Source: a virus. From it: DNA of 29,892 bases. Each line of letters opens with the position of its first letter. Positions within the stretch are counted from its first letter, which is position 1. The translations under genes were made by a program, and so were the position numbers. This document shows, piece by piece, positions 1 through 29,892 of this stretch. The notes under the pieces were generated by a model. The model was not told the origin of the DNA, made no database searches, and was given only the letters and a program-made list of their open reading frames with translations. Location: the UHGV virus genome UHGV-0256341. One strand, given 5' to 3'.

Positions 1-104
1 GTAACGGATGGCGGCCAGTGAAAAATGGTGGCGATATCTGCCACCAGATCGTCAACCGTCAGGCTGTCGGTAAACCGGCAAGCACCGACTTCTTCAACAA
101 AAAA
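1..104 (-). CDS. Possible E' frameshift extension of tail assembly chaperone (partial, runs off left edge)
   Basis: Minus-strand slippery heptamer T-TTT-TTG at 98..104 just before the E stop codon; this is the classic -1 frameshift arrangement of P2 E/E'. The -1 frame was not translated here. Confidence 0.35.
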
Positions 105-361
105 GTGACAACCTCAACCGACATGGCAGTGAGATCTGCCGGGTCCATCTCTGCAATTTCCTGTGCAGTCAGTGCCGGACTGGAGATGCGGGGGATCACG
201 GTCATCATCGCGTTTACATCCATATCCATAATGGCCTGCAGGCGTGTACCGCGCAGCGCACCGGACTGCGGTTTACGCAGCACAATTTCGGTGATTTCCG
301 TTTTACCGCGCTTGATGGGGGTATCCAGTTGAATGGTCTTTTCAGTCTGCTTATCGCTCAT
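59..361 (-). CDS. E: Tail assembly chaperone, P2 gpE-like
   Basis: 100 aa ORF directly downstream of FII in the conserved FI-FII-E order; ends VTFLLKK across a TTTTTTG slippery site. Confidence 0.8.
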   Translation of the reverse strand: MSDKQTEKTIQLDTPIKRGKTEITEIVLRKPQSGALRGTRLQAIMDMDVNAMMTVIPRISSPALTAQEIAEMDPADLTAMSVEVVTFLLKKSVLAGLPTA

Positions 362-415
362 TTTGCTGTCCTTTAAATTGGGTTCTGGCGCGGTATCCCG
401 CGCCGTTCAGATAGA

Positions 416-931
416 TCAGAGGCCGAGTGCGTTGCGGTGTGCTTCCATCAGGTCCACACCATCCACAATTTCCACCATGTTGATAAGGTCCACTTCATAG
501 AGCACCTCACCATTGATGGTCAGCTTCGCGTAGCTGTTGGTACTGGTCACTTTGGTGGTGTTGCTTTCGCCCGTCTTCCACTCGCCGGAATCCACTTCTT
601 TGTGACGTCCACGCACCACAAGCTCCACAGCCTGCACTTCCCCGGTATCGTCACGCTGGATAGAGCCGGTAAAGCGCAGCTGGATGCCATCCACAGTGGC
701 TTTGCCCATCTGCTTAAACAGCAGCAGTTCAGTACCACCAATGGAAAATTCTGTGTCCAGCGCACTGTCATCAAGCCCCAGATCCACATCTACTGCACCC
801 GGCATTCCGCCGCCGCGATACTTCTCATATTTGCGGGTGAATTTCGGCAGCGTCAGCGACTCTACGATCCCCTGCCAGTTGTTCCCGTCGTTAAACAGGT
901 TCAGATGTTTTAATTTGCGTGGTAAAGCCAT
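416..931 (-). CDS. FII: Major tail tube protein, P2 gpFII-like
   Basis: 171 aa ORF immediately downstream of the sheath gene; size and position match P2 FII. Confidence 0.85.
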   Translation of the reverse strand: MALPRKLKHLNLFNDGNNWQGIVESLTLPKFTRKYEKYRGGGMPGAVDVDLGLDDSALDTEFSIGGTELLLFKQMGKATVDGIQLRFTGSIQRDDTGEVQAVELVVRGRHKEVDSGEWKTGESNTTKVTSTNSYAKLTINGEVLYEVDLINMVEIVDGVDLMEAHRNALGL

Positions 932-940
932 GTTGTCCCC

Positions 941-2113
941 TTACGCGCTGACCTGGCTGGCAAAATTCACCAGGTACTGATCGGTGATGCGCTGGCGCAG
1001 CATCAGATTTTCAAGTGGCGGCACTGGCGTGTAGTCATAGTCGATGGTGAGTTTTCCGGCTTTCAGCGTGTCTTTGTCGTTCACCGACTCATCCAGCCAG
1101 CAATCACCACCAATGAGATAGCCCTGACTGACCAGGCTGCGCATTTTGGCGCGGATACCTTCGATAATGTCGCGGGCCAGCGACGGGTTAAGAGGTTTAT
1201 CCACCGCCCACATGTGTGCTTCTGCAATCGTGTCCATCAGCACCTGCGCCGTGCGGGTGTAGTTTTCGAAGGCAAAGAGCGGGTCATCACTCAGGCAGCG
1301 GGAACCCCAGAAGCGGAAACCGTCTTTACGCACAAGCGTGGTGACGTCGTTCTGGTTCAGCAGACCTGCATCGGTTGCCGGGTCCTGCAGATCCCAGAAC
1401 ACATCTGCAGAAATTCCGGTGACACCGTTCACGCCCACGTTGGACAGGCTTTTGTGCCATCCGGTCTGCTCGTCAATTTTGGCGCGCAGACCAAGCGCAC
1501 GGGCGGTGGCATATGCCGTTGCTTCGGCATTCAGCACCGTGTCCCAGCCAGTAAAGTCAGGCCAGATCAGCATCCCTTCACGCTGGCTGAAGTTTTCGCG
1601 GTAAGTGATCGCCTCCTGCACTGTCTTGCAGCCATACGCTGACAGGTAAGCAAATCCACGCAGGCTTTGCGCCACGCTTAGCAACTCAGTAGCTACCGCC
1701 TTGGTGTCGTGGCCTGGCACGCCGAGAATGCGCGGTTTAACGCCGAGCTGTGACTGGGCAGATAACAGGGCTTTCATACCTGTTTTTTTACCTTCAGCAG
1801 TCACTGCGCCGATGATATTGGTCGTGGTTTCGTCTTCCGTTTCACCCTGCGGCACACGCACAACAATGGTCACGGGTTTTGCCTGGTCAGCGATGGCATC
1901 CAGCGAACGGGCCAGAGTACCTGACTCACCCGCTTTACCGCTGGCAGTCAGAACATCAGTGATCAGCACGGGTTTATTAAGAGGAAACATTTTTGCATCG
2001 GCATCATCGCCCGTGCAGACCATACCCACGATGGCGGTGCTCACCGTGGTAATAGATCGGGTGCCTTCGTTGACTTCAACAACGCGCACCCCGTGGTGGT
2101 AATCCTGAGCCAT
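941..2113 (-). CDS. FI: Contractile tail sheath protein, P2 gpFI-like
   Basis: 390 aa ORF with tail-sheath-like sequence, followed by tube gene and E. Confidence 0.9.
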
Positions 2114-2189
2114 AGTGGCGAACCTCCTGATTGGATTAGGCTTCGCCCTATGTTGAAGTGATTGTGCCTGACAAACAGCTAAGCGCAGT

Positions 2190-2207
2190 TGTGTCGTTAT
2201 TCACACA
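2190..2207 (-). promoter_or_regulatory. Putative Ogr-dependent late promoter element (TGT-N12-ACA) upstream of FI
   Basis: Sequence TGTGTCGTTATTCACACA lies about 85 bp upstream of the FI start; it matches the dyad motif described for P2 late promoters. Confidence 0.35.
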
Positions 2208-2255
2208 AAATGACGGTATTTGTCTACTTGCAGGGATAATCAAAATAATGCTGAT

Positions 2256-2828
2256 TCAGGGGGATTCATTGCTCTTATTTGCCGGAAATTTTCTATAAAT
2301 GGTAGAAACGCCTACATCAAAAATCAGTGCAATACGCTGTCTTGATTCTCCGGCCTCGAGTAAACGCCCAATCTGTGCCCACTGTTCGGTGGTCAACTTA
2401 GGACGGCGTCCACCTACTCTGCCTTTGGCACGAGCTGCAGCCAGCCCTGCCCTGGTACGTTCAACTATCAGTTCGCGTTCCATTTCAGCCAGGGCACCCA
2501 TGACATGAAAAAAGAAACGGCCCATTGGGGTACTGGTATCAATACTGTCAGTCAGGCTTCTGAAATTCACACCACGCTGGCGTAACTCTTCTATCAGCGT
2601 AACAAGATGCCGCATACTGCGCCCCAACCTGTCCAGCTTCCAGACAACCAGCGTGTCTCCTGCCGATAGTGTCCTGAGCAGTTTTTTCAGCCCCGGTCTG
2701 TCGGACTTAGTGCCGCTGATTTTATCCTCAAAAATCCGCTCACATCCCGCGCAGTTCAGCGCACTACGTTGCAAATCGGTGTTCTGGTCATTTGTTGACA
2801 CGCGTACATAGCCAATAAGCATGATCAT
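2256..2828 (-). CDS. Serine recombinase, DNA invertase of the Hin/Gin/Pin/Cin family
   Basis: 190 aa; N-terminal GYVRVSTNDQ with the catalytic serine context, LVVWKLDRLGRS, MGRFFFHVMGALAEMERELIVERT, and a C-terminal helix-turn-helix. Very close to the remembered Hin sequence. Confidence 0.95.
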   Translation of the reverse strand: MIMLIGYVRVSTNDQNTDLQRSALNCAGCERIFEDKISGTKSDRPGLKKLLRTLSAGDTLVVWKLDRLGRSMRHLVTLIEELRQRGVNFRSLTDSIDTSTPMGRFFFHVMGALAEMERELIVERTRAGLAAARAKGRVGGRRPKLTTEQWAQIGRLLEAGESRQRIALIFDVGVSTIYRKFPANKSNESP

Positions 2829-2849
2829 CTCCTTGAATAAAAATCGGGG

Positions 2850-3527
2850 ATGATGCCAGTTAGTCGTAATCGCTGCATTTTCTTAAACGTTGGTTTGGGA
2901 GATACAAGCGGATACGTGGGACGCCGGCTGAGTACCCGGGCTTTCGCGTCATCAGGTACGTATACCCCATCACCAGAAACAAAACGGATCAGGGTCACAA
3001 TAACGGGCGGCGGTGGCGGAGGGGGTGGCTGCCAGGCTATATCCAGTAACGAAACGTTTTTCGGTGCTGGCGGTGGGGCCGGAGGGACAGTAATCACCAT
3101 ACTGACCCCGACACAGAATAGTTATCCTGTCACTATCGGCGCAGGTGGGGCCGGCGGCGTTGGTGCGACGAACGGCCTCAAGGGCGGTGATAGCTCGTTC
3201 GGATCGGTAATAGCCCCTGGTGGTGAAGGCGGCGGAAAAGTAGGAGTCACAAACACAAACGGCGGTAACGGAGGCGTACCGAATATTGGCGATATCCGCA
3301 TCACTGGTGGAGATGGAGGCGACGGTCAGTCCGGGAATATCAGCGTCAGCGGTGAAGGCGGTGCATCGTACTGGGGAGGCGGTGGACGTGCAGGCGCTGG
3401 CGGTGGCGTTAGAGGCAGGGCATTTGGTTCAGGCGGAGGTGGTGCATACGATGCAGGTTATAGCGGAACCAGTATGACGGGCGGGAAAGGTGCTGATGGG
3501 GTTTGTATTATCGAGGAGTTTGCATAA
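2850..3527 (+). CDS. Alternative (currently unexpressed) tail-fibre C-terminal variable domain, Gly-rich
   Basis: ORF reads outward from the crossover site with GGT-TTG-GGA in the same frame as in H; glycine-rich repeats. It would only be expressed as a fusion to the constant part of H after inversion, so the listed Met start is probably not used. Confidence 0.65.
   Translation: MMPVSRNRCIFLNVGLGDTSGYVGRRLSTRAFASSGTYTPSPETKRIRVTITGGGGGGGGCQAISSNETFFGAGGGAGGTVITILTPTQNSYPVTIGAGGAGGVGATNGLKGGDSSFGSVIAPGGEGGGKVGVTNTNGGNGGVPNIGDIRITGGDGGDGQSGNISVSGEGGASYWGGGGRAGAGGGVRGRAFGSGGGGAYDAGYSGTSMTGGKGADGVCIIEEFA
2878..2903 (+). other. Invertase crossover site (hix/gix-like), distal copy next to the invertase gene
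   Basis: TTTTCTTAAACGTTGGTTTGGGAGAT, an imperfect 12-2-12 dyad. It shares the 13-mer TTGGTTTGGGAGA with an inverted copy inside the tail-fibre gene at 4673..4698. Confidence 0.6.
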
Positions 3528-3937
3528 TGAATGCGTCATATGCAGTTATTGAAAATGGGATGGTTGTGAATGTCATTGTCTGGGATGGCGAGGATGAATT
3601 CACTGTGCCGGATAATCTGCAGCTCATTAATATTTCTGATATCAGTGAGCAGCCCGGAATCGGCTGGGCGTATTCAGACGGGGTATTTACTGCGCCGCTC
3701 CCTCCGGAACGTTCTCATGATGAACTGGTAGCTGACGCTGAACAGAAAAAACAGTCGTTGATAGACGCAGCAATGGTCAATATCAGCGTGATTCAGTTAA
3801 AGCTGCAGGCCGGGCGGAAGCTGACGCAGGCAGAAACCACCCGACTTAACGCCGTGCTGGATTACATTGACGCGGTGACGGCAACAGATACCAGCACTGC
3901 GCCGGATGTCATCTGGCCTGAACTGCCGGAGGCGTAG
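3527..3937 (+). CDS. Tail fibre assembly chaperone, alternative copy (U'-like)
   Basis: The six-frame ORF is 3503..3937; the likely start is the ATG at 3527 right after the stop of the upstream variable domain. Its C-terminal region resembles that of the minus-strand copy (DTSxAPDxxWPxxP). Confidence 0.75.
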   Translation: MNASYAVIENGMVVNVIVWDGEDEFTVPDNLQLINISDISEQPGIGWAYSDGVFTAPLPPERSHDELVADAEQKKQSLIDAAMVNISVIQLKLQAGRKLTQAETTRLNAVLDYIDAVTATDTSTAPDVIWPELPEA

Positions 3938-4352
3938 GCCATTCAATATCTGGAGCACTGGAGGTATCAACCAGTTCCAGTGCGTCCAGATAATCCAGCC
4001 ACAAATTATATTGCACCAGTTCCTCACCTTTCAGACGACCAATTGATGCTTTACCTGGCCATTGTTTACTGTTGATGTATTCGTTGGCCTGATTAATCAA
4101 TTGCTGCTTTTTAGTTTCGGCTGATGCAATTTGTTCTTCACGTGTTGGTGGAGGAATATCTACCCATGCAGGCAGTCCATCTTCTCCGACACATCTGTAT
4201 TTTCCTTCTGGTGGTGTATCATAGAAATATTCCCTGAAAATTACTTCGTCTATATCAACACCTTTTTCTTCAGGCCACTCACCTTTTTCAACATAAAGAG
4301 ACTTAAGTTCGTAAGGATATGCCAGGTTGTTTACGTACAGATATTTCATCAT
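3909..4352 (-). CDS. G: Tail fibre assembly chaperone, P2 gpG-like, currently expressed copy
   Basis: 147 aa directly downstream of H with overlapping stop/start; conserved C-terminal motif shared with the plus-strand copy. Confidence 0.8.
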   Translation of the reverse strand: MMKYLYVNNLAYPYELKSLYVEKGEWPEEKGVDIDEVIFREYFYDTPPEGKYRCVGEDGLPAWVDIPPPTREEQIASAETKKQQLINQANEYINSKQWPGKASIGRLKGEELVQYNLWLDYLDALELVDTSSAPDIEWPTPPAVQAR

Positions 4353-5734
4353 TACCAGCCCTTAGCGAAAAACGCACCACCTTCAAGACCATAATTGCAG
4401 TGAGCTATGAAGCCGGTAGTGCTCCAGTTGGTCGCCCCCCACATATTCCCACCCCCGAAACCACCATCGCACACAATTACAATGCCCGGTGTCTGTGTAA
4501 ATGGAATCGGGAATGAAACATTGGCGGATACAGGCCCGTGTTCACTAGGAAAACTAATTCGTCCCCACTGTTCAATTGAACCATCTGGCATTTTTCGCCA
4601 GCCTGAACCTGATGCATATGATGACATATCAGGTATCTGATTTTCCCCAGTTCCCACATTCCGTTTTGCCGCTTCTCCCAAACCAAGGTATGCGAGAAGA
4701 CCAGCTACATCCTTTCCACTCAAATTAGTCAGCGTATTGTCCAACGGTTGTTTACCTGCCAGCGCATTAAGCATTGTCGTGGCAAAGTTCGGGTCATTCC
4801 CCAGCGCCGCAGCCAGTTCGTTCAGTGTATCCAGTGCAGCAGGTGCAGACCCCACCATTGCCGCAATTGCCGATTTCACAAAAGCCGTGGTGGCAATCTG
4901 TGTATTGTTAACCGACTGTGCGGCAGTGGGGGCTGTTGGCGTTCCGGTGAATGCCGGACTTAACAGCGGCGCTTTCAGTGCCAGCGCATTGTTAATGGTG
5001 GTACTGAATTTCGGGTCATTATTAATGGCAGCGGCAATTTCTTTCATCGTATCCAGTGTGGCTGGCGCACCATTAATAAGGGCCATCAGTGCCGCCTGAA
5101 CAAACGCGGTGGTCGCAATCTGCGTGGTGTTATTCCCCTCCGCTGGCGTTGGCGCTTTGGGTGTTCCGGTCAATGTCGGGCTTTCTTTGGGTGCATACTG
5201 TGAATGCGGGTCCGGTGCGGCAAGATGTTTTGCCATCTTATCATCCACGAACACCTTCAGCTCCAGTACCTTGTCATCCACATACTTGCGGGTTGCCAGC
5301 ACGACGGCAGGGTCGATTTTCAGGGTGATATTGTCCGTGCTGCTGGTAATCAGCACCATGCGCACGGTCTGGGTACGCCCACTGCCTTCAGCCAGTTGCG
5401 GCTTATAGCTTTCCGGGCAGTTTCCCACGGCAATCAATGCCCCGGACTCATCAAACAGGCCCACTTCACGTATCCACCAACCGCCCTCATTTTCAGGGAT
5501 TACCTGTTCAGCAATAATCTGGCTACTGTTCTGCGGGTCGATATAGAGCATATTCAGCGCAGCCCGGCGTTTCTCATTCACCAGTGCAGTCTGCTTTGCA
5601 TCCGGCGTTGGCAATACTCCGCCGCCATCGCCGACCGCCATATGGGTAATTTTTAAAGGCACACCGAGCGCGGCGGCGCTGGCAAGTTTCGCCGCGCCAA
5701 TATCCGTCAGCAGGGTATAAAATTTTGTGCTCAT
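4352..5734 (-). CDS. H: Tail fibre protein, P2 gpH-like (constant N-terminal part plus current variable C-terminus)
   Basis: 460 aa with repeated TQIATTAFV and NDP(K/N)F motifs and the [18 protein letters not shown] block that I recall from P2 H. The crossover site lies in-frame at the LGLGE codons. Confidence 0.9.
4673..4698 (-). other. Invertase crossover site (hix/gix-like), proximal copy inside H
   Basis: Minus strand reads TTCTCGCATACCTTGGTTTGGGAGAA, an imperfect 12-2-12 dyad with the same central TT and right half as the site at 2878..2903. Confidence 0.6.
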
Positions 5735-6336
5735 GGATTCACTCTCATTGTGTCAATAACATGGACCGCCCCGCCTTCATGCGCGGTGCCACCGGAAATA
5801 ATTGTTTCGTTGATATACGGATAGATCGTGATTTCTTCGCCAAGATAGCTGGCGGCTCCCACCCAATGCGGGCCGCTGGTCTGCAGGTTGATGGACATGC
5901 CGATCATGTGACGGCTGCATGGTTTGGCATCGCTTATCAGTCGCTCAAGTTCCAGATAGGTATCTTCAGTGATGCCCTGGTCCTGCACGCCGATATCCAG
6001 ACGAAACGTGCCCGGTGTCTCTCCGGTCTGCCACCACTCAATAATGCGGATCAGAAAGCCGAACGGCTCCACCACCCGCCGCACGGCACTGGTGGTCCCT
6101 TTATGCTGATGAATATAAAAAGCATCCTTCACCACCTGGCGCTTGACACTTTCTGTCCAGTCCTCGTCCCAGCGATCCACAGAGAACGCCCAGGCGAGAT
6201 AAGGCAGGAAACTGACCGGACAGGTTGCCGGATTCCACAAGTCACGAAGCGGCACCTGCAGATCAGAAATCCCGCTGCAGGTTTGCGCCAGTCGGCGCTC
6301 CAGTGGTGTTGAACCCGGTGGCAGCAGACTATTCAT
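5731..6336 (-). CDS. I: Baseplate assembly protein, P2 gpI-like
   Basis: 201 aa between J and H in the conserved order. Confidence 0.8.
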
Positions 6337-7237
6337 CCGTTCCTCCGTTGGTTACGCTCCACTGCGTACATGATGCCGCCTGTGTTTTGTTCAGGACCAC
6401 ATCCGCCAGAGGAGAAGCCAGCTCCACACGCTGCACACCCTCAACATGCAAGGCGGCAAAGATGGCGCTACGGCGAATATCCCGACCAAGACGCGTCTGA
6501 CTGGCGATGTACTTCTGCAGGCTGGCTTTTGCCGCTGCCATTACCGGCTCTGCTTCCGGTCCCGGATAGAGAAAAATGGTGGCTTCCACGCGATACGGGA
6601 TGATTTCTGCGCTGCGAACCGTCAGACGGTCAGCCACCGGGCGGACGTTCTCACTGTTCAGGGCTTTTTCCACCACATCCAGCAGGTCTTTTTCTGCTGT
6701 TCCGTCGCCTTCACGGCTAAGGACAGTCAGTACCACCTCTGCAGGTGCCGGACTGGTTGCACTGGCATCCGCCACCCGACCGTCGGCGCTTCGGGCATGA
6801 AATTCATAGGCTGCAGTTGGCCCCGCAACTGAAAGCCCTTCAAAGGCTGCAGGCACACGCAGGCGTAACGCTTCATCGCTTTCCATCACAGCCGCAACGG
6901 GCGGCACAGCGTCATTATCAGCAGGCGTCACCGTCAGGCGTTTCACGTTGTAGTTGGCAGCGAGCTGGTCAAGATCGCCGCCCATCGCGTAAGCCACCAT
7001 CACCGCCTGCGCGGCTTCGTTAATGCGCTGGCGCAGAAGCAACTCACGGTAAGCATTCTCCTGCAGCAATTTGGTGACGGGTTCAGATTCCAGTTCCAGC
7101 GTGCGGATCACGGCTTCCTGCTCATCTTTCGGATGAAGCGCAACAAATTCGGCCTTGCGTTCGGCAAGCAACGTCTCAAAGTCCGGCACATCGACAATCT
7201 GCGGCGCAGGCAACTGCGAAAGGTCAATCACTGCCAT
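6329..7237 (-). CDS. J: Baseplate protein, P2 gpJ-like
   Basis: ORF is 6329..7276; the likely start is the internal Met of MAVIDLSQLPAP, which resembles the P2 J N-terminus and gives about 302 aa. Confidence 0.8.
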   Translation of the reverse strand: MAVIDLSQLPAPQIVDVPDFETLLAERKAEFVALHPKDEQEAVIRTLELESEPVTKLLQENAYRELLLRQRINEAAQAVMVAYAMGGDLDQLAANYNVKRLTVTPADNDAVPPVAAVMESDEALRLRVPAAFEGLSVAGPTAAYEFHARSADGRVADASATSPAPAEVVLTVLSREGDGTAEKDLLDVVEKALNSENVRPVADRLTVRSAEIIPYRVEATIFLYPGPEAEPVMAAAKASLQKYIASQTRLGRDIRRSAIFAALHVEGVQRVELASPLADVVLNKTQAASCTQWSVTNGGTDE

Positions 7238-7583
7238 TCTCTGCTCCTGTTGATACGGAAAGGGAAACAGGCACACCGTTATTACGCCGCCCGGTCAGTC
7301 CCACCACCATTGAACCGTCAAAATTGCTGTTAATGGTGATGGAATCCAGCGTCAGCCGTGGCTCCCAGCGACTCAGCGCCACATACACTGCCGACATGAC
7401 CTGCAGGCGTAACGCCGGATTTTGTGGCTGGTCTATCAGTGCCGACAGCAGGGAACCATATTCACGGCGAGCAATGCGGCTACCCTGCGGCGTCAGCAGA
7501 ATGTCCCGCACCGACTGGCGCAGATGGTCAATATCAGTAATGACTTTGCCGCTGGTATTGTTCATCCCGCTATAAAGCGTCAT
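7224..7583 (-). CDS. W: Baseplate wedge protein, P2 gpW-like (GPW/gp25 family)
   Basis: 119 aa between V and J. Confidence 0.8.
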   Translation of the reverse strand: MTLYSGMNNTSGKVITDIDHLRQSVRDILLTPQGSRIARREYGSLLSALIDQPQNPALRLQVMSAVYVALSRWEPRLTLDSITINSNFDGSMVVGLTGRRNNGVPVSLSVSTGAENGSD

Positions 7584-8158
7584 ACCGGGCCTCCGGTTGT
7601 ATCGCCGCCTTTCAGGACGCCAGTATGCTGATGCGCATCAACCACGATCCCGTTAGAACTCATCGCTCCGCCGCCCTGGGTAACGCCACCATTGATCACC
7701 ACTTCGCTGTTAATGCGCGTGCGGTCAGCCTCCAGTACAAACTCACTGGTTTTCATGGTGATGTTATCAGCGGCCTCAATGACCATTGATTTGATGCCCC
7801 TGACATACCAGCGCCCGGTGGCGGGTTCGTATTCAAACCAGCCACCGTCAGGATGTTCTGTCACGCAGGCGTCCGCCGACGTCGACGGTGGTGCGAACTG
7901 ATTCGAATAGACAGCGGGCAGCGCAAAGGCAGTCTCCAGATTGCCGCCCAGACTCAGCAGCACCACCTGCTCACCTTCCGATGGTCGCCACCATGTGCGG
8001 GCATTACCCGCGCGCAGCGTCAGCCAGCTGATCCAGTTGGTTTCAAGGTCGCCCGTTTTCACCCGACAAAGCCAGTTTTCCCGGTCCACTTCGGTGACTA
8101 CACCTATGCGGATCAGATTGGTGATAAGGCGCATGATTTCGGTTAGTTGTGCGTTCAT
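7580..8158 (-). CDS. V: Baseplate spike/hub protein, P2 gpV-like
   Basis: Start taken at the internal Met of MNAQLTEIMRLITNL. The 81-codon upstream extension of the 273 aa ORF runs into the AT-rich insertion and is probably not translated. Confidence 0.8.
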   Translation of the reverse strand: MNAQLTEIMRLITNLIRIGVVTEVDRENWLCRVKTGDLETNWISWLTLRAGNARTWWRPSEGEQVVLLSLGGNLETAFALPAVYSNQFAPPSTSADACVTEHPDGGWFEYEPATGRWYVRGIKSMVIEAADNITMKTSEFVLEADRTRINSEVVINGGVTQGGGAMSSNGIVVDAHQHTGVLKGGDTTGGPV

Positions 8159-8204
8159 AGATATATGATGACAGCTGAAAACTTGTTTATAACTTCTTGC
8201 AAAT

Positions 8205-8222
8205 TGTGGTATCGATGGTACA
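8205..8222. promoter_or_regulatory. Putative Ogr-dependent late promoter element (TGT-N12-ACA) upstream of V
   Basis: TGTGGTATCGATGGTACA in the V upstream region. Confidence 0.35.
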
Positions 8223-8261
8223 AATTGATAAAAGGATAAAAAACAACCAATAGGTGGATAA

Positions 8262-9068
8262 ATGAGTGTTATGAATCCAATAAGTTCTAATATATTTAAT
8301 GCTGAATTTTTAAACACCCCGGCAGCGGCACTTGCCGCATGGATTTCCATTATTGGAGCTGTTATAACTTTGGTGACGATAGTTATAAGAGCACTATTCA
8401 AATATAGAAAATCTCATGATGTAATTTTGAAAAAATCAGGAATACCTGCGTTTATATTAAATTTTTTTCTTATACGAATATCATTAAAAAGGCTGCCTAC
8501 TATCACATGGGCTGAAAAATCAATCACGGTTCTCTTTTCACTTCTTTTTTTGTGTGCAATTTATATTTTTGGTCCAGTTTTCATCCAAGCCATTAGAACC
8601 CCACCAAATAGCACATTGCTTTATTGGATAAAGTCCGGTGAATCATTTTATATGTCAAAAAAACTGGCGACTGCAGCTACAATATTAACCACTCCTGATT
8701 GGGAAATATCAAAAGATGATTGCGAAGAGTCATCCTCTGCCAGTACAGAGAAGTACAAATCATTAACTATCGAACATAAAGAAATTCTTTGTAAACTACT
8801 AACCACTGATGAAGGGAATACTTACATTGATGAAGAAGTCAAGAATTTCGTTAAAGACAAATTCTTTATCTATTCCTTTGCCCCAACAACCATATTTATT
8901 CTATTATGGATTTCTTTGGGTTTTATACTGACCATTCACTATTCTAAAAAAGTTAGGAAATATATTCTGACTGAACAAAAAAATGCAATTCATTGGGCAT
9001 ATGGTGAATTCAAGACAGAAGGAATCTATTCAATATATCACGAGTTAGAACGTAAGACTCACCATTAA
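8262..9068 (+). CDS. AT-rich moron encoding a multi-pass membrane protein of unknown function
   Basis: 268 aa with several hydrophobic helices; the region from about 8160 to 9070 is visibly lower in GC than the flanking phage genes; opposite strand to the late operon; sits at the S/V junction where P2 has orf30. Confidence 0.7.
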   Translation: MSVMNPISSNIFNAEFLNTPAAALAAWISIIGAVITLVTIVIRALFKYRKSHDVILKKSGIPAFILNFFLIRISLKRLPTITWAEKSITVLFSLLFLCAIYIFGPVFIQAIRTPPNSTLLYWIKSGESFYMSKKLATAATILTTPDWEISKDDCEESSSASTEKYKSLTIEHKEILCKLLTTDEGNTYIDEEVKNFVKDKFFIYSFAPTTIFILLWISLGFILTIHYSKKVRKYILTEQKNAIHWAYGEFKTEGIYSIYHELERKTHH

Positions 9069-9456
9069 GACCCAACAAACGACGCTCTGCGTAACGCACT
9101 TCCGGTCCTTTGCGGCTGACGCGATCGCGCAGGCCATAATGGTGAACGCGAGCAATGCGCTGCACCTTACTTTCAAACTGTACGCTGGCAGAGTCGGCGC
9201 TGGCGGCGGTTTTCAGGTATTTGGTGGTGCGCAGCTTTGCAAACATCTGACGTTTGATGCGGCCTTTTTTACTGCGCGCCGTGACCTTGCGCGGTTCATA
9301 ACTGCTGCCATCTGGATTGCGCTGCATCCTGATATTCTGCTGCTGTGTCCGGCGCAGTTCCTGCGCCAGCTGGCGCATCATGCGGCTTCTTGCGACTGGT
9401 TCCAGATTCGCCAGTAAGGCACTAAGCCAGTCGTCCACCTTCTGCAGTTCAGCCAC
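9010..9456 (-). CDS. S: Tail completion protein, P2 gpS-like
   Basis: 148 aa in the R-S order; its last ~20 codons lie inside the AT-rich insertion. Confidence 0.8.
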   Translation of the reverse strand: MAELQKVDDWLSALLANLEPVARSRMMRQLAQELRRTQQQNIRMQRNPDGSSYEPRKVTARSKKGRIKRQMFAKLRTTKYLKTAASADSASVQFESKVQRIARVHHYGLRDRVSRKGPEVRYAERRLLGLNGESYVLTRDILNRFLLS

Positions 9457-9901
9457 GTTTCACCGTCCACATTTCTTCAGGTTCATCGGGTTCTGCTACA
9501 GCTTCAACGCTCGACACACTGCCGTCAGTGCTGACCAGCACACGTTCCGTCAGATGCAGGTTAAGGCTGATATCACAGACATCGTTGCGCAGAATATCCA
9601 CCTCAAAGGTAAATAGTTTTTCCCGTAACGCCGGGTTATTGATGGCATCGGGCTGGTTATCCCGCAGCCACAGCAAAACCGGGGCCATCAGCAGATTTTG
9701 GTCGCCGCTGAAATCCTCAATCACCGCGTTCAGGGTGTAACGGTACTCCCACGACATGGAGCTGGCCCCCGTGGCAACCAGCGAACCGTTATCCACAAAC
9801 AGATGCAGTTTGTCCGGGTTATTGCGGACATAAGGCACCGCTTTATTGAGGGCGTGGCGCAGGGATTGTGGTTTGTTCACTGTTTCGCTCCTGACACGCA
9901 A
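9449..9901 (-). CDS. R: Tail completion protein, P2 gpR-like
   Basis: 150 aa following the lysis genes. Confidence 0.8.
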   Translation of the reverse strand: MRVRSETVNKPQSLRHALNKAVPYVRNNPDKLHLFVDNGSLVATGASSMSWEYRYTLNAVIEDFSGDQNLLMAPVLLWLRDNQPDAINNPALREKLFTFEVDILRNDVCDISLNLHLTERVLVSTDGSVSSVEAVAEPDEPEEMWTVKRG

Positions 9902-10133
9902 TAATCATGTCCACTTTGTCTGCACAGACCGCCCAGGCGGCCTCCGTTTCATCCAGCAACGCGTTCAGATCACCGTTAGTGCGCGGCGTTGCCTGATCCA
10001 GCCGACACGGCGTCACTCGCGGACAACCACTGACGGTAAGCTGTACCTCCGGTGAGTGCCGGACGTTCCCGCAGCCGGATAATGTCAGCAGGCAAAGGAG
10101 TATCAGCCCAGCGGCGTAAATCCTCGTTCTCAC
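9843..10133 (-). CDS. lysC: Outer-membrane lipoprotein spanin (Rz1/LysC-like)
   Basis: 96 aa with a lipobox (LTLSGC) and Pro-rich mature part, in an alternative frame overlapping the end of lysB. Confidence 0.7.
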   Translation of the reverse strand: MRTRIYAAGLILLCLLTLSGCGNVRHSPEVQLTVSGCPRVTPCRLDQATPRTNGDLNALLDETEAAWAVCADKVDMIIACQERNSEQTTIPAPRPQ

Positions 10134-10404
10134 GTTTCAGTTCCTCGATCCGGTGTTGTCGTTGTCTCAGCAGTGCACTGGTCTGTTCTGCTTCGGCATA
10201 GAGCCGCGCCTGCTCCCGGTTATTGGTTTCAGTCAGAATGGACAGGCTGATAAGCTGGCTGTTTTTCTTCGTCAGTTCCTGCGCTTTACTTTTCAGCGCC
10301 GCGCGCTGCGTTTCGATGGTGTGGCTGGCGCTGTTAAGCCGCCACGACTGCCAGCCCAGCGCAACGAGTGCCAGCGCCACCACTACTGCCAGCGCACGCG
10401 TCAT
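9976..10404 (-). CDS. lysB: Inner-membrane spanin (Rz/LysB-like)
   Basis: 142 aa with N-terminal transmembrane helix and coiled-coil-like periplasmic domain; immediately after the endolysin. Confidence 0.75.
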   Translation of the reverse strand: MTRALAVVVALALVALGWQSWRLNSASHTIETQRAALKSKAQELTKKNSQLISLSILTETNNREQARLYAEAEQTSALLRQRQHRIEELKRENEDLRRWADTPLPADIIRLRERPALTGGTAYRQWLSASDAVSAGSGNAAH

Positions 10405-10916
10405 AGTCCAGCTCCTTTAAGGCACCAGGCCATCTCCCGCGCACGGCGGTTATCCAGCCCCTGATTAAACACACCTTTTACATAAACCCAGCGCGGCAAC
10501 TGTCGGCACGCATCTGCCCAGCGCCGCTGATTGAGCAATTTCACCAGTGTGGAACTACAGGCATTGCCCGTTCCCACGTTGAAGGCAAACGACACCGCAG
10601 CGTCATACACCTTCTGCGGCGGCTGTTGCTTCACACACCTTTCCAGCGCCCGCTCCACACGCAGCACGTTGGAGATCAGCCCTTCTGCTGCCTGTCGCTC
10701 CGTAATGGTTTTGCCGGGAATGACGCCCGACGTATTACCAATGCCGTCGGTCCAGACACCCTCGCTGCACTGATACGGCTGCAGACGACAGCCTTCGTAA
10801 TCAGCAATCAGTTTCAGCCCCTCCACGGAGGTGTGAAGCTGCTGAAAACCCGGCAGCGTGGCAGCAATAGTCAGCACGGCCCCGACAAGGCAGCGTTTAA
10901 CGATTGATGGATTCAT
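10401..10916 (-). CDS. K: Endolysin, T4-lysozyme-like (GH24), probable signal-anchor-release type
   Basis: 171 aa; weakly hydrophobic Gly/Ala-rich N-terminus followed by E...C...T catalytic spacing (YEGCRLQPYQCSEGVWTDGIGNT). Confidence 0.85.
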   Translation of the reverse strand: MNPSIVKRCLVGAVLTIAATLPGFQQLHTSVEGLKLIADYEGCRLQPYQCSEGVWTDGIGNTSGVIPGKTITERQAAEGLISNVLRVERALERCVKQQPPQKVYDAAVSFAFNVGTGNACSSTLVKLLNQRRWADACRQLPRWVYVKGVFNQGLDNRRAREMAWCLKGAGL

Positions 10917-11112
10917 AGTCCTCCCGCGAAATCTGCCCGTCGCGCAGAAGCTGGTAGGCTTTGTGTTTGTAGTACCAGTTGATAGCCAGCATCAGTACAC
11001 CAATCATCAGGCCGCCCAGCGTTGAGGCATCCTTGATGGACAAATCGCCCAGCCAGGCCAGCACGACGGCGATGCAATACGTGATAAAGGCGCTGATTCG
11101 CTCAAGCGTCAT
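10897..11112 (-). CDS. Holin (two predicted transmembrane helices; possible pinholin)
   Basis: 71 aa with two hydrophobic helices and a charged C-terminus, just upstream of the endolysin. Confidence 0.65.
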   Translation of the reverse strand: MTLERISAFITYCIAVVLAWLGDLSIKDASTLGGLMIGVLMLAINWYYKHKAYQLLRDGQISREDYESINR

Positions 11113-11115
11113 AAT

Positions 11116-11319
11116 TCAGTCCCATAGCTGGACGGTCTGCACGGTGGTGGTGGTCGGAATGTCCGGCAGCTCCACCTGCAGCCCGTGAGGTAAAAAGGGG
11201 CCGTATTCGGCAAGCCCCGGATTTGCCTTCAGTACCTGCTCCGTGACCCCCTGCGTGCGCCCGTAATGACGCCAGCAAAGCGCGTCCACCGTGTCATACT
11301 GATGCGCACGCACTTTCAT
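11116..11319 (-). CDS. X: Tail protein X, P2 gpX-like
   Basis: 67 aa, same length and position as P2 X. Confidence 0.8.
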   Translation of the reverse strand: MKVRAHQYDTVDALCWRHYGRTQGVTEQVLKANPGLAEYGPFLPHGLQVELPDIPTTTTVQTVQLWD

Positions 11320-11846
11320 CAGATAAGCTCCACTGTGCAGTGCGGCGCATCCTGCACCCGGCTGATGGCCCAGCGGGCGTCACGCCACAAATCACCGCTG
11401 GCTTCCGCCAGTTCCTCGCCCCGCTTCACACCGGACGCCGTGGCGTCATAGTCCTGGTATCGTTCGTTGAGCATGGCGCGTGCCCAGCAGTAAACCGCGT
11501 TGAAATAGTGCTGAATGCGCTCACTTTTGCCGTCCAGCTGTTCCGCCGGAACCTCTGCCAGCGAGGCATACCCCAGCATCTGCTGGCGTCTGCGAAACTC
11601 ATACAGCTCTGCGTTGACCTCCGAAATTGCCGACAGCGCAACCTGCTTTAAACGCGGCTGCGTCACCGTGCCGTCAGTGCGCATCACGCTGCGAAACTCC
11701 GACAGGTCCACATCAGGCCAGAACGGCGTATTCCTGATGATTTCCGCCTGTTCCGGTGCCTGTTCTGGCGCAACAAACTTCATGCTGCTTTCTCCTGAAA
11801 TAGAGGGCGGTGGACGGGGTTTTGATGTGGCAGTGCCTTTCGCCAC
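11319..11846 (-). CDS. L: Head completion/stabilisation protein, P2 gpL-like
   Basis: 175 aa between M and X. Confidence 0.8.
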   Translation of the reverse strand: MAKGTATSKPRPPPSISGESSMKFVAPEQAPEQAEIIRNTPFWPDVDLSEFRSVMRTDGTVTQPRLKQVALSAISEVNAELYEFRRRQQMLGYASLAEVPAEQLDGKSERIQHYFNAVYCWARAMLNERYQDYDATASGVKRGEELAEASGDLWRDARWAISRVQDAPHCTVELI

Positions 11847-11878
11847 CCCGTGCCGCCCGTGCGCGGGGGCACGTTCTG

Positions 11879-12529
11879 TCAGCGGCTGTCATTGCGCAGT
11901 CTGCGCTCCAGCTGCTGTTTGTCTTTTTTCACGCCACAGCGGGGATCGAGCTGTAACGCATGGTTGAGATGATTAAGGGCGGAAGCCGGGTTGCTTTCAC
12001 TCAGGACAGCGCCAATCGCTTTATGCAGACGCGCCCGTGACTGGTCCGGCATATCCAGACCGTCTGTCAGCTCCAGCGTCTGCAGCAACAGATCGGCATC
12101 AAAGCCGGTGGCGGCAAGCATTGCGCTCTGCGCCGCGTCTGCCATTTCCTCTGCCAGCACGGTCTGCACGTTGCGGTTACCCAGCGGCATCACCCAGCCA
12201 TGACGCAGGGCATGACGCCCGATCTCCAGCGCCCCGGCATAATCTCCGGCATCAATGCGCCACAGCATCACGTACATCAGCACGTCATCCTGTTGAGCGC
12301 CTCCGGCAGCCAGGACGCCCTCCGCCCAGGCGGCATATTTCGGCAGCAGCTCCACCTTGATTTCCGCTTTTTTCACCGTGGACTGAACGCCCTTGAGACG
12401 GCGGCGGTCTTCCGCCAGTTGCAGCAGCATCAGGTCATAGCCCGACGCGTGGCGAACGCTGCCGCCCTCGCGGGCGGCCTGTTCAGCCTGAACGCGCAGG
12501 CGATGCTGCCGTGCGGGACTCAGGCTCAT
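11879..12529 (-). CDS. M: Terminase endonuclease (small) subunit, P2 gpM-like
   Basis: 216 aa downstream of the capsid gene. Confidence 0.8.
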   Translation of the reverse strand: MSLSPARQHRLRVQAEQAAREGGSVRHASGYDLMLLQLAEDRRRLKGVQSTVKKAEIKVELLPKYAAWAEGVLAAGGAQQDDVLMYVMLWRIDAGDYAGALEIGRHALRHGWVMPLGNRNVQTVLAEEMADAAQSAMLAATGFDADLLLQTLELTDGLDMPDQSRARLHKAIGAVLSESNPASALNHLNHALQLDPRCGVKKDKQQLERRLRNDSR

Positions 12530-12532
12530 GGG

Positions 12533-13591
12533 TTACGCTCCGGCTTCTGCTGCAGCGGCGCTGAAATCGCCAATCTGGATGTTTTCCACCAGTGCGGCGC
12601 AGCGGTAGTCCTCAACCACATAGGCTTCGTTAACGGATTCAAAATTTTCAATCCGGTCACGTTTCGGGTTGTCGATAACTGAACGGCGGCGGGTGTCTTC
12701 CTGCCAGTAGATGGACAGGTTATCCAGACGGGTGATCAGCAGCGCATTCGGCGGGAAGAACGGCGCACGCACGGCCTGCAGGCCACCCATGCGTTTCTGA
12801 CTGATGATCATATCGGCAGCCAGTTTTTCACTGTTTTCCTGCTCTTTGTTGACCAGCGGGAAATACTTGTCTGACAGCAGTTCACGACCGCAAATCACCA
12901 CCAGATCGTCATCGTCCTGGTAGACCACATCGATAAGCTCATTGACGGCATCCATCACTACGGCGTCCAGGTTGGCATATTCGCCACCTTTCCCGACTTT
13001 CACCGCGCCCGGAGTGGTTTCACCGCCCGTGGTGGTGCTGCCCATGACGTGATCCGGTGCATCCTCACGGATTTTCTGCAGCCAGCCTTTGTTTACATCC
13101 TGCAGCAGCGGGTTTTCACTACGGTTGGAGGTTTTCGCACGCTTCACGCCGTTAAAGCCGATCATGATGCGGTCCAGTGCCTGACGTTTCACGATGGCGT
13201 CACGGATGCGCACCTGGAAATCCTGAAACTTCGCCCACAGGTCCAGCTTCGCGTAGGTCAGCACCGTGTCAAAGTTGGTCTGCTCGCATTTATATTCCAC
13301 ATCAACCATCAGCGTCGGATCGACAGGCTCACGCTCTTTCGCGGTGGTGTCAGTGGTTCCGGCAATGGTGCTGCCAACACCCAGCCCCAGCAACTGACCA
13401 GACTGCTCAGTCACTGGCGTGACGTTAATCAGCGTCAGGAAAGCGGCGGACTGCTGGATCTGGTCTTCCAGCGTCTGCTGTACAGACGGCTCTACAGTGA
13501 ACTTGCTGGACAGTTCTTCAACTGCCACACCGTTCAGACGCGCCAGCTGCTGCAGGTAAGCGTTAAAAGCAAAGCGGGTATTCTTCTTCAT
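12533..13591 (-). CDS. N: Major capsid protein, P2 gpN-like
   Basis: 352 aa in the O-N-M order. Confidence 0.9.
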   Translation of the reverse strand: MKKNTRFAFNAYLQQLARLNGVAVEELSSKFTVEPSVQQTLEDQIQQSAAFLTLINVTPVTEQSGQLLGLGVGSTIAGTTDTTAKEREPVDPTLMVDVEYKCEQTNFDTVLTYAKLDLWAKFQDFQVRIRDAIVKRQALDRIMIGFNGVKRAKTSNRSENPLLQDVNKGWLQKIREDAPDHVMGSTTTGGETTPGAVKVGKGGEYANLDAVVMDAVNELIDVVYQDDDDLVVICGRELLSDKYFPLVNKEQENSEKLAADMIISQKRMGGLQAVRAPFFPPNALLITRLDNLSIYWQEDTRRRSVIDNPKRDRIENFESVNEAYVVEDYRCAALVENIQIGDFSAAAAEAGA

Positions 13592-13607
13592 CGGGTTTTG
13601 TGCTCCA

Positions 13608-14441
13608 TCAGCAATTGGTCAGAGTGTCAGCGGGGGCGTTACCGCCTGTTGCACGCTGGCGGTAGTCCTGGCGGCTGTCTTCATGACTCAGCTTATTCAC
13701 CAGTTCATTAAAGGCGGTTTGCTGCTTCTGCAGAGCAGACTCCAGTTCAGACAGGCGTTCTTCCTGCTCAGACAGAGATTTTTCGGTTCGCGCGCTCAGG
13801 TTTTGCTGCTCAGTGGCGACCAGCTCCACGGCCTTATGCACATCAGAGAACCGGGCGTCATCGGACTGCTCTTTTTTGGTGAACAGCGCCGTGACGCGGG
13901 AAAACAGGGACGGTTTGTCGTCCTGGACTTCCTCCAGTTCGATCACCGTTTCCTCTGCAGCGGTAAAGAGATTGGCAGGATTCTGCTTGCGGTTTGCCAG
14001 CGGGTTATGGGCTGCACTGGCGCTGAATGTCAGCATTTCAGTGCCCAGACTGGCAGGGTCATCAGTGGCAGCCAGGCCGACCAGGTAGGCTTTGCCCGTA
14101 TCAGCGAACTTCGGGCTGACTTCCATAGAGGTGAATAATTTCTGGCCTTTTTTCACCAGTTCCACCAGGGACTCCGTTGGCTCAACGTCGGCATACAGCG
14201 CCATCTTGCCTGCCAGCGGACCTTCCGTGATTTCCTCAGCAAACAGCGCCGTCACCTTGCCGTAGCGGTTAAAGGTGCTGTCCGGCAGATAAGACTTGAT
14301 GTGCTCAAGGTTAATCAGCGCGGTATACACCGCCGGGTTGTAGCTGGCTGCCATCTGTTCCAGCCATTCACGCTGGATTTCGCGTCCGTCGGTGGTGGCA
14401 CCTTCCACCCCGATGCGAAAACGCTTTGCTTTCACTGTCAT
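13608..14441 (-). CDS. O: Capsid scaffolding protein, P2 gpO-like
   Basis: 277 aa with an acidic coiled-coil-like C-terminal region, divergent from P. Confidence 0.85.
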   Translation of the reverse strand: MTVKAKRFRIGVEGATTDGREIQREWLEQMAASYNPAVYTALINLEHIKSYLPDSTFNRYGKVTALFAEEITEGPLAGKMALYADVEPTESLVELVKKGQKLFTSMEVSPKFADTGKAYLVGLAATDDPASLGTEMLTFSASAAHNPLANRKQNPANLFTAAEETVIELEEVQDDKPSLFSRVTALFTKKEQSDDARFSDVHKAVELVATEQQNLSARTEKSLSEQEERLSELESALQKQQTAFNELVNKLSHEDSRQDYRQRATGGNAPADTLTNC

Positions 14442-14519
14442 GAGCCGTGCTCCGTTAAAAAAAACTTACTGGAGCCTTATGGTTGCGGTGATGGGGGTAG
14501 TGAAACAATGCGCGGTATT

Positions 14520-14537
14520 TGTACCGACAACCACACA
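14520..14537. promoter_or_regulatory. Putative Ogr-dependent late promoter element (TGT-N12-ACA) in the divergent O/P intergenic region
   Basis: TGTACCGACAACCACACA between the divergent O and P starts. Confidence 0.35.
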
Positions 14538-14583
14538 AACCGCAGGCGGGGAAAGCCTTCATTCAAGGCTGTAGGTTTGTGCC

Positions 14584-16350
14584 ATGAACACCACACTGAC
14601 ACCCGCAGATCTCGATCCCCGTCGGCAGGCCATGCTGCTGTACTTTCAGGGATACCGCGTAGCCCGCATTGCTGAAATGCTGGGCGAGAAAGTTGCAACC
14701 GTTCACAGCTGGAAAAAACGCGACAAGTGGGGTGACTATGGGCCGCTGGATCAGATGCAGCTCACCACCGCCGCACGCTACTGCCAGCTCATTATGAAGG
14801 AGCACAAAGAAGGGAAAGATTTCAAAGAGATTGACCTGCTGGCGCGCCAGTCGGAGCGCCATGCGCGGATCGGCAAGTTTAACAATGGCGGCAACGAAGC
14901 CGACTTAAACCCTAACGTCGCCAACCGCAACAAAGGCCCGCGTCGTCAGCCGGAAAAGAACGTTTTCACCGATGAACAGATTGAGAAGCTGGAAGAAATC
15001 TTCCATTCCTCCATGTTCAACTACCAGCGCCACTGGTGGGAAGCCGGAAAAACCAACCGCATCCGCAACCTGCTGAAGTCACGCCAGATCGGCGCGACCT
15101 TCTATTTTGCCCGTGAAGCCCTGATTGACGCCCTGCTAACCGGGCGTAACCAGATTTTCCTTTCCGCCAGCAAGGCACAGGCCCACGTCTTTAAGCAGTA
15201 CATCATCGACTTCGCCAAAGAAGTGGAGGTGGAGCTGAAAGGCGATCCGATAGTGCTTCCTAACGGGGCCACGCTGTACTTCCTCGGCACCAATGCCCGC
15301 ACGGCCCAGAGTTACCACGGCAACCTGTATCTGGATGAATATTTCTGGATACCGAAATTCCAGGAGCTGCGCAAAGTGGCTTCCGGTATGGCTATTCACA
15401 AAAAATGGCGACAAACCTATTTTTCCACGCCATCCAGCCTGACACACAGTGCTTATCCGTTCTGGTCCGGTGCGCTGTTCAACCGTGGGCGCAACAAAGC
15501 CGACAAGGTGGACATCGACCTGTCCCACAGCAATCTGGCCCCCGGCCTGCTGTGCACAGACGGGCAATACCGCCAGATAGTCACCGTGGAAGATGCGGTG
15601 CGCGGCGGCTGTAACCTGTTCGACCTCGACCAGCTACGCATGGAGTACAGCCCGGACGAATACCAGAACCTGCTGATGTGCGAGTTCGTGGACGATCTCG
15701 CGTCCGTGTTCCCGCTCAGCGAGCTGCAAGCGTGCATGGTGGACAGTTGGGAAGTCTGGACCGACTTTCATGCACTGGCCCTGCGCCCGTTTGGCTGGCG
15801 CGAAGTGTGGATCGGTTATGACCCGGCAAAAGGTACGCAGAACGGCGACAGTGCCGGATGCGTGGTGGTGGCACCGCCAGCCGTGCCGGGTGGTAAGTTC
15901 CGCATTCTTGAGCGTCACCAGTGGCGCGGGATGGACTTCCGCGCCCAGGCTGACGCCATCAAAAAACTGACCGAGCAGTACAACGTGACCTACATCGGCA
16001 TCGACTCGACAGGTGTCGGCCACGGGGTTTACGAGAACGTGAAAGCGTTTTTTCCAGCCGTCCGGGAGTTTGTCTACAACCCCAACGTTAAAAACGCCCT
16101 GGTACTCAAGGCCTACGACATTATCAGTCACCGTCGTCTGGAGTTTGACGCCGGACACACCGACATAGCGCAGTCATTTATGGCAATCCGTCGCGCCACC
16201 ACCGCCAGCGGCAACCGCCCAACCTATGAAGCCAGCCGCAGCGAAGAAGCCAGCCATGCCGATCTGGCCTGGGCAACAATGCACGCACTGTTTAACGAAC
16301 CGCTGCAGGGCGAGTCCGCCAATACCAGCAATATTGTGGAGATTTTTTGA
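14584..16350 (+). CDS. P: Terminase large (ATPase) subunit, P2 gpP-like
   Basis: 588 aa, divergent from O and followed by the portal gene. Confidence 0.9.
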   Translation: MNTTLTPADLDPRRQAMLLYFQGYRVARIAEMLGEKVATVHSWKKRDKWGDYGPLDQMQLTTAARYCQLIMKEHKEGKDFKEIDLLARQSERHARIGKFNNGGNEADLNPNVANRNKGPRRQPEKNVFTDEQIEKLEEIFHSSMFNYQRHWWEAGKTNRIRNLLKSRQIGATFYFAREALIDALLTGRNQIFLSASKAQAHVFKQYIIDFAKEVEVELKGDPIVLPNGATLYFLGTNARTAQSYHGNLYLDEYFWIPKFQELRKVASGMAIHKKWRQTYFSTPSSLTHSAYPFWSGALFNRGRNKADKVDIDLSHSNLAPGLLCTDGQYRQIVTVEDAVRGGCNLFDLDQLRMEYSPDEYQNLLMCEFVDDLASVFPLSELQACMVDSWEVWTDFHALALRPFGWREVWIGYDPAKGTQNGDSAGCVVVAPPAVPGGKFRILERHQWRGMDFRAQADAIKKLTEQYNVTYIGIDSTGVGHGVYENVKAFFPAVREFVYNPNVKNALVLKAYDIISHRRLEFDAGHTDIAQSFMAIRRATTASGNRPTYEASRSEEASHADLAWATMHALFNEPLQGESANTSNIVEIF

Positions 16351-17375
16351 TGGGAAAGAGTAAGAAAAACCGCGCTGCGGCGACGAACCAGATCCAGCAT
16401 AAAAACCAAACTTCAGCCGAAGCATTCAGCTTCGGTGATCCCGTTCCTGTTCTGGACCGCCGCGAATTACTGGACTATGTGGAATGCGTAAAGATGGACC
16501 GCTGGTATGAGCCACCCGTAAGTTTTGACGGACTGGCGCGAACATTCCGCGCCGCCGTACACCACAGTTCACCGATTGCAGTAAAGTGCAACATTCTGAC
16601 CAGCACCTACATCCCTCACCCGCTGCTCAGCCAGCAGGCGTTTTCACGTTTTGTGCAGGACTATCTGGTTTTTGGTAACGCCTACCTGGAGAAACGCACG
16701 AACCGATTCGGTGAAGTTATCGCCCTTGAGCCTGCGCTGGCAAAATACACCCGACGCGGATTAGACCTAGATACCTACTGGTTTGTGCAATACGGCATGA
16801 CCACGCAGCCGTATCAGTTCACGAAAGGCAGCATTTTTCATCTGATGGAACCGGACATCAACCAGGAGATCTACGGCCTGCCCGGCTATCTTTCTGCCAT
16901 CCCATCCGCCCTGCTCAACGAGTCCGCCACGCTGTTCCGCCGAAAGTATTACATTAACGGTAGTCATGCAGGCTTCATCATGTACATGACCGATGCCGCG
17001 CAGAACCAGGAAGATGTGAACAACCTCCGCAATGCGATGAAAAGTGCCAAAGGCCCTGGCAACTTCCGCAACCTGTTTATGTACTCGCCTAATGGTAAAA
17101 AAGACGGACTTCAGATTATCCCGTTGTCAGAAGTCGCAGCGAAGGATGAGTTTCTGAATATCAAGAACGTGAGCCGTGATGACATGATGGCGGCACACCG
17201 CGTGCCGCCGCAAATGATGGGAATTATGCCTAATAATGTCGGGGGGTTTGGGGATGTGGAGAAGGCTAGCAAGGTATTCGTAAGAAACGAATTGATGCCC
17301 CTGCAGAAACGATTGCAGGAACTAAATAACTGGTTGGACGAAGAAGTGCTCAATTTTTCAACCTATGAGCTTTAG
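16347..17375 (+). CDS. Q: Portal protein, P2 gpQ-like
   Basis: 342 aa; its start overlaps the P stop. Confidence 0.9.
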   Translation: MMGKSKKNRAAATNQIQHKNQTSAEAFSFGDPVPVLDRRELLDYVECVKMDRWYEPPVSFDGLARTFRAAVHHSSPIAVKCNILTSTYIPHPLLSQQAFSRFVQDYLVFGNAYLEKRTNRFGEVIALEPALAKYTRRGLDLDTYWFVQYGMTTQPYQFTKGSIFHLMEPDINQEIYGLPGYLSAIPSALLNESATLFRRKYYINGSHAGFIMYMTDAAQNQEDVNNLRNAMKSAKGPGNFRNLFMYSPNGKKDGLQIIPLSEVAAKDEFLNIKNVSRDDMMAAHRVPPQMMGIMPNNVGGFGDVEKASKVFVRNELMPLQKRLQELNNWLDEEVLNFSTYEL

Positions 17376-17384
17376 TTTTAAAAC

Positions 17385-17402
17385 GAAGACCATTAGGTCT
17401 TC
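17385..17402. terminator. Hairpin between convergent Q and retron RT (possible bidirectional terminator)
   Basis: GAAGACC-ATTA-GGTCTTC stem-loop with T-rich flank; the RT stop codon lies inside the stem. Confidence 0.45.
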
Positions 17403-18355
17403 GCTTTATTTAAAGGGTTCTTTCCATATTTTTTTTCTAATTTGCTAATATAAGTTATTAATCTTCTATGGCTTTTTGAATCCACACTTAAAATAAATGA
17501 CAACCATCCCCTAACGTGTTCTATCTCAGAAGACTTACCGCAAAATATATGATGTATCTTTGCTCTAATTTCTTTATATTTTTCTCTACCTATCCCAACT
17601 TTCTCTTGTGAAATAACTAAACCTGTAACTTTCCTCTGACTACGAGGCCCACTAATACAAGTTTTTTTTGAGTTAATAACCAATCCTTCACTTGGGATTA
17701 TAGAAAATAAAAAATCACGTGCTTTAACAACCTTTTTCATAGACTGTGCAGATAAGGTGAGATCATCGGCATATCTCGTATATATCAAGCCCCGACTACC
17801 TGCATAACCCTGAATACGATAATCAAGTTTAGAACATATTAGATTAGCTAATTTAGGTGATGATGGAGCACCTTGTGGTAGCAGATTTTTATAACAACAT
17901 ATTTTTGTCAAAACTGAAGATATTAGTCGATTATAACCAAGAGAATGGAACACTCCAAAAACTTTGTTAGCAGTTAAACTTGGGAAAAAATCCTCCAAAT
18001 CAATATTCAGTATAAAGTTTGCCCCAATATGCGGGGTAGCATTATTCAAAATAGATTGGTGCTTTTCAAATCCAATAGAAAAAGGAGATGACGACAGTTT
18101 ATCTAAAATGTTACGTAGAACCCATCCTTGTAAGGCTTTAAGTTCTCGAGAAGGTTGGTAAATGGTTCTCATTCTCTTCTCTGGGCCTTTCTTTTCTACA
18201 GTGTAGATCCTATAGCGAAAATCAGCTGTATAGATTAACAACCGAAGTGTTTCAACAGATATGCGAGTCGCCTTAGACATGTCATGCAAATTGTTCATGA
18301 CAGGTAGGCCGAGATTTCTCAATCTAAAAGTGTTCAAATATTCAGCGGATTTCAT
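17393..18355 (-). CDS. ret: Retron-type reverse transcriptase (matches retron Ec86/Eco1 RT from memory)
   Basis: 320 aa with retron hallmarks: NAxxH (NATPH), LEDFFPS, PQGAPSSPKLANL, catalytic YADD and the VTG motif. It lies immediately 3' of an msr-msd element. Confidence 0.95.
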   Translation of the reverse strand: MKSAEYLNTFRLRNLGLPVMNNLHDMSKATRISVETLRLLIYTADFRYRIYTVEKKGPEKRMRTIYQPSRELKALQGWVLRNILDKLSSSPFSIGFEKHQSILNNATPHIGANFILNIDLEDFFPSLTANKVFGVFHSLGYNRLISSVLTKICCYKNLLPQGAPSSPKLANLICSKLDYRIQGYAGSRGLIYTRYADDLTLSAQSMKKVVKARDFLFSIIPSEGLVINSKKTCISGPRSQRKVTGLVISQEKVGIGREKYKEIRAKIHHIFCGKSSEIEHVRGWLSFILSVDSKSHRRLITYISKLEKKYGKNPLNKAKT

Positions 18356-18361
18356 GAAAGT

Positions 18362-18530
18362 TGCGCACCCTTACGTCAGAAAAAACGGGTTTCCTGGTTG
18401 GCTCGGAGAGCATCAGGCGATGCTCTCCGTTCCAACAAGGAAAACAGACAGTAACTCAGATTCAATGCAGGATGCCGAAACAACATCCAGAGGTTGACCT
18501 TAATGATAAACCTCTCGCTAAGGGTGCGCA
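18362..18530 (-). ncRNA. msr-msd: Retron msr-msd non-coding RNA (msDNA template)
   Basis: Perfect 12-bp terminal inverted repeats (TGCGCACCCTTA ... TAAGGGTGCGCA on the minus strand) flank a long internal palindrome (GGAGAGCATC...GATGCTCTCC); the sequence matches the Ec86 ncRNA as I remember it. Confidence 0.9.
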
Positions 18531-19441
18531 TACGGAATCTTATCATAGTTAAATGTTGATTTTCTACGGTTTTCAAAATTCATAATCTCAAGCCGCAATC
18601 GGTCAAGTGTCTTTCTATCAAAGACGCTCCTAACATAGCTAGCCCCCAAAGCAGTGACCTGATAACCATCAGTCATTTGAAGTATTTTTCGTTCATTTAT
18701 TAGACGAGAAACAACGGATCTAACAATAATTTTAGATAAAACATCATCTTGCTTTATCGCTTTAAAAGCTAGTTCACACAGTGTGCGGTAGTTGACACTA
18801 TCCAGTAAATAGATACAAGGCAATAGAAACCGCTCTGCGTATAATATATTTCCAATATCTTTTGATACTTTATTTTCTTTCCTAACCTTCTTAATAGATG
18901 CCATTAATTTTTTATATAATCGTAATTTTCTGGCAACATCAATGGATGAATCACACATTTCTTTTAGTTCATTTGAACTACAACGCAAAACAGATTTTGA
19001 ATTAAACTTACGCAACAGGCGAACAGGACCATAGTTAATAAAGCTACGTTTTGATTTAAATTTTGCATCTTGAATGCAAATCAACTTTCTCCTTAAGTTT
19101 TCATTATTAGAGAACGCACCAAGCTCTGTGAAAGACCCCGGACTTTCAGGAAATAAAATTATTACATCGACAGCTTCAGCCAGAATATTTTCTAAACTTA
19201 AAAGGCTATGCTGCCCTTGACCAGCCAAAAGATCATCAAATAGATCTTCTGGATAAAATATATCAACATCACTGAACTTTGCTAAAAATTGTGATAATTG
19301 ATGACGCCAAGATTGATGATTAGCAACGTCACCACCACATAGAAAAATGGTTATTTTAATATTAGCTCCTCGATAGAAGCCTTTCTTTGTGAGATGTCCT
19401 ATAAGCTGTTGTTGCTGCTCATCGGTAAATTTTTTATTCAT
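18518..19441 (-). CDS. Retron effector protein (NDT-like / DNA-binding type, as in retron Eco1)
   Basis: 307 aa encoded immediately upstream of msr-msd in the same operon. The N-terminal half has a Rossmann-like glycine-rich pattern consistent with a nucleoside deoxyribosyltransferase-like fold; the C-terminal half is basic. Confidence 0.8.
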   Translation of the reverse strand: MNKKFTDEQQQQLIGHLTKKGFYRGANIKITIFLCGGDVANHQSWRHQLSQFLAKFSDVDIFYPEDLFDDLLAGQGQHSLLSLENILAEAVDVIILFPESPGSFTELGAFSNNENLRRKLICIQDAKFKSKRSFINYGPVRLLRKFNSKSVLRCSSNELKEMCDSSIDVARKLRLYKKLMASIKKVRKENKVSKDIGNILYAERFLLPCIYLLDSVNYRTLCELAFKAIKQDDVLSKIIVRSVVSRLINERKILQMTDGYQVTALGASYVRSVFDRKTLDRLRLEIMNFENRRKSTFNYDKIPYAHP

Positions 19442-19464
19442 AATCTCCCCGCTTTTTTTTCTAC

Positions 19465-19493
19465 TTTATACATCAAGTTATGAATAGATCCAA
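19465..19493 (-). promoter_or_regulatory. Putative sigma70 promoter of the retron operon
   Basis: Minus strand has TTGGAT, a 17-bp spacer, then TATAAA, followed by a GGGGAGA ribosome-binding site before the effector ATG. Confidence 0.3.
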
Positions 19494-19514
19494 TCTCCAT
19501 ACCACATGGCGCGC

Positions 19515-19534
19515 GCTCGTATCCCCGCCACGCC
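19515..19534 (-). other. Putative cos site (cohesive-end core) of the P2-like phage
   Basis: Minus strand reads GGCGTGGCGGGGATACGAGC, similar to the P2/186 cohesive end (GGCGAGGCGGGGAAAGCAC in P2) as I recall it. Position is on the Q side of the genome as in P2. Confidence 0.45.
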
Positions 19535-19578
19535 TGCCCGCTTTGTGTAGTGGTTTTCATGCACCTGCATGACATAAG

Positions 19579-19603
19579 CAAAAGCCCGCCAGCTCTGGCG
19601 GGC
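19579..19603 (-). terminator. Rho-independent terminator downstream of the HNH gene
   Basis: GC-rich perfect inverted repeat GCCCGCCAG/CTGGCGGGC followed on the minus strand by TTTTGCTT. Confidence 0.5.
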
Positions 19604-19716
19604 ATCAGCAAAAACGATCCTCAAACGATCATGCGATTTCATGCGGCATAGACATGCGTTGGCAAAAATGTACGAAATACTCAGCTTATAGGAAATGGTC
19701 TTTTTCCAACCTCCAG

Positions 19717-20436
19717 TTAGCCAAAGCAGAAACCAATATTGCAATTTGAAACTCCACAGTTGTGAAATTGATGTGGACCTACTCTTAGCTTGTGTTCGTC
19801 TCCTACAATCCGAGTCCCCTTAACCAACATATCTAATCTTTCCACAATCAATCTTTCAGGCGCATCAACTTTAATAATTAAACGAGGACCTTTCCTTTTT
19901 TCTATAATAGTTATTCTAGGACCGACAACCTGAACATCCCAATGCCTTGCACTACAAACCCACTCATTCTTAATTAATTCAAGATTAACAATACCTTGAC
20001 TATCGTAAAATTTACCCGAAATAAGAAAAGCATTATTTTCTTTTTCAATGGTTAACAATGGCTCATTTTGAAACATTATTGGTACAGTACAGGATTCAAA
20101 CGTCGCACCACCAAATATTATTGTTGGATGCCTATCAGAAAAGTCCAATATATCGGCCACATTCCCTTTTTGTAAGGCTGCAGGAGATTCCATTGCTTTA
20201 ATTATTTTCTCTTTAGAGTAAAGACGTTTCGTTACTTTCGCATGGCACGTAGGACAAAGTAGTGCTATTGCATTTGGAGAGTGCTCCTTTGCATCAGCGT
20301 ATGTGGGAATTACATGCTCATACTCAACAATGGGAGAAGCACAAACAACGCAACCGAAGCCACAGCGCTGCCTTACCTCCAGTTTTACAGGTTCAGGAAT
20401 TGTTCTAGATAACCCATGCTTGTTAATAGTTGTCAT
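19717..20436 (-). CDS. HNH-endonuclease-domain protein with a C-terminal domain of unknown function
   Basis: 239 aa; N-terminal CGFGCVVC ... EYEHVIP ... NAIALLCPTCH matches the HNH zinc-finger nuclease pattern. AT-rich gene located between cos and replication gene A, where P2 has old/tin. Confidence 0.75.
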   Translation of the reverse strand: MTTINKHGLSRTIPEPVKLEVRQRCGFGCVVCASPIVEYEHVIPTYADAKEHSPNAIALLCPTCHAKVTKRLYSKEKIIKAMESPAALQKGNVADILDFSDRHPTIIFGGATFESCTVPIMFQNEPLLTIEKENNAFLISGKFYDSQGIVNLELIKNEWVCSARHWDVQVVGPRITIIEKRKGPRLIIKVDAPERLIVERLDMLVKGTRIVGDEHKLRVGPHQFHNCGVSNCNIGFCFG

Positions 20437-20558
20437 AACCTTACCTTAAAACTTCGAGAAACCTTTTATATATTGATACTATATCAACTAACGCCTCGCA
20501 CAGCTCGTTGTTCAACCTTGCTGACGCCAGAAGCAAGTTCAGACGCCAGCAACGTTTC

Positions 20559-20793
20559 TTAATGCAGCCAGCTGTCGTCTTCCCACACCTTCTGCATAAT
20601 TTTCATCACTTGCTTCCTTTCTTCGTCCAGTTGCAGTCCGGTCAGTTCCACACCGTTAGAGCTACCTTTGCGGATGCGAATTACCGTTTTTGGATACAGG
20701 GGGCGCAGATTGCGGTAAAGCTCGGATTCAAGGGCGTCCAGGGTAGACTGGCTAATCTTCTGCTCTTTATCGATCATTATTTCAATGCGCATA
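20559..20793 (-). CDS. DinI-like protein
   Basis: Start taken at the internal ATG preceded by a GAGGTG ribosome-binding site. The 78 aa product (MRIEIMIDKEQ ... VWEDDSWLH) resembles DinI in length and in N- and C-terminal motifs. Confidence 0.6.
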
Positions 20794-20802
20794 AAAGTCA
20801 CC

Positions 20803-20991
20803 TCAGCTGATGACATCCATTGAGCGGTTGTATTCGTGGGTTCTGATTTTTGCCATGAGTTCATCTGTCAGTTCAGAAACCCACTGCAAAGCCAGCCCCT
20901 TCTCTTCATCACTACACTCACTAGCCGCTACAAGTTTAAGAAAAAAATCAATGCGCTGGAGCTTCAAAGACTCCAAAAAATAGTCCTGCAT
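20803..20991 (-). CDS. Small hypothetical protein (62 aa)
   Basis: Internal ATG with a strong AGGAGG ribosome-binding site 5 nt upstream; the longer 96 aa ORF start has none. Confidence 0.45.
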   Translation of the reverse strand: MQDYFLESLKLQRIDFFLKLVAASECSDEEKGLALQWVSELTDELMAKIRTHEYNRSMDVIS

Positions 20992-21144
20992 CTTTCCTCC
21001 TATGACACCACAAGCAATACTGTATGTATAACCACTGTTTATATTTACAGTATATAATAATCTTACTGATGTAAAACGTTTTTTTACGTTCATCAGCCTG
21101 ATATGCCTGGTATTATTAAGAGCACGAATTGTTAACCCGCGTAA

Positions 21145-23559
21145 TTAATACAGGTTTCGCCACTTATCATCTTCCTGCAAACGCTGGTTCCGATAGAAGA
21201 TACGCAGGCCTGCTCCTGACGGAATACTGCCGCCGCGAAGGAGTAAATCGACCTCTTTCTCGCTGCCATCAAATCCTCTGGACTTCAGTTCATAGACGAG
21301 CTGCTGTCGCTGATGGTCTGTAATTCGCTGTTTGTAGTCTTTACGCCGTTTCGGTTTCACCAGGCGTAACCTTGCAGCTAGTTCCCGGCGCTCTTTTTTG
21401 CTCATACTGTGCAGGTAATCGTGCAACGCCTTGTCATCCATGCGGGTAATGTCCGTCCTGGTATCCCCATCAGCTGATTTGTCTTTCCCTTGTTGGTTCA
21501 AATTTTCAGCAAGGGGACAGTTATTGCCACGAGTCCAAGGGGCGCAAGCGCCCTGGTCGGCTGCCGCCTCCTGAACGTCAACGGCTTTACGAACCATTTT
21601 CCACTTCACTGCATGAGTGCAGATCTTGCCCTCTGCAATGGGTGACCAGATGCCATAAATACGAATGCCGTGATCGCCATAGGCGGTCGGCTCTTCGTTG
21701 ATTTCATAAGCGGTTCTGATGAGGTGATATTTACGGGGAACCAGTACGCCGCCCTGCTTCATGATGTAGGTGGCAAAACAACCAGCATCAGCAGCAGCCA
21801 GGATGGCATCAAGGCGCGGGTTATCCAGTACCGGCGCACCTGCTTTTTTGTCCCCCTTTTGCCTTACCGCCTGACCAGCCAGCAATCGCAGTTCACGGTA
21901 AGCCTGACGCCCCGGAATGCCAAAGAAGCGGAATTGCTGAACACGATGCAAAGACGCCCAGGCATTCACGTATTCAGCGTTATCACGCAGAGATTTACCC
22001 GTTTCCTTGCTGATCTCGCCAGCCAGACCACGCCCGTCAATGTTCTTACTGATGTATTTCGCTATGTAGCTTGTCGGCGTTCCTTTGCGCGGGTTAATCA
22101 GCTCAGACTTAAAGCGCGGCCCCGTGTTATTGCCCAGCTCCTCGCGGTCTTCACGGATAGCAAACTTACGCAACAATGCTGTAATGGCGCGGCGGTCTTT
22201 TTTGCGCATGAAACACAACAGGTGCCAGTGAACTGTGCCGTCGTGATGCGGCTCAGCCACCCGCACGCCATACCAGCGCAACCCGGCTTTGTGCATCGCC
22301 TTACGAAATGCAGCAAACATACCGACCAGATAATCGCTGCTTTGTCTTACCGTCGCATTTGTCCAGGTCGGATTGGGCCTGCCGTTATTTAGCGTGGAAT
22401 GGAAACGTGACGGACAGGTGATGGTGTAGAAAACGGCGCAGTCACCGCGCATTTCCGCGATAAGCTCCAGACCTTTAACACAGGCCATCATCTCATTGCG
22501 GCGATGCGCAGGGTTGCTGCTGCTGGCGTTTACCACATCCTCCATGTCTAGCGTGTCGCCGTCTTCGTTCACCAGTTCATGAGAACGGAAAAACTCCAGC
22601 GACTTACGGCGCTGCTCACGTTTATGCAACACGGCTTCATAGCTGACATAGGGAGATGCTTTTTTGCTGACAAGGCAGACAGCACGCAACTGCTCTTCCC
22701 GCCATTCGCAACGCATCTTCCATAATTTCCGATACCACCAGTCGGCGCACAACATACGCGCCAGCGAACCCGGAATGAGTTCATAGGGCACGGGTTTACG
22801 GCGGTTTCTTTTCCGACGGAGTTGCTCAAACGCAGGCGGGATGACATCCAGACGCAGGGTTTCCGCTGCCACCCTTTCCCATGTATTGCGGATTTCTTCT
22901 GGCTTAACGTCATCGGTGGCATACAAATCGCCACAAGCGGCATCAAGGCACATACTCATATGCGCAGCTACCAGGGTGGACAGGCGTTTCACCTGATCCT
23001 GACTCATTTCAGGCAGGATCAGCAGGCCGTCCAGCCCTTCATGGCTTGCCATAAAGCGAAAAGATGCAGATAGCTGACTGTCGCGTACATGCTCCAGTCG
23101 TTCCAGACATGGCTTAATCGTCTCACGTAAATAGCGGGAATAAGCCTTTGGCCTGCCCAGGCTGCTGAAGTATTCAATACGTTGCATCAGCGGCTTGCTG
23201 ATATGGGAAGGCTGGGCGTTGACGTCCGCCAGAATGACCATATCCGGATTAAAACGCTGCTGCTCATGCGCCAGCTTTGCCCGACTAATGAGCTTATCCT
23301 GTTCCATTTCGCGCTGGACAGGATCACGGGATTCATTAAAGAAATAACGCTCCCAGACCTGATCACTCAGCGCCTCACGGCGCAGCTGTTCCTGCTCGTT
23401 ATCGGCAGCGTACAGAGTGATCAGGTTTGAAAGCGTAGAAACCGGCGCAACTTCCACCGGGTCCAGATAAGGGTTAATGGCCTTTTTCGGGCTGTTCCAT
23501 GAGAACGATGCGGCAGCTTCGTTAAAGCCGCAGCAGTTGTTCATATCGGCATGACTCAT
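21145..23559 (-). CDS. A: Replication initiation endonuclease, P2 gpA-like (rolling-circle initiator)
   Basis: 804 aa, the largest early gene; start overlaps the stop of the upstream methyltransferase gene. Confidence 0.85.
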
Positions 23560-24413
23560 GCATGTACTCCGTACACGGCAGAACTATCCACGCCACGCGA
23601 ATAATCAAATCCCACCCAGCAGCGCGGCCCGGAAACAGCAATGATTTCTGTTGCTGATTTACCCTCGCCAGCTGCCACACCGATGCTGCGTTTTGCCTTG
23701 ATGTAGTGGTGAGTAAAATTGCGATACAGCGAACGGATCAGGGATGTGTCACTGTTAGAAACAATGACCGGATGTCCTTCTGATGACCGATGTTCAAGAA
23801 CAGATGCCAGGTGATACTGGTCATCTTCAGTGAAGCCGTCAGTGTGATAGCCGGAAAACGTACCGTCATACGGCGGATCGCAATACACCACATCCCCCGC
23901 CTTCAACATCGCCAGCGTTTCATCAAAGCTGGCGCAGATAAACGTTGCTCGCTGGGCCTTTTCTGCAAATGCGCGAATTTCTTTTTCAGGGAAATACGGA
24001 TTTTTATAATTACCGTAGGGAATGTTGAAATGCCCGCTCTTGTTATAGCGACATAAACCACGGTAACCGTGACGATTGAGATACAGGAAATATACCGCTT
24101 TCATGAAATCAGTAATTTCAGTTGAGTAATTAAACTCCTGCCTTATGTTGTAATAAGCCATCTCCCTGTTTGCGATCTCAAATAAAACTCTGGCGCGAGA
24201 TATAAACGATTCACAATCAGCGGCAACCTTTTTATAGAGGTTGATTAAATCAGGATTAATATCCGCAACCAGATAGCTGGGATAATCCGTCTCCATCATC
24301 ACAGCACAGGAACCCGCGAAAGGTTCAACCAGTCGCGGGCCAGCAGGAAGATGTTTTTTTAGTTCGGACATTATGGCAGTTTTATTTCCCGCCCATTTCA
24401 GGATGGTGCTCAT
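23556..24413 (-). CDS. DNA adenine methyltransferase (Dam-like, N6-adenine)
   Basis: Motif I FAGSC and motif IV DPPY are present. Start taken at the internal Met of [11 protein letters not shown], which abuts the TraR-like stop; the longer ORF starts at 24473. Confidence 0.85.
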
Positions 24414-24637
24414 ACAGCACCTCCGTTGTAATGTTTGCCTTTCAGCTCTGCGATTTCCTGACAGGTAATGCAAAGCTGCACACCCGGAATGGCACGGCGG
24501 CGTGCTGGCGTAATTGGCGCTTCACACTCAATGCAAAGCACGCGGGACACGCCCGGCGTTTTGGCACGGGCAGCACGGATATGGCGTTGGCGTTCTTCTT
24601 CAACGCGCTGCTGTACGAGATCCATTGCATCAGCCAT
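24410..24637 (-). CDS. DksA/TraR-family C4 zinc-finger protein
   Basis: 75 aa with CxxC ... CxxC (CIECEAP ... CITCQ) and a coiled N-terminus. Confidence 0.7.
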   Translation of the reverse strand: MADAMDLVQQRVEEERQRHIRAARAKTPGVSRVLCIECEAPITPARRRAIPGVQLCITCQEIAELKGKHYNGGAV

Positions 24638-24876
24638 TAGTGGATCTCCTGCGCTTCGTTCTGGATTGCTTCAGCAGTCACACGAAGCAGTTCTGCCGCT
24701 TCGACGTGGGTTAGCTGGCGGGATGTGATATGACACGCCAGGCTATCAAGGCGAGCTGCCATTGCTTCAGCCCTTGCCCGGCGTTCTTCCAGACGAGCCT
24801 CTGTCAGTAAAATATTAAGCCCTGCGTCATCCGGTCCGGTTTTGGTCGAGAGGGTTTCAATATTACGCATAATCAA
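24637..24876 (-). CDS. Hypothetical early-region protein
   Basis: 79 aa ORF in the early operon, translationally coupled to the next gene. Confidence 0.5.
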   Translation of the reverse strand: MIMRNIETLSTKTGPDDAGLNILLTEARLEERRARAEAMAARLDSLACHITSRQLTHVEAAELLRVTAEAIQNEAQEIH

Positions 24877-24937
24877 TTCTCCTGAATTTAGATAAAGGGA
24901 TGCCCGGCGGGTTTACGCCATTAATTTCATTAGTTGG

Positions 24938-25279
24938 TTAATTCGGCATGGTTAGCCGTCTGGGAAATAAGCTCACCACTGCACGAAAATGATTCATTGC
25001 TTTAATCAACTCCCGCTTTTCGTCAGTGGTCAGCTCATTAATGCTGATGCTATGACGTTCAGCTGGAATTTTTGCCATAAAGAATATAGCAGCCAGTGCC
25101 CGTTTATTTTGTTCGCTATTAATATCCCGTGAATCACGCATATCTTTAATAAACCGCTCAAGCTCTGACTCAATATTCAGGCCAAAAACTTTCGCCCTTA
25201 ACTCCGCAATGTGATTAAGTCCATTCAGGCGTTCACCGGGGCTTAATGGAACAGTCGCCGCAGTGCCTTCAATAGCCAT
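24938..25279 (-). CDS. Hypothetical early-region protein (first gene of the early operon)
   Basis: 113 aa ORF. It does not resemble P2 C or Cox as far as I can recall. Confidence 0.5.
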   Translation of the reverse strand: MAIEGTAATVPLSPGERLNGLNHIAELRAKVFGLNIESELERFIKDMRDSRDINSEQNKRALAAIFFMAKIPAERHSISINELTTDEKRELIKAMNHFRAVVSLFPRRLTMPN

Positions 25280-25476
25280 TTGTTCCCCCGTTTTTTCGTA
25301 GATAGTTCTGCCAGCAATTCATCTTGTGAACGGCACGGATGCCAGCGTTTACCATCCTCCCCCATGATCCAGCCGTGACCCGCTGAATGAATCTGCGCCC
25401 TGAATTCTGGTAAAAAACATTATCGTAAATTACCATTTCTTTCAACAGCTTACTAGTAAACAAGAAGTTAGCCTCC

Positions 25477-27162
25477 GTGAATATAAACGTCGCCGAATTG
25501 TTAAATGGGAATTACATTCTGTTATTATTTGTGGTCCTCGCGCTTGGGCTATGTCTCGGAAAGTTACGACTTGGTTCGATCCAACTGGGTAATTCCATTG
25601 GCGTTTTAGTCGTATCGCTGTTATTAGGCCAACAACATTTCAGCATTAACACCGATGCGCTTAATCTTGGCTTTATGCTGTTTATTTTCTGTGTTGGGGT
25701 TGAAGCCGGACCGAACTTTTTTTCCATTTTTTTTCGCGATGGGAAAAATTACCTAATGTTAGCACTGGTGATGGTTGGCAGTGCGCTGGTGATCGCCTTA
25801 GGGTTAGGTAAGCTGTTTGGCTGGGATATTGGCCTGACGGCCGGTATGTTAGCAGGCTCTATGACGTCGACACCGGTTCTGGTCGGTGCTGGCGATACAC
25901 TGCGTCATTCCGGCATGGAAAGCAGGCAGCTCTCACTGGCACTGGATAATCTGAGCCTCGGGTATGCCTTAACCTATTTAATCGGTCTGGTGAGTTTGAT
26001 TGTTGGTGCGCGTTACTTGCCGAAATTGCAGCATCAGGACTTACAGACCAGCGCCCAGCAAATCGCCCGCGAACGTGGCCTGGACACTGATGCCAACCGT
26101 AAGGTTTATTTACCGGTGATCCGCGCCTATCGCGTCGGCCCGGAGCTGGTGGCCTGGACCGACGGCAAAAATCTGCGTGAACTGGGTATTTATCGACAAA
26201 CCGGCTGCTACATTGAACGTATTCGACGTAACGGGATTCTGGCAAATCCAGACGGTGATGCCGTGCTACAAATGGGCGATGAAATAGCGTTGGTAGGCTA
26301 TCCCGACGCCCATGCCCGACTCGATCCCAGCTTCCGTAACGGTAAAGAAGTTTTCGATCGTGACCTTCTCGACATGCGTATCGTCACTGAAGAAGTGGTC
26401 GTTAAAAACCATAACGCTGTAGGTAAACGTCTCGCACAACTGAAGTTGACCGATCACGGTTGCTTCCTTAACCGCGTCATTCGTAGCCAGATTGAGATGC
26501 CGATAGATGACAACGTCGTGCTTAACAAAGGTGACGTTTTACAAGTCAGCGGTGATGCCCGTCGCGTAAAAACCATCGCCGATCGCATCGGCTTTATCTC
26601 GATTCACAGCCAGGTCACTGACCTGCTGGCATTTTGCGCCTTCTTTGTTATTGGGCTGATGATCGGGATGATCACCTTCCAGTTCAGCACATTCAGTTTC
26701 GGCATGGGGAACGCTGCCGGGTTGTTATTCGCCGGAATTATGCTGGGCTTTATGCGTGCTAACCACCCGACCTTCGGTTACATTCCGCAGGGTGCATTAA
26801 GCATGGTGAAAGAGTTCGGCTTGATGGTGTTTATGGCAGGCGTTGGTCTGAGCGCCGGTAGCGGTATTAATAACGGCCTGGGCGCGATTGGCGGTCAGAT
26901 GTTGATTGCCGGATTGATTGTCAGTCTGGTGCCCGTGGTTATCTGTTTCTTGTTCGGTGCTTATGTATTGCGAATGAACCGCGCGCTGTTGTTCGGCGCA
27001 ATGATGGGCGCACGTACCTGCGCGCCGGCAATGGAGATCATCAGTGATACAGCTCGCAGTAACATCCCGGCGCTGGGCTATGCGGGCACCTATGCAATCG
27101 CCAACGTCCTGCTGACGCTGGCAGGGACAATCATCGTCATGGTATGGCCAGGATTAGGATAA
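25477..27162 (+). CDS. ybjL: Putative transport protein of the AAE (YbjL/YidE) family
   Basis: 561 aa with multiple transmembrane segments flanking a central soluble region; GC content is typical of the host chromosome; the sequence looks like E. coli YbjL from memory. Confidence 0.8.
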
Positions 27163-27274
27163 AACTGAAGTTGCCCTGAAAATGAAATTTTTTTGCACAA
27201 CCGCAGAACTTTTCCGCAGGGCATCAGTCTTAATTAGTGCCACTGCTTTTCTTTGATGTCCCCATTTTGTGGAG

Positions 27275-27320
27275 CCCATCAACCCCGCCATTTCGGTTCA
27301 AGGTTGATGGGTTTTTTGTT
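27275..27320 (+). terminator. Putative rho-independent terminator
   Basis: CCCATCAACC ... GGTTGATGGG stem followed by TTTTTTGTT. Confidence 0.4.
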
Positions 27321-27397
27321 GCCTGAAATTTATGCTCTTTAAAATCATGATGTTAGAAGCACTGTTTTTTAACGATGGCGACAAAATGGCGGCAGCG

Positions 27398-27616
27398 TCA
27401 AAGAGAGAGCGCCACCTGTCCTGATTTCATTGGATGCGGCTGAACCGGATTTGACTCTTTTGGCGTTGCAATCGAACGAACAAAAGTTTCATGAGTAACA
27501 AAAGTATGGCTGCAGTTAATGTTCTGGCACTGGTTGTAACGCTCTTTGGTCAATGAAGATACCTGAAAACTGCTGCGAGTATGGGCGGCACTTCCACACA
27601 GTGGGCAAATCATCAT
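27398..27616 (-). CDS. ogr: Late transcription activator, Ogr-like zinc-finger protein
   Basis: ORF is 27398..27649. The likely start is the Met of MICPLCGSAAH, giving about 72 aa; the CPLC ... CQN.NC pattern matches P2 Ogr. Confidence 0.85.
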   Translation of the reverse strand: MMICPLCGSAAHTRSSFQVSSLTKERYNQCQNINCSHTFVTHETFVRSIATPKESNPVQPHPMKSGQVALSL

Positions 27617-27706
27617 TTTTCGAGTTCTCCCCATTTTTGCTAAATTCACAATAATGATACCGCATTATTCCATTTTGAAAACTTAAAAGTTCTCCATTGC
27701 GAAGAA

Positions 27707-28807
27707 TCATTCCATTTCGAAATCATCAATCTTCACTTCAAGCTCCAGACTGGTCGTAAAACCGTTATCCGGGCTGACAGTATGCGTCAGGGTGGTAATA
27801 GTCCATTCCGCATCATCTATCGGCTGTTTAAAGCCACTGACTTTCACTGGCATTTCCGTGTAGAGATCTGCCCGCCCTTCCGCCAGTTGTAGCGAGAATG
27901 ACGCAACGCCGCGTTGCAGGCGTTCCCACTGCATTTTCGCCGCTCGTTCGGCGTTGCTCCGGTTGGCATAAGTGCGATTAAGTACCAGCACGTTTTCATC
28001 CGTACCCACCAGGTAATCGCCCTGCTTCGCTTCCGGCTCTTTCTTCTGCTTCTTAGTTCTGCGCTTACGCTTCACCGTGGTGCTTTCTTTCTTCGCAGGT
28101 TCGCGGGTATGCAACCAGCTGGCAATTACGCCCGTGTAGGCTCCGCGATCTGCCAGGGTAAATCGGTGACTGTCGCCGTCCTTGCGTGTGATAGTGATCA
28201 CTGGCAGAGGTTTACCAGTGGCGCTTTTGCCCTGCCCCTGCCTGATGAATAACAGATTGCCATTTTTCACCGACGCGATGGCACCGTACTGTCGCGCCAG
28301 CCGCATCAGAAAACTGCCGTCACTCTCATTAGTCTGGTCTATATGCTCCACGGGCTTATCCGACAGGTCTTTACCCAGTGCCATCTTCAGCTTGTGCCGC
28401 GCGGCTATTTCCTTCACCACTTCCCCGACGGTGGTCTTATGCCACGATTTTTCACGGCGGGTATTCAGCGTTTCCCGAAAATCAGCACTTCGCGCCCGGA
28501 TAGTCAGGCGGTCCGGTGCGCCAGTGTGTTCAATCTCGTCCACTGTGAATGCCCCTTTCGGGAAAAGCGGCTGCCCCTTCCAGCCCAGCGCCAGCGTAAT
28601 GACCGCACCACGGCGCGGCAGCACGATTTTTCCATCGGCGTCGTCCAGCTCCAGATCAAGCTGGTCCGCTTCAAAGCCCCGGTTATCCGTCAGCGTCAAA
28701 CTCATCAGGCGGTTATCCAGCACAGTGGTGATATCCCTGCCCTCAATACTGATGCTGAATGCGGGAGTTTTGTTGCCTTTGTTAAGCAGTTCTGAGCTGA
28801 AATTCAC
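27707..28807 (-). CDS. D: Tail protein D, P2 gpD-like
   Basis: 366 aa between U and ogr. Confidence 0.85.
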   Translation of the reverse strand: MNFSSELLNKGNKTPAFSISIEGRDITTVLDNRLMSLTLTDNRGFEADQLDLELDDADGKIVLPRRGAVITLALGWKGQPLFPKGAFTVDEIEHTGAPDRLTIRARSADFRETLNTRREKSWHKTTVGEVVKEIAARHKLKMALGKDLSDKPVEHIDQTNESDGSFLMRLARQYGAIASVKNGNLLFIRQGQGKSATGKPLPVITITRKDGDSHRFTLADRGAYTGVIASWLHTREPAKKESTTVKRKRRTKKQKKEPEAKQGDYLVGTDENVLVLNRTYANRSNAERAAKMQWERLQRGVASFSLQLAEGRADLYTEMPVKVSGFKQPIDDAEWTITTLTHTVSPDNGFTTSLELEVKIDDFEME

Positions 28808-29289
28808 GACAGCAGCCCTCCCACCGTTTTACTGATATCACTTAAGGCAGACGTTGCCGTGTCCTGCAGATTATTCAGTTGCGCACTGAGATCACCGAAC
28901 ATATCGGACAGGGATTCATCCACCCGTTTGAGCGACAGGGTGAACTCAATCCGGCGCGGCATACCGTCGCGGAAAAACTCCGTTTTAGTCTGATTCAGTC
29001 CCTCAATCACATACATGCCGTAAATCGTGCCGCTGCCTTCAATCAGGGGCCATGCTTTCCCCTGTTCTGCCATCTGCTCCAGTGCCAGCAACGACAGCCT
29101 GCCGCCTGTTATCTCCGGCATAAGAACACCGGAAAGCGTCAGCATGTCGTTTTCCGGTCCCAGAAACTGCGTGGACGGACGTCGGTTTACCCGACTGTTT
29201 GCCGCATGTCGCCAGCTGCGTTGATACTGCAGTTCCTGATACGGAACGGTGCGCAGCATAAACACGTACAATCCCAGCACCATCATCAT
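28804..29289 (-). CDS. U: Tail protein U, P2 gpU-like
   Basis: 161 aa between T and D. Confidence 0.8.
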   Translation of the reverse strand: MMMVLGLYVFMLRTVPYQELQYQRSWRHAANSRVNRRPSTQFLGPENDMLTLSGVLMPEITGGRLSLLALEQMAEQGKAWPLIEGSGTIYGMYVIEGLNQTKTEFFRDGMPRRIEFTLSLKRVDESLSDMFGDLSAQLNNLQDTATSALSDISKTVGGLLS

Positions 29290-29892
29290 GCGTCGTATCC
29301 CCCCTGATCGCTGTAGTTACTCCTGGCTTTTGCCTTCAGCCTGCGTTCACGTTCATCAAGCTGGCGTGCCACCTCCCGCGCAATATCCTGCGCACTTTGT
29401 CCTGGCTGCGTCTGAATGATGATCTGCGTCGGTGCCTCAATCCGTTGAACGAGCGGCACAGTGGCTGCGCGACTCACAATTGCTTCTCCACCTTTCGCGG
29501 GAAGTGCCAAAGGGTGCAACGGTGGAAGCTCTGCTGGCGCGGCAGCAACGCCCATCATTCCGGCAACAACGGCAGCCAGTGCAGCTGTATTTCTCCGGCT
29601 GGTCACATTTGCCGGGCCGTTAACAATTTCCGGCCCGTTTTCACCGACGATGCCAAACTGCCCGCGCGGGATATACCCGCCGCTGTCATACATCCCCGCA
29701 AAGCCATATCCCCATGATGGAAAACCACCCGATGGCATCATCACTTTGCCGTCTGCATTCACCGTCGCAGGTTGCTGACGCGTCACGCTTTCCGGTAGTT
29801 TTGCCTTTGCGGCCTCTTTACTGACAATGCCGAGTTTCTCCAGCAACCAGGAAACGCCGGATTTCAGGGAGTCCAGCGGATGCATGACCATA
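29286..29892 (-). CDS. T: Tail tape measure protein, P2 gpT-like, C-terminal part only (gene runs off right edge)
   Basis: Open frame to the window edge with Ala/Gly/Pro-rich sequence; directly upstream of U. Confidence 0.7.
   Translation of the reverse strand, partial: MVMHPLDSLKSGVSWLLEKLGIVSKEAAKAKLPESVTRQQPATVNADGKVMMPSGGFPSWGYGFAGMYDSGGYIPRGQFGIVGENGPEIVNGPANVTSRRNTAALAAVVAGMMGVAAAPAELPPLHPLALPAKGGEAIVSRAATVPLVQRIEAPTQIIIQTQPGQSAQDIAREVARQLDERERRLKAKARSNYSDQGGYDA

Follow-up and report, generated by a model that had tools for sequence, protein, structure and literature searches.

The window, that is, the whole stretch of 29,892 nucleotides analysed here (virus UHGV-0256341), carries a DNA invertase gene beside an invertible segment of DNA, on whose far side lies the constant part of the tail-fibre gene H (Table 1). 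The segment is delimited by two crossover sites and holds two C-terminal tips for H and two chaperones. The full set of structural elements of a Hin/Gin/Cin/Pin-type switch is found, each of them intact (the enhancer as a putative one), and the six elements counted in the window (invertase, 2 sites, 2 tips and 2 chaperones) are uninterrupted.

Table 1. Features of the switch region, in coordinates of the window.
Feature	Position	Strand	Description
DNA invertase gene	2256-2822	-	188 aa with the ATG at 2822 as the likely start codon; N-terminus MLIGYVRVS
Putative recombinational (Fis) enhancer	2733-2804	-	Invertase gene nt 19-90; function proposed from homology
Fixed leader outside the segment	2850-2889	+	In-frame ATGs at 2850 and 2853; ORF 2850-3527
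Invertase-proximal 26-bp site	2878-2903		TTTTCTTAAACG-TT-GGTTTGGGAGAT; core dinucleotide 2890-2891
Invertible segment	2890-4686		1,797 bp including both core dinucleotides
Alternative H C-terminus (Sv'), predicted to be silent now	2892-3527	+	211-212 aa, glycine-rich; Pfam Gly_rich_2 PF21722, E=1.6e-14
Chaperone of the Gly-rich tip (Tfa')	3527-3937	+	136 aa; Pfam Caudo_TAP, E=2.3e-21; PHROG 188
Chaperone of the current tip (Tfa, gpG equivalent)	3909-4352	-	147 aa; Pfam Caudo_TAP, E=2.1e-33; PHROG 188
Current variable H C-terminus (Sv)	4352-4684	-	111 aa, gp53-like; Pfam Gp53-like_C, E=2e-6
26-bp site within H	4673-4698		TTCTCCCAAACC-AA-GGTATGCGAGAA; core dinucleotide 4685-4686
Constant part of tail-fibre gene H	4687-5734	-	349 aa, ends ...LAYLGLG; Pfam Phage_tail_fib N-terminal domain, E=1.1e-64

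Around the switch, the window encodes gpA and a P2-type late module (Q, P, O, N, lysis, R, S, V, W, J, I, H, FI, FII, E, T, U and D), with Pfam matches to the P2 capsid, GpR, Phage_tail_S, Tail_P2_I, GPA, GpU and GPD, FI, FII and E being assigned by their position and by the matching annotation in one relative (L001). Judged by this late-gene module, the carrier is a P2-like phage (Peduoviridae). On the other hand, int, cI and cII are absent from the window, and at 25380|25381 there is an odd joint that does not occur in any of the four sequence collections searched; therefore, the prophage may be defective or the sequence rearranged.

Each crossover site is built from two half-sites of 12 bp that flank a 2-bp core, the core (TT/AA) being the same in both, and the sites lie in inverted orientation. 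Their arms (2878-2902 and 4674-4698) make up the longest inverted repeat in 2100-5800, and within them the exact 13-mer TTGGTTTGGGAGA occurs at 2890-2902 on the plus strand and at 4674-4686 on the minus strand, with no third copy in the whole window even when up to 2 mismatches are allowed. An earlier note had described inverted 26-bp sites with a common 13-mer, and re-examination found the same inverted orientation and, in addition, the same central dinucleotide. As for known sites, the proximal one departs from the pinE-proximal e14 site of E. coli K-12 at 2 positions and from its counterpart at an inversion breakpoint of an ST131 prophage at 1 (a single inner base), while the site within H has 3 mismatches to the stfP-internal e14 site and is identical (26/26) to the other ST131 breakpoint site. 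The published e14 crossover repeat, TTGGTTTGGGAGAAGG, includes the same 13-mer (PMC12529663).

The invertase ORF spans 2256-2828 on the minus strand, where an in-frame ATG upstream, at 2828, would give a protein of 190 aa. The gene lies 55 bp from the proximal site and its transcription points away from the invertible segment. The product matches the Pfam families Resolvase (E=2.7e-53) and HTH_7 (E=1.5e-15), as well as PHROG 125, 'DNA invertase' (E=3e-100), and shares 99% identity with the enzyme of the ST131 P2-like prophage, 85% with PinE and 73% with Gin; in its alignment with the latter two, neither Ser9 nor Arg7 varies. By its catalytic N-terminus, its nucleophilic Ser and the HTH at its C-terminus it belongs to the small serine recombinases of about 190 aa, and the Hin/Gin-family invertase that had been proposed to adjoin the segment is indeed there. 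Its residues K46, K47 and R50 align with K47, R48 and K51 of Hin, positions 47, 48 and 51 being those at which basic residues are conserved in the invertase subclass only (PMC3798978). From the ST131 enzyme it differs in two residues, N20S and I184S, and the codon of the former falls inside the putative enhancer.

That enhancer deserves separate consideration. In P1, nt 19-90 of cin are annotated as 'enhancer of Cin-mediated C-segment inversion', and the corresponding nucleotides of the window's invertase gene align without gaps to them (55/72 identical) and to pinE (63/72). Two candidate 15-bp Fis cores of the form G...C can be placed there, at gene nt 22-36 (2787-2801) and 71-85 (2738-2752), about 49 bp apart. 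The lead for this placement was what we take to be the exact positions of the Fis cores of Hin. The only corroboration of those positions came from the ATTTA/TAATG spacer motifs (PMC3798978). The proximal candidate has its centre some 96 bp away from the crossover, against about 100 bp in Hin (PMC3798978). A scan with the Fis consensus (GNNYRNNWNNYRNNC) recovered the distal candidate (15/15) and missed the proximal one; Fis sites are degenerate and such a scan is not discriminating, and therefore the homology to the annotated P1 enhancer was used instead. The similarity to cin is confounded by coding constraint, and conservation of synonymous sites over the region shows a weak trend (p from 0.03 to 0.73). 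The check for an enhancer at the 5' end of the invertase gene, suggested in the earlier note, thus turned out positive, though not decisively so, through the alignment with cin, and by analogy with its relatives the inversion would depend on Fis.

The two tips are different. Sv has weak sequence similarity to the R2-pyocin tail-fibre structures 6ct8 and 6cl6; Sv' matches the C-terminal ends of the PHROG tail-fibre families 6202 and 454, is fused to H in three relatives (L002, L003 and L011), and found no homologue of solved structure at E<=1 in a sequence search. The genes are tightly packed: the ATG of Tfa' overlaps the stop codon of Sv' (TAATG), that of Tfa overlaps the stop codon of H, and the two chaperone genes converge with an overlap of 29 bp. 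The crossover sits at the boundary between the constant and the variable part of H; behind each tip comes the chaperone that belongs to it, and the two pairs lie on opposite strands. At both sites GGT-TTG-GGA is in frame, in one of the two ORFs as ...FLNVGLGDTS, and when 2890-4686 is inverted in silico H stays in frame and passes from 460 aa to 561 aa, exchanging the 111-aa gp53-like tip and its chaperone for the 212-aa Gly-rich tip and the second chaperone. This agrees with what had been anticipated at the outset, namely in-frame codons at both sites, the last ~100 residues of H being replaced by ~210 (in fact, 111 by 212) and a switch to the other assembly chaperone, since both small ORFs in the segment belong to Caudo_TAP.

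Are both orientations found in nature? In E. coli O25b:H4 ST131, the same P2-like prophage is present on the chromosome (CP015085) and in a 29.5-kb extrachromosomal record (CP015088), and the two copies differ only by the inversion of 3791-5653, with the breakpoints inside 26-bp sites that are 25/26 and 26/26 identical to those of the window. In a census of 5,426 complete E. coli genomes, 392 have the gp53-like cassette attached to H (expressed) and 733 have it on the invertase side (silent), and constructs of the native and of the in-silico-inverted arrangement each match many genomes at 77% coverage. The predicted flipped H exists in strain 1297KP as an annotated tail protein of 561 aa (92% identical, no gaps), encoded by a prophage that likewise adjoins ybjL, and EC102 carries the same cassette pair next to an invertase pseudogene. 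Among the complete E. coli genomes, no case was found of this exact cassette pair beside an intact invertase, nor of the native arrangement at an identity of at least 99% over most of the query.

An e14-like prophage of E. coli strain 127 has an invertible segment that shares 99.9% identity with positions 2885-4689 and stands in the expression state opposite to that of the window. This identity begins and ends inside the 26-bp sites, with the invertase flank being only 82% identical, which suggests an exchange of entire segments between unrelated prophages by way of the crossover sites and provides a clean case of modular exchange bounded by them.

The anatomy of the locus, the retention of the reading frame, its homology to sites and enzymes of proven function and the two states in close relatives are all direct observations, and we regard it as highly probable that a P2-like prophage of E. 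coli carries here a tail-fibre switch of the Pin type with two states. The invertible host-range switch proposed in the earlier note is supported by the near-identical ST131 system in both orientations, by the frequency of both junction types and by the flipped H of 1297KP. In the mechanism that we propose, dimers of the serine invertase would bind both 26-bp sites and, by analogy with Hin, Gin and Cin, synapse on an enhancer occupied by Fis, within the first ~90 nt of the invertase gene; cleavage at the central TT/AA dinucleotide, 180-degree rotation and religation would then invert the 1,797 bp. Late transcription of the V-W-J-I-H operon would yield, in the orientation of the window, H with the 111-aa gp53-like tip plus its chaperone and, in the other, H with the 212-aa glycine-rich tip plus the second chaperone, only one of the two products being possible at a time because the site lies at the shaft/tip boundary with GLG in frame in both. 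From its sequence, the segment is expected to flip in this particular strain as well, and the two tips presumably bind different receptors, in which case a lysogen population would release particles of two receptor specificities.

A different beneficiary of the switch can be considered, and it concerns the cassette parked beside the invertase. The leader lies outside the segment and in frame with it, and from the sequence it offers a potential start codon to either cassette; equivalent starts are annotated for stfE of K-12 and for the invertase-proximal CDSs of two ST131 records (L008 and L009). The invertase-side cassette might in that way be made in the lysogen as a free receptor-binding tip, which could have 225 aa as the segment lies now and about 125 aa once it is inverted, masking a surface receptor from other phages, although we find this improbable. 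If true, a single inversion would toggle the host range of the virion and the exclusion spectrum of the lysogen together. There is a precedent in the homologous e14 P segment, whose inversion is reported to create StfE2, a protein that blocks the adsorption of T2 (Kirigo et al. 2025; PMC12529663). Against it, the Shine-Dalgarno context of the starts at 2850 and 2853 is poor, no promoter-like site above chance occurs in the 55-bp spacer between invertase and site (the promoter and terminator counts in 2100-5900 do not exceed those of shuffles either), and the complete P2 structural module around the switch fits a role in the virion. That the switch mainly benefits the lysogen rather than the virion, with inversion toggling which free fibre tip blocks the receptors of other phages, is an unlikely reading of the locus, and one compatible with host-range switching in any case.

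Still less favoured is a frozen relic, in which flipping would have ceased in this strain despite the intact look of the parts, leaving the gp53-like tip effectively fixed. Freezing could come from an unexpressed invertase, from N20S, from a change in the enhancer or from a defective prophage, the last in line with the missing int, cI and cII, and decay is common among relatives, the invertase being a pseudogene in EC102, 1297KP and strain 127 and lost by deletion from L002 and L003, both of which have the Gly-rich tip fixed. Nonetheless, such sites are open to related Pin enzymes acting in trans (PMC12529663), all six elements of the window are uninterrupted, and both the invertase (99%) and the sites (25-26/26) are nearly identical to those of a system caught in both orientations, which makes this reading quite doubtful. 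A defective prophage, for its part, would not stop the flipping, but host-range switching could then be irrelevant in this strain.

The two remaining alternatives have next to no credibility. Shufflon and Min-type systems have three or more sites, giving more than two arrangements, and true shufflons also the tyrosine recombinase Rci. For such a multi-site system there is some precedent in an EPEC P2-like prophage locus with three sites and four states (PMC4272514), but here the recombinase is a serine enzyme and only two crossover sites exist, as no third site within 7 mismatches of either 26-mer occurs anywhere in the window. Diversification of the fibre by a nearby reverse transcriptase (DGR) might be suspected from the one encoded at 17393-18355, which is, however, the RT of a type II-A retron whose effector is an NDT (E=7e-128 and 3e-94), located 12 kb from the switch in the old/tin cargo position. 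Finally, the inverted repeat might be a chance match and the invertase an unrelated neighbour: the repeat alone is weakly significant because an exact 13-mer inverted repeat also arises in 33/500 shuffles of the 3.7-kb region (6.6%), but chance is ruled out because over 26 bp the sites agree with known crossover sites and because a relative has actual inversion breakpoints at them, besides their in-frame position at the constant/variable boundary of the fibre.

For annotation, the two-state switch implies that the glycine-rich 'partial' CDS is a functional alternative exon of H and not a pseudogene, and for assembly, that extra contigs can arise from mixed orientations, as in the ST131 assembly. 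The locus also offers host-range prediction and phage or tailocin engineering a natural pair of swappable tips with matched chaperones. In principle, nothing here is new: invertible tail-fibre segments of the Pin/Gin/Cin type are textbook knowledge, the mechanism has been described for Mu, P1, e14, Fels-2 and other P2-like prophages, and only the pairing of these two cassettes is uncommon. The locus is an ordinary host-range switch; inversion in P2-like prophages has been demonstrated by experiment and is already published (PMC4272514, PMC7953296).

Among those published cases, EPEC E2348/69 has two P2-like prophages whose coexisting orientations were verified by PCR (PMC4272514), and fin of Fels-2 in Salmonella LT2/LT7 is associated with alternative C-termini on identical N-termini (PMC7953296). 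Compared by their published descriptions, both resemble the window in being P2-like prophages with a Pin-homologous invertase beside an invertible fibre C-terminus; the window has two sites as opposed to the three of one EPEC locus, and their cassette contents probably differ from its own. Salmonella and Felsduovirus records are among the DNA matches. The ST131 prophage has the same gene order from FI to H and the same gp53-like cassette with its chaperone, but its second cassette contains a different tip and a 200-aa chaperone instead of the Gly-rich tip.

The G segment of Mu (Gin) and the C segment of P1 (Cin) belong to the same class of mechanism, with S/U versus S'/U' and the constant part outside the segment. 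They are larger (3-4.2 kb against 1,797 bp), and the gix site of Mu, TTATCCAAAACC-TC-GGTTTACAGGAA with a TC/GA core, is unlike those of the window. Gin and pinE are, like the window's invertase, transcribed away from their segments, whereas cin of P1 is transcribed toward its segment, with cixL overlapping its 3' end. Canonical P2 (H-G-fun(Z)-FI) shares the structural module, and its gpH is 49% identical to H of the window over residues 1-358, but it is without an invertase, has one chaperone only and, as the earlier note had stated and the reference genome shows, carries fun(Z) in the gap between G and FI. Its H retains, at the same constant/variable boundary, a single gix-like relic (L012, 1358-1383) that is 23/26 identical to the gix of Mu.

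A counterpart with matching layout is the P segment of e14 with Pin (in K-12: pinE, stfP-tfaP / tfaE-stfE), where the order is also constant part, site, tip and chaperone, chaperone and tip, site, and an invertase pointing outward. Its sites in K-12 are 23/26 and 24/26 identical to those of the window, with the 13-mer and the AA/TT core in common. The K-12 cassettes are mostly unlike the window's, about 325 bp of the chaperones aligning at 85%, and the carrier differs as well, the window holding a complete P2-type myovirus module with a gpH fibre and e14 being a different element.

The DNA of the window corresponds to the late-gene region of an E. coli P2-like prophage, and four ORFs, arranged as two convergent pairs, lie in the interval between its recombinase and H (see the table). 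Both alternative C-terminal tips of the tail fibre have their own chaperone directly downstream, with the chaperone ATG overlapping the stop codon of the tip (TAATG in both cases). The Gly-rich stretch has its matches at the very C-terminal ends of PHROG tail-fibre families, which makes it a true fibre end rather than junk.

Coordinates of the features in the window
Feature	Position	Strand	Evidence or remark
E	59-361	-	
Tail tube FII	416-931	-	
Sheath FI	941-2113	-	
Serine-type recombinase/invertase	2256-2822	-	188 aa
Gly-rich ORF	2850-3527	+	
Caudo_TAP chaperone of the Gly-rich tip	3527-3937	+	Pfam
Second Caudo_TAP chaperone	3909-4352	-	Pfam; after the end of H
Tail fibre H	4352-5734	-	followed by I, J, W, V
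268-aa ORF, DUF6216	8262-9068	+	Pfam; GC 0.36
Type II-A retron reverse transcriptase	17393-18355		PADLOC RT_II-A, E=7e-128
NDT-type effector	18518-19441		E=3e-94
HNH-domain protein	19717-20436		
Dam-type N6-adenine methyltransferase	23556-24473	-	Pfam MethyltransfD12, E=1.5e-76; adjoins gpA
Small Cys4 zinc-finger ORF	24410-24637	-	CIEC...CITC; next after the methyltransferase
RybB sRNA gene	27242-27320	+	Rfam RF00110, 105 bits

The longest inverted repeat within 2100-5800 has its arms at 2878-2902 and 4674-4698, and the exact 13-mer TTGGTTTGGGAGA is found at 2890-2902 (+) and 4674-4686 (-), with no other copy in the window, which confirms the inverted sites with a common 13-mer that the earlier note had described. 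The invertase-proximal 26-mer is TTTTCTTAAACG-TT-GGTTTGGGAGAT and the H-internal one is TTCTCCCAAACC-AA-GGTATGCGAGAA, i.e., each has a 12-bp half-site on either side of a central dinucleotide that is the same in both, and the sites are mutually inverted. By itself, the repeat is not decisive against chance: when 500 shuffles of the 3.7-kb region were scored for an exact 13-mer inverted repeat, 33 contained one. What makes it more than chance is the match to the known crossover sites of e14, in that, out of 26 positions, 2 are mismatched between the invertase-proximal site and the pinE-proximal site of e14 (E. coli K-12), and 3 between the H-internal site and the stfP-internal one. Furthermore, the e14 crossover repeat obtained from sequenced inversion products, TTGGTTTGGGAGAAGG, includes the 13-mer of the window (PMC12529663). 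Only two sites are present in the window, and the system is therefore of the simple two-state form.

In-silico inversion of 2890-4686 (1,797 bp), from one core dinucleotide to the other, leaves H in frame and takes it from 460 to 561 aa. The constant part of 349 residues, ending in ...LAYLGLG, is retained, and the present tip of 111 residues (Pfam Gp53-like_C) is replaced by one of 212 residues (Pfam Gly_rich_2), each tip coming with its own chaperone. This agrees with the proposal that about 100 residues would give way to a Gly-rich tip of about 210 with the other chaperone, and the GGT-TTG-GGA said to be in frame at both sites is so in both ORFs; the earlier description of the locus is right in every detail that can be checked.

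In an assembly of E. coli O25b:H4 (ST131), there are two copies of the same P2-like prophage, one chromosomal (CP015085) and the other in a 29.5-kb ‘extrachromosomal’ record (CP015088). These copies are collinear except for 3791-5653, which is inverted, and the alignment overlaps fall within both 26-bp sites; their sites are identical to those of the window at 25/26 and 26/26 positions, and the invertases at 186/188 (99%). The 29.5-kb record, which has several frameshifts in this assembly (GCF_001874485.1), probably represents a contig of the minority orientation or of excised phage, not a plasmid. Against 5,426 complete E. coli genomes, native and in-silico-inverted queries gave equally good best matches, with 77% coverage each, the remainder being a different second cassette. 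With 162-nt probes, a census of junctions in complete E. coli genomes counted 392 in which the gp53-like cassette adjoins the constant part of H and 733 in which it adjoins the invertase side. The predicted recombinant junction is carried by strain 1297KP, whose prophage also adjoins ybjL and whose annotated H has the predicted length (561 aa) and is 92% identical, without gaps, to the predicted protein. Two other P2-like prophages (L002 and L003) have a fixed Gly-rich tip and have lost the invertase.

The invertase shares 85% identity with PinE and 73% with Gin, and conserves the catalytic Ser9 and Arg7. Its residues K46, K47 and R50, the equivalents of Hin K47, R48 and K51, are all basic and conserved, and McLean et al. 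reported that these three basic residues are conserved only in enhancer-dependent invertases (PMC3798978). Inside the 5' end of the gene, where the earlier note had suggested looking for a Fis-dependent enhancer, a putative recombinational one is likely from the alignments. The P1 reference genome annotates the ‘enhancer of Cin-mediated C-segment inversion’ at nt 19-90 of cin, and the window invertase matches that stretch gaplessly, sharing 55 of 72 positions with cin, 63 of 72 with pinE and 70 of 72 with its ST131 counterpart. Candidate 15-bp G...C cores lie at nt 22-36 and 71-85 of the invertase gene, the centre of the proximal one being ~96 bp from the crossover point, compared with the ~100 bp that separate hixL from the proximal Fis site in Hin (PMC3798978). 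Between the cores, Hin has ATTTA and TAATG (PMC3798978), whereas the window has ATTTG...TAGTG. Because the stretch also encodes conserved protein, synonymous-site conservation was tested; the synonymous positions show a positive but weak trend (5/6 pairs, p 0.03 to 0.73).

A role that would not exclude the switching of H, although a rather improbable one, is that the invertase-adjacent cassette might make a protein blocking other phages, as in e14, where inversion of the homologous segment is reported to yield a protein that blocks T2 adsorption (Kirigo et al. 2025, PMC12529663). The invertase-proximal cassette does have fixed in-frame ATGs at 2850 and 2853, outside the segment, as do K-12 stfE and the ST131 copies, but no promoter signal was found by those ATGs. 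Even less probable is a frozen relic, i.e., a segment that no longer flips in the strain of the window, since, frequent as decayed invertases are in relatives, all parts of the switch are intact here and action in trans is possible for related Pin enzymes (PMC12529663). The chief uncertainty about the host-range switch is its activity in that strain.

Regarding the source of the segment, window 2885-4689, i.e., the invertible segment in full, shares 99.9% identity with 4001-5805 of an e14-like prophage (L004) of E. coli strain 127. That prophage is in the opposite expression state: its stfP is fused to the Gly-rich tip, and a truncated recombinase adjoins its gp53-like tip. This identity begins and ends within the 26-bp sites; the adjacent invertase flank is 82% identical, and the fibre shafts of H and StfP are unrelated. 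Such a pattern fits unrelated prophages having recently exchanged both cassettes together via the crossover sites. Cassette transfer of this kind is an old idea in the field.

Elsewhere in the window, a low-GC cargo (~0.38) at 17393-20436 directly follows the portal gene Q, in the old/tin position of P2; no Rfam hit for msr/msd RNA in this retron cargo came up to the gathering score. The DUF6216 ORF lies on the opposite strand between the baseplate gene V and the morphogenesis gene S, which are separated by only ~70 bp in three relatives (EC102 and both ST131 records); it had no match in PADLOC or PHROG and looks like a moron. The small zinc-finger ORF looks, by eye only, TraR/DksA-like.

The genes int, cI and cII are absent from the window. 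The phage early region (DUF5347 and an interrupted fil-like gene) ends at 25380, and ybjM-ybjL intergenic host DNA begins at 25381, followed by ybjL, RybB, ogr, D, U and the final 201 codons of T, i.e., the other end of the same prophage type; the usual order is ybjL-(ogr...int)-rcdA. The window opens just past the T/E start, its ends being 1-60 and 29286-29892. The RybB gene is flanked by ybjL on one side and by the ogr end of the prophage on the other, so that the attachment site adjoins rybB. A 30-mer over the 25380/25381 joint was not found in complete E. coli genomes, IMG/VR, GTDB representatives or JGI metagenomes. The arrangement suggests a ~32-kb unit with its head connected to its tail, whether by tandem duplication, as an aberrant excision circle or through misassembly; this leaves the anatomy of the switch unaffected and bears on whether the copy can still make phage.

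The switch belongs to the Pin/Gin/Cin/Hin class, a kind of system already known, also in P2-like prophages. In EPEC E2348/69, Goldberg et al. detected different orientations side by side in two P2-like prophages, one two-state and one four-state, and confirmed them by PCR (PMC4272514); in Fels-2 of Salmonella, fin adjoins an invertible fibre end (PMC7953296), and many deposited P2-like phage genomes have annotations for a DNA invertase plus two assembly proteins. Canonical P2, in contrast, has no invertase and holds fun(Z) in the G-FI gap; the P2 reference genome bears out the earlier note on this point. Its gene H keeps a single gix-like relic (L012, the P2 genome, 1358-1383; TTATCGAATATC-TC-GGTTTACAGGAA), 23/26 identical to Mu gix and located at the constant/variable boundary of H, the same boundary as the site in the window. 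What is uncommon is the present cassette pairing next to a P2-type H, found among complete E. coli genomes only in EC102, whose invertase is a pseudogene.

What the first reader, a model, noticed from the sequence alone, without database searches (positions are those of the whole stretch)
8160..9070. AT-rich membrane-protein moron between V and S, apparently fused into the 3' end of S
A 268 aa multi-pass membrane protein is encoded on the opposite strand in a clearly AT-rich block. Its stop overlaps the S gene convergently, so the last ~20 codons of S are encoded by insertion DNA. Morons of this kind often encode superinfection-exclusion or abortive-infection proteins.
Basis: partly seen in the sequence, partly recalled or inferred. 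Interest (0 to 1): 0.55.

Follow-up and report, generated by a model that had tools for sequence, protein, structure and literature searches.

The report
P2 prophage accessory membrane gene overlapping S
An AT-rich accessory cassette between two tail genes of a P2-like prophage encodes a real, conserved three-helix inner-membrane protein of unknown function (DUF6216, also present in E. coli B/BL21) whose end overlaps the end of tail gene S; it is a known kind of phage 'moron', with some new anatomical detail but no demonstrated function.

Summary
Window 8159-9068 has 31-34% G+C against 57-62% in the flanks. It holds a 268-codon ORF (8262-9068, +) that converges on S (9010-9456, -) with a 59-nt overlap. 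Close P2-like phages have only a 68-bp V-S spacer, so the block is dispensable and sits at the classical 'orf30' accessory-gene site. The protein is a Pfam DUF6216 member. The cassette is 100% identical in E. coli B/BL21/REL606 and present in 111 of 5426 complete E. coli genomes.

New detail:
- The left 67 bp are an AT-rich version of the Ogr-dependent V promoter, not plain insert.
- A conserved -35/extended -10 promoter for the ORF is interleaved with the Ogr box.
- The S tail type travels with the cassette but keeps the S-family pattern.
- The ORF's overlapping C-terminal 21 residues are absent from the wider family.
- dN/dS is 0.15-0.33. The gene stays intact in decayed prophages, down to a lone gene at the ybjL-rcdA site.
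- Profile comparison (E 4e-5, 70%) and matching architecture suggest remote homology to P2 Orf30.

Function is untested, and no defence, PHROG or structural match was found. Envelope-level superinfection exclusion is my best guess, at about one in three. Interest is moderate.

The parts
7580..8158 (-). Gene V (baseplate spike), 192 aa. It is the left anchor of the cassette. Homology to insert-free phages ends right after its ATG.
   Evidence: Pfam Phage_base_V E 6.5e-18 plus Apex motif. Annotated V in KP12 and 500465-1 is the same length. Junction alignment.
8159..8225 (-). AT-rich version of the late V-operon promoter region. It contains the Ogr/Delta-type activator box TGT-N12-ACA at 8205-8222, centred 55.5 bp upstream of the V start.
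   Evidence: Box found. The same box (TGTATCAGTGCTGATACA) is at the aligned place in KP12 and 500465-1. The P2 record annotates its pV activator site 55.5 bp from the V start. G+C is 0.31.
8197..8224 (+). Putative sigma-70 promoter of the DUF6216 gene: -35 TTGCAA (8197-8202), 16-nt spacer, extended -10 TGgTACAAA (8216-8224). It is interleaved with the Ogr box on the other strand.
   Evidence: TCTTG-AA and TGGTACAA are invariant in 8 loci, including decayed prophages that have lost V and the TGT half-site (alignment A8). Similar elements (TTGCAA/TTGCTA ... ATGATAAgAA) lie upstream of the lone genes L017 and L016. The simple consensus scan did not report it. No transcript data.
8253..8257 (+). 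Shine-Dalgarno-like GGTGG, 4 nt before the ATG (GGAGG in most homologous loci).
8262..9068 (+). DUF6216-family gene, 268 aa, predicted to have three transmembrane helices. Predicted topology: N-terminus out; basic loop 46-86 inside; residues 113-200 periplasmic, with a 4-strand sheet and the invariant Cys154 and Cys177; basic tail 228-268 inside.
   Evidence: Pfam PF19723 E 1.5e-11, 44.5 bits against a 27.3-bit cut-off. RefSeq WP_000115390.1 'DUF6216 family protein'. 32 homologue clusters. dN/dS 0.15-0.33. AlphaFold2 pLDDT 73.5, about 90 in the middle domain. Hydropathy and charge census.
9010..9068 (.). 59-nt dual-coding segment: the last 19 codons plus stop of S (- strand) and the last 19 codons plus stop of the DUF6216 gene (+ strand). 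The wobble position of each gene lies opposite the second codon position of the other.
   Evidence: Coordinates. G+C 0.34 against 0.62 in the next 60 nt of S. It is the most conserved part of the ORF at nucleotide level against divergent carriers (80-89%). The extension is absent from the 232-246-aa family members.
9010..9456 (-). Gene S (tail completion / virion morphogenesis), 148 aa. It is the right anchor. High identity to insert-free phages resumes at about 9069.
   Evidence: Pfam Phage_tail_S E 2e-38. Protein alignment A1. DNA junction alignment.

Best explanation
The block is a mobile accessory cassette at the S-V ('orf30') accessory-gene site of a P2-like prophage.

Shown:
- It replaces the 68-bp V-S spacer of close relatives.
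- It consists of an AT-rich copy of the Ogr-activated V promoter, one real gene for a 268-aa DUF6216 protein on the opposite strand, and its own version of the last 19 codons of S. Those 19 codons are read antisense as the last 19 codons of the DUF6216 gene.
- The promoter region, the gene and the S tail occur together in P2-like prophages of several enterobacterial genera.
- The gene is under purifying selection and stays intact while the surrounding prophage decays, down to a lone gene at the ybjL-rcdA attachment region.

Inferred:
- The cassette spreads as one unit, presumably by recombination within V and S.
- The protein sits in the inner membrane with three helices and exposes a roughly 90-residue, probably disulfide-bonded, domain to the periplasm.
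- It is transcribed in the lysogen from a conserved -35/extended -10 promoter whose spacer is the Ogr box. Ogr binding late in lytic growth would then switch it off while switching V on. Being AT-rich, it is probably damped by H-NS.
- It benefits the lysogen rather than virion production.
- The most likely benefit is envelope-level exclusion of superinfecting phages, meaning interference with genome entry across the inner membrane, with the variable periplasmic module setting specificity.

My confidence by layer: anatomy about 0.9; host-beneficial prophage-expressed gene about 0.7; superinfection exclusion specifically about 0.35. The single figure given for this explanation (0.45) is for the whole statement, function included.
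For: - Dispensability and site: insert-free relatives and a different insert at the same place. The S-V/orf30 locus is one of three known accessory-gene sites in P2-like phages (PMC6823313, PMC3091744).
- Junctions: at the V ATG and at about 9069.
- Real gene: 32 homologue clusters at 50-99% identity; dN/dS 0.15-0.33, including copies in decayed prophages; Pfam DUF6216 above threshold.
- Survival of decay: intact prophage in Buttiauxella (L015); V/S fragments in L011, L008 and L005; only a V remnant in L012, L013 and L007; no detectable P2 remnant between ybjL and rcdA in L016 to L020. The 243-aa form is shared by several Franconibacter species.
- Promoter: elements are invariant even where V and the TGT half-site are gone.
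- S tail: its type co-varies with the cassette.
- Overlap segment: the most conserved at nucleotide level where S is present or was recently lost (80-89%), and relaxed in a lone gene with no P2 remnant (51%).
- Topology: 9 Lys/Arg in loop 46-86 and 8 in the tail, none in the N-terminus, and two family-invariant Cys in the middle domain.
- Variable module: the central TM2-periplasmic-TM3 part is far more divergent (pN 0.48) than the ends (pN 0.12-0.21) between two allele types.
- Orientation opposite to the late operons fits prophage expression.
- One bioRxiv preprint on H-NS silencing of immunity loci mentions DUF6216 together with BL21 and P2-like. I could not read it.
Against: - No functional evidence of any kind.
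- No hit in PADLOC, PHROGs or NCBIfam.
- The promoter is a weak consensus match (4/6 plus 4/6 plus TG) that the simple scan did not report, and there are no transcript data.
- None of 50,697 deposited phage genomes carries the gene. It is therefore unknown whether carriers with the altered S tail are viable phages.
- Retention in decayed prophages shows benefit or neutrality to the host, not what the benefit is.
- The lone short forms could also mean the gene was chromosomal first and was later captured by phages.
Confidence: 0.45

Rival explanations
1. It is an abortive-infection or toxic membrane effector. The protein would permeabilise or depolarise the inner membrane once a phage infects, killing the cell before progeny are made.
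For: It is a multi-pass membrane protein in a prophage accessory site. P2-like hot spots are rich in abortive systems (PMC9122126, PMC13586616), and this window carries a retron at the Q-A site. UniRef labels one Orf30-family relative a 'SMODS and SLOG-associating 2TM effector domain' protein. An Orf30-like gene in Dickeya lies 2 kb from Hachiman genes.
Against: It is a single gene with no recognisable sensor domain or partner. No PADLOC hit. The SLATT label was not reproduced by any Pfam or NCBIfam scan. The largest soluble domain is predicted to be periplasmic and to carry a conserved Cys pair, which suits an outward-facing role better than an intracellular trigger. The gene persists as a lone chromosomal gene without a regulator.
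Confidence: 0.15
2. It is a lysogenic-conversion gene unrelated to phages. The membrane protein would change envelope physiology, for example immunity to a periplasm-acting bacteriocin, tailocin or type VI effector, stress tolerance or colonisation.
For: The gene is retained as a lone gene at ybjL-rcdA across whole genera such as Franconibacter, which looks like domestication for a host function. The predicted periplasmic disulfide domain resembles the general layout of membrane-anchored immunity proteins (my inference). There is no defence-family match.
Confidence: 0.2
3. It is a lytic-cycle helper of the phage itself, for example a holin/antiholin-like lysis timer or an aid to tail assembly linked to S and V.
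For: It lies inside the late gene block. There is a weak Phage_holin_2_3 similarity in TM1 (E 0.037). It is physically coupled to the S tail and to the V promoter.
Against: The holin hit is far below threshold (14.5 against 28.8 bits). The gene is on the strand opposite both late operons, so late transcription is antisense to it. Close relatives do without it. It stays intact after every virion gene has been lost.
Confidence: 0.05
4. It is a non-functional chance ORF in foreign AT-rich DNA.
For: No known function, no strong consensus promoter and no terminator.
Against: An open 268-codon stretch at 33% G+C has a probability of about 1e-9. There are 32 homologue clusters of conserved length. 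dN/dS is 0.15-0.33. Cys154 and Cys177 are invariant across 42 family members. The upstream motifs are conserved.
Confidence: 0.02

Closest known systems
Pfam DUF6216 (PF19723); RefSeq WP_000115390.1 / ECB_RS04445 of the E. coli B (REL606, BL21) P2-like prophage
   Same: It is the same gene. The 1031-bp region is 100% identical in E. coli B derivatives. The Pfam match is above the gathering score.
   Different: Nothing differs in sequence. The family is known only as an annotation label with no assigned function. The window's prophage still has the K-to-N genes that are deleted in REL606.
Bacteriophage P2 Orf30 (NP_046770.1), the nonessential gene between S and V
   Same: - Same site and same orientation (opposite to S and V); similar size (261 against 268 aa); AT-rich.
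- Same predicted order of elements: TM1, basic loop, TM2, four strands, short helix with Asp-Cys, helix with Cys, long TM3 helix, basic tail.
- Profile-profile E 4.1e-5, probability 70%, over 144 columns with both invariant Cys in register.
- 5 of 21 Orf30-family members hit PF19723 below threshold.
   Different: - Pairwise BLASTP gives only E 0.043.
- P2 Orf30 itself has no Pfam hit.
- Shallow profiles gave nothing.
- P2 orf30 does not overlap S; a 71-bp spacer with an annotated terminator separates them.
- The cytoplasmic loop is longer in Orf30.
- Homology is probable, not proven.
Characterised P2 lysogenic-conversion genes old, tin and fun(Z)
   Same: They are AT-rich, nonessential, horizontally acquired genes at fixed variable sites of P2-like genomes, and they exclude other phages (PMC3091744, PMC9122126; established knowledge).
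   Different: They sit at other sites (Q-A region, Z region). They share no sequence similarity with this protein, whose function is untested.
Inner-membrane superinfection-exclusion proteins (P22 SieA, T4 Imm, HK97 gp15)
   Same: They are small prophage- or phage-encoded multi-pass inner-membrane proteins that act at genome entry (PMC10883804 for SieA; the rest from established knowledge). This is the functional model I favour.
   Different: No sequence or fold relationship was detected: no PHROG family at E 0.1 or below and no BFVD match. The resemblance is by analogy only.
Other occupants of the S-V site (Escherichia phage Cartapus CARTA_14; phage R18C ORF16)
   Same: They are single hypothetical genes on the opposite strand between V and S (PMC6823313).
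   Different: The Cartapus protein (176 aa) is unrelated (hhalign E 0.54; no Pfam hit). R18C ORF16 was not examined.

Membership tests
Pfam DUF6216 (PF19723) | Whole-protein score above the curated gathering threshold (27.3 bits) | tested here: met
   44.5 bits, E 1.5e-11, residues 72-237 against profile positions 114-265 of 270. 40 of 42 aligned relatives also match.
Accessory gene ('moron') at the P2 S-V / orf30 site | Lies between the S and V homologues of a P2-like genome and is absent from close relatives | tested here: met
   V is 7580-8158 and S is 9010-9456. KP12 and 500465-1 have a 68-bp spacer instead.
Accessory gene ('moron') at the P2 S-V / orf30 site | Base composition foreign to the surrounding phage genes | tested here: met
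   G+C 0.28-0.34 against 0.57-0.62.
Accessory gene ('moron') at the P2 S-V / orf30 site | Own expression signals independent of the late operons | tested here: inconclusive
   A conserved TTGCAA-16 nt-TGgTACAAA motif plus a Shine-Dalgarno sequence lies upstream in 8 loci, but no terminator was found and the simple scan did not report the promoter. No transcript data.
P2 Orf30 protein family | Significant sequence or profile similarity to P2 Orf30 and its relatives | tested here: inconclusive
   BLASTP E 0.043. hhalign E 0.21 with shallow profiles, 4e-4 and 35%, then 4.1e-5 and 70% with deeper profiles. 5 of 21 Orf30 relatives hit PF19723 below threshold.
P2 Orf30 protein family | Same fold | tested here: inconclusive
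   The two AlphaFold2 models have the same order of secondary-structure elements and the same Cys positions. No coordinate superposition was possible, and the BFVD search with the DUF6216 model gave no match at E 0.001 or below and none of the 50 listed hits was a P2 protein.
Superinfection-exclusion proteins of the inner membrane (SieA/Imm type) | Inner-membrane location | tested here: inconclusive
   Three hydrophobic helices and a positive-inside charge pattern. This is prediction only.
Superinfection-exclusion proteins of the inner membrane (SieA/Imm type) | Blocks genome entry of superinfecting phage while adsorption is normal | not testable with these tools
   Needs plating-efficiency and DNA-entry assays.
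Superinfection-exclusion proteins of the inner membrane (SieA/Imm type) | Homology to a described exclusion family | tested here: not met
   No PHROG family at E 0.1 or below. No BFVD structural match at E 0.001 or below.
Known anti-phage defence systems (PADLOC-DB) | Match to a model of a known or candidate defence protein | tested here: not met
   No family at E 1 or below.
SLATT (SMODS and SLOG-associating 2TM effector) domain | Match to a SLATT profile | tested here: not met
   The name appears only on one UniRef entry of an Orf30-family relative. No SLATT hit appeared in Pfam or NCBIfam scans of that protein, of 21 Orf30 relatives or of 42 DUF6216 relatives.
Phage holins (Phage_holin_2_3) | Score above the gathering threshold (28.8 bits) | tested here: not met
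   14.5 bits, E 0.037, confined to TM1.

The most novel reading that the evidence does not exclude
DUF6216 and P2 Orf30 are one old superfamily that has occupied the S-V site of P2-like phages since before the enterobacterial genera diverged. Its members would be prophage-expressed three-helix inner-membrane proteins with a fast-evolving periplasmic disulfide domain, forming a new family of superinfection-exclusion or defence proteins. Their promoter would be wired into the Ogr box, so the gene is shut off exactly when late genes turn on. Hosts would have repeatedly domesticated them as the only surviving gene of dead prophages at ybjL-rcdA. This would give a function to P2 orf30 and to a gene present in every BL21 culture.
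Probability: 0.25. Interest if true: 0.6.

Novelty: new member of a known kind. Interest (0 to 1): 0.38.

Why it matters
The S-V site is the least studied of the three classical accessory-gene sites of P2-like phages. Recent hot-spot surveys concentrated on the cos-proximal and Z/fun sites (PMC9122126, PMC13586616), and P2 orf30 has no assigned function. This cassette sits in E. coli B, BL21 and REL606, which are among the most used laboratory strains, so a phage-resistance or envelope phenotype would be easy to test and practically relevant.

The anatomy also illustrates three general points:
- An accessory gene can carry pieces of its essential neighbours with it, here a promoter and a protein tail.
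- A 59-nt antisense dual-coding segment can persist across genera.
- A prophage can decay around a single retained gene.

None of this is surprising in kind, and no function has been shown.

Tried and rejected
- PHROGs, PADLOC and NCBIfam scans of the protein gave nothing useful.
- tblastn against 50,697 phage records found no match. The plasmid collection gave only two 55-kb 'plasmids' that are P2-like genomes.
- Rfam found no RNA family in 7900-9500.
- The simple promoter/terminator scan found no site upstream of the ORF and no terminator. The promoter proposal rests on cross-locus conservation instead.
- hhalign of shallow profiles against P2 Orf30 was negative. Only the deeper alignments gave a signal.
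- The Cartapus insert is unrelated.
- The bioRxiv preprint that mentions DUF6216 could not be opened under any identifier. Only term counts were obtained.
- The accession WP_000115390 appears in no held paper.
- The 273-aa TTG-initiated extension of V into the block, and the small ORFs inside it (8648-8806 on the - strand, 8809-8931 on the + strand), were rejected as artefacts. V starts at 8158 in all relatives.
- The SLATT label and the holin hit were rejected as unsupported.
Full report
**1. The observation.**

The window is a P2-like (Peduoviridae) prophage with its late genes on the minus strand. Positions 8159-9068 form a sharp AT-rich block. G+C is 0.28-0.34, against 0.57 in V and 0.62 in the adjoining 60 nt of S.

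The block holds one long ORF, 8262-9068 on the plus strand, of 268 aa. V is 7580-8158 (Pfam Phage_base_V plus Apex) and S is 9010-9456 (Phage_tail_S, E 2e-38). The ORF stop (9066-9068) lies 59 nt inside S, so the last 19 sense codons of each gene are read from the same DNA on opposite strands.

At this composition an open stretch of 268 codons is expected with a probability of about 1e-9 (my arithmetic from the composition). Hydropathy gives three strong transmembrane segments at about 22-44, 87-110 and 203-225.

**2. It is an insertion relative to close phages, at a known site.**

Megablast against deposited phages found 49 P2-like records that match only V and S. In Klebsiella phage KP12 and Escherichia phage 500465-1, V and S are 68 bp apart. 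Phage Cartapus has an unrelated 176-aa ORF at the same place and in the same orientation.

Alignments put the left break immediately after the V start codon and the right break at about 9069, which coincides with the ORF stop.

The S-V (orf30) locus is one of three recognised accessory-gene sites of P2-like phages (PMC6823313, PMC3091744). P2 itself has the nonessential 261-aa Orf30 there, also on the opposite strand.

**3. What travels with the gene.**

The left 67 bp (8159-8225) are not plain insert. They contain a perfect TGT-N12-ACA box (8205-8222) centred 55.5 bp from the V start. The insert-free phages have the same kind of box at the aligned place. The P2 record annotates its pV activator site at the same distance. 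So the cassette brings an AT-rich version of the Ogr-dependent V promoter.

On the right it brings its own S tail:
- Window: LNGESYVLTRDILNRFLLS.
- Insert-free phages: VNDDVEAMTRDMILQWLAG. The preceding 129 residues are about 95% identical.
- Other carriers of the gene: Buttiauxella INKESYDLTLDILHRYLLS..., Serratia VNKDSIDLTLDILHRYLLS, Klebsiella aerogenes VNKESIALTLDILHRYLRL.

The carrier tails are all of one type. The tail still fits the S-family pattern, and the Pfam match runs to profile position 147 of 148. It is therefore an S-derived tail of another lineage, not random DNA.

**4. Direction of the overlap.**

A profile search of 1.84 billion representative proteins found only 50 relatives, so this is a small, enterobacterial family. 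Most distant members are 232-246 aa and end at window residue about 246. The extension GEFKTEGIYSIYHELERKTHH, which is the part that overlaps S, occurs only in the subfamily tied to the S tail (alignment A6), and the AlphaFold2 model is of low confidence there.

Two readings remain open. The ORF may have grown into the antisense of S, or the short lone forms may have been truncated after S was lost.

In the overlap, the wobble position of each gene faces the second codon position of the other. This leaves almost no silent changes. Consistent with that, the segment is 80-89% identical at nucleotide level even against carriers whose central part is only 44-50% identical. It is relaxed (51%) in a lone gene with no P2 remnant.

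**5. A real, selected gene.**

- There are 32 clusters at 50-99% identity and 262-268 aa, from Escherichia, Salmonella, Citrobacter, Klebsiella, Serratia and others.
- Nei-Gojobori dN/dS is 0.15-0.33.
- Cys154 and Cys177 are invariant across 42 family members.
- RefSeq annotates the gene as a 'DUF6216 family protein'. The region is 100% identical in E. coli B, BL21 and REL606 (ECB_RS04445, WP_000115390.1) and occurs in 111 of 5426 complete E. coli genomes, about half of them natural isolates.

**6. Survival of prophage decay.**

Contexts of homologues form a series:
- An intact P2-like prophage with V-DUF6216-S (L015).
- Prophages with fragmented V, S and R (L011, L008/L009, L005/L006, L021).
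- Only a V remnant next to ybjL (L012, L013, L007).
- A lone gene between ybjL and rcdA/ybjJ with no detectable P2 remnant (L016, L017/L018, L019/L020).

The ybjL-rcdA interval is where the E. coli B prophage sits, and the window also carries ybjL. The 243-aa lone form is shared by several Franconibacter species.

A very divergent member (21% identity) is again between V and S, overlapping S by 20 nt. The association with this phage site is therefore old. The series argues that the gene pays its way in the host, independently of virion production.

**7. Expression signals.**

The upstream 100 bp are conserved across eight loci. TCTTG-AA (-35 TTGCAA, 8197-8202) and TGGTACAA (extended -10 TGgTACAAA, 8216-8224) are invariant, separated by a 16-nt spacer, and followed by a GGAGG/GGTGG Shine-Dalgarno sequence.

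In the three loci that have lost V, the TGT half-site of the Ogr box has decayed to TAT, yet these promoter elements persist. Lone genes keep TTGCAA/TTGCTA ... ATGATAAgAA. I infer a sigma-70 promoter for the accessory gene whose spacer is the Ogr box. Ogr binding would then be expected to occlude it. This is inference only. The simple scan did not report the site, no terminator was found, and I have no transcript data.

**8. Protein architecture.**

- Charge census: 1 Lys/Arg in residues 1-45, 9 in loop 46-86, 5 in 228-247 and 3 more in the tail. This predicts N-out, loop-in, residues 113-200 in the periplasm, and tail-in.
- The periplasmic part is modelled with pLDDT about 90 as a four-strand sheet plus helices. 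It carries both invariant cysteines, which fits a disulfide.
- Between two allele types (window type against the L005/L015 type), the TM2-periplasmic-TM3 module has pN 0.48, against 0.12-0.21 at the ends. The outward-facing part is thus the variable module.

**9. Relation to P2 Orf30.**

- Pairwise BLASTP is marginal (E 0.043) and shallow profiles fail.
- Broader profiles give E 4e-4 and 35%. With 42 against 21 sequences the result is E 4.1e-5 and 70% over 144 colinear columns, with both Cys in register.
- 5 of 21 Orf30-family members hit PF19723 below threshold, and it is the only recurrent family.
- The Orf30 AlphaFold2 model shows the same order of elements.

With the identical site and orientation, I consider remote homology probable (about 0.8) but unproven.

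Orf30 differs in not overlapping S; a 71-bp spacer with a terminator separates them. Orf30 relatives also occur as lone chromosomal genes in Enterobacter, and in Dickeya one lies beside Hachiman genes.

**10. Function.**

Nothing links the protein to a described activity. There were no PADLOC, PHROG or NCBIfam matches, no informative fold match, and the UniRef SLATT label on one Orf30 relative was not reproduced.

The relevant features are the prophage accessory site, the orientation, the likely lysogen expression, the inner-membrane location with a variable periplasmic domain, and the retention in dead prophages. From these I rank the possibilities as follows:
- Envelope-level superinfection exclusion: about 0.35.
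- A non-phage envelope or immunity function: about 0.2.
- An abortive membrane effector: about 0.15.
- A lytic-cycle role: about 0.05.
- A chance ORF: effectively excluded.

A preprint on H-NS silencing of immunity loci mentions DUF6216 once, alongside BL21 (29 times) and P2-like (4 times). It could not be read, so the gene may already have been looked at experimentally.

**11. Verdict.**

The finding is real and correctly described. It belongs to a known kind: a P2 S-V accessory gene from an annotated family of unknown function.

The additions here are:
- The cassette's true limits, namely its own V promoter and its own S tail.
- The interleaved promoter.
- The dual-coding segment.
- The decay series.
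- The probable link to P2 Orf30.

Interest is moderate, because function is unknown and the class is familiar.

Noticed in passing
window 1-29892, junctions at 29892/1 and 25380/25381: The window behaves like a circle. A 239-aa minus-strand ORF (tape measure T) runs across the end-to-start joint. At 25380/25381 the P2 early region, truncated in fil, is joined to DNA 96 bp upstream of the host gene ybjL (25477-27162), followed by ogr, D, U and T. No cII, C or int is present. It could be an aberrant-excision circle or a tandem-amplification unit that carries ybjL.
   Followed up: partly
window 17393-19441 (-): Retron reverse transcriptase (RVT_1, E 2.9e-25) and a 307-aa effector at the cos-proximal Q-A hot spot. 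They are 99.7% identical to the REL606 'retron St85 family' locus. An HNH-domain ORF follows at 19717-20436.
   Followed up: partly
window 2256-3937: Resolvase-type invertase (190 aa, E 2.7e-53) next to plus-strand tail-fibre (Gly_rich_2) and tail-fibre-assembly ORFs. This is probably an invertible host-range segment. REL606 has only a fragment of the recombinase.
   Followed up: no
L026 3501-4280 (Dickeya zeae) and L024 3501-4292 (Enterobacter): Relatives of P2 Orf30 occur outside P2 prophages. In Dickeya one lies 2 kb from HamA plus helicase (Hachiman), near a type IV coupling-protein gene. In Enterobacter it is a widespread lone chromosomal gene that UniRef labels a SLATT-domain protein, a label I could not reproduce.
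   Followed up: partly
L015 about 3728-4198 (-), Buttiauxella MAG: In this otherwise intact P2-like prophage, S has lost its usual stop and runs 8 codons further into the antisense of the DUF6216 gene (tail ...HRYLLSQIHHGRNV).
   Followed up: no
L007 5257-7849 (Scandinavium sp.): In a decayed prophage at ybjL, the intact DUF6216 gene is followed by a CI repressor gene and a 662-aa AAA_15/AAA_21/DUF2813 (OLD-like ATPase) gene, and is preceded by a GIY-YIG ORF. Accessory and defence-like genes seem to be what remains.
   Followed up: no
NZ_CP148400.1 and NZ_CP148585.1 (L023): Two 55-kb records deposited as non-mobilizable E. coli plasmids contain an apparently complete P2-like genome with this cassette (99.3% protein identity), including CI and integrase. 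They may be episomal or mis-assigned prophages.
   Followed up: partly
bioRxiv 10.64898/2026.09.05.749240: The preprint 'H-NS silences antiviral immunity through 3D chromatin compaction' contains DUF6216 (1 occurrence), BL21 (29), P2-like (4) and retron (7). It may hold H-NS binding or phenotype data on this gene but could not be opened.
   Followed up: partly

What the first reader, a model, noticed from the sequence alone, without database searches (positions are those of the whole stretch)
17376..19500. Complete three-gene retron (effector, msr-msd, RT) inserted between portal gene Q and cos
A retron reverse transcriptase (NAxxH, YADD, VTG motifs) is preceded by a 169-nt element with perfect 12-bp terminal inverted repeats and a long internal palindrome. 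Both match retron Ec86/Eco1 as I remember it. Upstream in the same operon is a 307 aa NDT-like effector. The cassette is AT-rich and fits tightly: the RT stop is 17 bp from the Q stop and lies inside a shared hairpin. Retrons are anti-phage abortive-infection systems, and here it is carried inside the packaged genome of a P2-like phage.
Basis: partly seen in the sequence, partly recalled or inferred. Interest (0 to 1): 0.85.

Follow-up and report, generated by a model that had tools for sequence, protein, structure and literature searches.

The report
Retron Ec86 in P2-like prophage

Summary
The observation and the interpretation both hold, but the object is already known in full. Window 17393-19441 (minus strand) encodes, in order, a 307-aa NDT-like effector, a 169-nt msr-msd and a 320-aa reverse transcriptase. 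The two proteins are 100% identical to the solved Ec86 chains (PDB 7V9U, 7V9X, 8QBK). The DNA is 99.7% identical to BL21(DE3)/REL606, and the msr-msd is 169/169 identical. Every anatomical detail checks out:
- the perfect 12-bp a1/a2 repeats and the 25-nt-arm msd palindrome
- the NATPH, YADD and VTG motifs
- 35.5% GC against 53-55% in the flanks
- the RT stop 17 bp from the Q stop, in the loop of a hairpin
- cos (GGCGTGGCGGGGATACGAG) at 19516-19534

The position was published by Dodd & Egan in 1996 and lies in the gpQ-cos-gpA defence hotspot described by Rousset et al. in 2022. The mechanism is also published. RT-msDNA and effector form filaments, phage Dcm methylates the CCTGG site in the msDNA stem, and the N-glycosidase effector then depletes NAD(P)+/adenine nucleotides, aborting the infection.

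The one modest difference is that this copy sits in a more complete prophage than the defective one in E. coli B.

Verdict: correct identification, already known, low interest.

The parts
17379..17408 (.). Terminator-like hairpin shared by the convergent Q and RT genes. It has 13-nt arms (17379-17391 and 17396-17408). The loop ATTA holds the RT stop codon, and T-runs follow the stem on both strands.
   Evidence: I3; -13.8 kcal/mol on the + strand, -18.7 on the - strand. Related prophages with other cargo carry different hairpins at this spot.
17393..18355 (-). ret: retron Ec86 reverse transcriptase, 320 aa. NATPH is at 18029-18043, YADD at 17762-17773 and VTG at 17621-17629.
   Evidence: 320/320 identical to PDB 7v9u_A. 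Pfam RVT_1, PADLOC RT_II-A E=7e-128, NCBIfam retron_St85_RT 287.6 bits against a cut-off of 235. Motifs.
18362..18530 (-). msr-msd ncRNA gene, 169 nt. a1 is 18519-18530 and a2 is 18362-18373. The priming G is at 18518, inside the UAGC motif.
   Evidence: 169/169 identical to BL21(DE3). Inverted repeat, fold. The priming G 'immediately after the a1 region' and the UAGC motif are described in PMC11754653.
18470..18488 (-). msr stem-loop with an 8-bp stem and a UUU loop (GGAUGUUG-UUU-CGGCAUCC), the RT recognition element.
   Evidence: Predicted in the fold. [quoted passage not shown]
18375..18460 (+). The sequence that becomes the DNA part of msDNA-Ec86. It is 86 nt as originally reported and 85 nt in the cryo-EM structures. 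Its stem arms are 18390-18414 and 18419-18443.
   Evidence: The length and sequence were read from the window. The start and end are placed from my memory of the published msDNA and from the name Ec86. The 85-versus-86 nt note comes from PMC12673091.
18393..18397 (+). CCTGG Dcm site in the msDNA stem, the published sensor site. It is the only CCWGG in the element, and the element has no GATC.
   Evidence: Wang et al. (bioRxiv 10.1101/2023.08.16.553469) report that mutating CCTGG abolishes defence.
18518..19441 (-). Effector, 307 aa: an N-terminal NDT-like N-glycosidase domain plus a C-terminal DNA-binding domain. Its stop codon UAG (18518-18520) overlaps a1, and its G is the priming G.
   Evidence: 307/307 identical to PDB 7v9x_C / 8qbk. 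PADLOC NDT_II-A E=2.7e-94. NCBIfam STM3845_fam 176.6 bits against a cut-off of 100. Type II-A3 in PMC7736814.
19445..19493 (-). Candidate operon promoter and ribosome-binding site: TTGGAT (19488-19493), 17-nt spacer, TATAAA (19465-19470), then GGGGAG (19445-19450) before the ATG. This is inferred only.
   Evidence: Read from the sequence. The consensus scan did not report it because the -35 hexamer matches only 3 of 6.
19509..19657 (.). Conserved cos block of the prophage. The 19-nt cohesive-end sequence GGCGTGGCGGGGATACGAG lies at 19516-19534 on the minus strand.
   Evidence: The block is shared at 90-95% with Fels-2 and other P2-like phages. It aligns to the annotated cos (1-19) of phage 186. 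It is identical in other E. coli prophages that carry other cargo.
16347..17375 (+). Portal gene (P2 Q / 186 W homologue), the left flank of the cassette.
   Evidence: Pfam Phage_portal. Annotated as 'phage portal protein' in BL21 and 20A24.

Best explanation
Window 17393-19441 (minus strand) is retron Ec86 (Retron-Eco1, type II-A3). It is carried as accessory cargo of a P2/186-like prophage, between the portal gene and cos.

**Shown here**
- All three components are intact and identical to the experimentally characterised system.
- The order on the minus strand is effector, msr-msd, RT.
- The flanks are the prophage backbone.

**Taken from the literature on the identical sequence**
- The operon transcript folds through its a1/a2 repeats.
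- The RT binds the msr stem-loop with the UUU loop. It primes from the 2'-OH of the G right after a1 and copies the msd into an ~85-86-nt DNA, giving branched msDNA.
- RT-msDNA binds dimers of the effector and holds them inactive in filaments.
- On infection, a phage Dcm methyltransferase methylates the CCTGG site in the msDNA stem.
- The effector, an N-glycosidase, then hydrolyses NAD(P)+/adenine nucleotides, and the infection aborts.

**Inferred**
- The system benefits the prophage by protecting its lysogen against competing phages.
- If the prophage is inducible, the retron is packaged at the extreme end of the virion DNA, next to cos.
For: - **Identity:** RT and effector are 100% identical to the PDB Ec86 chains. 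DNA 17300-19600 differs from BL21(DE3) at 8 positions, none in the msr-msd and none that change a protein. The cassette 17409-19508 is 100.0% identical to E. coli 20A24 and occurs in 48 of 5426 complete genomes, mostly B-lineage laboratory strains.
- **Family models:** PADLOC RT_II-A and NDT_II-A. NCBIfam retron RT and effector, both above cut-off.
- **ncRNA anatomy:** a1/a2, the msd stem, the 8-bp + UUU stem-loop and the UAGC priming motif.
- **Context:** P and Q lie upstream. cos is at 19516-19534. DinI and gpA lie beyond it.
- **Same site in relatives:** some related prophages have a near-empty site of ~150 bp. Others carry PIN, TIR, SEFIR, STAS or P-loop NTPase genes there.
[quoted passage not shown] The gpA-gpQ region is a defence hotspot (PMC9122126).
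- **Literature on mechanism:** the Dcm trigger, the filament and adenine-derivative depletion (bioRxiv 10.1101/2023.08.16.553469). NAD(P)+ hydrolysis by the N-glycosidase filament (PMC12673091).
Against: - Nothing in the sequence argues against the identification.
- msDNA production and phage defence were not, and cannot be, measured here for this particular strain.
- The promoter is only inferred.
- Rfam returns no retron family for the ncRNA. This reflects the library, not the element.
- No isolated phage genome in the phage collection carries the cassette, so packaging of the retron in virions is inferred from its position inside the prophage, not observed.
- The window cannot show whether this prophage is inducible, because its int/CI end is missing.
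Confidence: 0.97

Rival explanations
1. The locus is a decayed, non-functional relic of a retron inside a dead prophage, as many prophage cargo genes are.
For: The best-known host copy, in BL21(DE3), sits in a prophage with deletions and pseudogenes: truncated gpA, a fused lysozyme/gpO region and missing capsid genes.
Against: Both ORFs are full length and 100% identical to the proteins that were purified and shown to be active. The ncRNA is identical to the functional one. The only two coding SNPs against BL21 are silent. The prophage here keeps the genes that BL21 lost: window 10573-13718 and the full 804-aa gpA.
Confidence: 0.02
2. The RT belongs to another class of bacterial reverse transcriptase (group II intron, DGR, DRT/Abi-type), and the flanking palindrome is incidental.
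For: Weak hits to the group II intron RT/maturase, Drt2 and Drt3a models do appear.
Against: Those hits are far below their cut-offs (46 against 300, 35 against 390, 36 against 200 bits), whereas the retron model passes (287.6 against 235). The retron-specific NAxxH and VTG motifs are present. The best PDB hits are all retron RTs.
Confidence: 0.005
3. The Q-retron-cos adjacency is an assembly artefact, because the window itself contains an unnatural junction.
For: The window has a junction at 25380|25381 that joins the prophage early region to host DNA upstream of ybjL. None of 5426 complete E. coli genomes has this junction.
Against: That junction lies 6 kb from the retron. The continuous stretch P-Q-retron-cos is found as a single aligned piece in 48 complete chromosomes. 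It is also 99.987% identical over window 10518-25380 in GCA_000350685.1.
Confidence: 0.005

Closest known systems
Retron Ec86 / Retron-Eco1 of E. coli B, BL21(DE3) and REL606 (type II-A3; PDB 7V9U, 7V9X, 7XJG, 8QBK-M, 9JM0)
   Same: It is the same element. The RT, the effector and the msr-msd are identical. The gene order is the same, and so is the position between the portal gene and cos of a prophage integrated between rcdA and ybjL at rybB.
   Different: There are two silent SNPs in the coding regions (17465, 18944) and six SNPs just beyond cos. The surrounding prophage is more complete than in BL21: capsid, lysis and full gpA genes are present. On the other side of cos it carries a 239-aa HNH gene where BL21 has a 111-aa DUF8087 gene.
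Retron Ec67 / Retron-Eco2 (type I-C, RT-Toprim fusion)
   Same: It is reported to occupy the same site, replacing the same ~180 bp between cos and the terminator of the packaging gene in a 186-related prophage (PMC6868368).
   Different: It is a different retron type with no separate NDT effector. Its RT is only distantly similar (E=4.5e-34 over residues 23-273).
Retron St85/Sen2 and Ec73/Eco3 (type II-A1, NDT-like effectors)
   Same: They have the same kind of effector (an NDT-like domain plus a DNA-binding domain), and NCBI uses the same family names. According to the literature, Ec73 also rides a cos-bearing element, the P4-like satellite phiR73.
   Different: The RT clade differs: clade 1 for St85/Ec73 against clade 9 for Ec86. 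The ncRNA type also differs (PMC7736814).
Other cargo of the cos-proximal hotspot of P2-like phages (P2 old/tin, 186 orf97, Fels-2 STM2723.1, and PIN, TIR, SEFIR or STAS genes)
   Same: The slot is the same, between portal gene and cos or between cos and gpA. The DNA is AT-rich foreign DNA, and the theme is anti-phage or exclusion functions.
   Different: The genes are unrelated. Only the location is shared.

Membership tests
Retron (Retron-Eco1/Ec86, type II-A3) | Retron-clade reverse transcriptase with the catalytic YADD box and the retron-specific NAxxH (region X) and VTG (region Y) motifs | tested here: met
   NATPH at 105-109, YADD at 195-198, VTG at 243-245. PADLOC RT_II-A E=7e-128. NCBIfam retron RT above cut-off. 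320/320 identical to the PDB Ec86 RT.
Retron (Retron-Eco1/Ec86, type II-A3) | Adjacent msr-msd ncRNA bounded by inverted repeats a1/a2, with a priming G directly 3' of a1 | tested here: met
   12-nt perfect repeats at 18362-18373 and 18519-18530. UAGC with its G at 18518, as described in PMC11754653. The element lies 6 nt upstream of the RT start.
Retron (Retron-Eco1/Ec86, type II-A3) | msd template hairpin, and the msr stem-loop recognised by the cognate RT (8-bp stem, UUU loop) | tested here: met
   25-nt arms, 88% complementary. The fold shows both hairpins (z = -9.0). The 8-bp + UUU stem-loop is at 18470-18488. Published requirement in PMC6868368.
Retron (Retron-Eco1/Ec86, type II-A3) | Effector with an NDT-like domain and a C-terminal DNA-binding domain, encoded upstream of the ncRNA ('Nuc_deoxy+Retron') | tested here: met
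   PADLOC NDT_II-A E=2.7e-94. NCBIfam STM3845_fam above cut-off. 307/307 identical to the PDB Ec86 effector. Classification in PMC7736814. The local Pfam copy gave no hit.
Retron (Retron-Eco1/Ec86, type II-A3) | Production of branched msDNA with a 2'-5' linkage | not testable with these tools
   Established in the literature and in cryo-EM structures for the identical sequence (PDB entries; PMC12673091). Not measured for this strain.
Retron (Retron-Eco1/Ec86, type II-A3) | Anti-phage (abortive infection) activity that depends on all three parts | not testable with these tools
   Shown for the BL21(DE3) system by Wang et al. (bioRxiv 10.1101/2023.08.16.553469). Inferred here from sequence identity.
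Retron (Retron-Eco1/Ec86, type II-A3) | Match to a curated retron ncRNA covariance model | tested here: inconclusive
   Rfam 15 gave no retron family at the gathering threshold or at E<=10, only chance hits to miRNA hairpins. No model in that library captures this ncRNA, so the absence of a hit says nothing.
Cargo of the cos-proximal variable hotspot of P2/186-like prophages | Located between portal gene gpQ and replication gene gpA, next to cos, inside the prophage | tested here: met
   Q is 16347-17375, the cassette 17376-19508, cos 19516-19534 and gpA 21145-23559. Hotspot defined in PMC9122126.
Cargo of the cos-proximal variable hotspot of P2/186-like prophages | The same slot holds unrelated genes, or is nearly empty, in related prophages, and the cargo differs in composition from the backbone | tested here: met
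   PIN, TIR, SEFIR, STAS and P-loop NTPase genes at the same slot, or a ~150-bp gap. Phage 186 has ~145 bp there. Fels-2 has a 565-aa ORF there. GC is 35.5% against ~54%.

The most novel reading that the evidence does not exclude
This copy of Ec86 sits in an apparently complete, 186-type prophage of a wild E. coli, with a Tum/DinI module that may make it SOS-inducible. In E. coli B the host prophage is crippled. If the prophage here is active, Ec86 is packaged at the very end of the virion DNA next to cos and spread by lysogeny. It would travel with a second, uncharacterised AT-rich HNH gene (19717-20436) on the other side of cos, so that cos is flanked by two cargo genes, the retron a known defence system and the HNH gene a possible exclusion gene. 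This would be a modest natural-history addition, not a new kind of system.
Probability: 0.35. Interest if true: 0.2.

Novelty: already known. Interest (0 to 1): 0.07.

Why it matters
It matters little as a discovery. Ec86 is the first retron described in E. coli (1989). It is the workhorse of retron genome editing. Its structure has been solved several times, its trigger and effector chemistry are published, and its position between cos and the packaging-gene terminator of a 186-related prophage was described in 1996.

The result is useful as a calibration. A reader working from sequence alone recovered the element, its three parts, its boundaries (17376-19500, against my 17376-19508) and its identity correctly.

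It also gives a clean worked example of the P2-like cos-proximal hotspot. The same slot is empty or holds PIN, TIR, SEFIR or STAS genes in sister prophages.

Tried and rejected
- **Rfam, whole window at gathering and 18250-18650 at E<=10:** no retron family, only chance hairpin hits (mir-1684 and others). Rejected as evidence either way.
- **Pfam on the effector:** no family in the local copy. PADLOC and NCBIfam did identify it.
- **Megablast of the cassette against 50,697 phage records:** no match, so no isolated phage genome in that collection carries Ec86.
- **Full-text search for the msDNA sequence string:** no paper found. The msDNA end points therefore rest on my memory of the published msDNA and on the 86-nt name.
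- **Exact P2 and 186 cos 19-mers:** only a 4-mismatch match to the 186 cos. This was resolved by aligning the joined ends of phage 186 and by comparing sister prophages.
- **Whether the terminator hairpin belongs to the phage backbone:** sister prophages have different hairpins after Q, so I could not assign it to backbone or to cargo.
- **Whether the HNH neighbour is the counterpart of Fels-2 STM2726:** no similarity.
- **The 25380|25381 junction:** it is not found in any complete genome. I judged it a property of how the record or window was built, irrelevant to the retron.
- **Terminated calls:** searches failed on input format and gave no data.
Full report
**1. What is there**

On the minus strand of window 17376-19500 lie two ORFs and a structured non-coding element.
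- A 307-aa ORF runs 19441..18518.
- A 169-nt element occupies 18530..18362.
- A 320-aa ORF runs 18355..17393.

The element has perfect 12-nt terminal inverted repeats (18362-18373 and 18519-18530). It also has an internal palindrome with 25-nt arms, 88% complementary (18390-18414 and 18419-18443). As RNA it folds at -80.3 kcal/mol, against -46.0 +/- 3.8 for dinucleotide shuffles (z = -9.0, 0 of 200 as good). The terminal repeats pair, three hairpins form in the 5' half, and the long hairpin forms in the 3' half.

The 320-aa protein carries NATPH (105-109), YADD (195-198) and VTG (243-245).

The Q stop (17373-17375) and the RT stop (17393-17395) are 17 bp apart. The RT stop sits in the ATTA loop of a 13-bp hairpin (17379-17391 and 17396-17408) that is followed by T-runs on both strands.

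**2. What it is**

- The 320-aa protein is identical over all 320 residues to PDB 7v9u_A, 'RNA-directed DNA polymerase from retron EC86' (E = 4.5e-214).
- The 307-aa protein is identical over all 307 residues to 7v9x_C / 8qbk, 'Retron Ec86 putative ribosyltransferase/DNA-binding protein'.
- DNA 17300-19600 is 99.7% identical to BL21(DE3), REL606 and other B-lineage strains. Of the 8 differences, none falls in 18362-18530. Two are silent changes in the ORFs, and six lie beyond cos.
- PADLOC assigns RT_II-A (E = 7e-128) and NDT_II-A (E = 2.7e-94).
- NCBIfam assigns the retron St85-family RT (287.6 bits, cut-off 235) and effector (176.6 bits, cut-off 100).
- Mestre et al. classify Ec86 as type II-A3, 'Nuc_deoxy+Retron'. 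This means an effector with an N-terminal NDT-like and a C-terminal DNA-binding domain placed ahead of the retron (PMC7736814).

The ncRNA shows the published functional landmarks.
- The priming G lies immediately after a1, within UAGC (window 18518). It is also the last base of the effector's UAG stop codon.
- The 8-bp stem with a UUU loop that RT-Eco1 recognises lies at 18470-18488 (PMC6868368).
- The plus-strand stretch 18375-18460 is 86 nt. It is the sequence I recall as the DNA part of msDNA-Ec86. Cryo-EM structures report 85 nt (PMC12673091).

Rfam returned no retron family. Since the element is identical to the experimentally defined one, this reflects the library only.

**3. Context**

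- Upstream, on the plus strand, are the terminase ATPase gene (14584-16350) and the portal gene (16347-17375) of a P2-like phage.
- Downstream lies a block (19509-19657) shared at 90-95% with Fels-2 and many P2-like phages.
- Aligned to the joined ends of phage 186, whose record annotates cos at 1-19, the cohesive-end sequence falls at 19516-19534 (GGCGTGGCGGGGATACGAG on the minus strand). Similarity continues about 15 bp further, to about 19501.
- The same cos sequence is present in other E. coli prophages that carry other cargo.
- Beyond cos come an HNH gene, a DinI/Tum-like gene and the 804-aa gpA replication gene.

- In phage 186 only ~145 bp separate cos from the terminator tW of the portal gene.
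- In E. coli YZ22MPE6 the slot is ~150 bp.
- In other strains it holds PIN, TIR, SEFIR, STAS-like, DUF4145 or P-loop NTPase genes.
- In Fels-2 it holds a 565-aa ORF.

**4. How it works**

The sequence is identical to the studied system, so I adopt the published mechanism and mark it as literature, not as shown here.
- The RT copies the msd into msDNA, primed from the 2'-OH of the G after a1 (PMC6868368, PMC11754653).
- RT-msDNA binds the effector and assembles into filaments in which effector dimers are sandwiched and inactive.
- A phage-encoded Dcm methylates the CCTGG in the msDNA stem. Here this is 18393-18397, the only CCWGG in the element.
- Mutating that site abolishes defence.
- The activated effector depletes adenine derivatives (bioRxiv 10.1101/2023.08.16.553469). 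Other work describes the activity as NAD(P)+ hydrolysis by an N-glycosidase filament (Carabias et al. 2024, as summarised in PMC12673091).

My own inferences are these.
- A candidate promoter, TTGGAT-17-TATAAA (19465-19493), and an RBS, GGGGAG (19445-19450), lie in the 67 bp between cos and the effector ATG.
- The hairpin at 17379-17408 terminates both convergent transcripts.
- If the prophage is active, the retron is packaged next to the genome end.

**5. Comparison with what is known**

This is not merely like Ec86. It is Ec86.

Its location is published. [quoted passage not shown] Rousset et al. (2022) describe the gpA-gpQ, cos-proximal region of P2-like phages as a hotspot of anti-phage systems that includes retrons.

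The cassette occurs in 48 of 5426 complete E. coli genomes, always once and always chromosomal. Nearly all are B-lineage laboratory strains. A few are isolates sampled outside the laboratory (20A24, JNE082640, VG1046-3E9, FDAARGOS_433).

The window is closest to GCA_000350685.1, with 2 mismatches over window 10518-25380, and to 20A24. In these genomes the prophage is far more complete than in BL21, which lacks window 10573-13718 and has a truncated gpA.

**6. An oddity outside the finding**

The window is not collinear with any real chromosome.
- Window 1-25380 is prophage.
- Window 25381-29892 is host DNA (96 bp upstream of ybjL, then ybjL and RybB), followed by the opposite prophage end (ogr, D, U, start of T).
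- In 20A24 that right-hand part precedes the window's left end by ~2.5 kb.
- No complete genome has the 25380|25381 junction.
- The near-identical GCA_000350685.1 continues past 25380 into fil, cII, CI and int.

The simplest reading is a wrapped or rotated provirus record. It does not touch the retron, whose local context is found in one aligned piece in 48 complete chromosomes.

**7. Verdict**

Novelty: already known. Interest is low (0.07).

The only reading with any freshness is that Ec86 here rides an apparently complete, possibly inducible prophage, together with an uncharacterised HNH gene across cos. That is a small natural-history point.

Noticed in passing
window 25380|25381 (and the window ends 1 / 29892): The window is circularly permuted relative to real chromosomes. 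The prophage early region (DUF5347 gene) abuts host DNA 96 bp upstream of ybjL. The right end of the window (ogr, D, U, T) would continue, after ~2.5 kb, into its left end. No junction of this kind exists in 5426 complete E. coli genomes or in the 99.987%-identical GCA_000350685.1. It is probably a wrapped provirus record rather than biology.
   Followed up: yes
window 19717-20436 (-): A 239-aa protein with an N-terminal HNH motif (Pfam HNH E=2.4e-5; full-length match to phrog_6544, function unknown). It lies in AT-rich DNA (38% GC) on the gpA side of cos, the slot where 186 has orf97 ('expression from plasmid blocks 186 infection') and BL21 has a DUF8087 gene. It has no PADLOC or NCBIfam hit and no similarity to Fels-2 STM2726. 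It may be a second exclusion or defence cargo gene.
   Followed up: partly
window 23556-24473 (-): The prophage encodes a Dam-family (MethyltransfD12) DNA methyltransferase just upstream of gpA. The retron's msDNA contains no GATC but one CCTGG, so the prophage's own adenine methylase would not be expected to modify the retron's methylation sensor. The methylase's specificity was not tested.
   Followed up: partly
window 27242-27320 (+): RybB sRNA (Rfam RF00110, 105 bits, full length) lies directly next to the ogr end of the prophage, between ybjL and the phage. This fits the prophage being integrated at rybB, between rcdA and ybjL, as in BL21(DE3).
   Followed up: partly
window 18518-18520 (-): The effector's stop codon UAG overlaps the a1 repeat, and its G is the priming (branching) guanosine of the msr. 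The end of the effector ORF and the start of the ncRNA therefore share sequence.
   Followed up: yes
window 17393-18355 (-); L001 6094-6981: RefSeq/PGAP annotates the RT in BL21(DE3) and 20A24 as 295 aa (WP_226347323.1, a later start). The solved structures and the ORF here are 320 aa. The N-terminal helix missing from the short annotation is described as essential for Eco1 dimerisation (PMC12673091).
   Followed up: partly
window 8262-9068 (+): A 268-aa ORF on the opposite strand lies inside the late tail/lysis operon, between the baseplate V and tail-completion S genes. It is annotated DUF6216 in BL21 and 20A24 and has no PHROG hit. It looks like another inserted cargo gene (moron).
   Followed up: no
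window 2256-4671: A DNA invertase gene (2256-2828, phrog_125) lies next to the tail-fibre / fibre-assembly region. That region is the only large stretch (2903-4671) that does not align collinearly with strain 20A24; parts of it match in inverted orientation. This is consistent with an invertible tail-fibre segment.
   Followed up: no
window 20559-20864 (-): A DinI/Tum-like gene (Pfam DinI E=1.3e-22) sits where phage 186 has tum under a LexA-controlled promoter. This suggests a 186-type, SOS-inducible prophage rather than a non-inducible P2-type one. No LexA box was searched for.
   Followed up: no

What the first reader, a model, noticed from the sequence alone, without database searches (positions are those of the whole stretch)
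19500..19540. cos-like site lies between the retron and the HNH island
The minus strand reads GGCGTGGCGGGGATACGAGC, which resembles the P2/186 cohesive-end core. If this is cos, the retron sits at the extreme Q-proximal end of the packaged genome and the HNH/DinI island at the opposite end, so two separate cargo loci flank cos. The putative retron promoter is immediately next to it.
Basis: partly seen in the sequence, partly recalled or inferred. Interest (0 to 1): 0.45.

Follow-up and report, generated by a model that had tools for sequence, protein, structure and literature searches.

The report
P2-family phage cos site beside retron
The flagged sequence is the DNA-packaging cut site (cos) of a P2/186-type prophage, with the well-known retron Ec86 on one side and an HNH nuclease gene on the other; this layout was published in 1996, so the finding is correct but ordinary.

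Summary
The minus strand at 19534-19515 reads GGCGTGGCGGGGATACGAGC, once in the window. In ungapped register with the annotated cos junctions of P2, 186 and P4 it matches 14-15 of the 19 cohesive-end bases. The first 13 bases are identical to 186. It matches 40-42 of 55 bases of the core around the cut. It lies between the gpA-side genes and the portal gene Q, as in P2. The same 19-mer is annotated as a putative cos site in Salmonella phage SEN8 and lies within the 59-bp putative cos feature of Escherichia phage Cartapus. It sits in a 149-bp non-coding block (19509-19657) that is about 90-95% conserved in its closest relatives among 84 matching phage records. The retron is Ec86 (Retron-Eco1), 99.3% identical to the BL21(DE3) locus. 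Dodd and Egan (1996) already reported that Ec86 and Ec67 replace the DNA between cos and the portal-gene terminator of a 186-related prophage. Rousset et al. (2022) described the gpA-gpQ hotspot next to cos. Two details need correcting. The DinI-like gene is conserved phage backbone, so only the HNH gene is cargo on that side. No consensus promoter was found between cos and the retron. Cleavage at this site has not been shown for this cos variant. Separately, the window is oddly permuted relative to reference genomes.

The parts
19516..19534 (-). Predicted 19-nt cohesive end (nicking site), 5'-GGCGTGGCGGGGATACGAG-3'. The predicted top-strand cut is between 19535 and 19534. The predicted bottom-strand cut is between 19516 and 19515.
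   Evidence: Ungapped register with the annotated cohesive ends of P2 and 186. The identical 19-mer is annotated 'putative cos site' at bases 1-19 of SEN8 KT630647, and that record ends at the base corresponding to 19535. The cut positions are inferred by homology and were not measured.
19509..19657 (-). Conserved non-coding cos block: about 123 bp on the gpA (right-end) side of the cut, the 19-nt end, and 7 bp (CGCGCGC) on the Q side.
   Evidence: Matches of 89-96% identity are confined to 19509-19657 in the 40 best of 84 phage records (Fels-2, SopEPhi, RE2010, Klebsiella and Yersinia P2-like phages). Alignment of 8 cos regions. The ORF over the block carries stop codons in relatives, and variable columns split 10/10/12 by codon position.
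19558..19657 (-). Four GCATG boxes at -123, -110, -100 and -28 from the cut (plus-strand catgc at 19653-57, 19640-44, 19630-34 and 19558-62). They are candidate terminase recognition elements.
   Evidence: Four copies against 0.13 expected from the window-wide rate. TGCAT sits at the same distances (-124/-123, -111, -101, -29) in P2, 186, P4 and Midge. The function is inferred.
19584..19603 (-). GC-rich hairpin followed by a T-run inside the cos block. It is the terminator of the LexA-box / DinI / HNH transcription unit.
   Evidence: Terminator scan. Fold energy -21.2 kcal/mol, z = -2.7. It aligns with the region of 186 that carries the annotated t95b terminator.
19717..20436 (-). HNH endonuclease gene, the only cargo gene in the gpA-side slot (about 19659-20560).
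   Evidence: Pfam HNH, E = 2.4e-05. Present at 80% coverage or more in 21 of 5,426 complete E. coli genomes. Homology to ATCC 8739 is lost between 19658 and 20561.
20559..20864 (-). DinI-like gene (called as 77 aa in most related genomes), occupying the position of 186 tum. It is conserved backbone, not cargo.
   Evidence: Pfam DinI, E = 1.3e-22. Window 20561-23442 is 96.8% identical to ATCC 8739. RefSeq labels the 186 tum products as DinI. Fels-2 DinI is noted as similar to PSP3 TumB.
21035..21050 (.). LexA-box consensus CTGTTTATATTTACAG between gene A and the small ORF / DinI / HNH genes.
   Evidence: It is the only match in the window, but 27 of 100 shuffles give at least one match, so on its own it is weak. 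Its position matches the LexA-repressed tum gene of 186.
18518..19441 (-). Retron Ec86 effector (NDT-like, type II-A). It is the first gene inside the predicted left end, 74 bp from cos.
   Evidence: PADLOC NDT_II-A, E = 2.7e-94. NCBIfam retron St85 family effector. 99.3% nucleotide identity to BL21(DE3).
18361..18531 (-). Retron msr-msd non-coding RNA gene, bounded by the inverted repeats TGCGCACCCTTA / TAAGGGTGCGCA.
   Evidence: Exact repeats at 18530-18519 (-) and 18362-18373 (+). The repeat sequence was recalled from the published Ec86 ncRNA and then found in the window. Rfam gave no hit.
17393..18355 (-). Retron Ec86 reverse transcriptase.
   Evidence: Pfam RVT_1, E = 2.9e-25. PADLOC RT_II-A, E = 7.1e-128. 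NCBIfam retron_St85_RT.
17384..17403 (+). Hairpin terminator just after the portal gene (the tQ/tW position), overlapping the last codons of the RT gene. It marks the Q-side edge of the cargo slot.
   Evidence: Terminator scan. P2 tQ and 186 tW are annotated at the equivalent place. Homology to relatives with other cargo resumes at 17337-17368.
16347..17375 (+). Portal protein gene (gpQ homologue).
   Evidence: Pfam Phage_portal.
14584..16350 (+). Terminase large subunit gene (gpP homologue), the enzyme expected to cut cos.
   Evidence: Pfam Terminase_5, Terminase_6N and Terminase_6C.
11879..12529 (-). Terminase small subunit gene (gpM homologue), the expected cos-recognition subunit.
   Evidence: Pfam Phage_term_smal, E = 2.2e-40.

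Best explanation
Window 19509-19657 is the cos (cohesive-end) packaging site of a P2/186-family (Peduoviridae, Fels-2-type) prophage. By analogy with P2, the gpM/gpP terminase encoded in the same window recognises the roughly 125 bp on the gpA side of the cut. That stretch contains four GCATG boxes at conserved distances and the AAAACC...AAGCGGGCA segment. The terminase then makes staggered nicks 19 nt apart at 19534|19535 and 19515|19516. This would give virion DNA with 5' single-stranded ends GGCGTGGCGGGGATACGAG and its complement. Almost nothing beyond 7 bp is needed on the Q side, so that side tolerates replacement. Here the roughly 160-180 bp between cos and the portal terminator is replaced by the 2.1-kb retron Ec86 cassette (effector, msr-msd, RT). 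On the other side, the slot between the DinI/Tum-like gene and the cos block holds an HNH endonuclease gene. Shown here: sequence homology, position, the extent of conservation, independent assortment of the two slots, and the identity of the retron. Inferred: the exact cut positions, terminase binding to the GCATG boxes, and whether this copy is still cut.
For: The sequence is present and unique. It aligns without gaps to the annotated cos of P2, 186 and P4: 14-15/19 and 40-42/55, with shared flanks. The identical 19-mer plus CGCGCGC is found in SEN8 (annotated putative cos), Cartapus (inside its 59-bp putative cos feature), Fels-2, MLG42, ATCC 8739 and BL21. Conservation is restricted to 19509-19657 in the listed matches among 84 phage records. 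The block is not coding. GCAT boxes lie at identical distances in five phages. The P2 gene order holds: A, DinI, cargo, cos, cargo, Q, P, then O N M on the other strand, with intact-length gpP, gpQ and gpM. Genomes sharing the HNH side diverge at +25 to +28 into other cargo or none. BL21 shares the retron side at 99.4%. [quoted passage not shown] The gpA-gpQ hotspot adjacent to cos is described in PMC9122126.
Against: No virion-end data exist for the ATACGAG variant of the cohesive end. The SEN8, Cartapus and Smp131 cos sites were all assigned by analogy. Four of the last six bases of the 19-mer differ from P2 and 186, so the bottom-strand cut could be displaced. In BL21 the same site sits in a decayed prophage and is a relic there. 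The window itself is permuted, and cII-apl-cI-int and most of the tape-measure gene T are not in it. Viability of this copy is therefore unknown.
Confidence: 0.92

Rival explanations
1. The block is a cos relic. It is homologous to cos but no longer cut, because this prophage copy is defective or rearranged. The sequence now serves only as the terminator region of the DinI/HNH operon and as a conserved flank for cassette exchange.
For: BL21 carries the same site in a clearly decayed prophage with pseudogenised A, cII and lysis genes. The window is not colinear with reference prophages and lacks cII-apl-cI-int and 2.5 kb of T.
Against: The 19-mer, the CGCGCGC and the GCATG boxes are all intact and identical to those of isolated phages (SEN8, Cartapus, MLG42). 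gpP, gpQ, gpM, gpN and gpO have the same lengths as in ATCC 8739, or within one residue for gpQ. The missing genes may simply lie outside the window.
Confidence: 0.2
2. The conservation reflects a small protein gene. The 88-aa ORF at 19478-19744 on the minus strand is called 'hypothetical protein' in several records.
For: The ORF is open in the window. An 89-aa product is called at the same place in L017 and L018, and several phage records annotate a hypothetical protein under the match.
Against: In-frame stop codons lie inside the conserved block in Cartapus, Fels-2 and ATCC 8739. Variable columns split 10/10/12 over codon positions. There is no Pfam hit. The conserved block stops 7 bp after the cohesive end, not at an ORF boundary.
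Confidence: 0.02
3. The resemblance is a chance GC-rich match with no relation to packaging.
For: None beyond the fact that only 14-15 of 19 bases match P2 and 186.
Against: There were 0 matches in 100 shuffles. A 55-bp ungapped match, conserved flanks, box spacing and gene order all agree. The first 13 bases are identical to 186.
Confidence: 0.01

Closest known systems
cos sites of coliphages P2, 186 and satellite P4 (19-nt 5' cohesive ends; 55-bp core of Ziermann and Calendar 1990)
   Same: Same position and orientation between gpA-side accessory genes and portal gene Q. The cohesive end begins GGCG(T/A)GGCGGGGA. The flanks AAGCGGGC(A/G) and GCGCGC are shared, as is TGCAT(T/G)AAAACC at -29. 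Three further GCAT boxes lie at about -124, -111 and -101. As in 186 and P4, a GC-rich hairpin lies about 50-70 bp before the cut.
   Different: The last six bases of the cohesive end are TACGAG rather than AAGCAC or AAGCAT, which is 4-5 mismatches. This is the Fels-2/SEN8-type variant, for which no experimental end determination was found.
Retron Ec86 (Retron-Eco1) locus of E. coli B / BL21, as analysed by Dodd and Egan 1996 (Virology 219:115)
   Same: 99.3-99.4% nucleotide identity from the portal gene through the retron to the end of the cos block (window 16300-19665). The order is the same: cos, effector, msr-msd, RT, portal terminator.
   Different: On the gpA side BL21 has a different gene (a 111-aa hypothetical protein) and about 10% divergence within the cos block, and its prophage is decayed. 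The window carries an HNH gene and full-length packaging genes. No complete E. coli genome in the collection combines both cassettes.
P2-like phage defence hotspot between gpA and gpQ, adjacent to cos (Rousset et al. 2022, PMC9122126; old/tin in P2)
   Same: The window's retron and HNH gene lie in exactly this interval. Retrons are among the systems listed there.
   Different: That work treats the interval as one hotspot. Here the comparison resolves it into two slots separated by the 149-bp cos block, and the two slots assort independently. The Q-side slot had already been singled out by Dodd and Egan 1996 and Nakayama 1999, as cited in PMC5694545.
Phage lambda cos (cosQ-cosN-cosB)
   Same: The logic is the same: a nicking site flanked by a terminase recognition region, cut by a two-subunit terminase to give 5' cohesive ends (established knowledge; review PMC7617512).
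   Different: There is no sequence homology. Lambda has 12-nt ends rather than 19-nt ends. Here the conserved recognition region lies almost wholly on one side, the right-end side, of the cut.

Membership tests
P2-family (Peduoviridae) cos site | GC-rich 19-nt cohesive-end sequence homologous to GGCGAGGCGGGGAAAGCAC (P2/P4) or GGCGTGGCGGGGAAAGCAT (186) | tested here: met
   14/19 (P2, P4) and 15/19 (186) in ungapped register. The first 13 bases are identical to 186.
P2-family (Peduoviridae) cos site | [quoted passage not shown] | tested here: met
   40/55, 42/55 and 41/55 against P2, 186 and P4 over -36..+19. The P2-P4 shared core (-29..+26) is recognisable in the window.
P2-family (Peduoviridae) cos site | Location between the gpA-side accessory genes and the portal gene Q, with Q and P transcribed towards cos | tested here: met
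   A 21145-23559 (-), DinI, HNH, cos 19534-19516, retron, Q 16347-17375 (+), P 14584-16350 (+). The order is the same in P2, 186, Fels-2, SEN8 and Cartapus.
P2-family (Peduoviridae) cos site | Cognate P2-type terminase (gpM small subunit, gpP large subunit) encoded in the same element | tested here: met
   Pfam Phage_term_smal at 11879-12529. Terminase_5/6N/6C at 14584-16350.
P2-family (Peduoviridae) cos site | Virion DNA actually ends here with 19-nt 5' overhangs | not testable with these tools
   This needs virion DNA. Related records assign cos by analogy only.
Retron Ec86 / Retron-Eco1 (type II-A) inserted between cos and the portal terminator (Dodd and Egan 1996) | Type II-A RT together with an NDT-like effector | tested here: met
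   PADLOC RT_II-A 7.1e-128 and NDT_II-A 2.7e-94. NCBIfam retron St85 family RT and effector, both above cut-off.
Retron Ec86 / Retron-Eco1 (type II-A) inserted between cos and the portal terminator (Dodd and Egan 1996) | msr-msd flanked by inverted repeats immediately upstream of the RT gene | tested here: met
   TGCGCACCCTTA at 18530-18519 (-) and its complement at 18362-18373, between the effector stop and the RT start.
Retron Ec86 / Retron-Eco1 (type II-A) inserted between cos and the portal terminator (Dodd and Egan 1996) | Near-identity to the E. coli B locus, and occupation of the interval between cos and the portal-gene terminator | tested here: met
   99.3-99.4% to BL21(DE3) over window 16300-19665. 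The cassette fills 17404-19508, between the hairpin at 17384-17403 and cos.
Retron Ec86 / Retron-Eco1 (type II-A) inserted between cos and the portal terminator (Dodd and Egan 1996) | Production of msDNA-Ec86 and anti-phage activity | not testable with these tools
   This is an experimental property. It is inferred from 99% identity to the studied locus.
P2-like gpA-gpQ defence hotspot (Rousset et al. 2022) | Variable gene content between conserved gpA and gpQ, adjacent to cos | tested here: met
   Eight genomes with the same HNH protein carry AIPR, PIN_12, a 554-aa protein or nothing on the Q side. ATCC 8739, Fels-2, SEN8 and Cartapus carry yet other genes.

The most novel reading that the evidence does not exclude
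The most novel reading not excluded concerns the window as a whole rather than cos. The sequence behaves as a roughly 32.4-kb circle or tandem unit. In it a blunt join at 25380|25381 links a truncated fil gene to the ybjM-ybjL intergenic region. The element has therefore lost cII-apl-cI-int and gained the host genes ybjL and rybB, while keeping cos, gene A and all late genes. That is the structure expected of an illegitimate-excision product, that is, a specialised-transducing-type genome of packageable size made by a P2-like phage. A more modest novel point about cos itself also remains open. The crossover that created this retron + HNH combination maps to a 35-bp interval (-10..+24) that coincides with the cos core. 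Terminase nicking could therefore stimulate cassette exchange.
Probability: 0.07. Interest if true: 0.45.

Novelty: already known. Interest (0 to 1): 0.12.

Why it matters
It fixes the physical map of this prophage. The retron Ec86 cassette is the first gene block inside the predicted left end of the packaged DNA, and the HNH gene is the last before the right end. The analysis also shows, at base resolution, that the published gpA-gpQ hotspot is really two independently exchangeable slots separated by a 149-bp cos block. The Q-side slot starts only 6-8 bp beyond the cohesive end. That is useful for annotating cargo in P2-like prophages and for designing cos-based packaging vectors. It does not change what is known: the placement of Ec86 next to cos was published in 1996 and the hotspot in 2022.

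Tried and rejected
(1) Rfam at gathering thresholds found only RybB and no retron msr model hit. The msr-msd gene was located from its inverted repeats instead.

(2) The consensus promoter scan of 17300-20600 gave 12 sites against 9.5 expected, and none in the 74-bp gap between cos and the retron effector. The only argument for it is positional: the hairpin at 19603-19584 should stop upstream transcripts.

(3) The idea that the 88-aa ORF across cos is a gene was rejected.

(4) I looked for experimental end data for the ATACGAG cos variant. A literature string search found only analogy-based assignments for SEN8 and Smp131. The primary papers (Dodd and Egan 1996; Ziermann and Calendar 1990) are not held and are cited second-hand.

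(5) I tried to trace the odd 25380|25381 join. It is absent as one piece from 5,426 complete E. coli genomes and from INPHARED phages. The 30-mer is absent from IMG/VR and GTDB genome contigs. The chimeric ORF product is not on record. There is no microhomology at the join. The join remains unresolved.

(6) Phage Midge's record break inside cos (GGCGTGGCG|GGGAAAGCAT) was checked as possible end evidence. It is a 186-type cos and the break is unexplained, so it was not used.

Full report
OBSERVATION. With up to three mismatches it occurs once in the window, and no shuffle produced a match. The RefSeq records of P2 and 186 annotate their cohesive ends as GGCGAGGCGGGGAAAGCAC and GGCGTGGCGGGGAAAGCAT. 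The recalled resemblance is therefore real: the first 13 bases are identical to 186.

IS IT COS? I rebuilt the circular cos junctions of P2, 186 and P4 from the record ends and compared them with the window's minus strand in ungapped register anchored on GGCG.
- The window matches 14/19, 15/19 and 14/19 bases of the cohesive end.
- It matches 40/55, 42/55 and 41/55 bases over -36..+19.
- It shares the flanks AAGCGGGC(A/G) immediately before the cut and GCGCGC after the 19-mer.

By this register the cohesive end is the 19-mer GGCGTGGCGGGGATACGAG (19534-19516).

A blastn search of phage records found 84 matching records, all P2-like phages of Salmonella, Klebsiella, Yersinia, Escherichia and Erwinia. 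In the 40 best, homology of 89-96% is confined to window 19509-19657. The identical 19-mer is annotated 'putative cos site' at bases 1-19 of Salmonella phage SEN8, whose record ends exactly at the base before the GGCG. It also lies inside the 59-bp 'putative cos site, homologous to the cos of P2 phage' at the start of Escherichia phage Cartapus. A MAFFT alignment of eight cos regions shows the 19-mer plus CGCGCGC invariant in the window, BL21, SEN8, Cartapus, Fels-2 and MLG42.

Gene order is that of P2: replication gene A, DinI-like gene, HNH, cos, retron, then portal Q and large terminase P reading towards cos. The scaffold, capsid and small terminase genes lie beyond, on the other strand.

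ANATOMY OF THE BLOCK. Conservation is strongly one-sided. About 123 bp lie on the gpA (right-end) side of the cut and only 7 bp on the Q side.
- The gpA side contains four GCATG boxes at -123, -110, -100 and -28. Only 0.13 are expected from the window-wide rate. TGCAT lies at the same distances in P2, 186, P4 and Midge, although the intervening sequence differs. I take these as candidate terminase recognition elements. This is an inference.
- Between the boxes is a GC-rich hairpin with a T-run (19603-19584; -21.2 kcal/mol, z = -2.7). It aligns with the region of 186 that carries the annotated t95b terminator.
- The 88-aa ORF that spans the block, called a gene in some records, is not real. It has in-frame stops inside the conserved block in Cartapus, Fels-2 and ATCC 8739, and variable columns split 10/10/12 across codon positions.

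THE NEIGHBOURS.
- Retron. It is Ec86 (Retron-Eco1, type II-A). The RT hits PADLOC RT_II-A at 7e-128 and the effector hits NDT_II-A at 3e-94. The msr-msd gene is bounded by TGCGCACCCTTA inverted repeats at 18530-18519 and 18362-18373. Window 16300-19665 is 99.4% identical to BL21(DE3). The effector's start codon is 74 bp from the cohesive end. The RT gene ends in the hairpin (17384-17403) that follows the portal gene, where P2 and 186 have tQ and tW.
- gpA side. DinI and the small ORF upstream of it are backbone. Window 20561-23442 is 96.8% identical to the ATCC 8739 prophage, and the pair recurs in Fels-2, SEN8, Cartapus and BL21. RefSeq labels the 186 tum products as DinI. A single LexA-box consensus lies upstream at 21035-21050, though it is weak on its own. 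Only the HNH gene, in the slot at about 19659-20560, is variable, in the position of 186 orf97 and P2 old/tin.

TWO SLOTS, ONE ANCHOR. The exact HNH protein is encoded in many public assemblies. In eight of them the DNA is identical to the window through the cos block and the 19-mer. It diverges abruptly 25-28 bases after the cut into an AIPR gene, a PIN_12 gene, a 554-aa gene, or the short 'empty' spacer before the portal gene. BL21 does the converse: it shares everything from -10 onward through the retron, is about 10% divergent in the rest of the cos block, and is unrelated beyond -125. So the two slots assort independently. The window is a mosaic whose crossover maps to -10..+24, the longest stretch the two parents share. 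No complete E. coli genome in the collection has both cassettes. 48 of 5,426 have the retron cassette, 21 have the HNH cassette, and the best retron hits stop at 19661.

MECHANISM (inferred by homology). The gpM/gpP terminase binds the right-end-side block and nicks 19 nt apart. The packaged genome would then start 5'-GGCGTGGCGGGGATACGAG, followed by 74 bp, the retron and Q. It would end with A, DinI, HNH, the terminator and the cos block. Cleavage has not been shown for the ATACGAG variant. The SEN8, Cartapus and Smp131 cos sites were all set by analogy.

PROMOTER CLAIM. The consensus scan found no sigma-70-like site between cos and the effector start. By eye, the best candidate (TTGGAT, 17-nt spacer, TATAAA) scores about 8/12 and lacks the invariant final T. 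Because the hairpin upstream should stop the DinI/HNH transcript, a promoter somewhere in 19442-19583 is plausible. It is not demonstrated.

WHAT IS KNOWN. [quoted passage not shown] Rousset et al. 2022 catalogued the gpA-gpQ hotspot 'adjacent to the cos site', retrons included (PMC9122126; see also PMC13586616). The finding is therefore correct and already known. The only additions here are the base-level slot boundaries, the box spacing and the mosaic origin of this particular combination.

AN UNRELATED ODDITY. Against ATCC 8739, window 1-25380 corresponds to gpE' through a truncated fil gene. Window 25381-29892 corresponds to the ybjM-ybjL spacer, ybjL, RybB (Rfam 105 bits), ogr, D, U and the C-terminal part of T. 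The normal order is ybjL, rybB, ogr ... T, E ... A ... fil, cII, apl, cI, int, rcdA. The window therefore behaves as part of a roughly 32.4-kb circle or tandem unit that lacks cII-apl-cI-int. The join is blunt and was not found in any collection searched. It may be an artefact of how the region was extracted and circularised. It may also be a duplication joint or an illegitimate-excision circle.

VERDICT. Novelty: already known. Interest: low.

Noticed in passing
window 25380|25381, together with the window ends (1 and 29892): The window is permuted relative to reference prophages at the rybB site. A truncated fil gene is joined bluntly to the ybjM-ybjL spacer. Both window ends fall in the tape-measure/E' region, 2.5 kb apart in ATCC 8739. 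The source looks like a roughly 32.4-kb circle or tandem unit that lacks cII-apl-cI-int and carries host ybjL and rybB. The join was not found in any collection searched.
   Followed up: partly
window 27242-27320 (+): There is a full-length RybB sRNA gene (Rfam 105 bits), followed within about 80 bp by the prophage ogr gene. The prophage family therefore sits at the 3' end of rybB, between ybjL and rcdA, as in BL21, ATCC 8739 and AF44.
   Followed up: partly
window 19558-19657 (-): Four GCATG boxes lie at -123, -110, -100 and -28 from the predicted cut. TGCAT lies at the same distances in P2, 186, P4 and Midge despite divergent spacers. They are candidate terminase recognition elements.
   Followed up: partly
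window 19500-19545 compared with L017-L024 and L005: The window is a mosaic. It is identical to HNH-carrying genomes up to +24 after the cut and to the BL21 retron locus from -10 onward. The crossover interval of 35 bp coincides with the cos core. No complete E. coli genome in the collection has both cassettes.
   Followed up: yes
window 21035-21050: A palindromic LexA-box consensus, CTGTTTATATTTACAG, lies between gene A and the small ORF / DinI-like / HNH genes. This fits a 186 tum-type SOS-inducible operon that ends at the hairpin at 19603-19584. The statistics alone are weak: 27 of 100 shuffles give a match.
   Followed up: partly
window 19478-19744 (-): An 88-aa ORF lies over the cos block, and some public annotations call it a hypothetical protein. 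Stop codons in relatives and an even spread of substitutions over codon positions show that it is not a gene.
   Followed up: yes
window 2256-3527 and 3909-4352: A Hin/Cin-type serine invertase (Resolvase + HTH_7) lies next to an oppositely oriented glycine-rich tail-fibre piece and a tail-fibre assembly gene. This looks like an invertible host-range segment. Homology to ATCC 8739 is lost or reduced here.
   Followed up: no
window 8159-9070 (ORF 8262-9068, +): A DUF6216 ORF on the opposite strand sits between baseplate gene V and the downstream tail genes. ATCC 8739 has an Sll1717-family P-loop ATPase at the same place. This is a third variable cargo slot inside the late genes.
   Followed up: no
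window 23556-24473 (-): A D12-class N6-adenine (Dam-type) orphan methyltransferase gene lies immediately upstream of replication gene A in the early operon. Its PADLOC oMTase hit is 3.5e-111.
   Followed up: no

What the first reader, a model, noticed from the sequence alone, without database searches (positions are those of the whole stretch)
19717..20436. Uncharacterised HNH-nuclease-domain protein at the position where P2 carries old/tin
This 239 aa protein has a clear N-terminal HNH zinc-finger motif fused to about 170 aa that I cannot assign. It is AT-rich, has its own terminator, and sits between cos and replication gene A, a locus where P2-like phages are known to swap in anti-phage genes. 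It could be a single-gene defence nuclease. Alternatively, because it is about 180 bp from cos, it could be a packaging-associated HNH as in HK97-like phages.
Basis: partly seen in the sequence, partly recalled or inferred. Interest (0 to 1): 0.7.

Follow-up and report, generated by a model that had tools for sequence, protein, structure and literature searches.

The report
Untested HNH nuclease cargo in P2-like prophage
A real 239-aa gene joins an HNH DNA-cutting domain to a 150-aa all-beta domain of unknown kind; it is swappable cargo in the known anti-phage hotspot of P2-like prophages, was already catalogued there but never tested, and is a reasonable but unproven defence candidate.

Summary
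Window 19717-20436 (-) encodes a 239-aa protein, RefSeq WP_000207842, with a zinc-finger HNH nuclease domain (aa ~1-90). The rest is an all-beta domain (aa ~91-239) with no relative in Pfam or the PDB. It is an 830-bp, AT-rich, single-gene cassette (19658-20487) in the cos-proximal hotspot of a 186/P2-like prophage, about 180 bp from cos. It is accessory: 21 of 5426 complete E. coli genomes carry it, while 1255 carry the flanking cos backbone. Unrelated cargo uses the same junctions.

The terminator is not its own. It belongs to the conserved backbone, and the cassette sits between a LexA-box operon (orf62 and a DinI/Tum-like gene) and that terminator.

Orthologues occupy the same slot in Citrobacter, Cronobacter and Hafnia (dN/dS 0.045). 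More distant relatives lie in other prophage moron sites, on plasmids and near defence genes.

The packaging-HNH idea is rejected. A defence or exclusion nuclease is the best reading (~0.5) but is unproven.

Rousset et al. 2022 (Table S5B, system 159, "HNH, likely a nuclease") list this exact protein, and I found no sign that they tested it. Interest is moderate.

The parts
19717..20436 (-). ORF for the 239-aa HNH protein (WP_000207842)
   Evidence: PHROG phrog_6544 matches full length at 2.5e-111
20167..20436 (-). N-terminal HNH (beta-beta-alpha-metal) zinc-finger nuclease domain with helical linker, aa 1-90. C29, C32, H41, H52 and C61 are invariant; C64 is nearly so
19720..20166 (-). C-terminal all-beta meander domain, aa 91-239, about 17 consecutive hairpin strands. 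N157, W166, D167 and M203 are invariant. No known relative
19658..20487 (.). 830-bp single-gene cargo cassette, defined against an empty-slot prophage. GC 0.376
20473..20487 (.). Perfect palindrome TTGATACTATATCAA at the upstream cassette junction. Function unknown
   Evidence: read from the sequence
19584..19603 (-). Terminator-like hairpin followed by a T run, in the conserved backbone downstream of the cassette
19509..19657 (.). Conserved cos-proximal backbone of P2-like phages. GGCGTGGCGGGG at 19523-19534 (-)
   Evidence: That this motif is the start of the phage 186 cohesive end is from my memory
20559..20792 (-). DinI/Tum-like gene (backbone), immediately upstream on the same strand
   Evidence: Pfam DinI 1.3e-22; RefSeq WP_001217575
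21035..21050 (.). Perfect LexA box CTGTTTATATTTACAG upstream of orf62 and the DinI-like gene. A box at this position is conserved in 7 loci from 4 genera
17393..19441 (-). Neighbouring but independent cargo on the Q side of cos: type II-A retron (NDT effector 18518-19441, non-coding RNA gap, RT 17393-18355), i.e. retron Ec86/Eco1
   Evidence: PADLOC NDT_II-A 2.7e-94 and RT_II-A 7.1e-128; 99.9-100% identical to E. coli B strains

Best explanation
The gene is a horizontally swapped accessory nuclease of P2/186-like prophages. Its most likely role is in conflict between mobile elements, as an anti-phage or exclusion effector. The N-terminal zinc-finger HNH domain would cut DNA. The conserved C-terminal beta domain, which is neutral in this protein (net charge 0) and mildly acidic on average across the family, and which is always fused to the HNH, would act as the controlling or recognition module. 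It would keep the nuclease inactive or untargeted until a foreign cue appears. That would explain how a lone nuclease can be carried without a methylase, antitoxin or immunity gene. The cassette sits between the LexA-box operon (orf62 and the DinI/Tum-like gene) and that operon's terminator, and has no recognisable sigma-70 promoter of its own. It is therefore probably transcribed at least partly by read-through, which would make it SOS-inducible.

Shown: the ORF, the HNH domain, the cassette borders, the accessory distribution, purifying selection on both domains, and recurrence in mobile-element hotspots.

Inferred: nuclease activity, the sensor role of the C-terminal domain, the defence phenotype and SOS co-transcription.
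For: - The HNH match is above Pfam's threshold, and the catalytic His and both CxxC pairs are invariant or nearly so in 60 diverse relatives.
- The full-length model is confident (pLDDT 94.2), and its HNH part superposes on Cap5, IscB, McrA and GVE2 HNH.
- The location is the published P2 defence hotspot between gpA and gpQ (PMC9122126).
- The cassette is in 21/5426 complete genomes, all >=99.4% identical. The backbone is in 1255.
- The neighbouring Q-side slot independently carries a retron, AIPR, TIR-like, RES, RT or AAA_15/21 cargo.
- Orthologues at 86%, 61% and 53% identity occupy the same slot in Citrobacter, Cronobacter and Hafnia. dN/dS against Citrobacter is 0.045 overall, 0.038 for the HNH part and 0.048 for the C-terminal part.
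- Relatives at 40-46% identity sit in the lambdoid nin/ren region, the P2-like S-V slot, the Q-side slot of a Pseudomonas P2-like prophage beside a RelE/XRE pair, Acinetobacter plasmids beside BrnTA and an AAA_15/21 pair, and a prophage beside a DUF6602 protein. DUF6602 is the family of the validated defence system DS-18. One relative lies beside a type III restriction-modification system.
- In 37 species-representative loci, roughly 28 or more of 296 sampled ORFs within 10 kb appear to hit PADLOC models. This count is my own estimate from the tool's per-model summaries. The hits include type I R-M, DpdF, PsyrT, LmuA, MADS, HerA and PDC-S29.
- Some members carry TPR or SEC-C extensions.
- A LexA box is conserved upstream in 4 genera. 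No promoter or terminator was found between the DinI-like gene and the HNH gene.
Against: - No experiment exists for this protein.
- No PADLOC, NCBIfam or defence-library model matches beyond the HNH motif.
- Immediate neighbours across phyla are heterogeneous and often housekeeping-like. My neighbour count has no genome-wide baseline.
- In both 186-like and lambdoid prophages the gene lies in the sense orientation of SOS or early lytic operons. That fits expression during induction rather than in the resting lysogen.
- The C-terminal domain was found with no other effector domain, so it lacks the domain shuffling typical of defence sensors.
- A 301-aa E. coli 'HNH endonuclease' (WP_252151320.1) tested in the DefensePredictor study was not defensive. 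I do not know whether it belongs to this family.
Confidence: 0.5

Rival explanations
1. A lytic-cycle helper nuclease that works for the phage itself. It would be expressed on SOS induction or as an early gene. It would act on host, competitor-prophage or satellite (P4-like) DNA, or in recombination or replication, rather than protecting the lysogen.
Against: It is present in only 21 of ~1255 related E. coli prophage-bearing genomes, so the phage does not need it. Relatives occur on small plasmids, in chromosomal arrays of small genes and beside R-M systems outside any phage. The resemblance to Ref is limited to the generic HNH core.
Confidence: 0.2
2. A modification-dependent (type IV) restriction endonuclease. 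The C-terminal domain would read a modified base or backbone on incoming DNA, and the HNH domain would cut nearby. Unmodified host DNA would be spared, so no partner gene is needed.
Against: The C-terminal domain has no similarity to SRA, EVE/PUA or the McrA N-terminal reader folds. Its net charge averages -3.3 across 60 members (0 in this protein), against +4.5 for the HNH part, which is unusual for a DNA reader. The domain order is the reverse of the known enzymes. The PADLOC hit covers only the HNH motif.
Confidence: 0.15
3. A free-standing HNH homing endonuclease. This would be a selfish gene that spreads by cutting the empty site in related phages and being copied in during repair.
For: It is a compact single-gene cassette with precise borders in an intergenic site of a phage genome. 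All E. coli copies are near-identical. Relatives lie in intergenic sites of several phage types. HNH is a common homing-endonuclease fold (BFVD hits).
Against: An unrelated cargo gene uses the same junctions (19657 and 20485/20488), so the site is a general swap slot. No NUMOD, IENR, AP2 or HTH DNA-binding module was found, and the C-terminal domain is neutral to acidic. Both domains are under strong purifying selection over deep divergence (dN/dS 0.045). Relatives are also on plasmids and in chromosomes.
Confidence: 0.07
4. A packaging-associated HNH, as in HK97-like phages, that assists terminase cutting at cos.
For: It lies only ~183 bp from the cos motif.
Against: It is absent from ~98% of E. 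coli genomes that carry the same cos backbone, and empty slots are common. The prophage has the usual P2 terminase pair: Phage_term_smal and Terminase_6 in relatives, and 'terminase endonuclease subunit' and 'terminase ATPase subunit' in RefSeq. Relatives lie far from any packaging genes, in the nin region, on plasmids and in chromosomes. At 239 aa with an extra beta domain it is unlike the ~100-120-aa packaging HNH proteins (that size is from my own knowledge).
Confidence: 0.02

Closest known systems
P2-hotspot 'system 159: HNH' in Rousset et al. 2022 (Cell Host Microbe, PMC9122126, Table S5B)
   Same: Identical amino-acid sequence and the same locus between gpA and gpQ. It is listed with 11 occurrences and the comment 'Likely a nuclease'.
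   Different: It is only a catalogue entry. The sequence does not appear in the paper's table of systems evaluated for defence (Table S2), and the main text names only other P2 systems as validated. No domain analysis of the C-terminal part is given.
P2 old and tin (phage-exclusion genes of P2)
   Same: Same genomic position, between gene A and cos. All are accessory, AT-rich, swappable cargo.
   Different: No sequence or domain relationship. Old is an ATPase-TOPRIM nuclease, whereas this protein is an HNH plus a beta domain, and PADLOC gives no Old-type hit.
CBASS effector Cap5 (HNH-SAVED)
   Different: The C-terminal domain here is an all-beta meander, not a SAVED/CARF-like fold. No cyclase gene is nearby.
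Type IV HNH restriction enzymes (EcoKMcrA, ScoMcrA, TagI, VcaM4I)
   Different: In those enzymes the reader domain is N-terminal and of a known fold. Here the extra domain is C-terminal, unassigned, and neutral to acidic.
HK97 gp74-type packaging HNH
   Same: An HNH fold and closeness to cos.
   Different: This gene is not conserved among its phage relatives, is twice the size, and has relatives unlinked to packaging genes.
Septu PtuB and the retron type I-A HNH (TIGR02646)
   Different: There is no PtuA-type ATPase partner and no TIGR02646 match. The neighbouring retron is type II-A with its own NDT effector and assorts independently.

Membership tests
HNH (beta-beta-alpha-metal) endonuclease superfamily | Sequence match to the HNH profile above the curated threshold | tested here: met
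   PF01844, 24.8 bits against a cut-off of 21.4, aa 29-71. Seven of the ten PHROG families matched are annotated HNH endonuclease.
HNH (beta-beta-alpha-metal) endonuclease superfamily | Conserved catalytic His and metal- or zinc-binding residues | tested here: met
   E40-H41, H52, C29/C32 and C61/C64 are invariant or nearly so in 60 relatives. Position 65 is His or Asn. The alignment to IscB places YEH on YHH and CPTCH on CPKCH.
HNH (beta-beta-alpha-metal) endonuclease superfamily | The beta-beta-alpha fold | tested here: met
HNH (beta-beta-alpha-metal) endonuclease superfamily | Metal-dependent nuclease activity | not testable with these tools
   This needs a biochemical assay.
Cargo of the P2 cos-proximal defence hotspot (Rousset 2022) | Located between gpA and gpQ next to cos, and variable among otherwise similar prophages | tested here: met
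   The exact protein is listed in Tables S5A and S5B.
Validated anti-phage defence system | Match to a known defence family model | tested here: not met
   PADLOC gives only mREase_IV at E 0.0095 and an 'Effector' model at 0.035, both over the HNH motif.
Validated anti-phage defence system | Experimental protection against phage | not testable with these tools
   No published test was found.
HK97-type packaging HNH | Conserved in all phages of the group and linked to the terminase genes | tested here: not met
   21 of ~1255 genomes with the cos backbone. Relatives lie in non-packaging contexts.
Type IV modification-dependent restriction enzyme | A recognisable modified-DNA reader domain (SRA, EVE/PUA, McrA-N, etc.) fused to the nuclease | tested here: not met
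CBASS Cap5 | A SAVED domain and a linked CD-NTase | tested here: not met
   The C-terminal domain is all-beta with no SAVED match. No cyclase is in the locus.
Septu PtuB / retron I-A HNH | TIGR02646-type HNH with an adjacent PtuA ATPase | tested here: not met
   No NCBIfam hit. No ATPase gene in the cassette.
Free-standing HNH homing endonuclease | A long-target DNA-binding module, and an insertion site specific to the element | tested here: not met
   No DNA-binding module was found and the C-terminal domain is neutral to acidic. Unrelated cargo uses the same junctions. Homing itself cannot be tested here.
Retron Eco1 (type II-A) system | Co-inheritance with the RT, the msr-msd RNA and the NDT effector | tested here: not met
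   The retron is in 48 genomes and the HNH cassette in 21. No complete genome combines them. The HNH also occurs alone.

The most novel reading that the evidence does not exclude
The protein is the E. coli representative of a large, unrecognised single-gene immunity family: an HNH nuclease gated by a previously undescribed all-beta sensor domain. The family has at least 1158 clusters at 50% identity with E<=1e-30, and relatives in 290 species-representative genomes from many bacterial phyla and one archaeon. In 186-like prophages it would be wired into the SOS/Tum induction operon. The nuclease would then be released when the cell is damaged or the prophage wakes, possibly to destroy competing phages or P4-like satellites that share the cos site.
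Probability: 0.3. Interest if true: 0.6.

Novelty: new variant of a known kind. Interest (0 to 1): 0.42.

Why it matters
If it is defensive, it would add a compact (720-bp) one-gene nuclease system with a new control domain to the catalogue. Current defence-annotation libraries miss this family entirely, although it is spread widely on prophages and plasmids. It would also give a concrete case of hotspot cargo placed under SOS control. If it is not defensive, it is a useful warning: position in a 'defence hotspot' plus a nuclease domain does not by itself establish immunity. Either way the gene is small, well delimited and easy to test.

Tried and rejected
- **Packaging HNH:** rejected on distribution and on the contexts of relatives.
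- **Part of the adjacent retron:** rejected, because the two assort independently.
- **Septu, Cap5 or type IV membership:** the defining partner domains or genes are absent.
- **The C-terminal domain with other effector domains:** a profile search found only HNH fusions. Apparent stand-alone 152-175-aa hits were checked for one case, which proved to be a mis-called start codon.
- **An own promoter:** none was found between the DinI-like stop codon and the HNH start codon (plus reading the sequence by eye).
- **Literature:** the RefSeq accession is in no main text. The DefensePredictor tables do not contain it. The 2026 NAR paper on P2/P4 hotspots does not mention HNH, and its supplements are not held.
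- **Rfam:** no retron msr family was detected at gathering threshold. The only hit was RybB.

Full report
**1. Is it there?**

Yes. An ORF of 239 aa runs on the minus strand from 20436 to 19717. Pfam's HNH model matches aa 29-71 above its gathering score (24.8 against 21.4 bits). RefSeq annotates the identical protein, WP_000207842, as 'HNH endonuclease' in other E. coli genomes. PHROGs has a full-length family for it, phrog_6544, of 'unknown function' (2.5e-111).

The ORF is AT-rich: GC is 0.383, against 0.514 for the window and 0.532 for gene A. It lies between gene A (21145-23559) and a conserved cos-proximal block (19509-19657). That block occurs in 1255 of 5426 complete E. coli genomes and in 84 P2-like phage records. 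The motif GGCGTGGCGGGG is at 19523-19534, 183 bp from the stop codon. From memory, this is the start of the phage 186 cohesive end.

**2. Anatomy of the protein**

An alignment of 60 relatives (A1) shows an invariant or near-invariant C29-x2-C32 ... E40-H41 ... H52 ... C61-x2-C64-(H/N)65. This is a zinc-finger HNH with its catalytic histidine intact.

AlphaFold2 with this alignment gives a confident model (pLDDT 94.2, pTM 0.86). Residues 1-90 form the HNH domain plus helices. Residues 92-238 form about 17 consecutive short beta strands.

- no Pfam family in any of 36 members beyond chance singletons;
- no PDB sequence match even at E<=10;
- no viral structure match.

It is neutral to mildly acidic: net charge averages -3.3 over 60 members and is 0 in this protein, against +4.5 (here +4) for the HNH part. 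That argues against a classical DNA-binding module.

A profile of the domain alone retrieves only ~245-aa HNH fusions. I checked one of the apparent 152-175-aa stand-alone hits, and it was a mis-called start codon. Some relatives add SEC-C, TPR or CxxCxxCC tails.

**3. Anatomy of the locus**

I compared the window with a prophage whose slot is empty (L016). The backbone stops at 19657 and resumes at 20488, with 9 nt between them in the empty site. The cargo is therefore an 830-bp single-gene cassette, 19658-20487. A different cargo, a 141-aa hypothetical on the other strand, uses the same junctions. The site is thus a general swap slot, not a site specific to this gene.

The only terminator-like hairpin on this strand (19603..19584) lies in the backbone.

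Upstream on the same strand are orf62 and a DinI/Tum-like gene (Pfam DinI 1.3e-22). They are preceded by a perfect LexA box at 21035-21050. A CTGT-N8-ACAG box is conserved at that position in seven loci from E. coli, Citrobacter, Hafnia and Cronobacter, with differing spacers. From my knowledge of phage 186, this matches the LexA-controlled p95-tum arrangement.

No sigma-70-like promoter or terminator lies between the DinI-like stop codon and the HNH start codon. The cassette therefore looks like an insertion between an SOS operon and its terminator. Read-through, and hence SOS-inducible transcription, is an inference and is not shown.

**4. Distribution**

The cassette is in 21 of 5426 complete E. 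coli genomes. All copies are >=99.4% identical, single-copy and chromosomal. In the five of these genomes I inspected it sits in the DinI-side slot each time.

The slot on the other side of cos varies independently:
- empty;
- an 89-aa ORF, an AIPR protein, or a 554-aa ORF;
- a TIR-like protein;
- in this window, a type II-A retron.

The retron is 99.9-100% identical to retron Ec86/Eco1 of E. coli B strains. No complete genome in the collection combines that retron with the HNH cassette.

Orthologues at 86% (Citrobacter), 61% (Cronobacter) and 53% (Hafnia) identity occupy the same slot of 186-like prophages. dN/dS against the Citrobacter copy is 0.045, and is similar for both domains. Both domains are therefore under strong purifying selection.

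More distant relatives (40-46% identity) are found in:
- the position just after the O/P replication genes of lambdoid prophages in E. coli, Enterobacter, Citrobacter and a Klebsiella phage;
- the S-V slot of an Erwinia P2-like prophage;
- the Q-side slot of a Pseudomonas P2-like prophage, next to a RelE/XRE pair;
- a Pseudomonas prophage near an SRA-McrA-like gene;
- small Acinetobacter plasmids near BrnTA and an AAA_15/21 pair;
- a prophage next to a DUF6602 protein, the family validated as DS-18;
- a site next to a type III R-M system;
- arrays of small same-strand genes.

The family is large and broad. There are 1158 clusters at 50% identity with E<=1e-30. Relatives occur in 290 species-representative genomes across many phyla.

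**5. Defence-neighbourhood check**

In 37 species-representative loci with full flanks, the four nearest ORFs per locus (148 in all) hit 35 PADLOC models. I estimate this as about 13 proteins, including PDC-S29, MADS, HerA, AriA, MzaA and a type II REase. Their Pfam content is otherwise heterogeneous.

The four farthest ORFs within 10 kb hit 207 models. These include type I R-M, DpdF, PsyrT, LmuA, MADS and a type IV RecD.

Together that is roughly 9% of the sampled ORFs. The protein counts are my own estimates from the tool's per-model summaries, which do not list hits per protein. The figure looks higher than I would expect for random genes, but I had no matched baseline. The result is suggestive only.

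**6. What is known**

Rousset et al. 2022 defined this gpA-gpQ region as a hotspot of anti-phage systems. Their Table S5A lists WP_000207842 as 'hypothetical' in several loci. Table S5B lists the exact sequence as system 159, 'HNH', 11 occurrences, 'Likely a nuclease'. The sequence does not appear in their table of systems evaluated for defence, and the text names only other validated P2 systems.

The accession appears in no other paper's main text and not in the DefensePredictor tables. That study did test an unrelated-or-related 301-aa 'HNH endonuclease' (WP_252151320.1). It was not defensive. I could not obtain its sequence, so I cannot say whether it belongs to this family.

**7. Interpretation**

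The packaging-HNH idea fails on distribution and on the contexts of relatives. Homing is unlikely: the junctions are shared with unrelated cargo, there is no DNA-binding module, and selection is strongly purifying.

The best reading is an accessory nuclease used in conflicts between mobile elements, with the C-terminal domain as its control or recognition module (confidence about 0.5). Two live variants remain:
- a phage-serving nuclease expressed at induction (0.2);
- a type IV-like enzyme with an unknown reader fold (0.15).

**8. Verdict**

The feature is real and correctly located. It is an uncharacterised two-domain HNH protein that is swappable cargo in a well-known hotspot. It has been catalogued but never tested. 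I rate it a new variant of a known kind, of moderate interest (0.42).

Noticed in passing
window 17393-19441 (-): A complete type II-A retron: NDT effector 18518-19441, a 162-bp gap for the non-coding RNA, and RT 17393-18355. It is 99.9-100% identical to retron Ec86/Eco1 of E. coli B/BL21 strains and is present in 48/5426 genomes. It occupies the Q-side slot of the same hotspot. No complete genome pairs it with the HNH cassette. Rfam did not detect an msr family at gathering threshold.
   Followed up: partly
window 21035-21050: A perfect LexA box, CTGTTTATATTTACAG, upstream of orf62 (20803-20991) and the DinI/Tum-like gene (20559-20792). A box at this position is conserved in 7 related loci from 4 genera. 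This implies SOS control of the operon into whose 3' end the HNH cassette is inserted.
   Followed up: partly
window 25380/25381: An abrupt junction. The middle of the prophage fil gene is joined to the host ybjM-ybjL intergenic region. Then follow ybjL (25477-27162), the RybB sRNA (27242-27320, Rfam 105 bits), ogr, and tail genes D, U and T (27707-29891). In ordinary genomes ybjL-rybB-ogr-D and the early region lie at opposite ends of this prophage. The window therefore looks like a tandem duplication junction, an aberrant excision circle or a permuted record. The cII-cI-int region is absent from it.
   Followed up: partly
window 8262-9068 (+): A 268-aa ORF (Pfam DUF6216, 1.5e-11; no PHROG or NCBIfam family) in a second AT-rich island (GC 0.33-0.38). 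It lies between baseplate gene V and tail gene S, on the opposite strand to the late genes. This is the P2 orf30 position (from my knowledge of P2). In an Erwinia P2-like prophage a relative of the HNH protein occupies this same slot (L009).
   Followed up: no
window 20473-20487: A perfect 15-bp palindrome, TTGATACTATATCAA, exactly at the upstream border of the cassette. It could be an operator, a recombination scar or chance in AT-rich DNA.
   Followed up: no
L036/L037/L038 (Chloroflexia MAG and relatives), 4770-5498 of L036: In this subclade the HNH gene is always followed, 115 bp downstream, by a ~290-aa Trypsin_2-like gene. In L036 it also sits next to a type III R-M pair (N6_N4_Mtase and ResIII). 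The gene caller had truncated the HNH ORF to 166 aa.
   Followed up: partly
L011 (Rhizobacter), L042, L045, L057, L059: Family members lie inside runs of small, unrelated, same-strand genes separated by 100-350 bp. This resembles integron cassette arrays. I did not search for attC sites or an integron integrase.
   Followed up: no
L012-L015 (Acinetobacter lwoffii plasmids): The 46%-identical relative is always followed, 64 bp downstream, by a conserved 119-aa ORF with no Pfam family. This may be a partner gene in that subclade. The E. coli cassette has no such ORF.
   Followed up: no
PMC13092281, Table S6: DefensePredictor cloned a 301-aa E. coli 'HNH endonuclease' (WP_252151320.1, working name HNH1) whose only remote homology was to the Cas9 HNH over 17% of its length. 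It was scored not defensive.
   Followed up: partly

Follow-up and report, generated by a model that had tools for sequence, protein, structure and literature searches.

A homology-free joint between fil and the upstream flank of ybjL in a rybB-site P2/186-family prophage sequence of Escherichia coli

The DNA analyzed here, a stretch of 29,892 nucleotides (UHGV virus genome UHGV-0256341; hereafter, the window), consists almost wholly of a P2/186-family prophage reading on the minus strand, as judged from its open reading frame (ORF) list and Pfam matches, and its sole abnormal feature is one joint at 25380|25381, where phage sequence meets host sequence. Judging from sequence comparisons, this joint is best read as the junction of an aberrant excision or a duplication, which would make it a fresh case of a known type of event. 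We put the probability that it arose in vivo at roughly 55%; the window would then span the novel joint of a head-to-tail (circular or tandem) unit of ~32.4 kb derived from a lysogen's chromosome. The prophage, its rybB attachment (att) site, and the host gene ybjL are all ordinary and have already been described.

The host part of the window starts at the joint. Positions 25381 to 27306 (plus strand) are chromosomal E. coli DNA made up of the last 96 bp between ybjM and ybjL, ybjL itself, and most of rybB, as defined by identity to strain ATCC 8739; the slightly longer segment 25381-27323, which takes in the 96 upstream base pairs, ybjL, and the RybB small RNA (sRNA) gene, matches that strain at 1,943 of 1,943 bp. 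The ybjL gene (25477-27162, plus strand) encodes a 561-amino-acid protein of the AAE family with Pfam Asp-Al_Ex and TrkA_C domains, and the protein is identical to the YbjL proteins of K-12, ATCC 8739, and 20A24. Since the host piece is 100% identical to the chromosomal locus and its product is the K-12 YbjL protein, a phage-borne paralogue of the transporter, which the original prediction had considered, is excluded. The ybjL gene is instead an unchanged chromosomal flank, neither a replacement module nor a paralogue.

Between ybjL and ogr lies a full-length gene for RybB (27242-27320, plus strand), a sigma-E-controlled sRNA that regulates the outer membrane. The gene matches Rfam family RF00110 with 105.3 bits against a gathering score of 40, covers model positions 1 to 79 of 79, and is annotated likewise in K-12. 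The copy in the window keeps what we take to be its sigma-E promoter (GAACTT...TCTTA), read by eye against the published promoter. The 3' end of the rybB terminator forms the att core ATGGGTTTTTTGTT (27307-27320), which alignment revealed to be common to the window, the K-12 attB site, and the attL and attR sites of 20A24, with host and phage sequences parting beyond it. The ybjL/ogr side of the window is an ordinary attR in the rybB terminator. This attR and the RybB gene had been overlooked in the original prediction, as had the single-point discontinuity inside fil at 25380|25381. According to the E. coli W genome paper (PMC3032704), P2-like prophages of E. coli W, B, and Crooks are inserted at the rybB noncoding RNA gene, and the one in strain B carries the retron Ec86.

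In prophage-free K-12, the gene order at this locus is ybjM-ybjL-rybB-rcdA. In ATCC 8739, HS, 20A24, and others, ybjM and ybjL are followed by a prophage that opens with ogr-D-U-T and closes with cI and int beside rcdA. Many complete genomes carry ybjL-ogr-D at 99.8% identity, and window positions 25381-27720 are matched by thousands of E. coli chromosomes at identities of up to 99.8% (megablast). In the window, native ybjM, which lies 270 bp upstream of ybjL, is missing; the 96-bp intergenic remnant is followed by a truncated fil.

The spacing on which the original prediction was built holds. The gap between the start of the DUF5347 gene in the early operon (25279) and the start of ybjL (25477) is 198 bp, against a predicted ~200 bp, and that between the ybjL stop (27162) and the end of the ogr/B-like ORF (27398) is 236 bp, against a predicted ~235 bp. 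The ybjL gene does stand where the prediction had expected an int-C-cox module, although the idea of a module replacement falls, given that ybjL is chromosomal flank and that a 186-type module (int, cI, apl, cII, fil), rather than a P2-type one, is to be expected; in the parent prophage, this module sits between fil and rcdA. In every related genome inspected, int and C are intact and adjacent and ybjL lies outside normal att junctions, an arrangement that the prediction, with the source genome in view, had named as speaking against it.

The absence of an integration and immunity module from the window was borne out, since tblastn with Int, CI, Apl, and CII queries of two sources, phage 186 and the parent prophage, gave no match anywhere in the window. 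The parent and every relative inspected have genes for the tyrosine integrase, CI, Apl, and CII, located at the attL end beside rcdA. Everything upstream of fil codon 22 is gone from the window, namely, cII, apl, the pR/pL promoters, cI, int, and attL. A simple promoter scan picked out only a pB-like site, which lies upstream of ogr; around the joint, it detected no sigma-70-like sequence.

A three-way alignment, a side-by-side reading of the parental sequences, and megablast placed the novel joint at 25380-25381, where the window reads ...CCGTGACC|CGCTGAATG... (phage|host). In the parents, the corresponding sequences are ...CCGTGACC|GTAATG... (phage) and ...TTTAGGTG|CGCTGAATG... (host); the two halves meet flush, without a single nucleotide of microhomology. 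Phage identity to the parent stops exactly at 25380, inside fil, and host identity starts at 25381 (base 782 of the megablast query). The resulting 5'-truncated fil (25243-25380, minus strand) keeps residues 22 to 66 and has lost codons 1 to 21, based on translations, tblastn, and comparison with the parent. Residues 22 to 66 of the 66-amino-acid Fil protein are present in the window at 100% identity, and residues 1 to 21 gave no tblastn match in it. In the parental sequences compared, neither breakpoint falls at a repeat, an insertion sequence (IS), or a gene boundary. Because the joint was made without shared sequence, a k-mer-graph mis-join at a de Bruijn repeat is excluded. Int-mediated recombination at a secondary site was also rejected, by eye, as neither parental breakpoint resembles the att core. 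The ORFs that can be called near the joint are a 40-amino-acid Fil fragment and antisense ORFs of 64 and 55 amino acids, and a 201-amino-acid T fragment can be called at the window edge.

Apart from the joint, the window reads as a P2/186-family prophage throughout. Its left edge (1-361, minus strand) holds a partial E' (1-44) and the tail assembly gene E (59-361), assigned from ORFs and from the annotation of the 20A24 prophage locus, L006 (GpE, tail assembly protein). The tape-measure gene T, expected leftward of E/E', is cut off at this edge. Positions 1-2902 correspond to 12001-14902 of the 20A24 locus at 99.97% identity, with one mismatch. The late region (416-17375, minus strand except for P and Q), delimited by ORFs and by colinearity with the annotated 20A24 and ATCC 8739 prophages, comprises tail tube and sheath genes, an invertase with an invertible tail-fiber segment, and baseplate, lysis, and head genes. 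The invertase is of the Hin/Cin type (2256-2828, minus strand; Pfam Resolvase), and the terminase gene P (14584-16350) and portal gene Q (16347-17375), identified by ORFs and colinearity, lie on the plus strand. A retron with a reverse transcriptase (17393-18355) and an effector (18518-19441) is followed by the cos cohesive-end site GGCGTGGCGGGGATACGAG (19516-19534, minus strand), which was located by a pattern match and by a 95-bp alignment to phage 186; the aligned segment is the joined end and start of the 186 genome, bases 1 to 19 of which are annotated as cos.

An HNH gene and a Tum/DinI-like region lie between cos and A. The kept part of the early (replication) operon (21145-25279, minus strand), recognized from Pfam, relatives, and identity to the parent, consists of the replication endonuclease gene A (21145-23559), a Dam methylase gene between A and the TraR/DksA-like gene (24410-24637), a DUF2732 gene (24637-24876), and the DUF5347 gene (24938-25279), which is the last complete gene of the operon; all of these are on the minus strand and were assigned from Pfam and annotated relatives. 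To the right of the host segment, and likewise on the minus strand, are the ogr/B-type late activator (27398-27616/27649; Pfam Ogr_Delta on 27398-27649) and, as ORFs, D (27707-28807), U (28804-29289), and the last 606 bp of T (29286-29892). This right-end segment (27324-29892) is identical to 6893-9461 of the 20A24 locus at 2,569 of 2,569 bp. The late-gene order is that of P2, with the ogr/B activator, D, U, T, E/E', FII, and FI and with divergent Q-P and O-N-M-L head genes, based on the ORF map, Pfam, and 99.9% colinearity with annotated prophages. No tRNA was found in the window.

The parental phage sequence is represented by a prophage in assembly GCA_040591735.1 (L038), which matches window positions 11145-25380 at 99.993% identity, with one mismatch in 14,236 bp. 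In this prophage, and likewise in 10 further contexts that carry the same DUF5347 protein, phage sequence runs on through Fil, CII (Phage_CP76), a 73-amino-acid Apl-like protein, CI, and Int before rcdA is reached. The complete parental order is ybjM-ybjL-rybB/attR-[ogr D U T E ... Q P, retron, cos, tum, A, dam, ..., DUF5347, fil, cII, apl, cI, int]-attL-rcdA. When placed on the rybB-site prophage of strain 20A24, the window maps as [12001..37451] followed directly by [4950..9461] and thus represents the 20A24 interval 4950-37451 in circularly permuted form. The original prediction had correctly suspected such a permutation from a late operon that wraps around the window, and E/E' indeed lies at the left edge and T-U-D-ogr at the right edge. 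Between the window ends, 20A24 has ~2,539 bp (9462-12000; most of T and part of E') that are absent from the window.

Compared with the parent, the window has lost 3,051 bp, from attL to fil codon 21, and has gained 1,926 bp from the host along with the 14-bp core. One break lies 96 bp upstream of ybjL, 1.93 kb outside attR, and the other lies 3.05 kb inside attL. The rearranged unit, in which cos is retained, would measure ~32,431 bp, or 96.6% of an inferred parent of ~33,556 bp, a length deduced by assuming that the 2,539 bp of T lying outside the window is as in 20A24. No suffix/prefix overlap of the window ends and no internal repeats in T were found. The hypothetical end|start closure joint of a 29.9-kb circle was absent from complete E. 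coli genomes and IMG/VR.

If the joint arose in vivo, a homology-free break-and-join would have linked the point inside fil to the point 96 bp upstream of ybjL. The geometry would be that of a loop-out, as in the aberrant prophage excision of lambda gal/bio, although a tandem duplication, or a copy integrated in a lysogen via ybjL homology, would give an identical joint. The product would keep cos, ogr, and the A/ori replication genes as well as the complete set of late genes and would carry ybjL and rybB as cargo; at ~97% of the parental length, its packaging should be possible. Missing from it would be attL, int, cI, apl, and cII, along with the pR/pL promoters and the beginning of fil. Such a product would be defective, having no early promoter, immunity, or integrase, and would have to rely on a helper prophage or on integrating by ybjL homology. 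Given that pR/pL, cI, apl, cII, and int are gone and that no promoter was detected near the joint, it is predicted to be replication silent and nonimmune on its own and to depend on a helper. Aberrant excision with retention of cos is the classical model for the origin of specialized transducing genomes (PMC6687093).

The geometry of the joint argues for an origin in vivo, as a random chimera would be unlikely to connect two points on the same strand that lie 32 kb apart, each no more than 2 to 3 kb from one of the two ends of a single prophage. Against this origin, the joint is a singleton across all collections searched. In addition, a product with this gene content would be unable to replicate or to stay quiet alone, and the wild-type junctions of a helper should break a short-read contig.

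Megablast with the region around the joint revealed no sequence spanning the joint in 5,426 complete E. coli genomes, the INPHARED phages, or the PLSDB plasmids, and the 34-nt joint sequence was absent from IMG/VR, the GTDB representative genomes, and the JGI metagenomes. One full-coverage match to the joint region, AF44, was set aside as having another structure, that of an internally deleted remnant. Three "complete circular plasmids" in PLSDB (p13TMH22-1, pCombat13F7-1, and pZ1323HEC0475-2) proved to be chromosomal pieces of the same prophage with its ybjL-side flank. False circularization therefore has a precedent at this locus. In situ packaging was considered as a source of these three records and was rejected, as their starts are inconsistent: one lies within ~190 bp of cos, one has cos 4.6 kb in, and one is at the prophage invertase gene. 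We also considered the right end of the window as a natural assembly break point, with three metagenome contigs (L034-36) that begin at the very codon where the window ends, and dropped this idea because an exact-product look-up selects such contigs.

Among the explanations offered by the original prediction, a rearranged or defective prophage and a mis-joined or circularized assembly are the two that remain live. The latter would hold that the joint was made in silico in a genome with a normal rybB-site prophage, either because a linear contig running from upstream of ybjL to fil was treated as circular and then rotated or windowed or because a chimeric long read or a concatenation seeded a small contig. 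We regard such an artifact as a serious possibility, if a less probable one than an origin in vivo. It accords with the three PLSDB pseudo-plasmids, with the uniqueness of the joint and the inertness predicted for its product on its own, and with window ends that do not overlap and a closure that has no independent support. The flush joint, however, eliminates the k-mer-graph route, and there is no evident cause, such as a repeat, IS, or gene boundary, for contigs to end 96 bp upstream of ybjL and within fil. Moreover, random chimeras would rarely yield a same-strand arrangement of about one phage length with breaks near both att sites.

The remaining explanation in the original prediction, two separate P2-like prophages flanking ybjL, would require that a deletion had removed the immunity/integration end of the left one together with the host DNA on the ybjM side. 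The window by itself does not reveal whether the E...fil' and ogr...T' parts belong to one copy, and E. coli genomes often carry several P2-like prophages (a median of 2 matching places per genome). However, the 20A24 prophage is the nearest relative of both window ends (100.000% and 99.966% identity), whereas the other rybB-site prophages examined reach 96 to 98% over both parts. This shared closest relative implies that both ends belong to one prophage lineage, and the ybjL/ogr side is the attR of that prophage. Furthermore, no P2-like att site or prophage was seen on the ybjM side in any inspected genome, the arrangement occurs in 0 of 5,426 complete genomes, and two prophages would still require the same illegitimate joint together with the loss of the host genes from ybjM on. 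We therefore consider two flanking prophages highly improbable. A viable phage lineage that carries ybjL as cargo (a moron or paralogue) in exchange for its int-repressor module is effectively refuted already. The position of ybjL between ogr and the early operon does mimic a module swap, but the identity to the chromosomal locus extends over the intergenic DNA, rybB, and the att core, fil is cut in midgene with the early promoter gone, and ybjL stands beside this module in no INPHARED phage record.

Returning to an origin in vivo, one extension of it would be that the joint is not only real but also clonal. The sequence would then belong to a natural defective 186-type transducing genome, "186d ybjL-rybB," that is kept by a helper or integrated by ybjL homology and that moves rybB and a transporter gene among strains, a scenario that we think unlikely. 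A real joint would give a natural example, resolved to the base pair, of a P2/186-family phage that underwent aberrant excision or anchored a duplication as a prophage, and in it the sRNA gene serving as the att site would have been picked up whole, together with ybjL, as cargo. Should the joint be an artifact, it would serve as a warning that prophage-plus-flank fragments, which already stand as "circular" replicons in plasmid databases, can mimic module replacement.

Transducing genomes of the lambda gal/bio type, produced by aberrant prophage excision, reportedly date back to Morse, Lederberg and Lederberg in 1956 and are reviewed in PMC6687093. Like them, the window combines prophage DNA with host DNA from one att side and has lost phage genes from the opposite end, and it pairs one normal att junction with one illegitimate joint while keeping cos and what would be a near-parental length. 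Unlike them, it stems from a 186/P2-family phage at rybB and is known from its sequence alone, and the loss of the whole immunity/integration module and the early promoter would leave it more crippled than lambda dgal. Narrow text searches of the literature brought up no specialized transducing genome of the P2 family, and, to our knowledge, which rests here on a limited literature check, no sequence-resolved natural specialized transducing genome has been described in the P2/186 family. The joint also resembles the join-points of RecA-independent tandem duplications of the chromosome, in that it is homology free and head to tail and delimits a unit of tens of kilobases; in contrast, a duplication would not be expected to have one end point barely outside an att site and the other barely inside its counterpart, nor to match a phage genome in length.

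The window shares its att site, gene order, placement of ogr beside rybB/ybjL, and retron in a variable locus near cos with the Rybb* P2-like prophages of E. coli B, W, and Crooks (ATCC 8739) (PMC3032704), which, unlike the window, have an intact attL-int-cI end beside rcdA and ybjM upstream of ybjL. With coliphage 186 (NC_001317), it has in common an early operon of fil, DUF2732, a TraR-like gene, and A, a B/ogr-type activator ending the late region, and a similar cos, and the parent prophage also has control of the CI/Apl/CII type. In contrast, 186 integrates at ileY rather than rybB, and the window is without cI, apl, cII, and int and has DUF5347 and dam in place of dhr and several nonessential early ORFs.

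Three records labeled in PLSDB as complete circular plasmids, L004 (NZ_CP019257.1), L005 (NZ_CP019246.1), and L039 (NZ_CP148327.1), are chromosomal fragments rather than plasmids. They are 36 to 45 kb in size and non-mobilizable, and each contains a partial P2-like prophage of the rybB site together with ybjL, ybjM, and grxA, continuing onward to pot/art or to cspD. The start of p13TMH22-1 lies ~190 bp ahead of cos, while that of pZ1323HEC0475-2 falls at the prophage invertase gene. Such records could be leftovers of assembly, or they could derive from amplified DNA comprising the prophage and its flank.

A different defective derivative was observed at the site occupied by the window's prophage in isolate AF44 (locus L001, NZ_OZ547155.1, 22327-22781). 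In AF44, an internal deletion has fused two pseudogenes, one of D and one of dam, such that all the late genes and A are gone, and what is retained between ybjL and rcdA consists of ogr, the early genes, two CI-type repressors, a KAP NTPase, and int.

The window encodes a 40-amino-acid C-terminal Fil fragment beginning MGEDGK (25243-25365, minus strand), and short metagenome contigs from 32 blocks of the collection (database loci L017 to L026) also have this fragment as their opening gene. This position on the contigs is partly accounted for by the use of an exact-product look-up; it also fits the location of fil at the point where the conserved replication module meets the variable immunity module, a boundary at which assemblies are prone to break.

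Were the two ends of the window (1-44, in E', and 29286-29892, in T) joined to each other, the 2 spare bases of the E' frame at the left end and the 1 spare base at the right end would form a full codon, and E' would be placed in frame with the last 201 codons of T, based on arithmetic from the annotated coordinates. An in-frame closure of this kind has a one-in-three chance of arising by coincidence, and no record of the end-to-start joint was found in complete E. coli genomes or IMG/VR.

Between cos (19516-19534) and the portal gene lies a retron (17393-19441, minus strand) with a reverse transcriptase gene (17393-18355, minus strand; Pfam RVT_1) and an effector gene (18518-19441, minus strand); its msr/msd RNA was not located. 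The 307-amino-acid effector is assigned to PF28093 (STM3845) in related loci and to the "retron St85 family" in RefSeq. The GC content of the retron region is 34 to 40%, compared to ~55% elsewhere in the phage, and the cargo at this cos-side spot differs among related prophages, with DarT/Macro, KAP NTPase, AIPR, and TIR among the alternatives. On the far side of cos from the retron is an HNH gene (19717-20436) encoding a 239-amino-acid protein.

A DUF6216 gene (8262-9068) of low GC content (~36%) is carried on the opposite (plus) strand, flanked by baseplate gene V on one side and the tail completion genes on the other. In the ATCC 8739 prophage, a P-loop ATPase of the Sll1717 family takes this position, which seems to be a second site of variable cargo. 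Lastly, within the region 2256-4350, a Hin/Cin-type serine invertase gene (2256-2828) adjoins a tail fiber segment. Positions 3782-4079 align to strain 20A24 in inverted orientation with 91% identity, an alignment that is consistent with an invertible host range switch.
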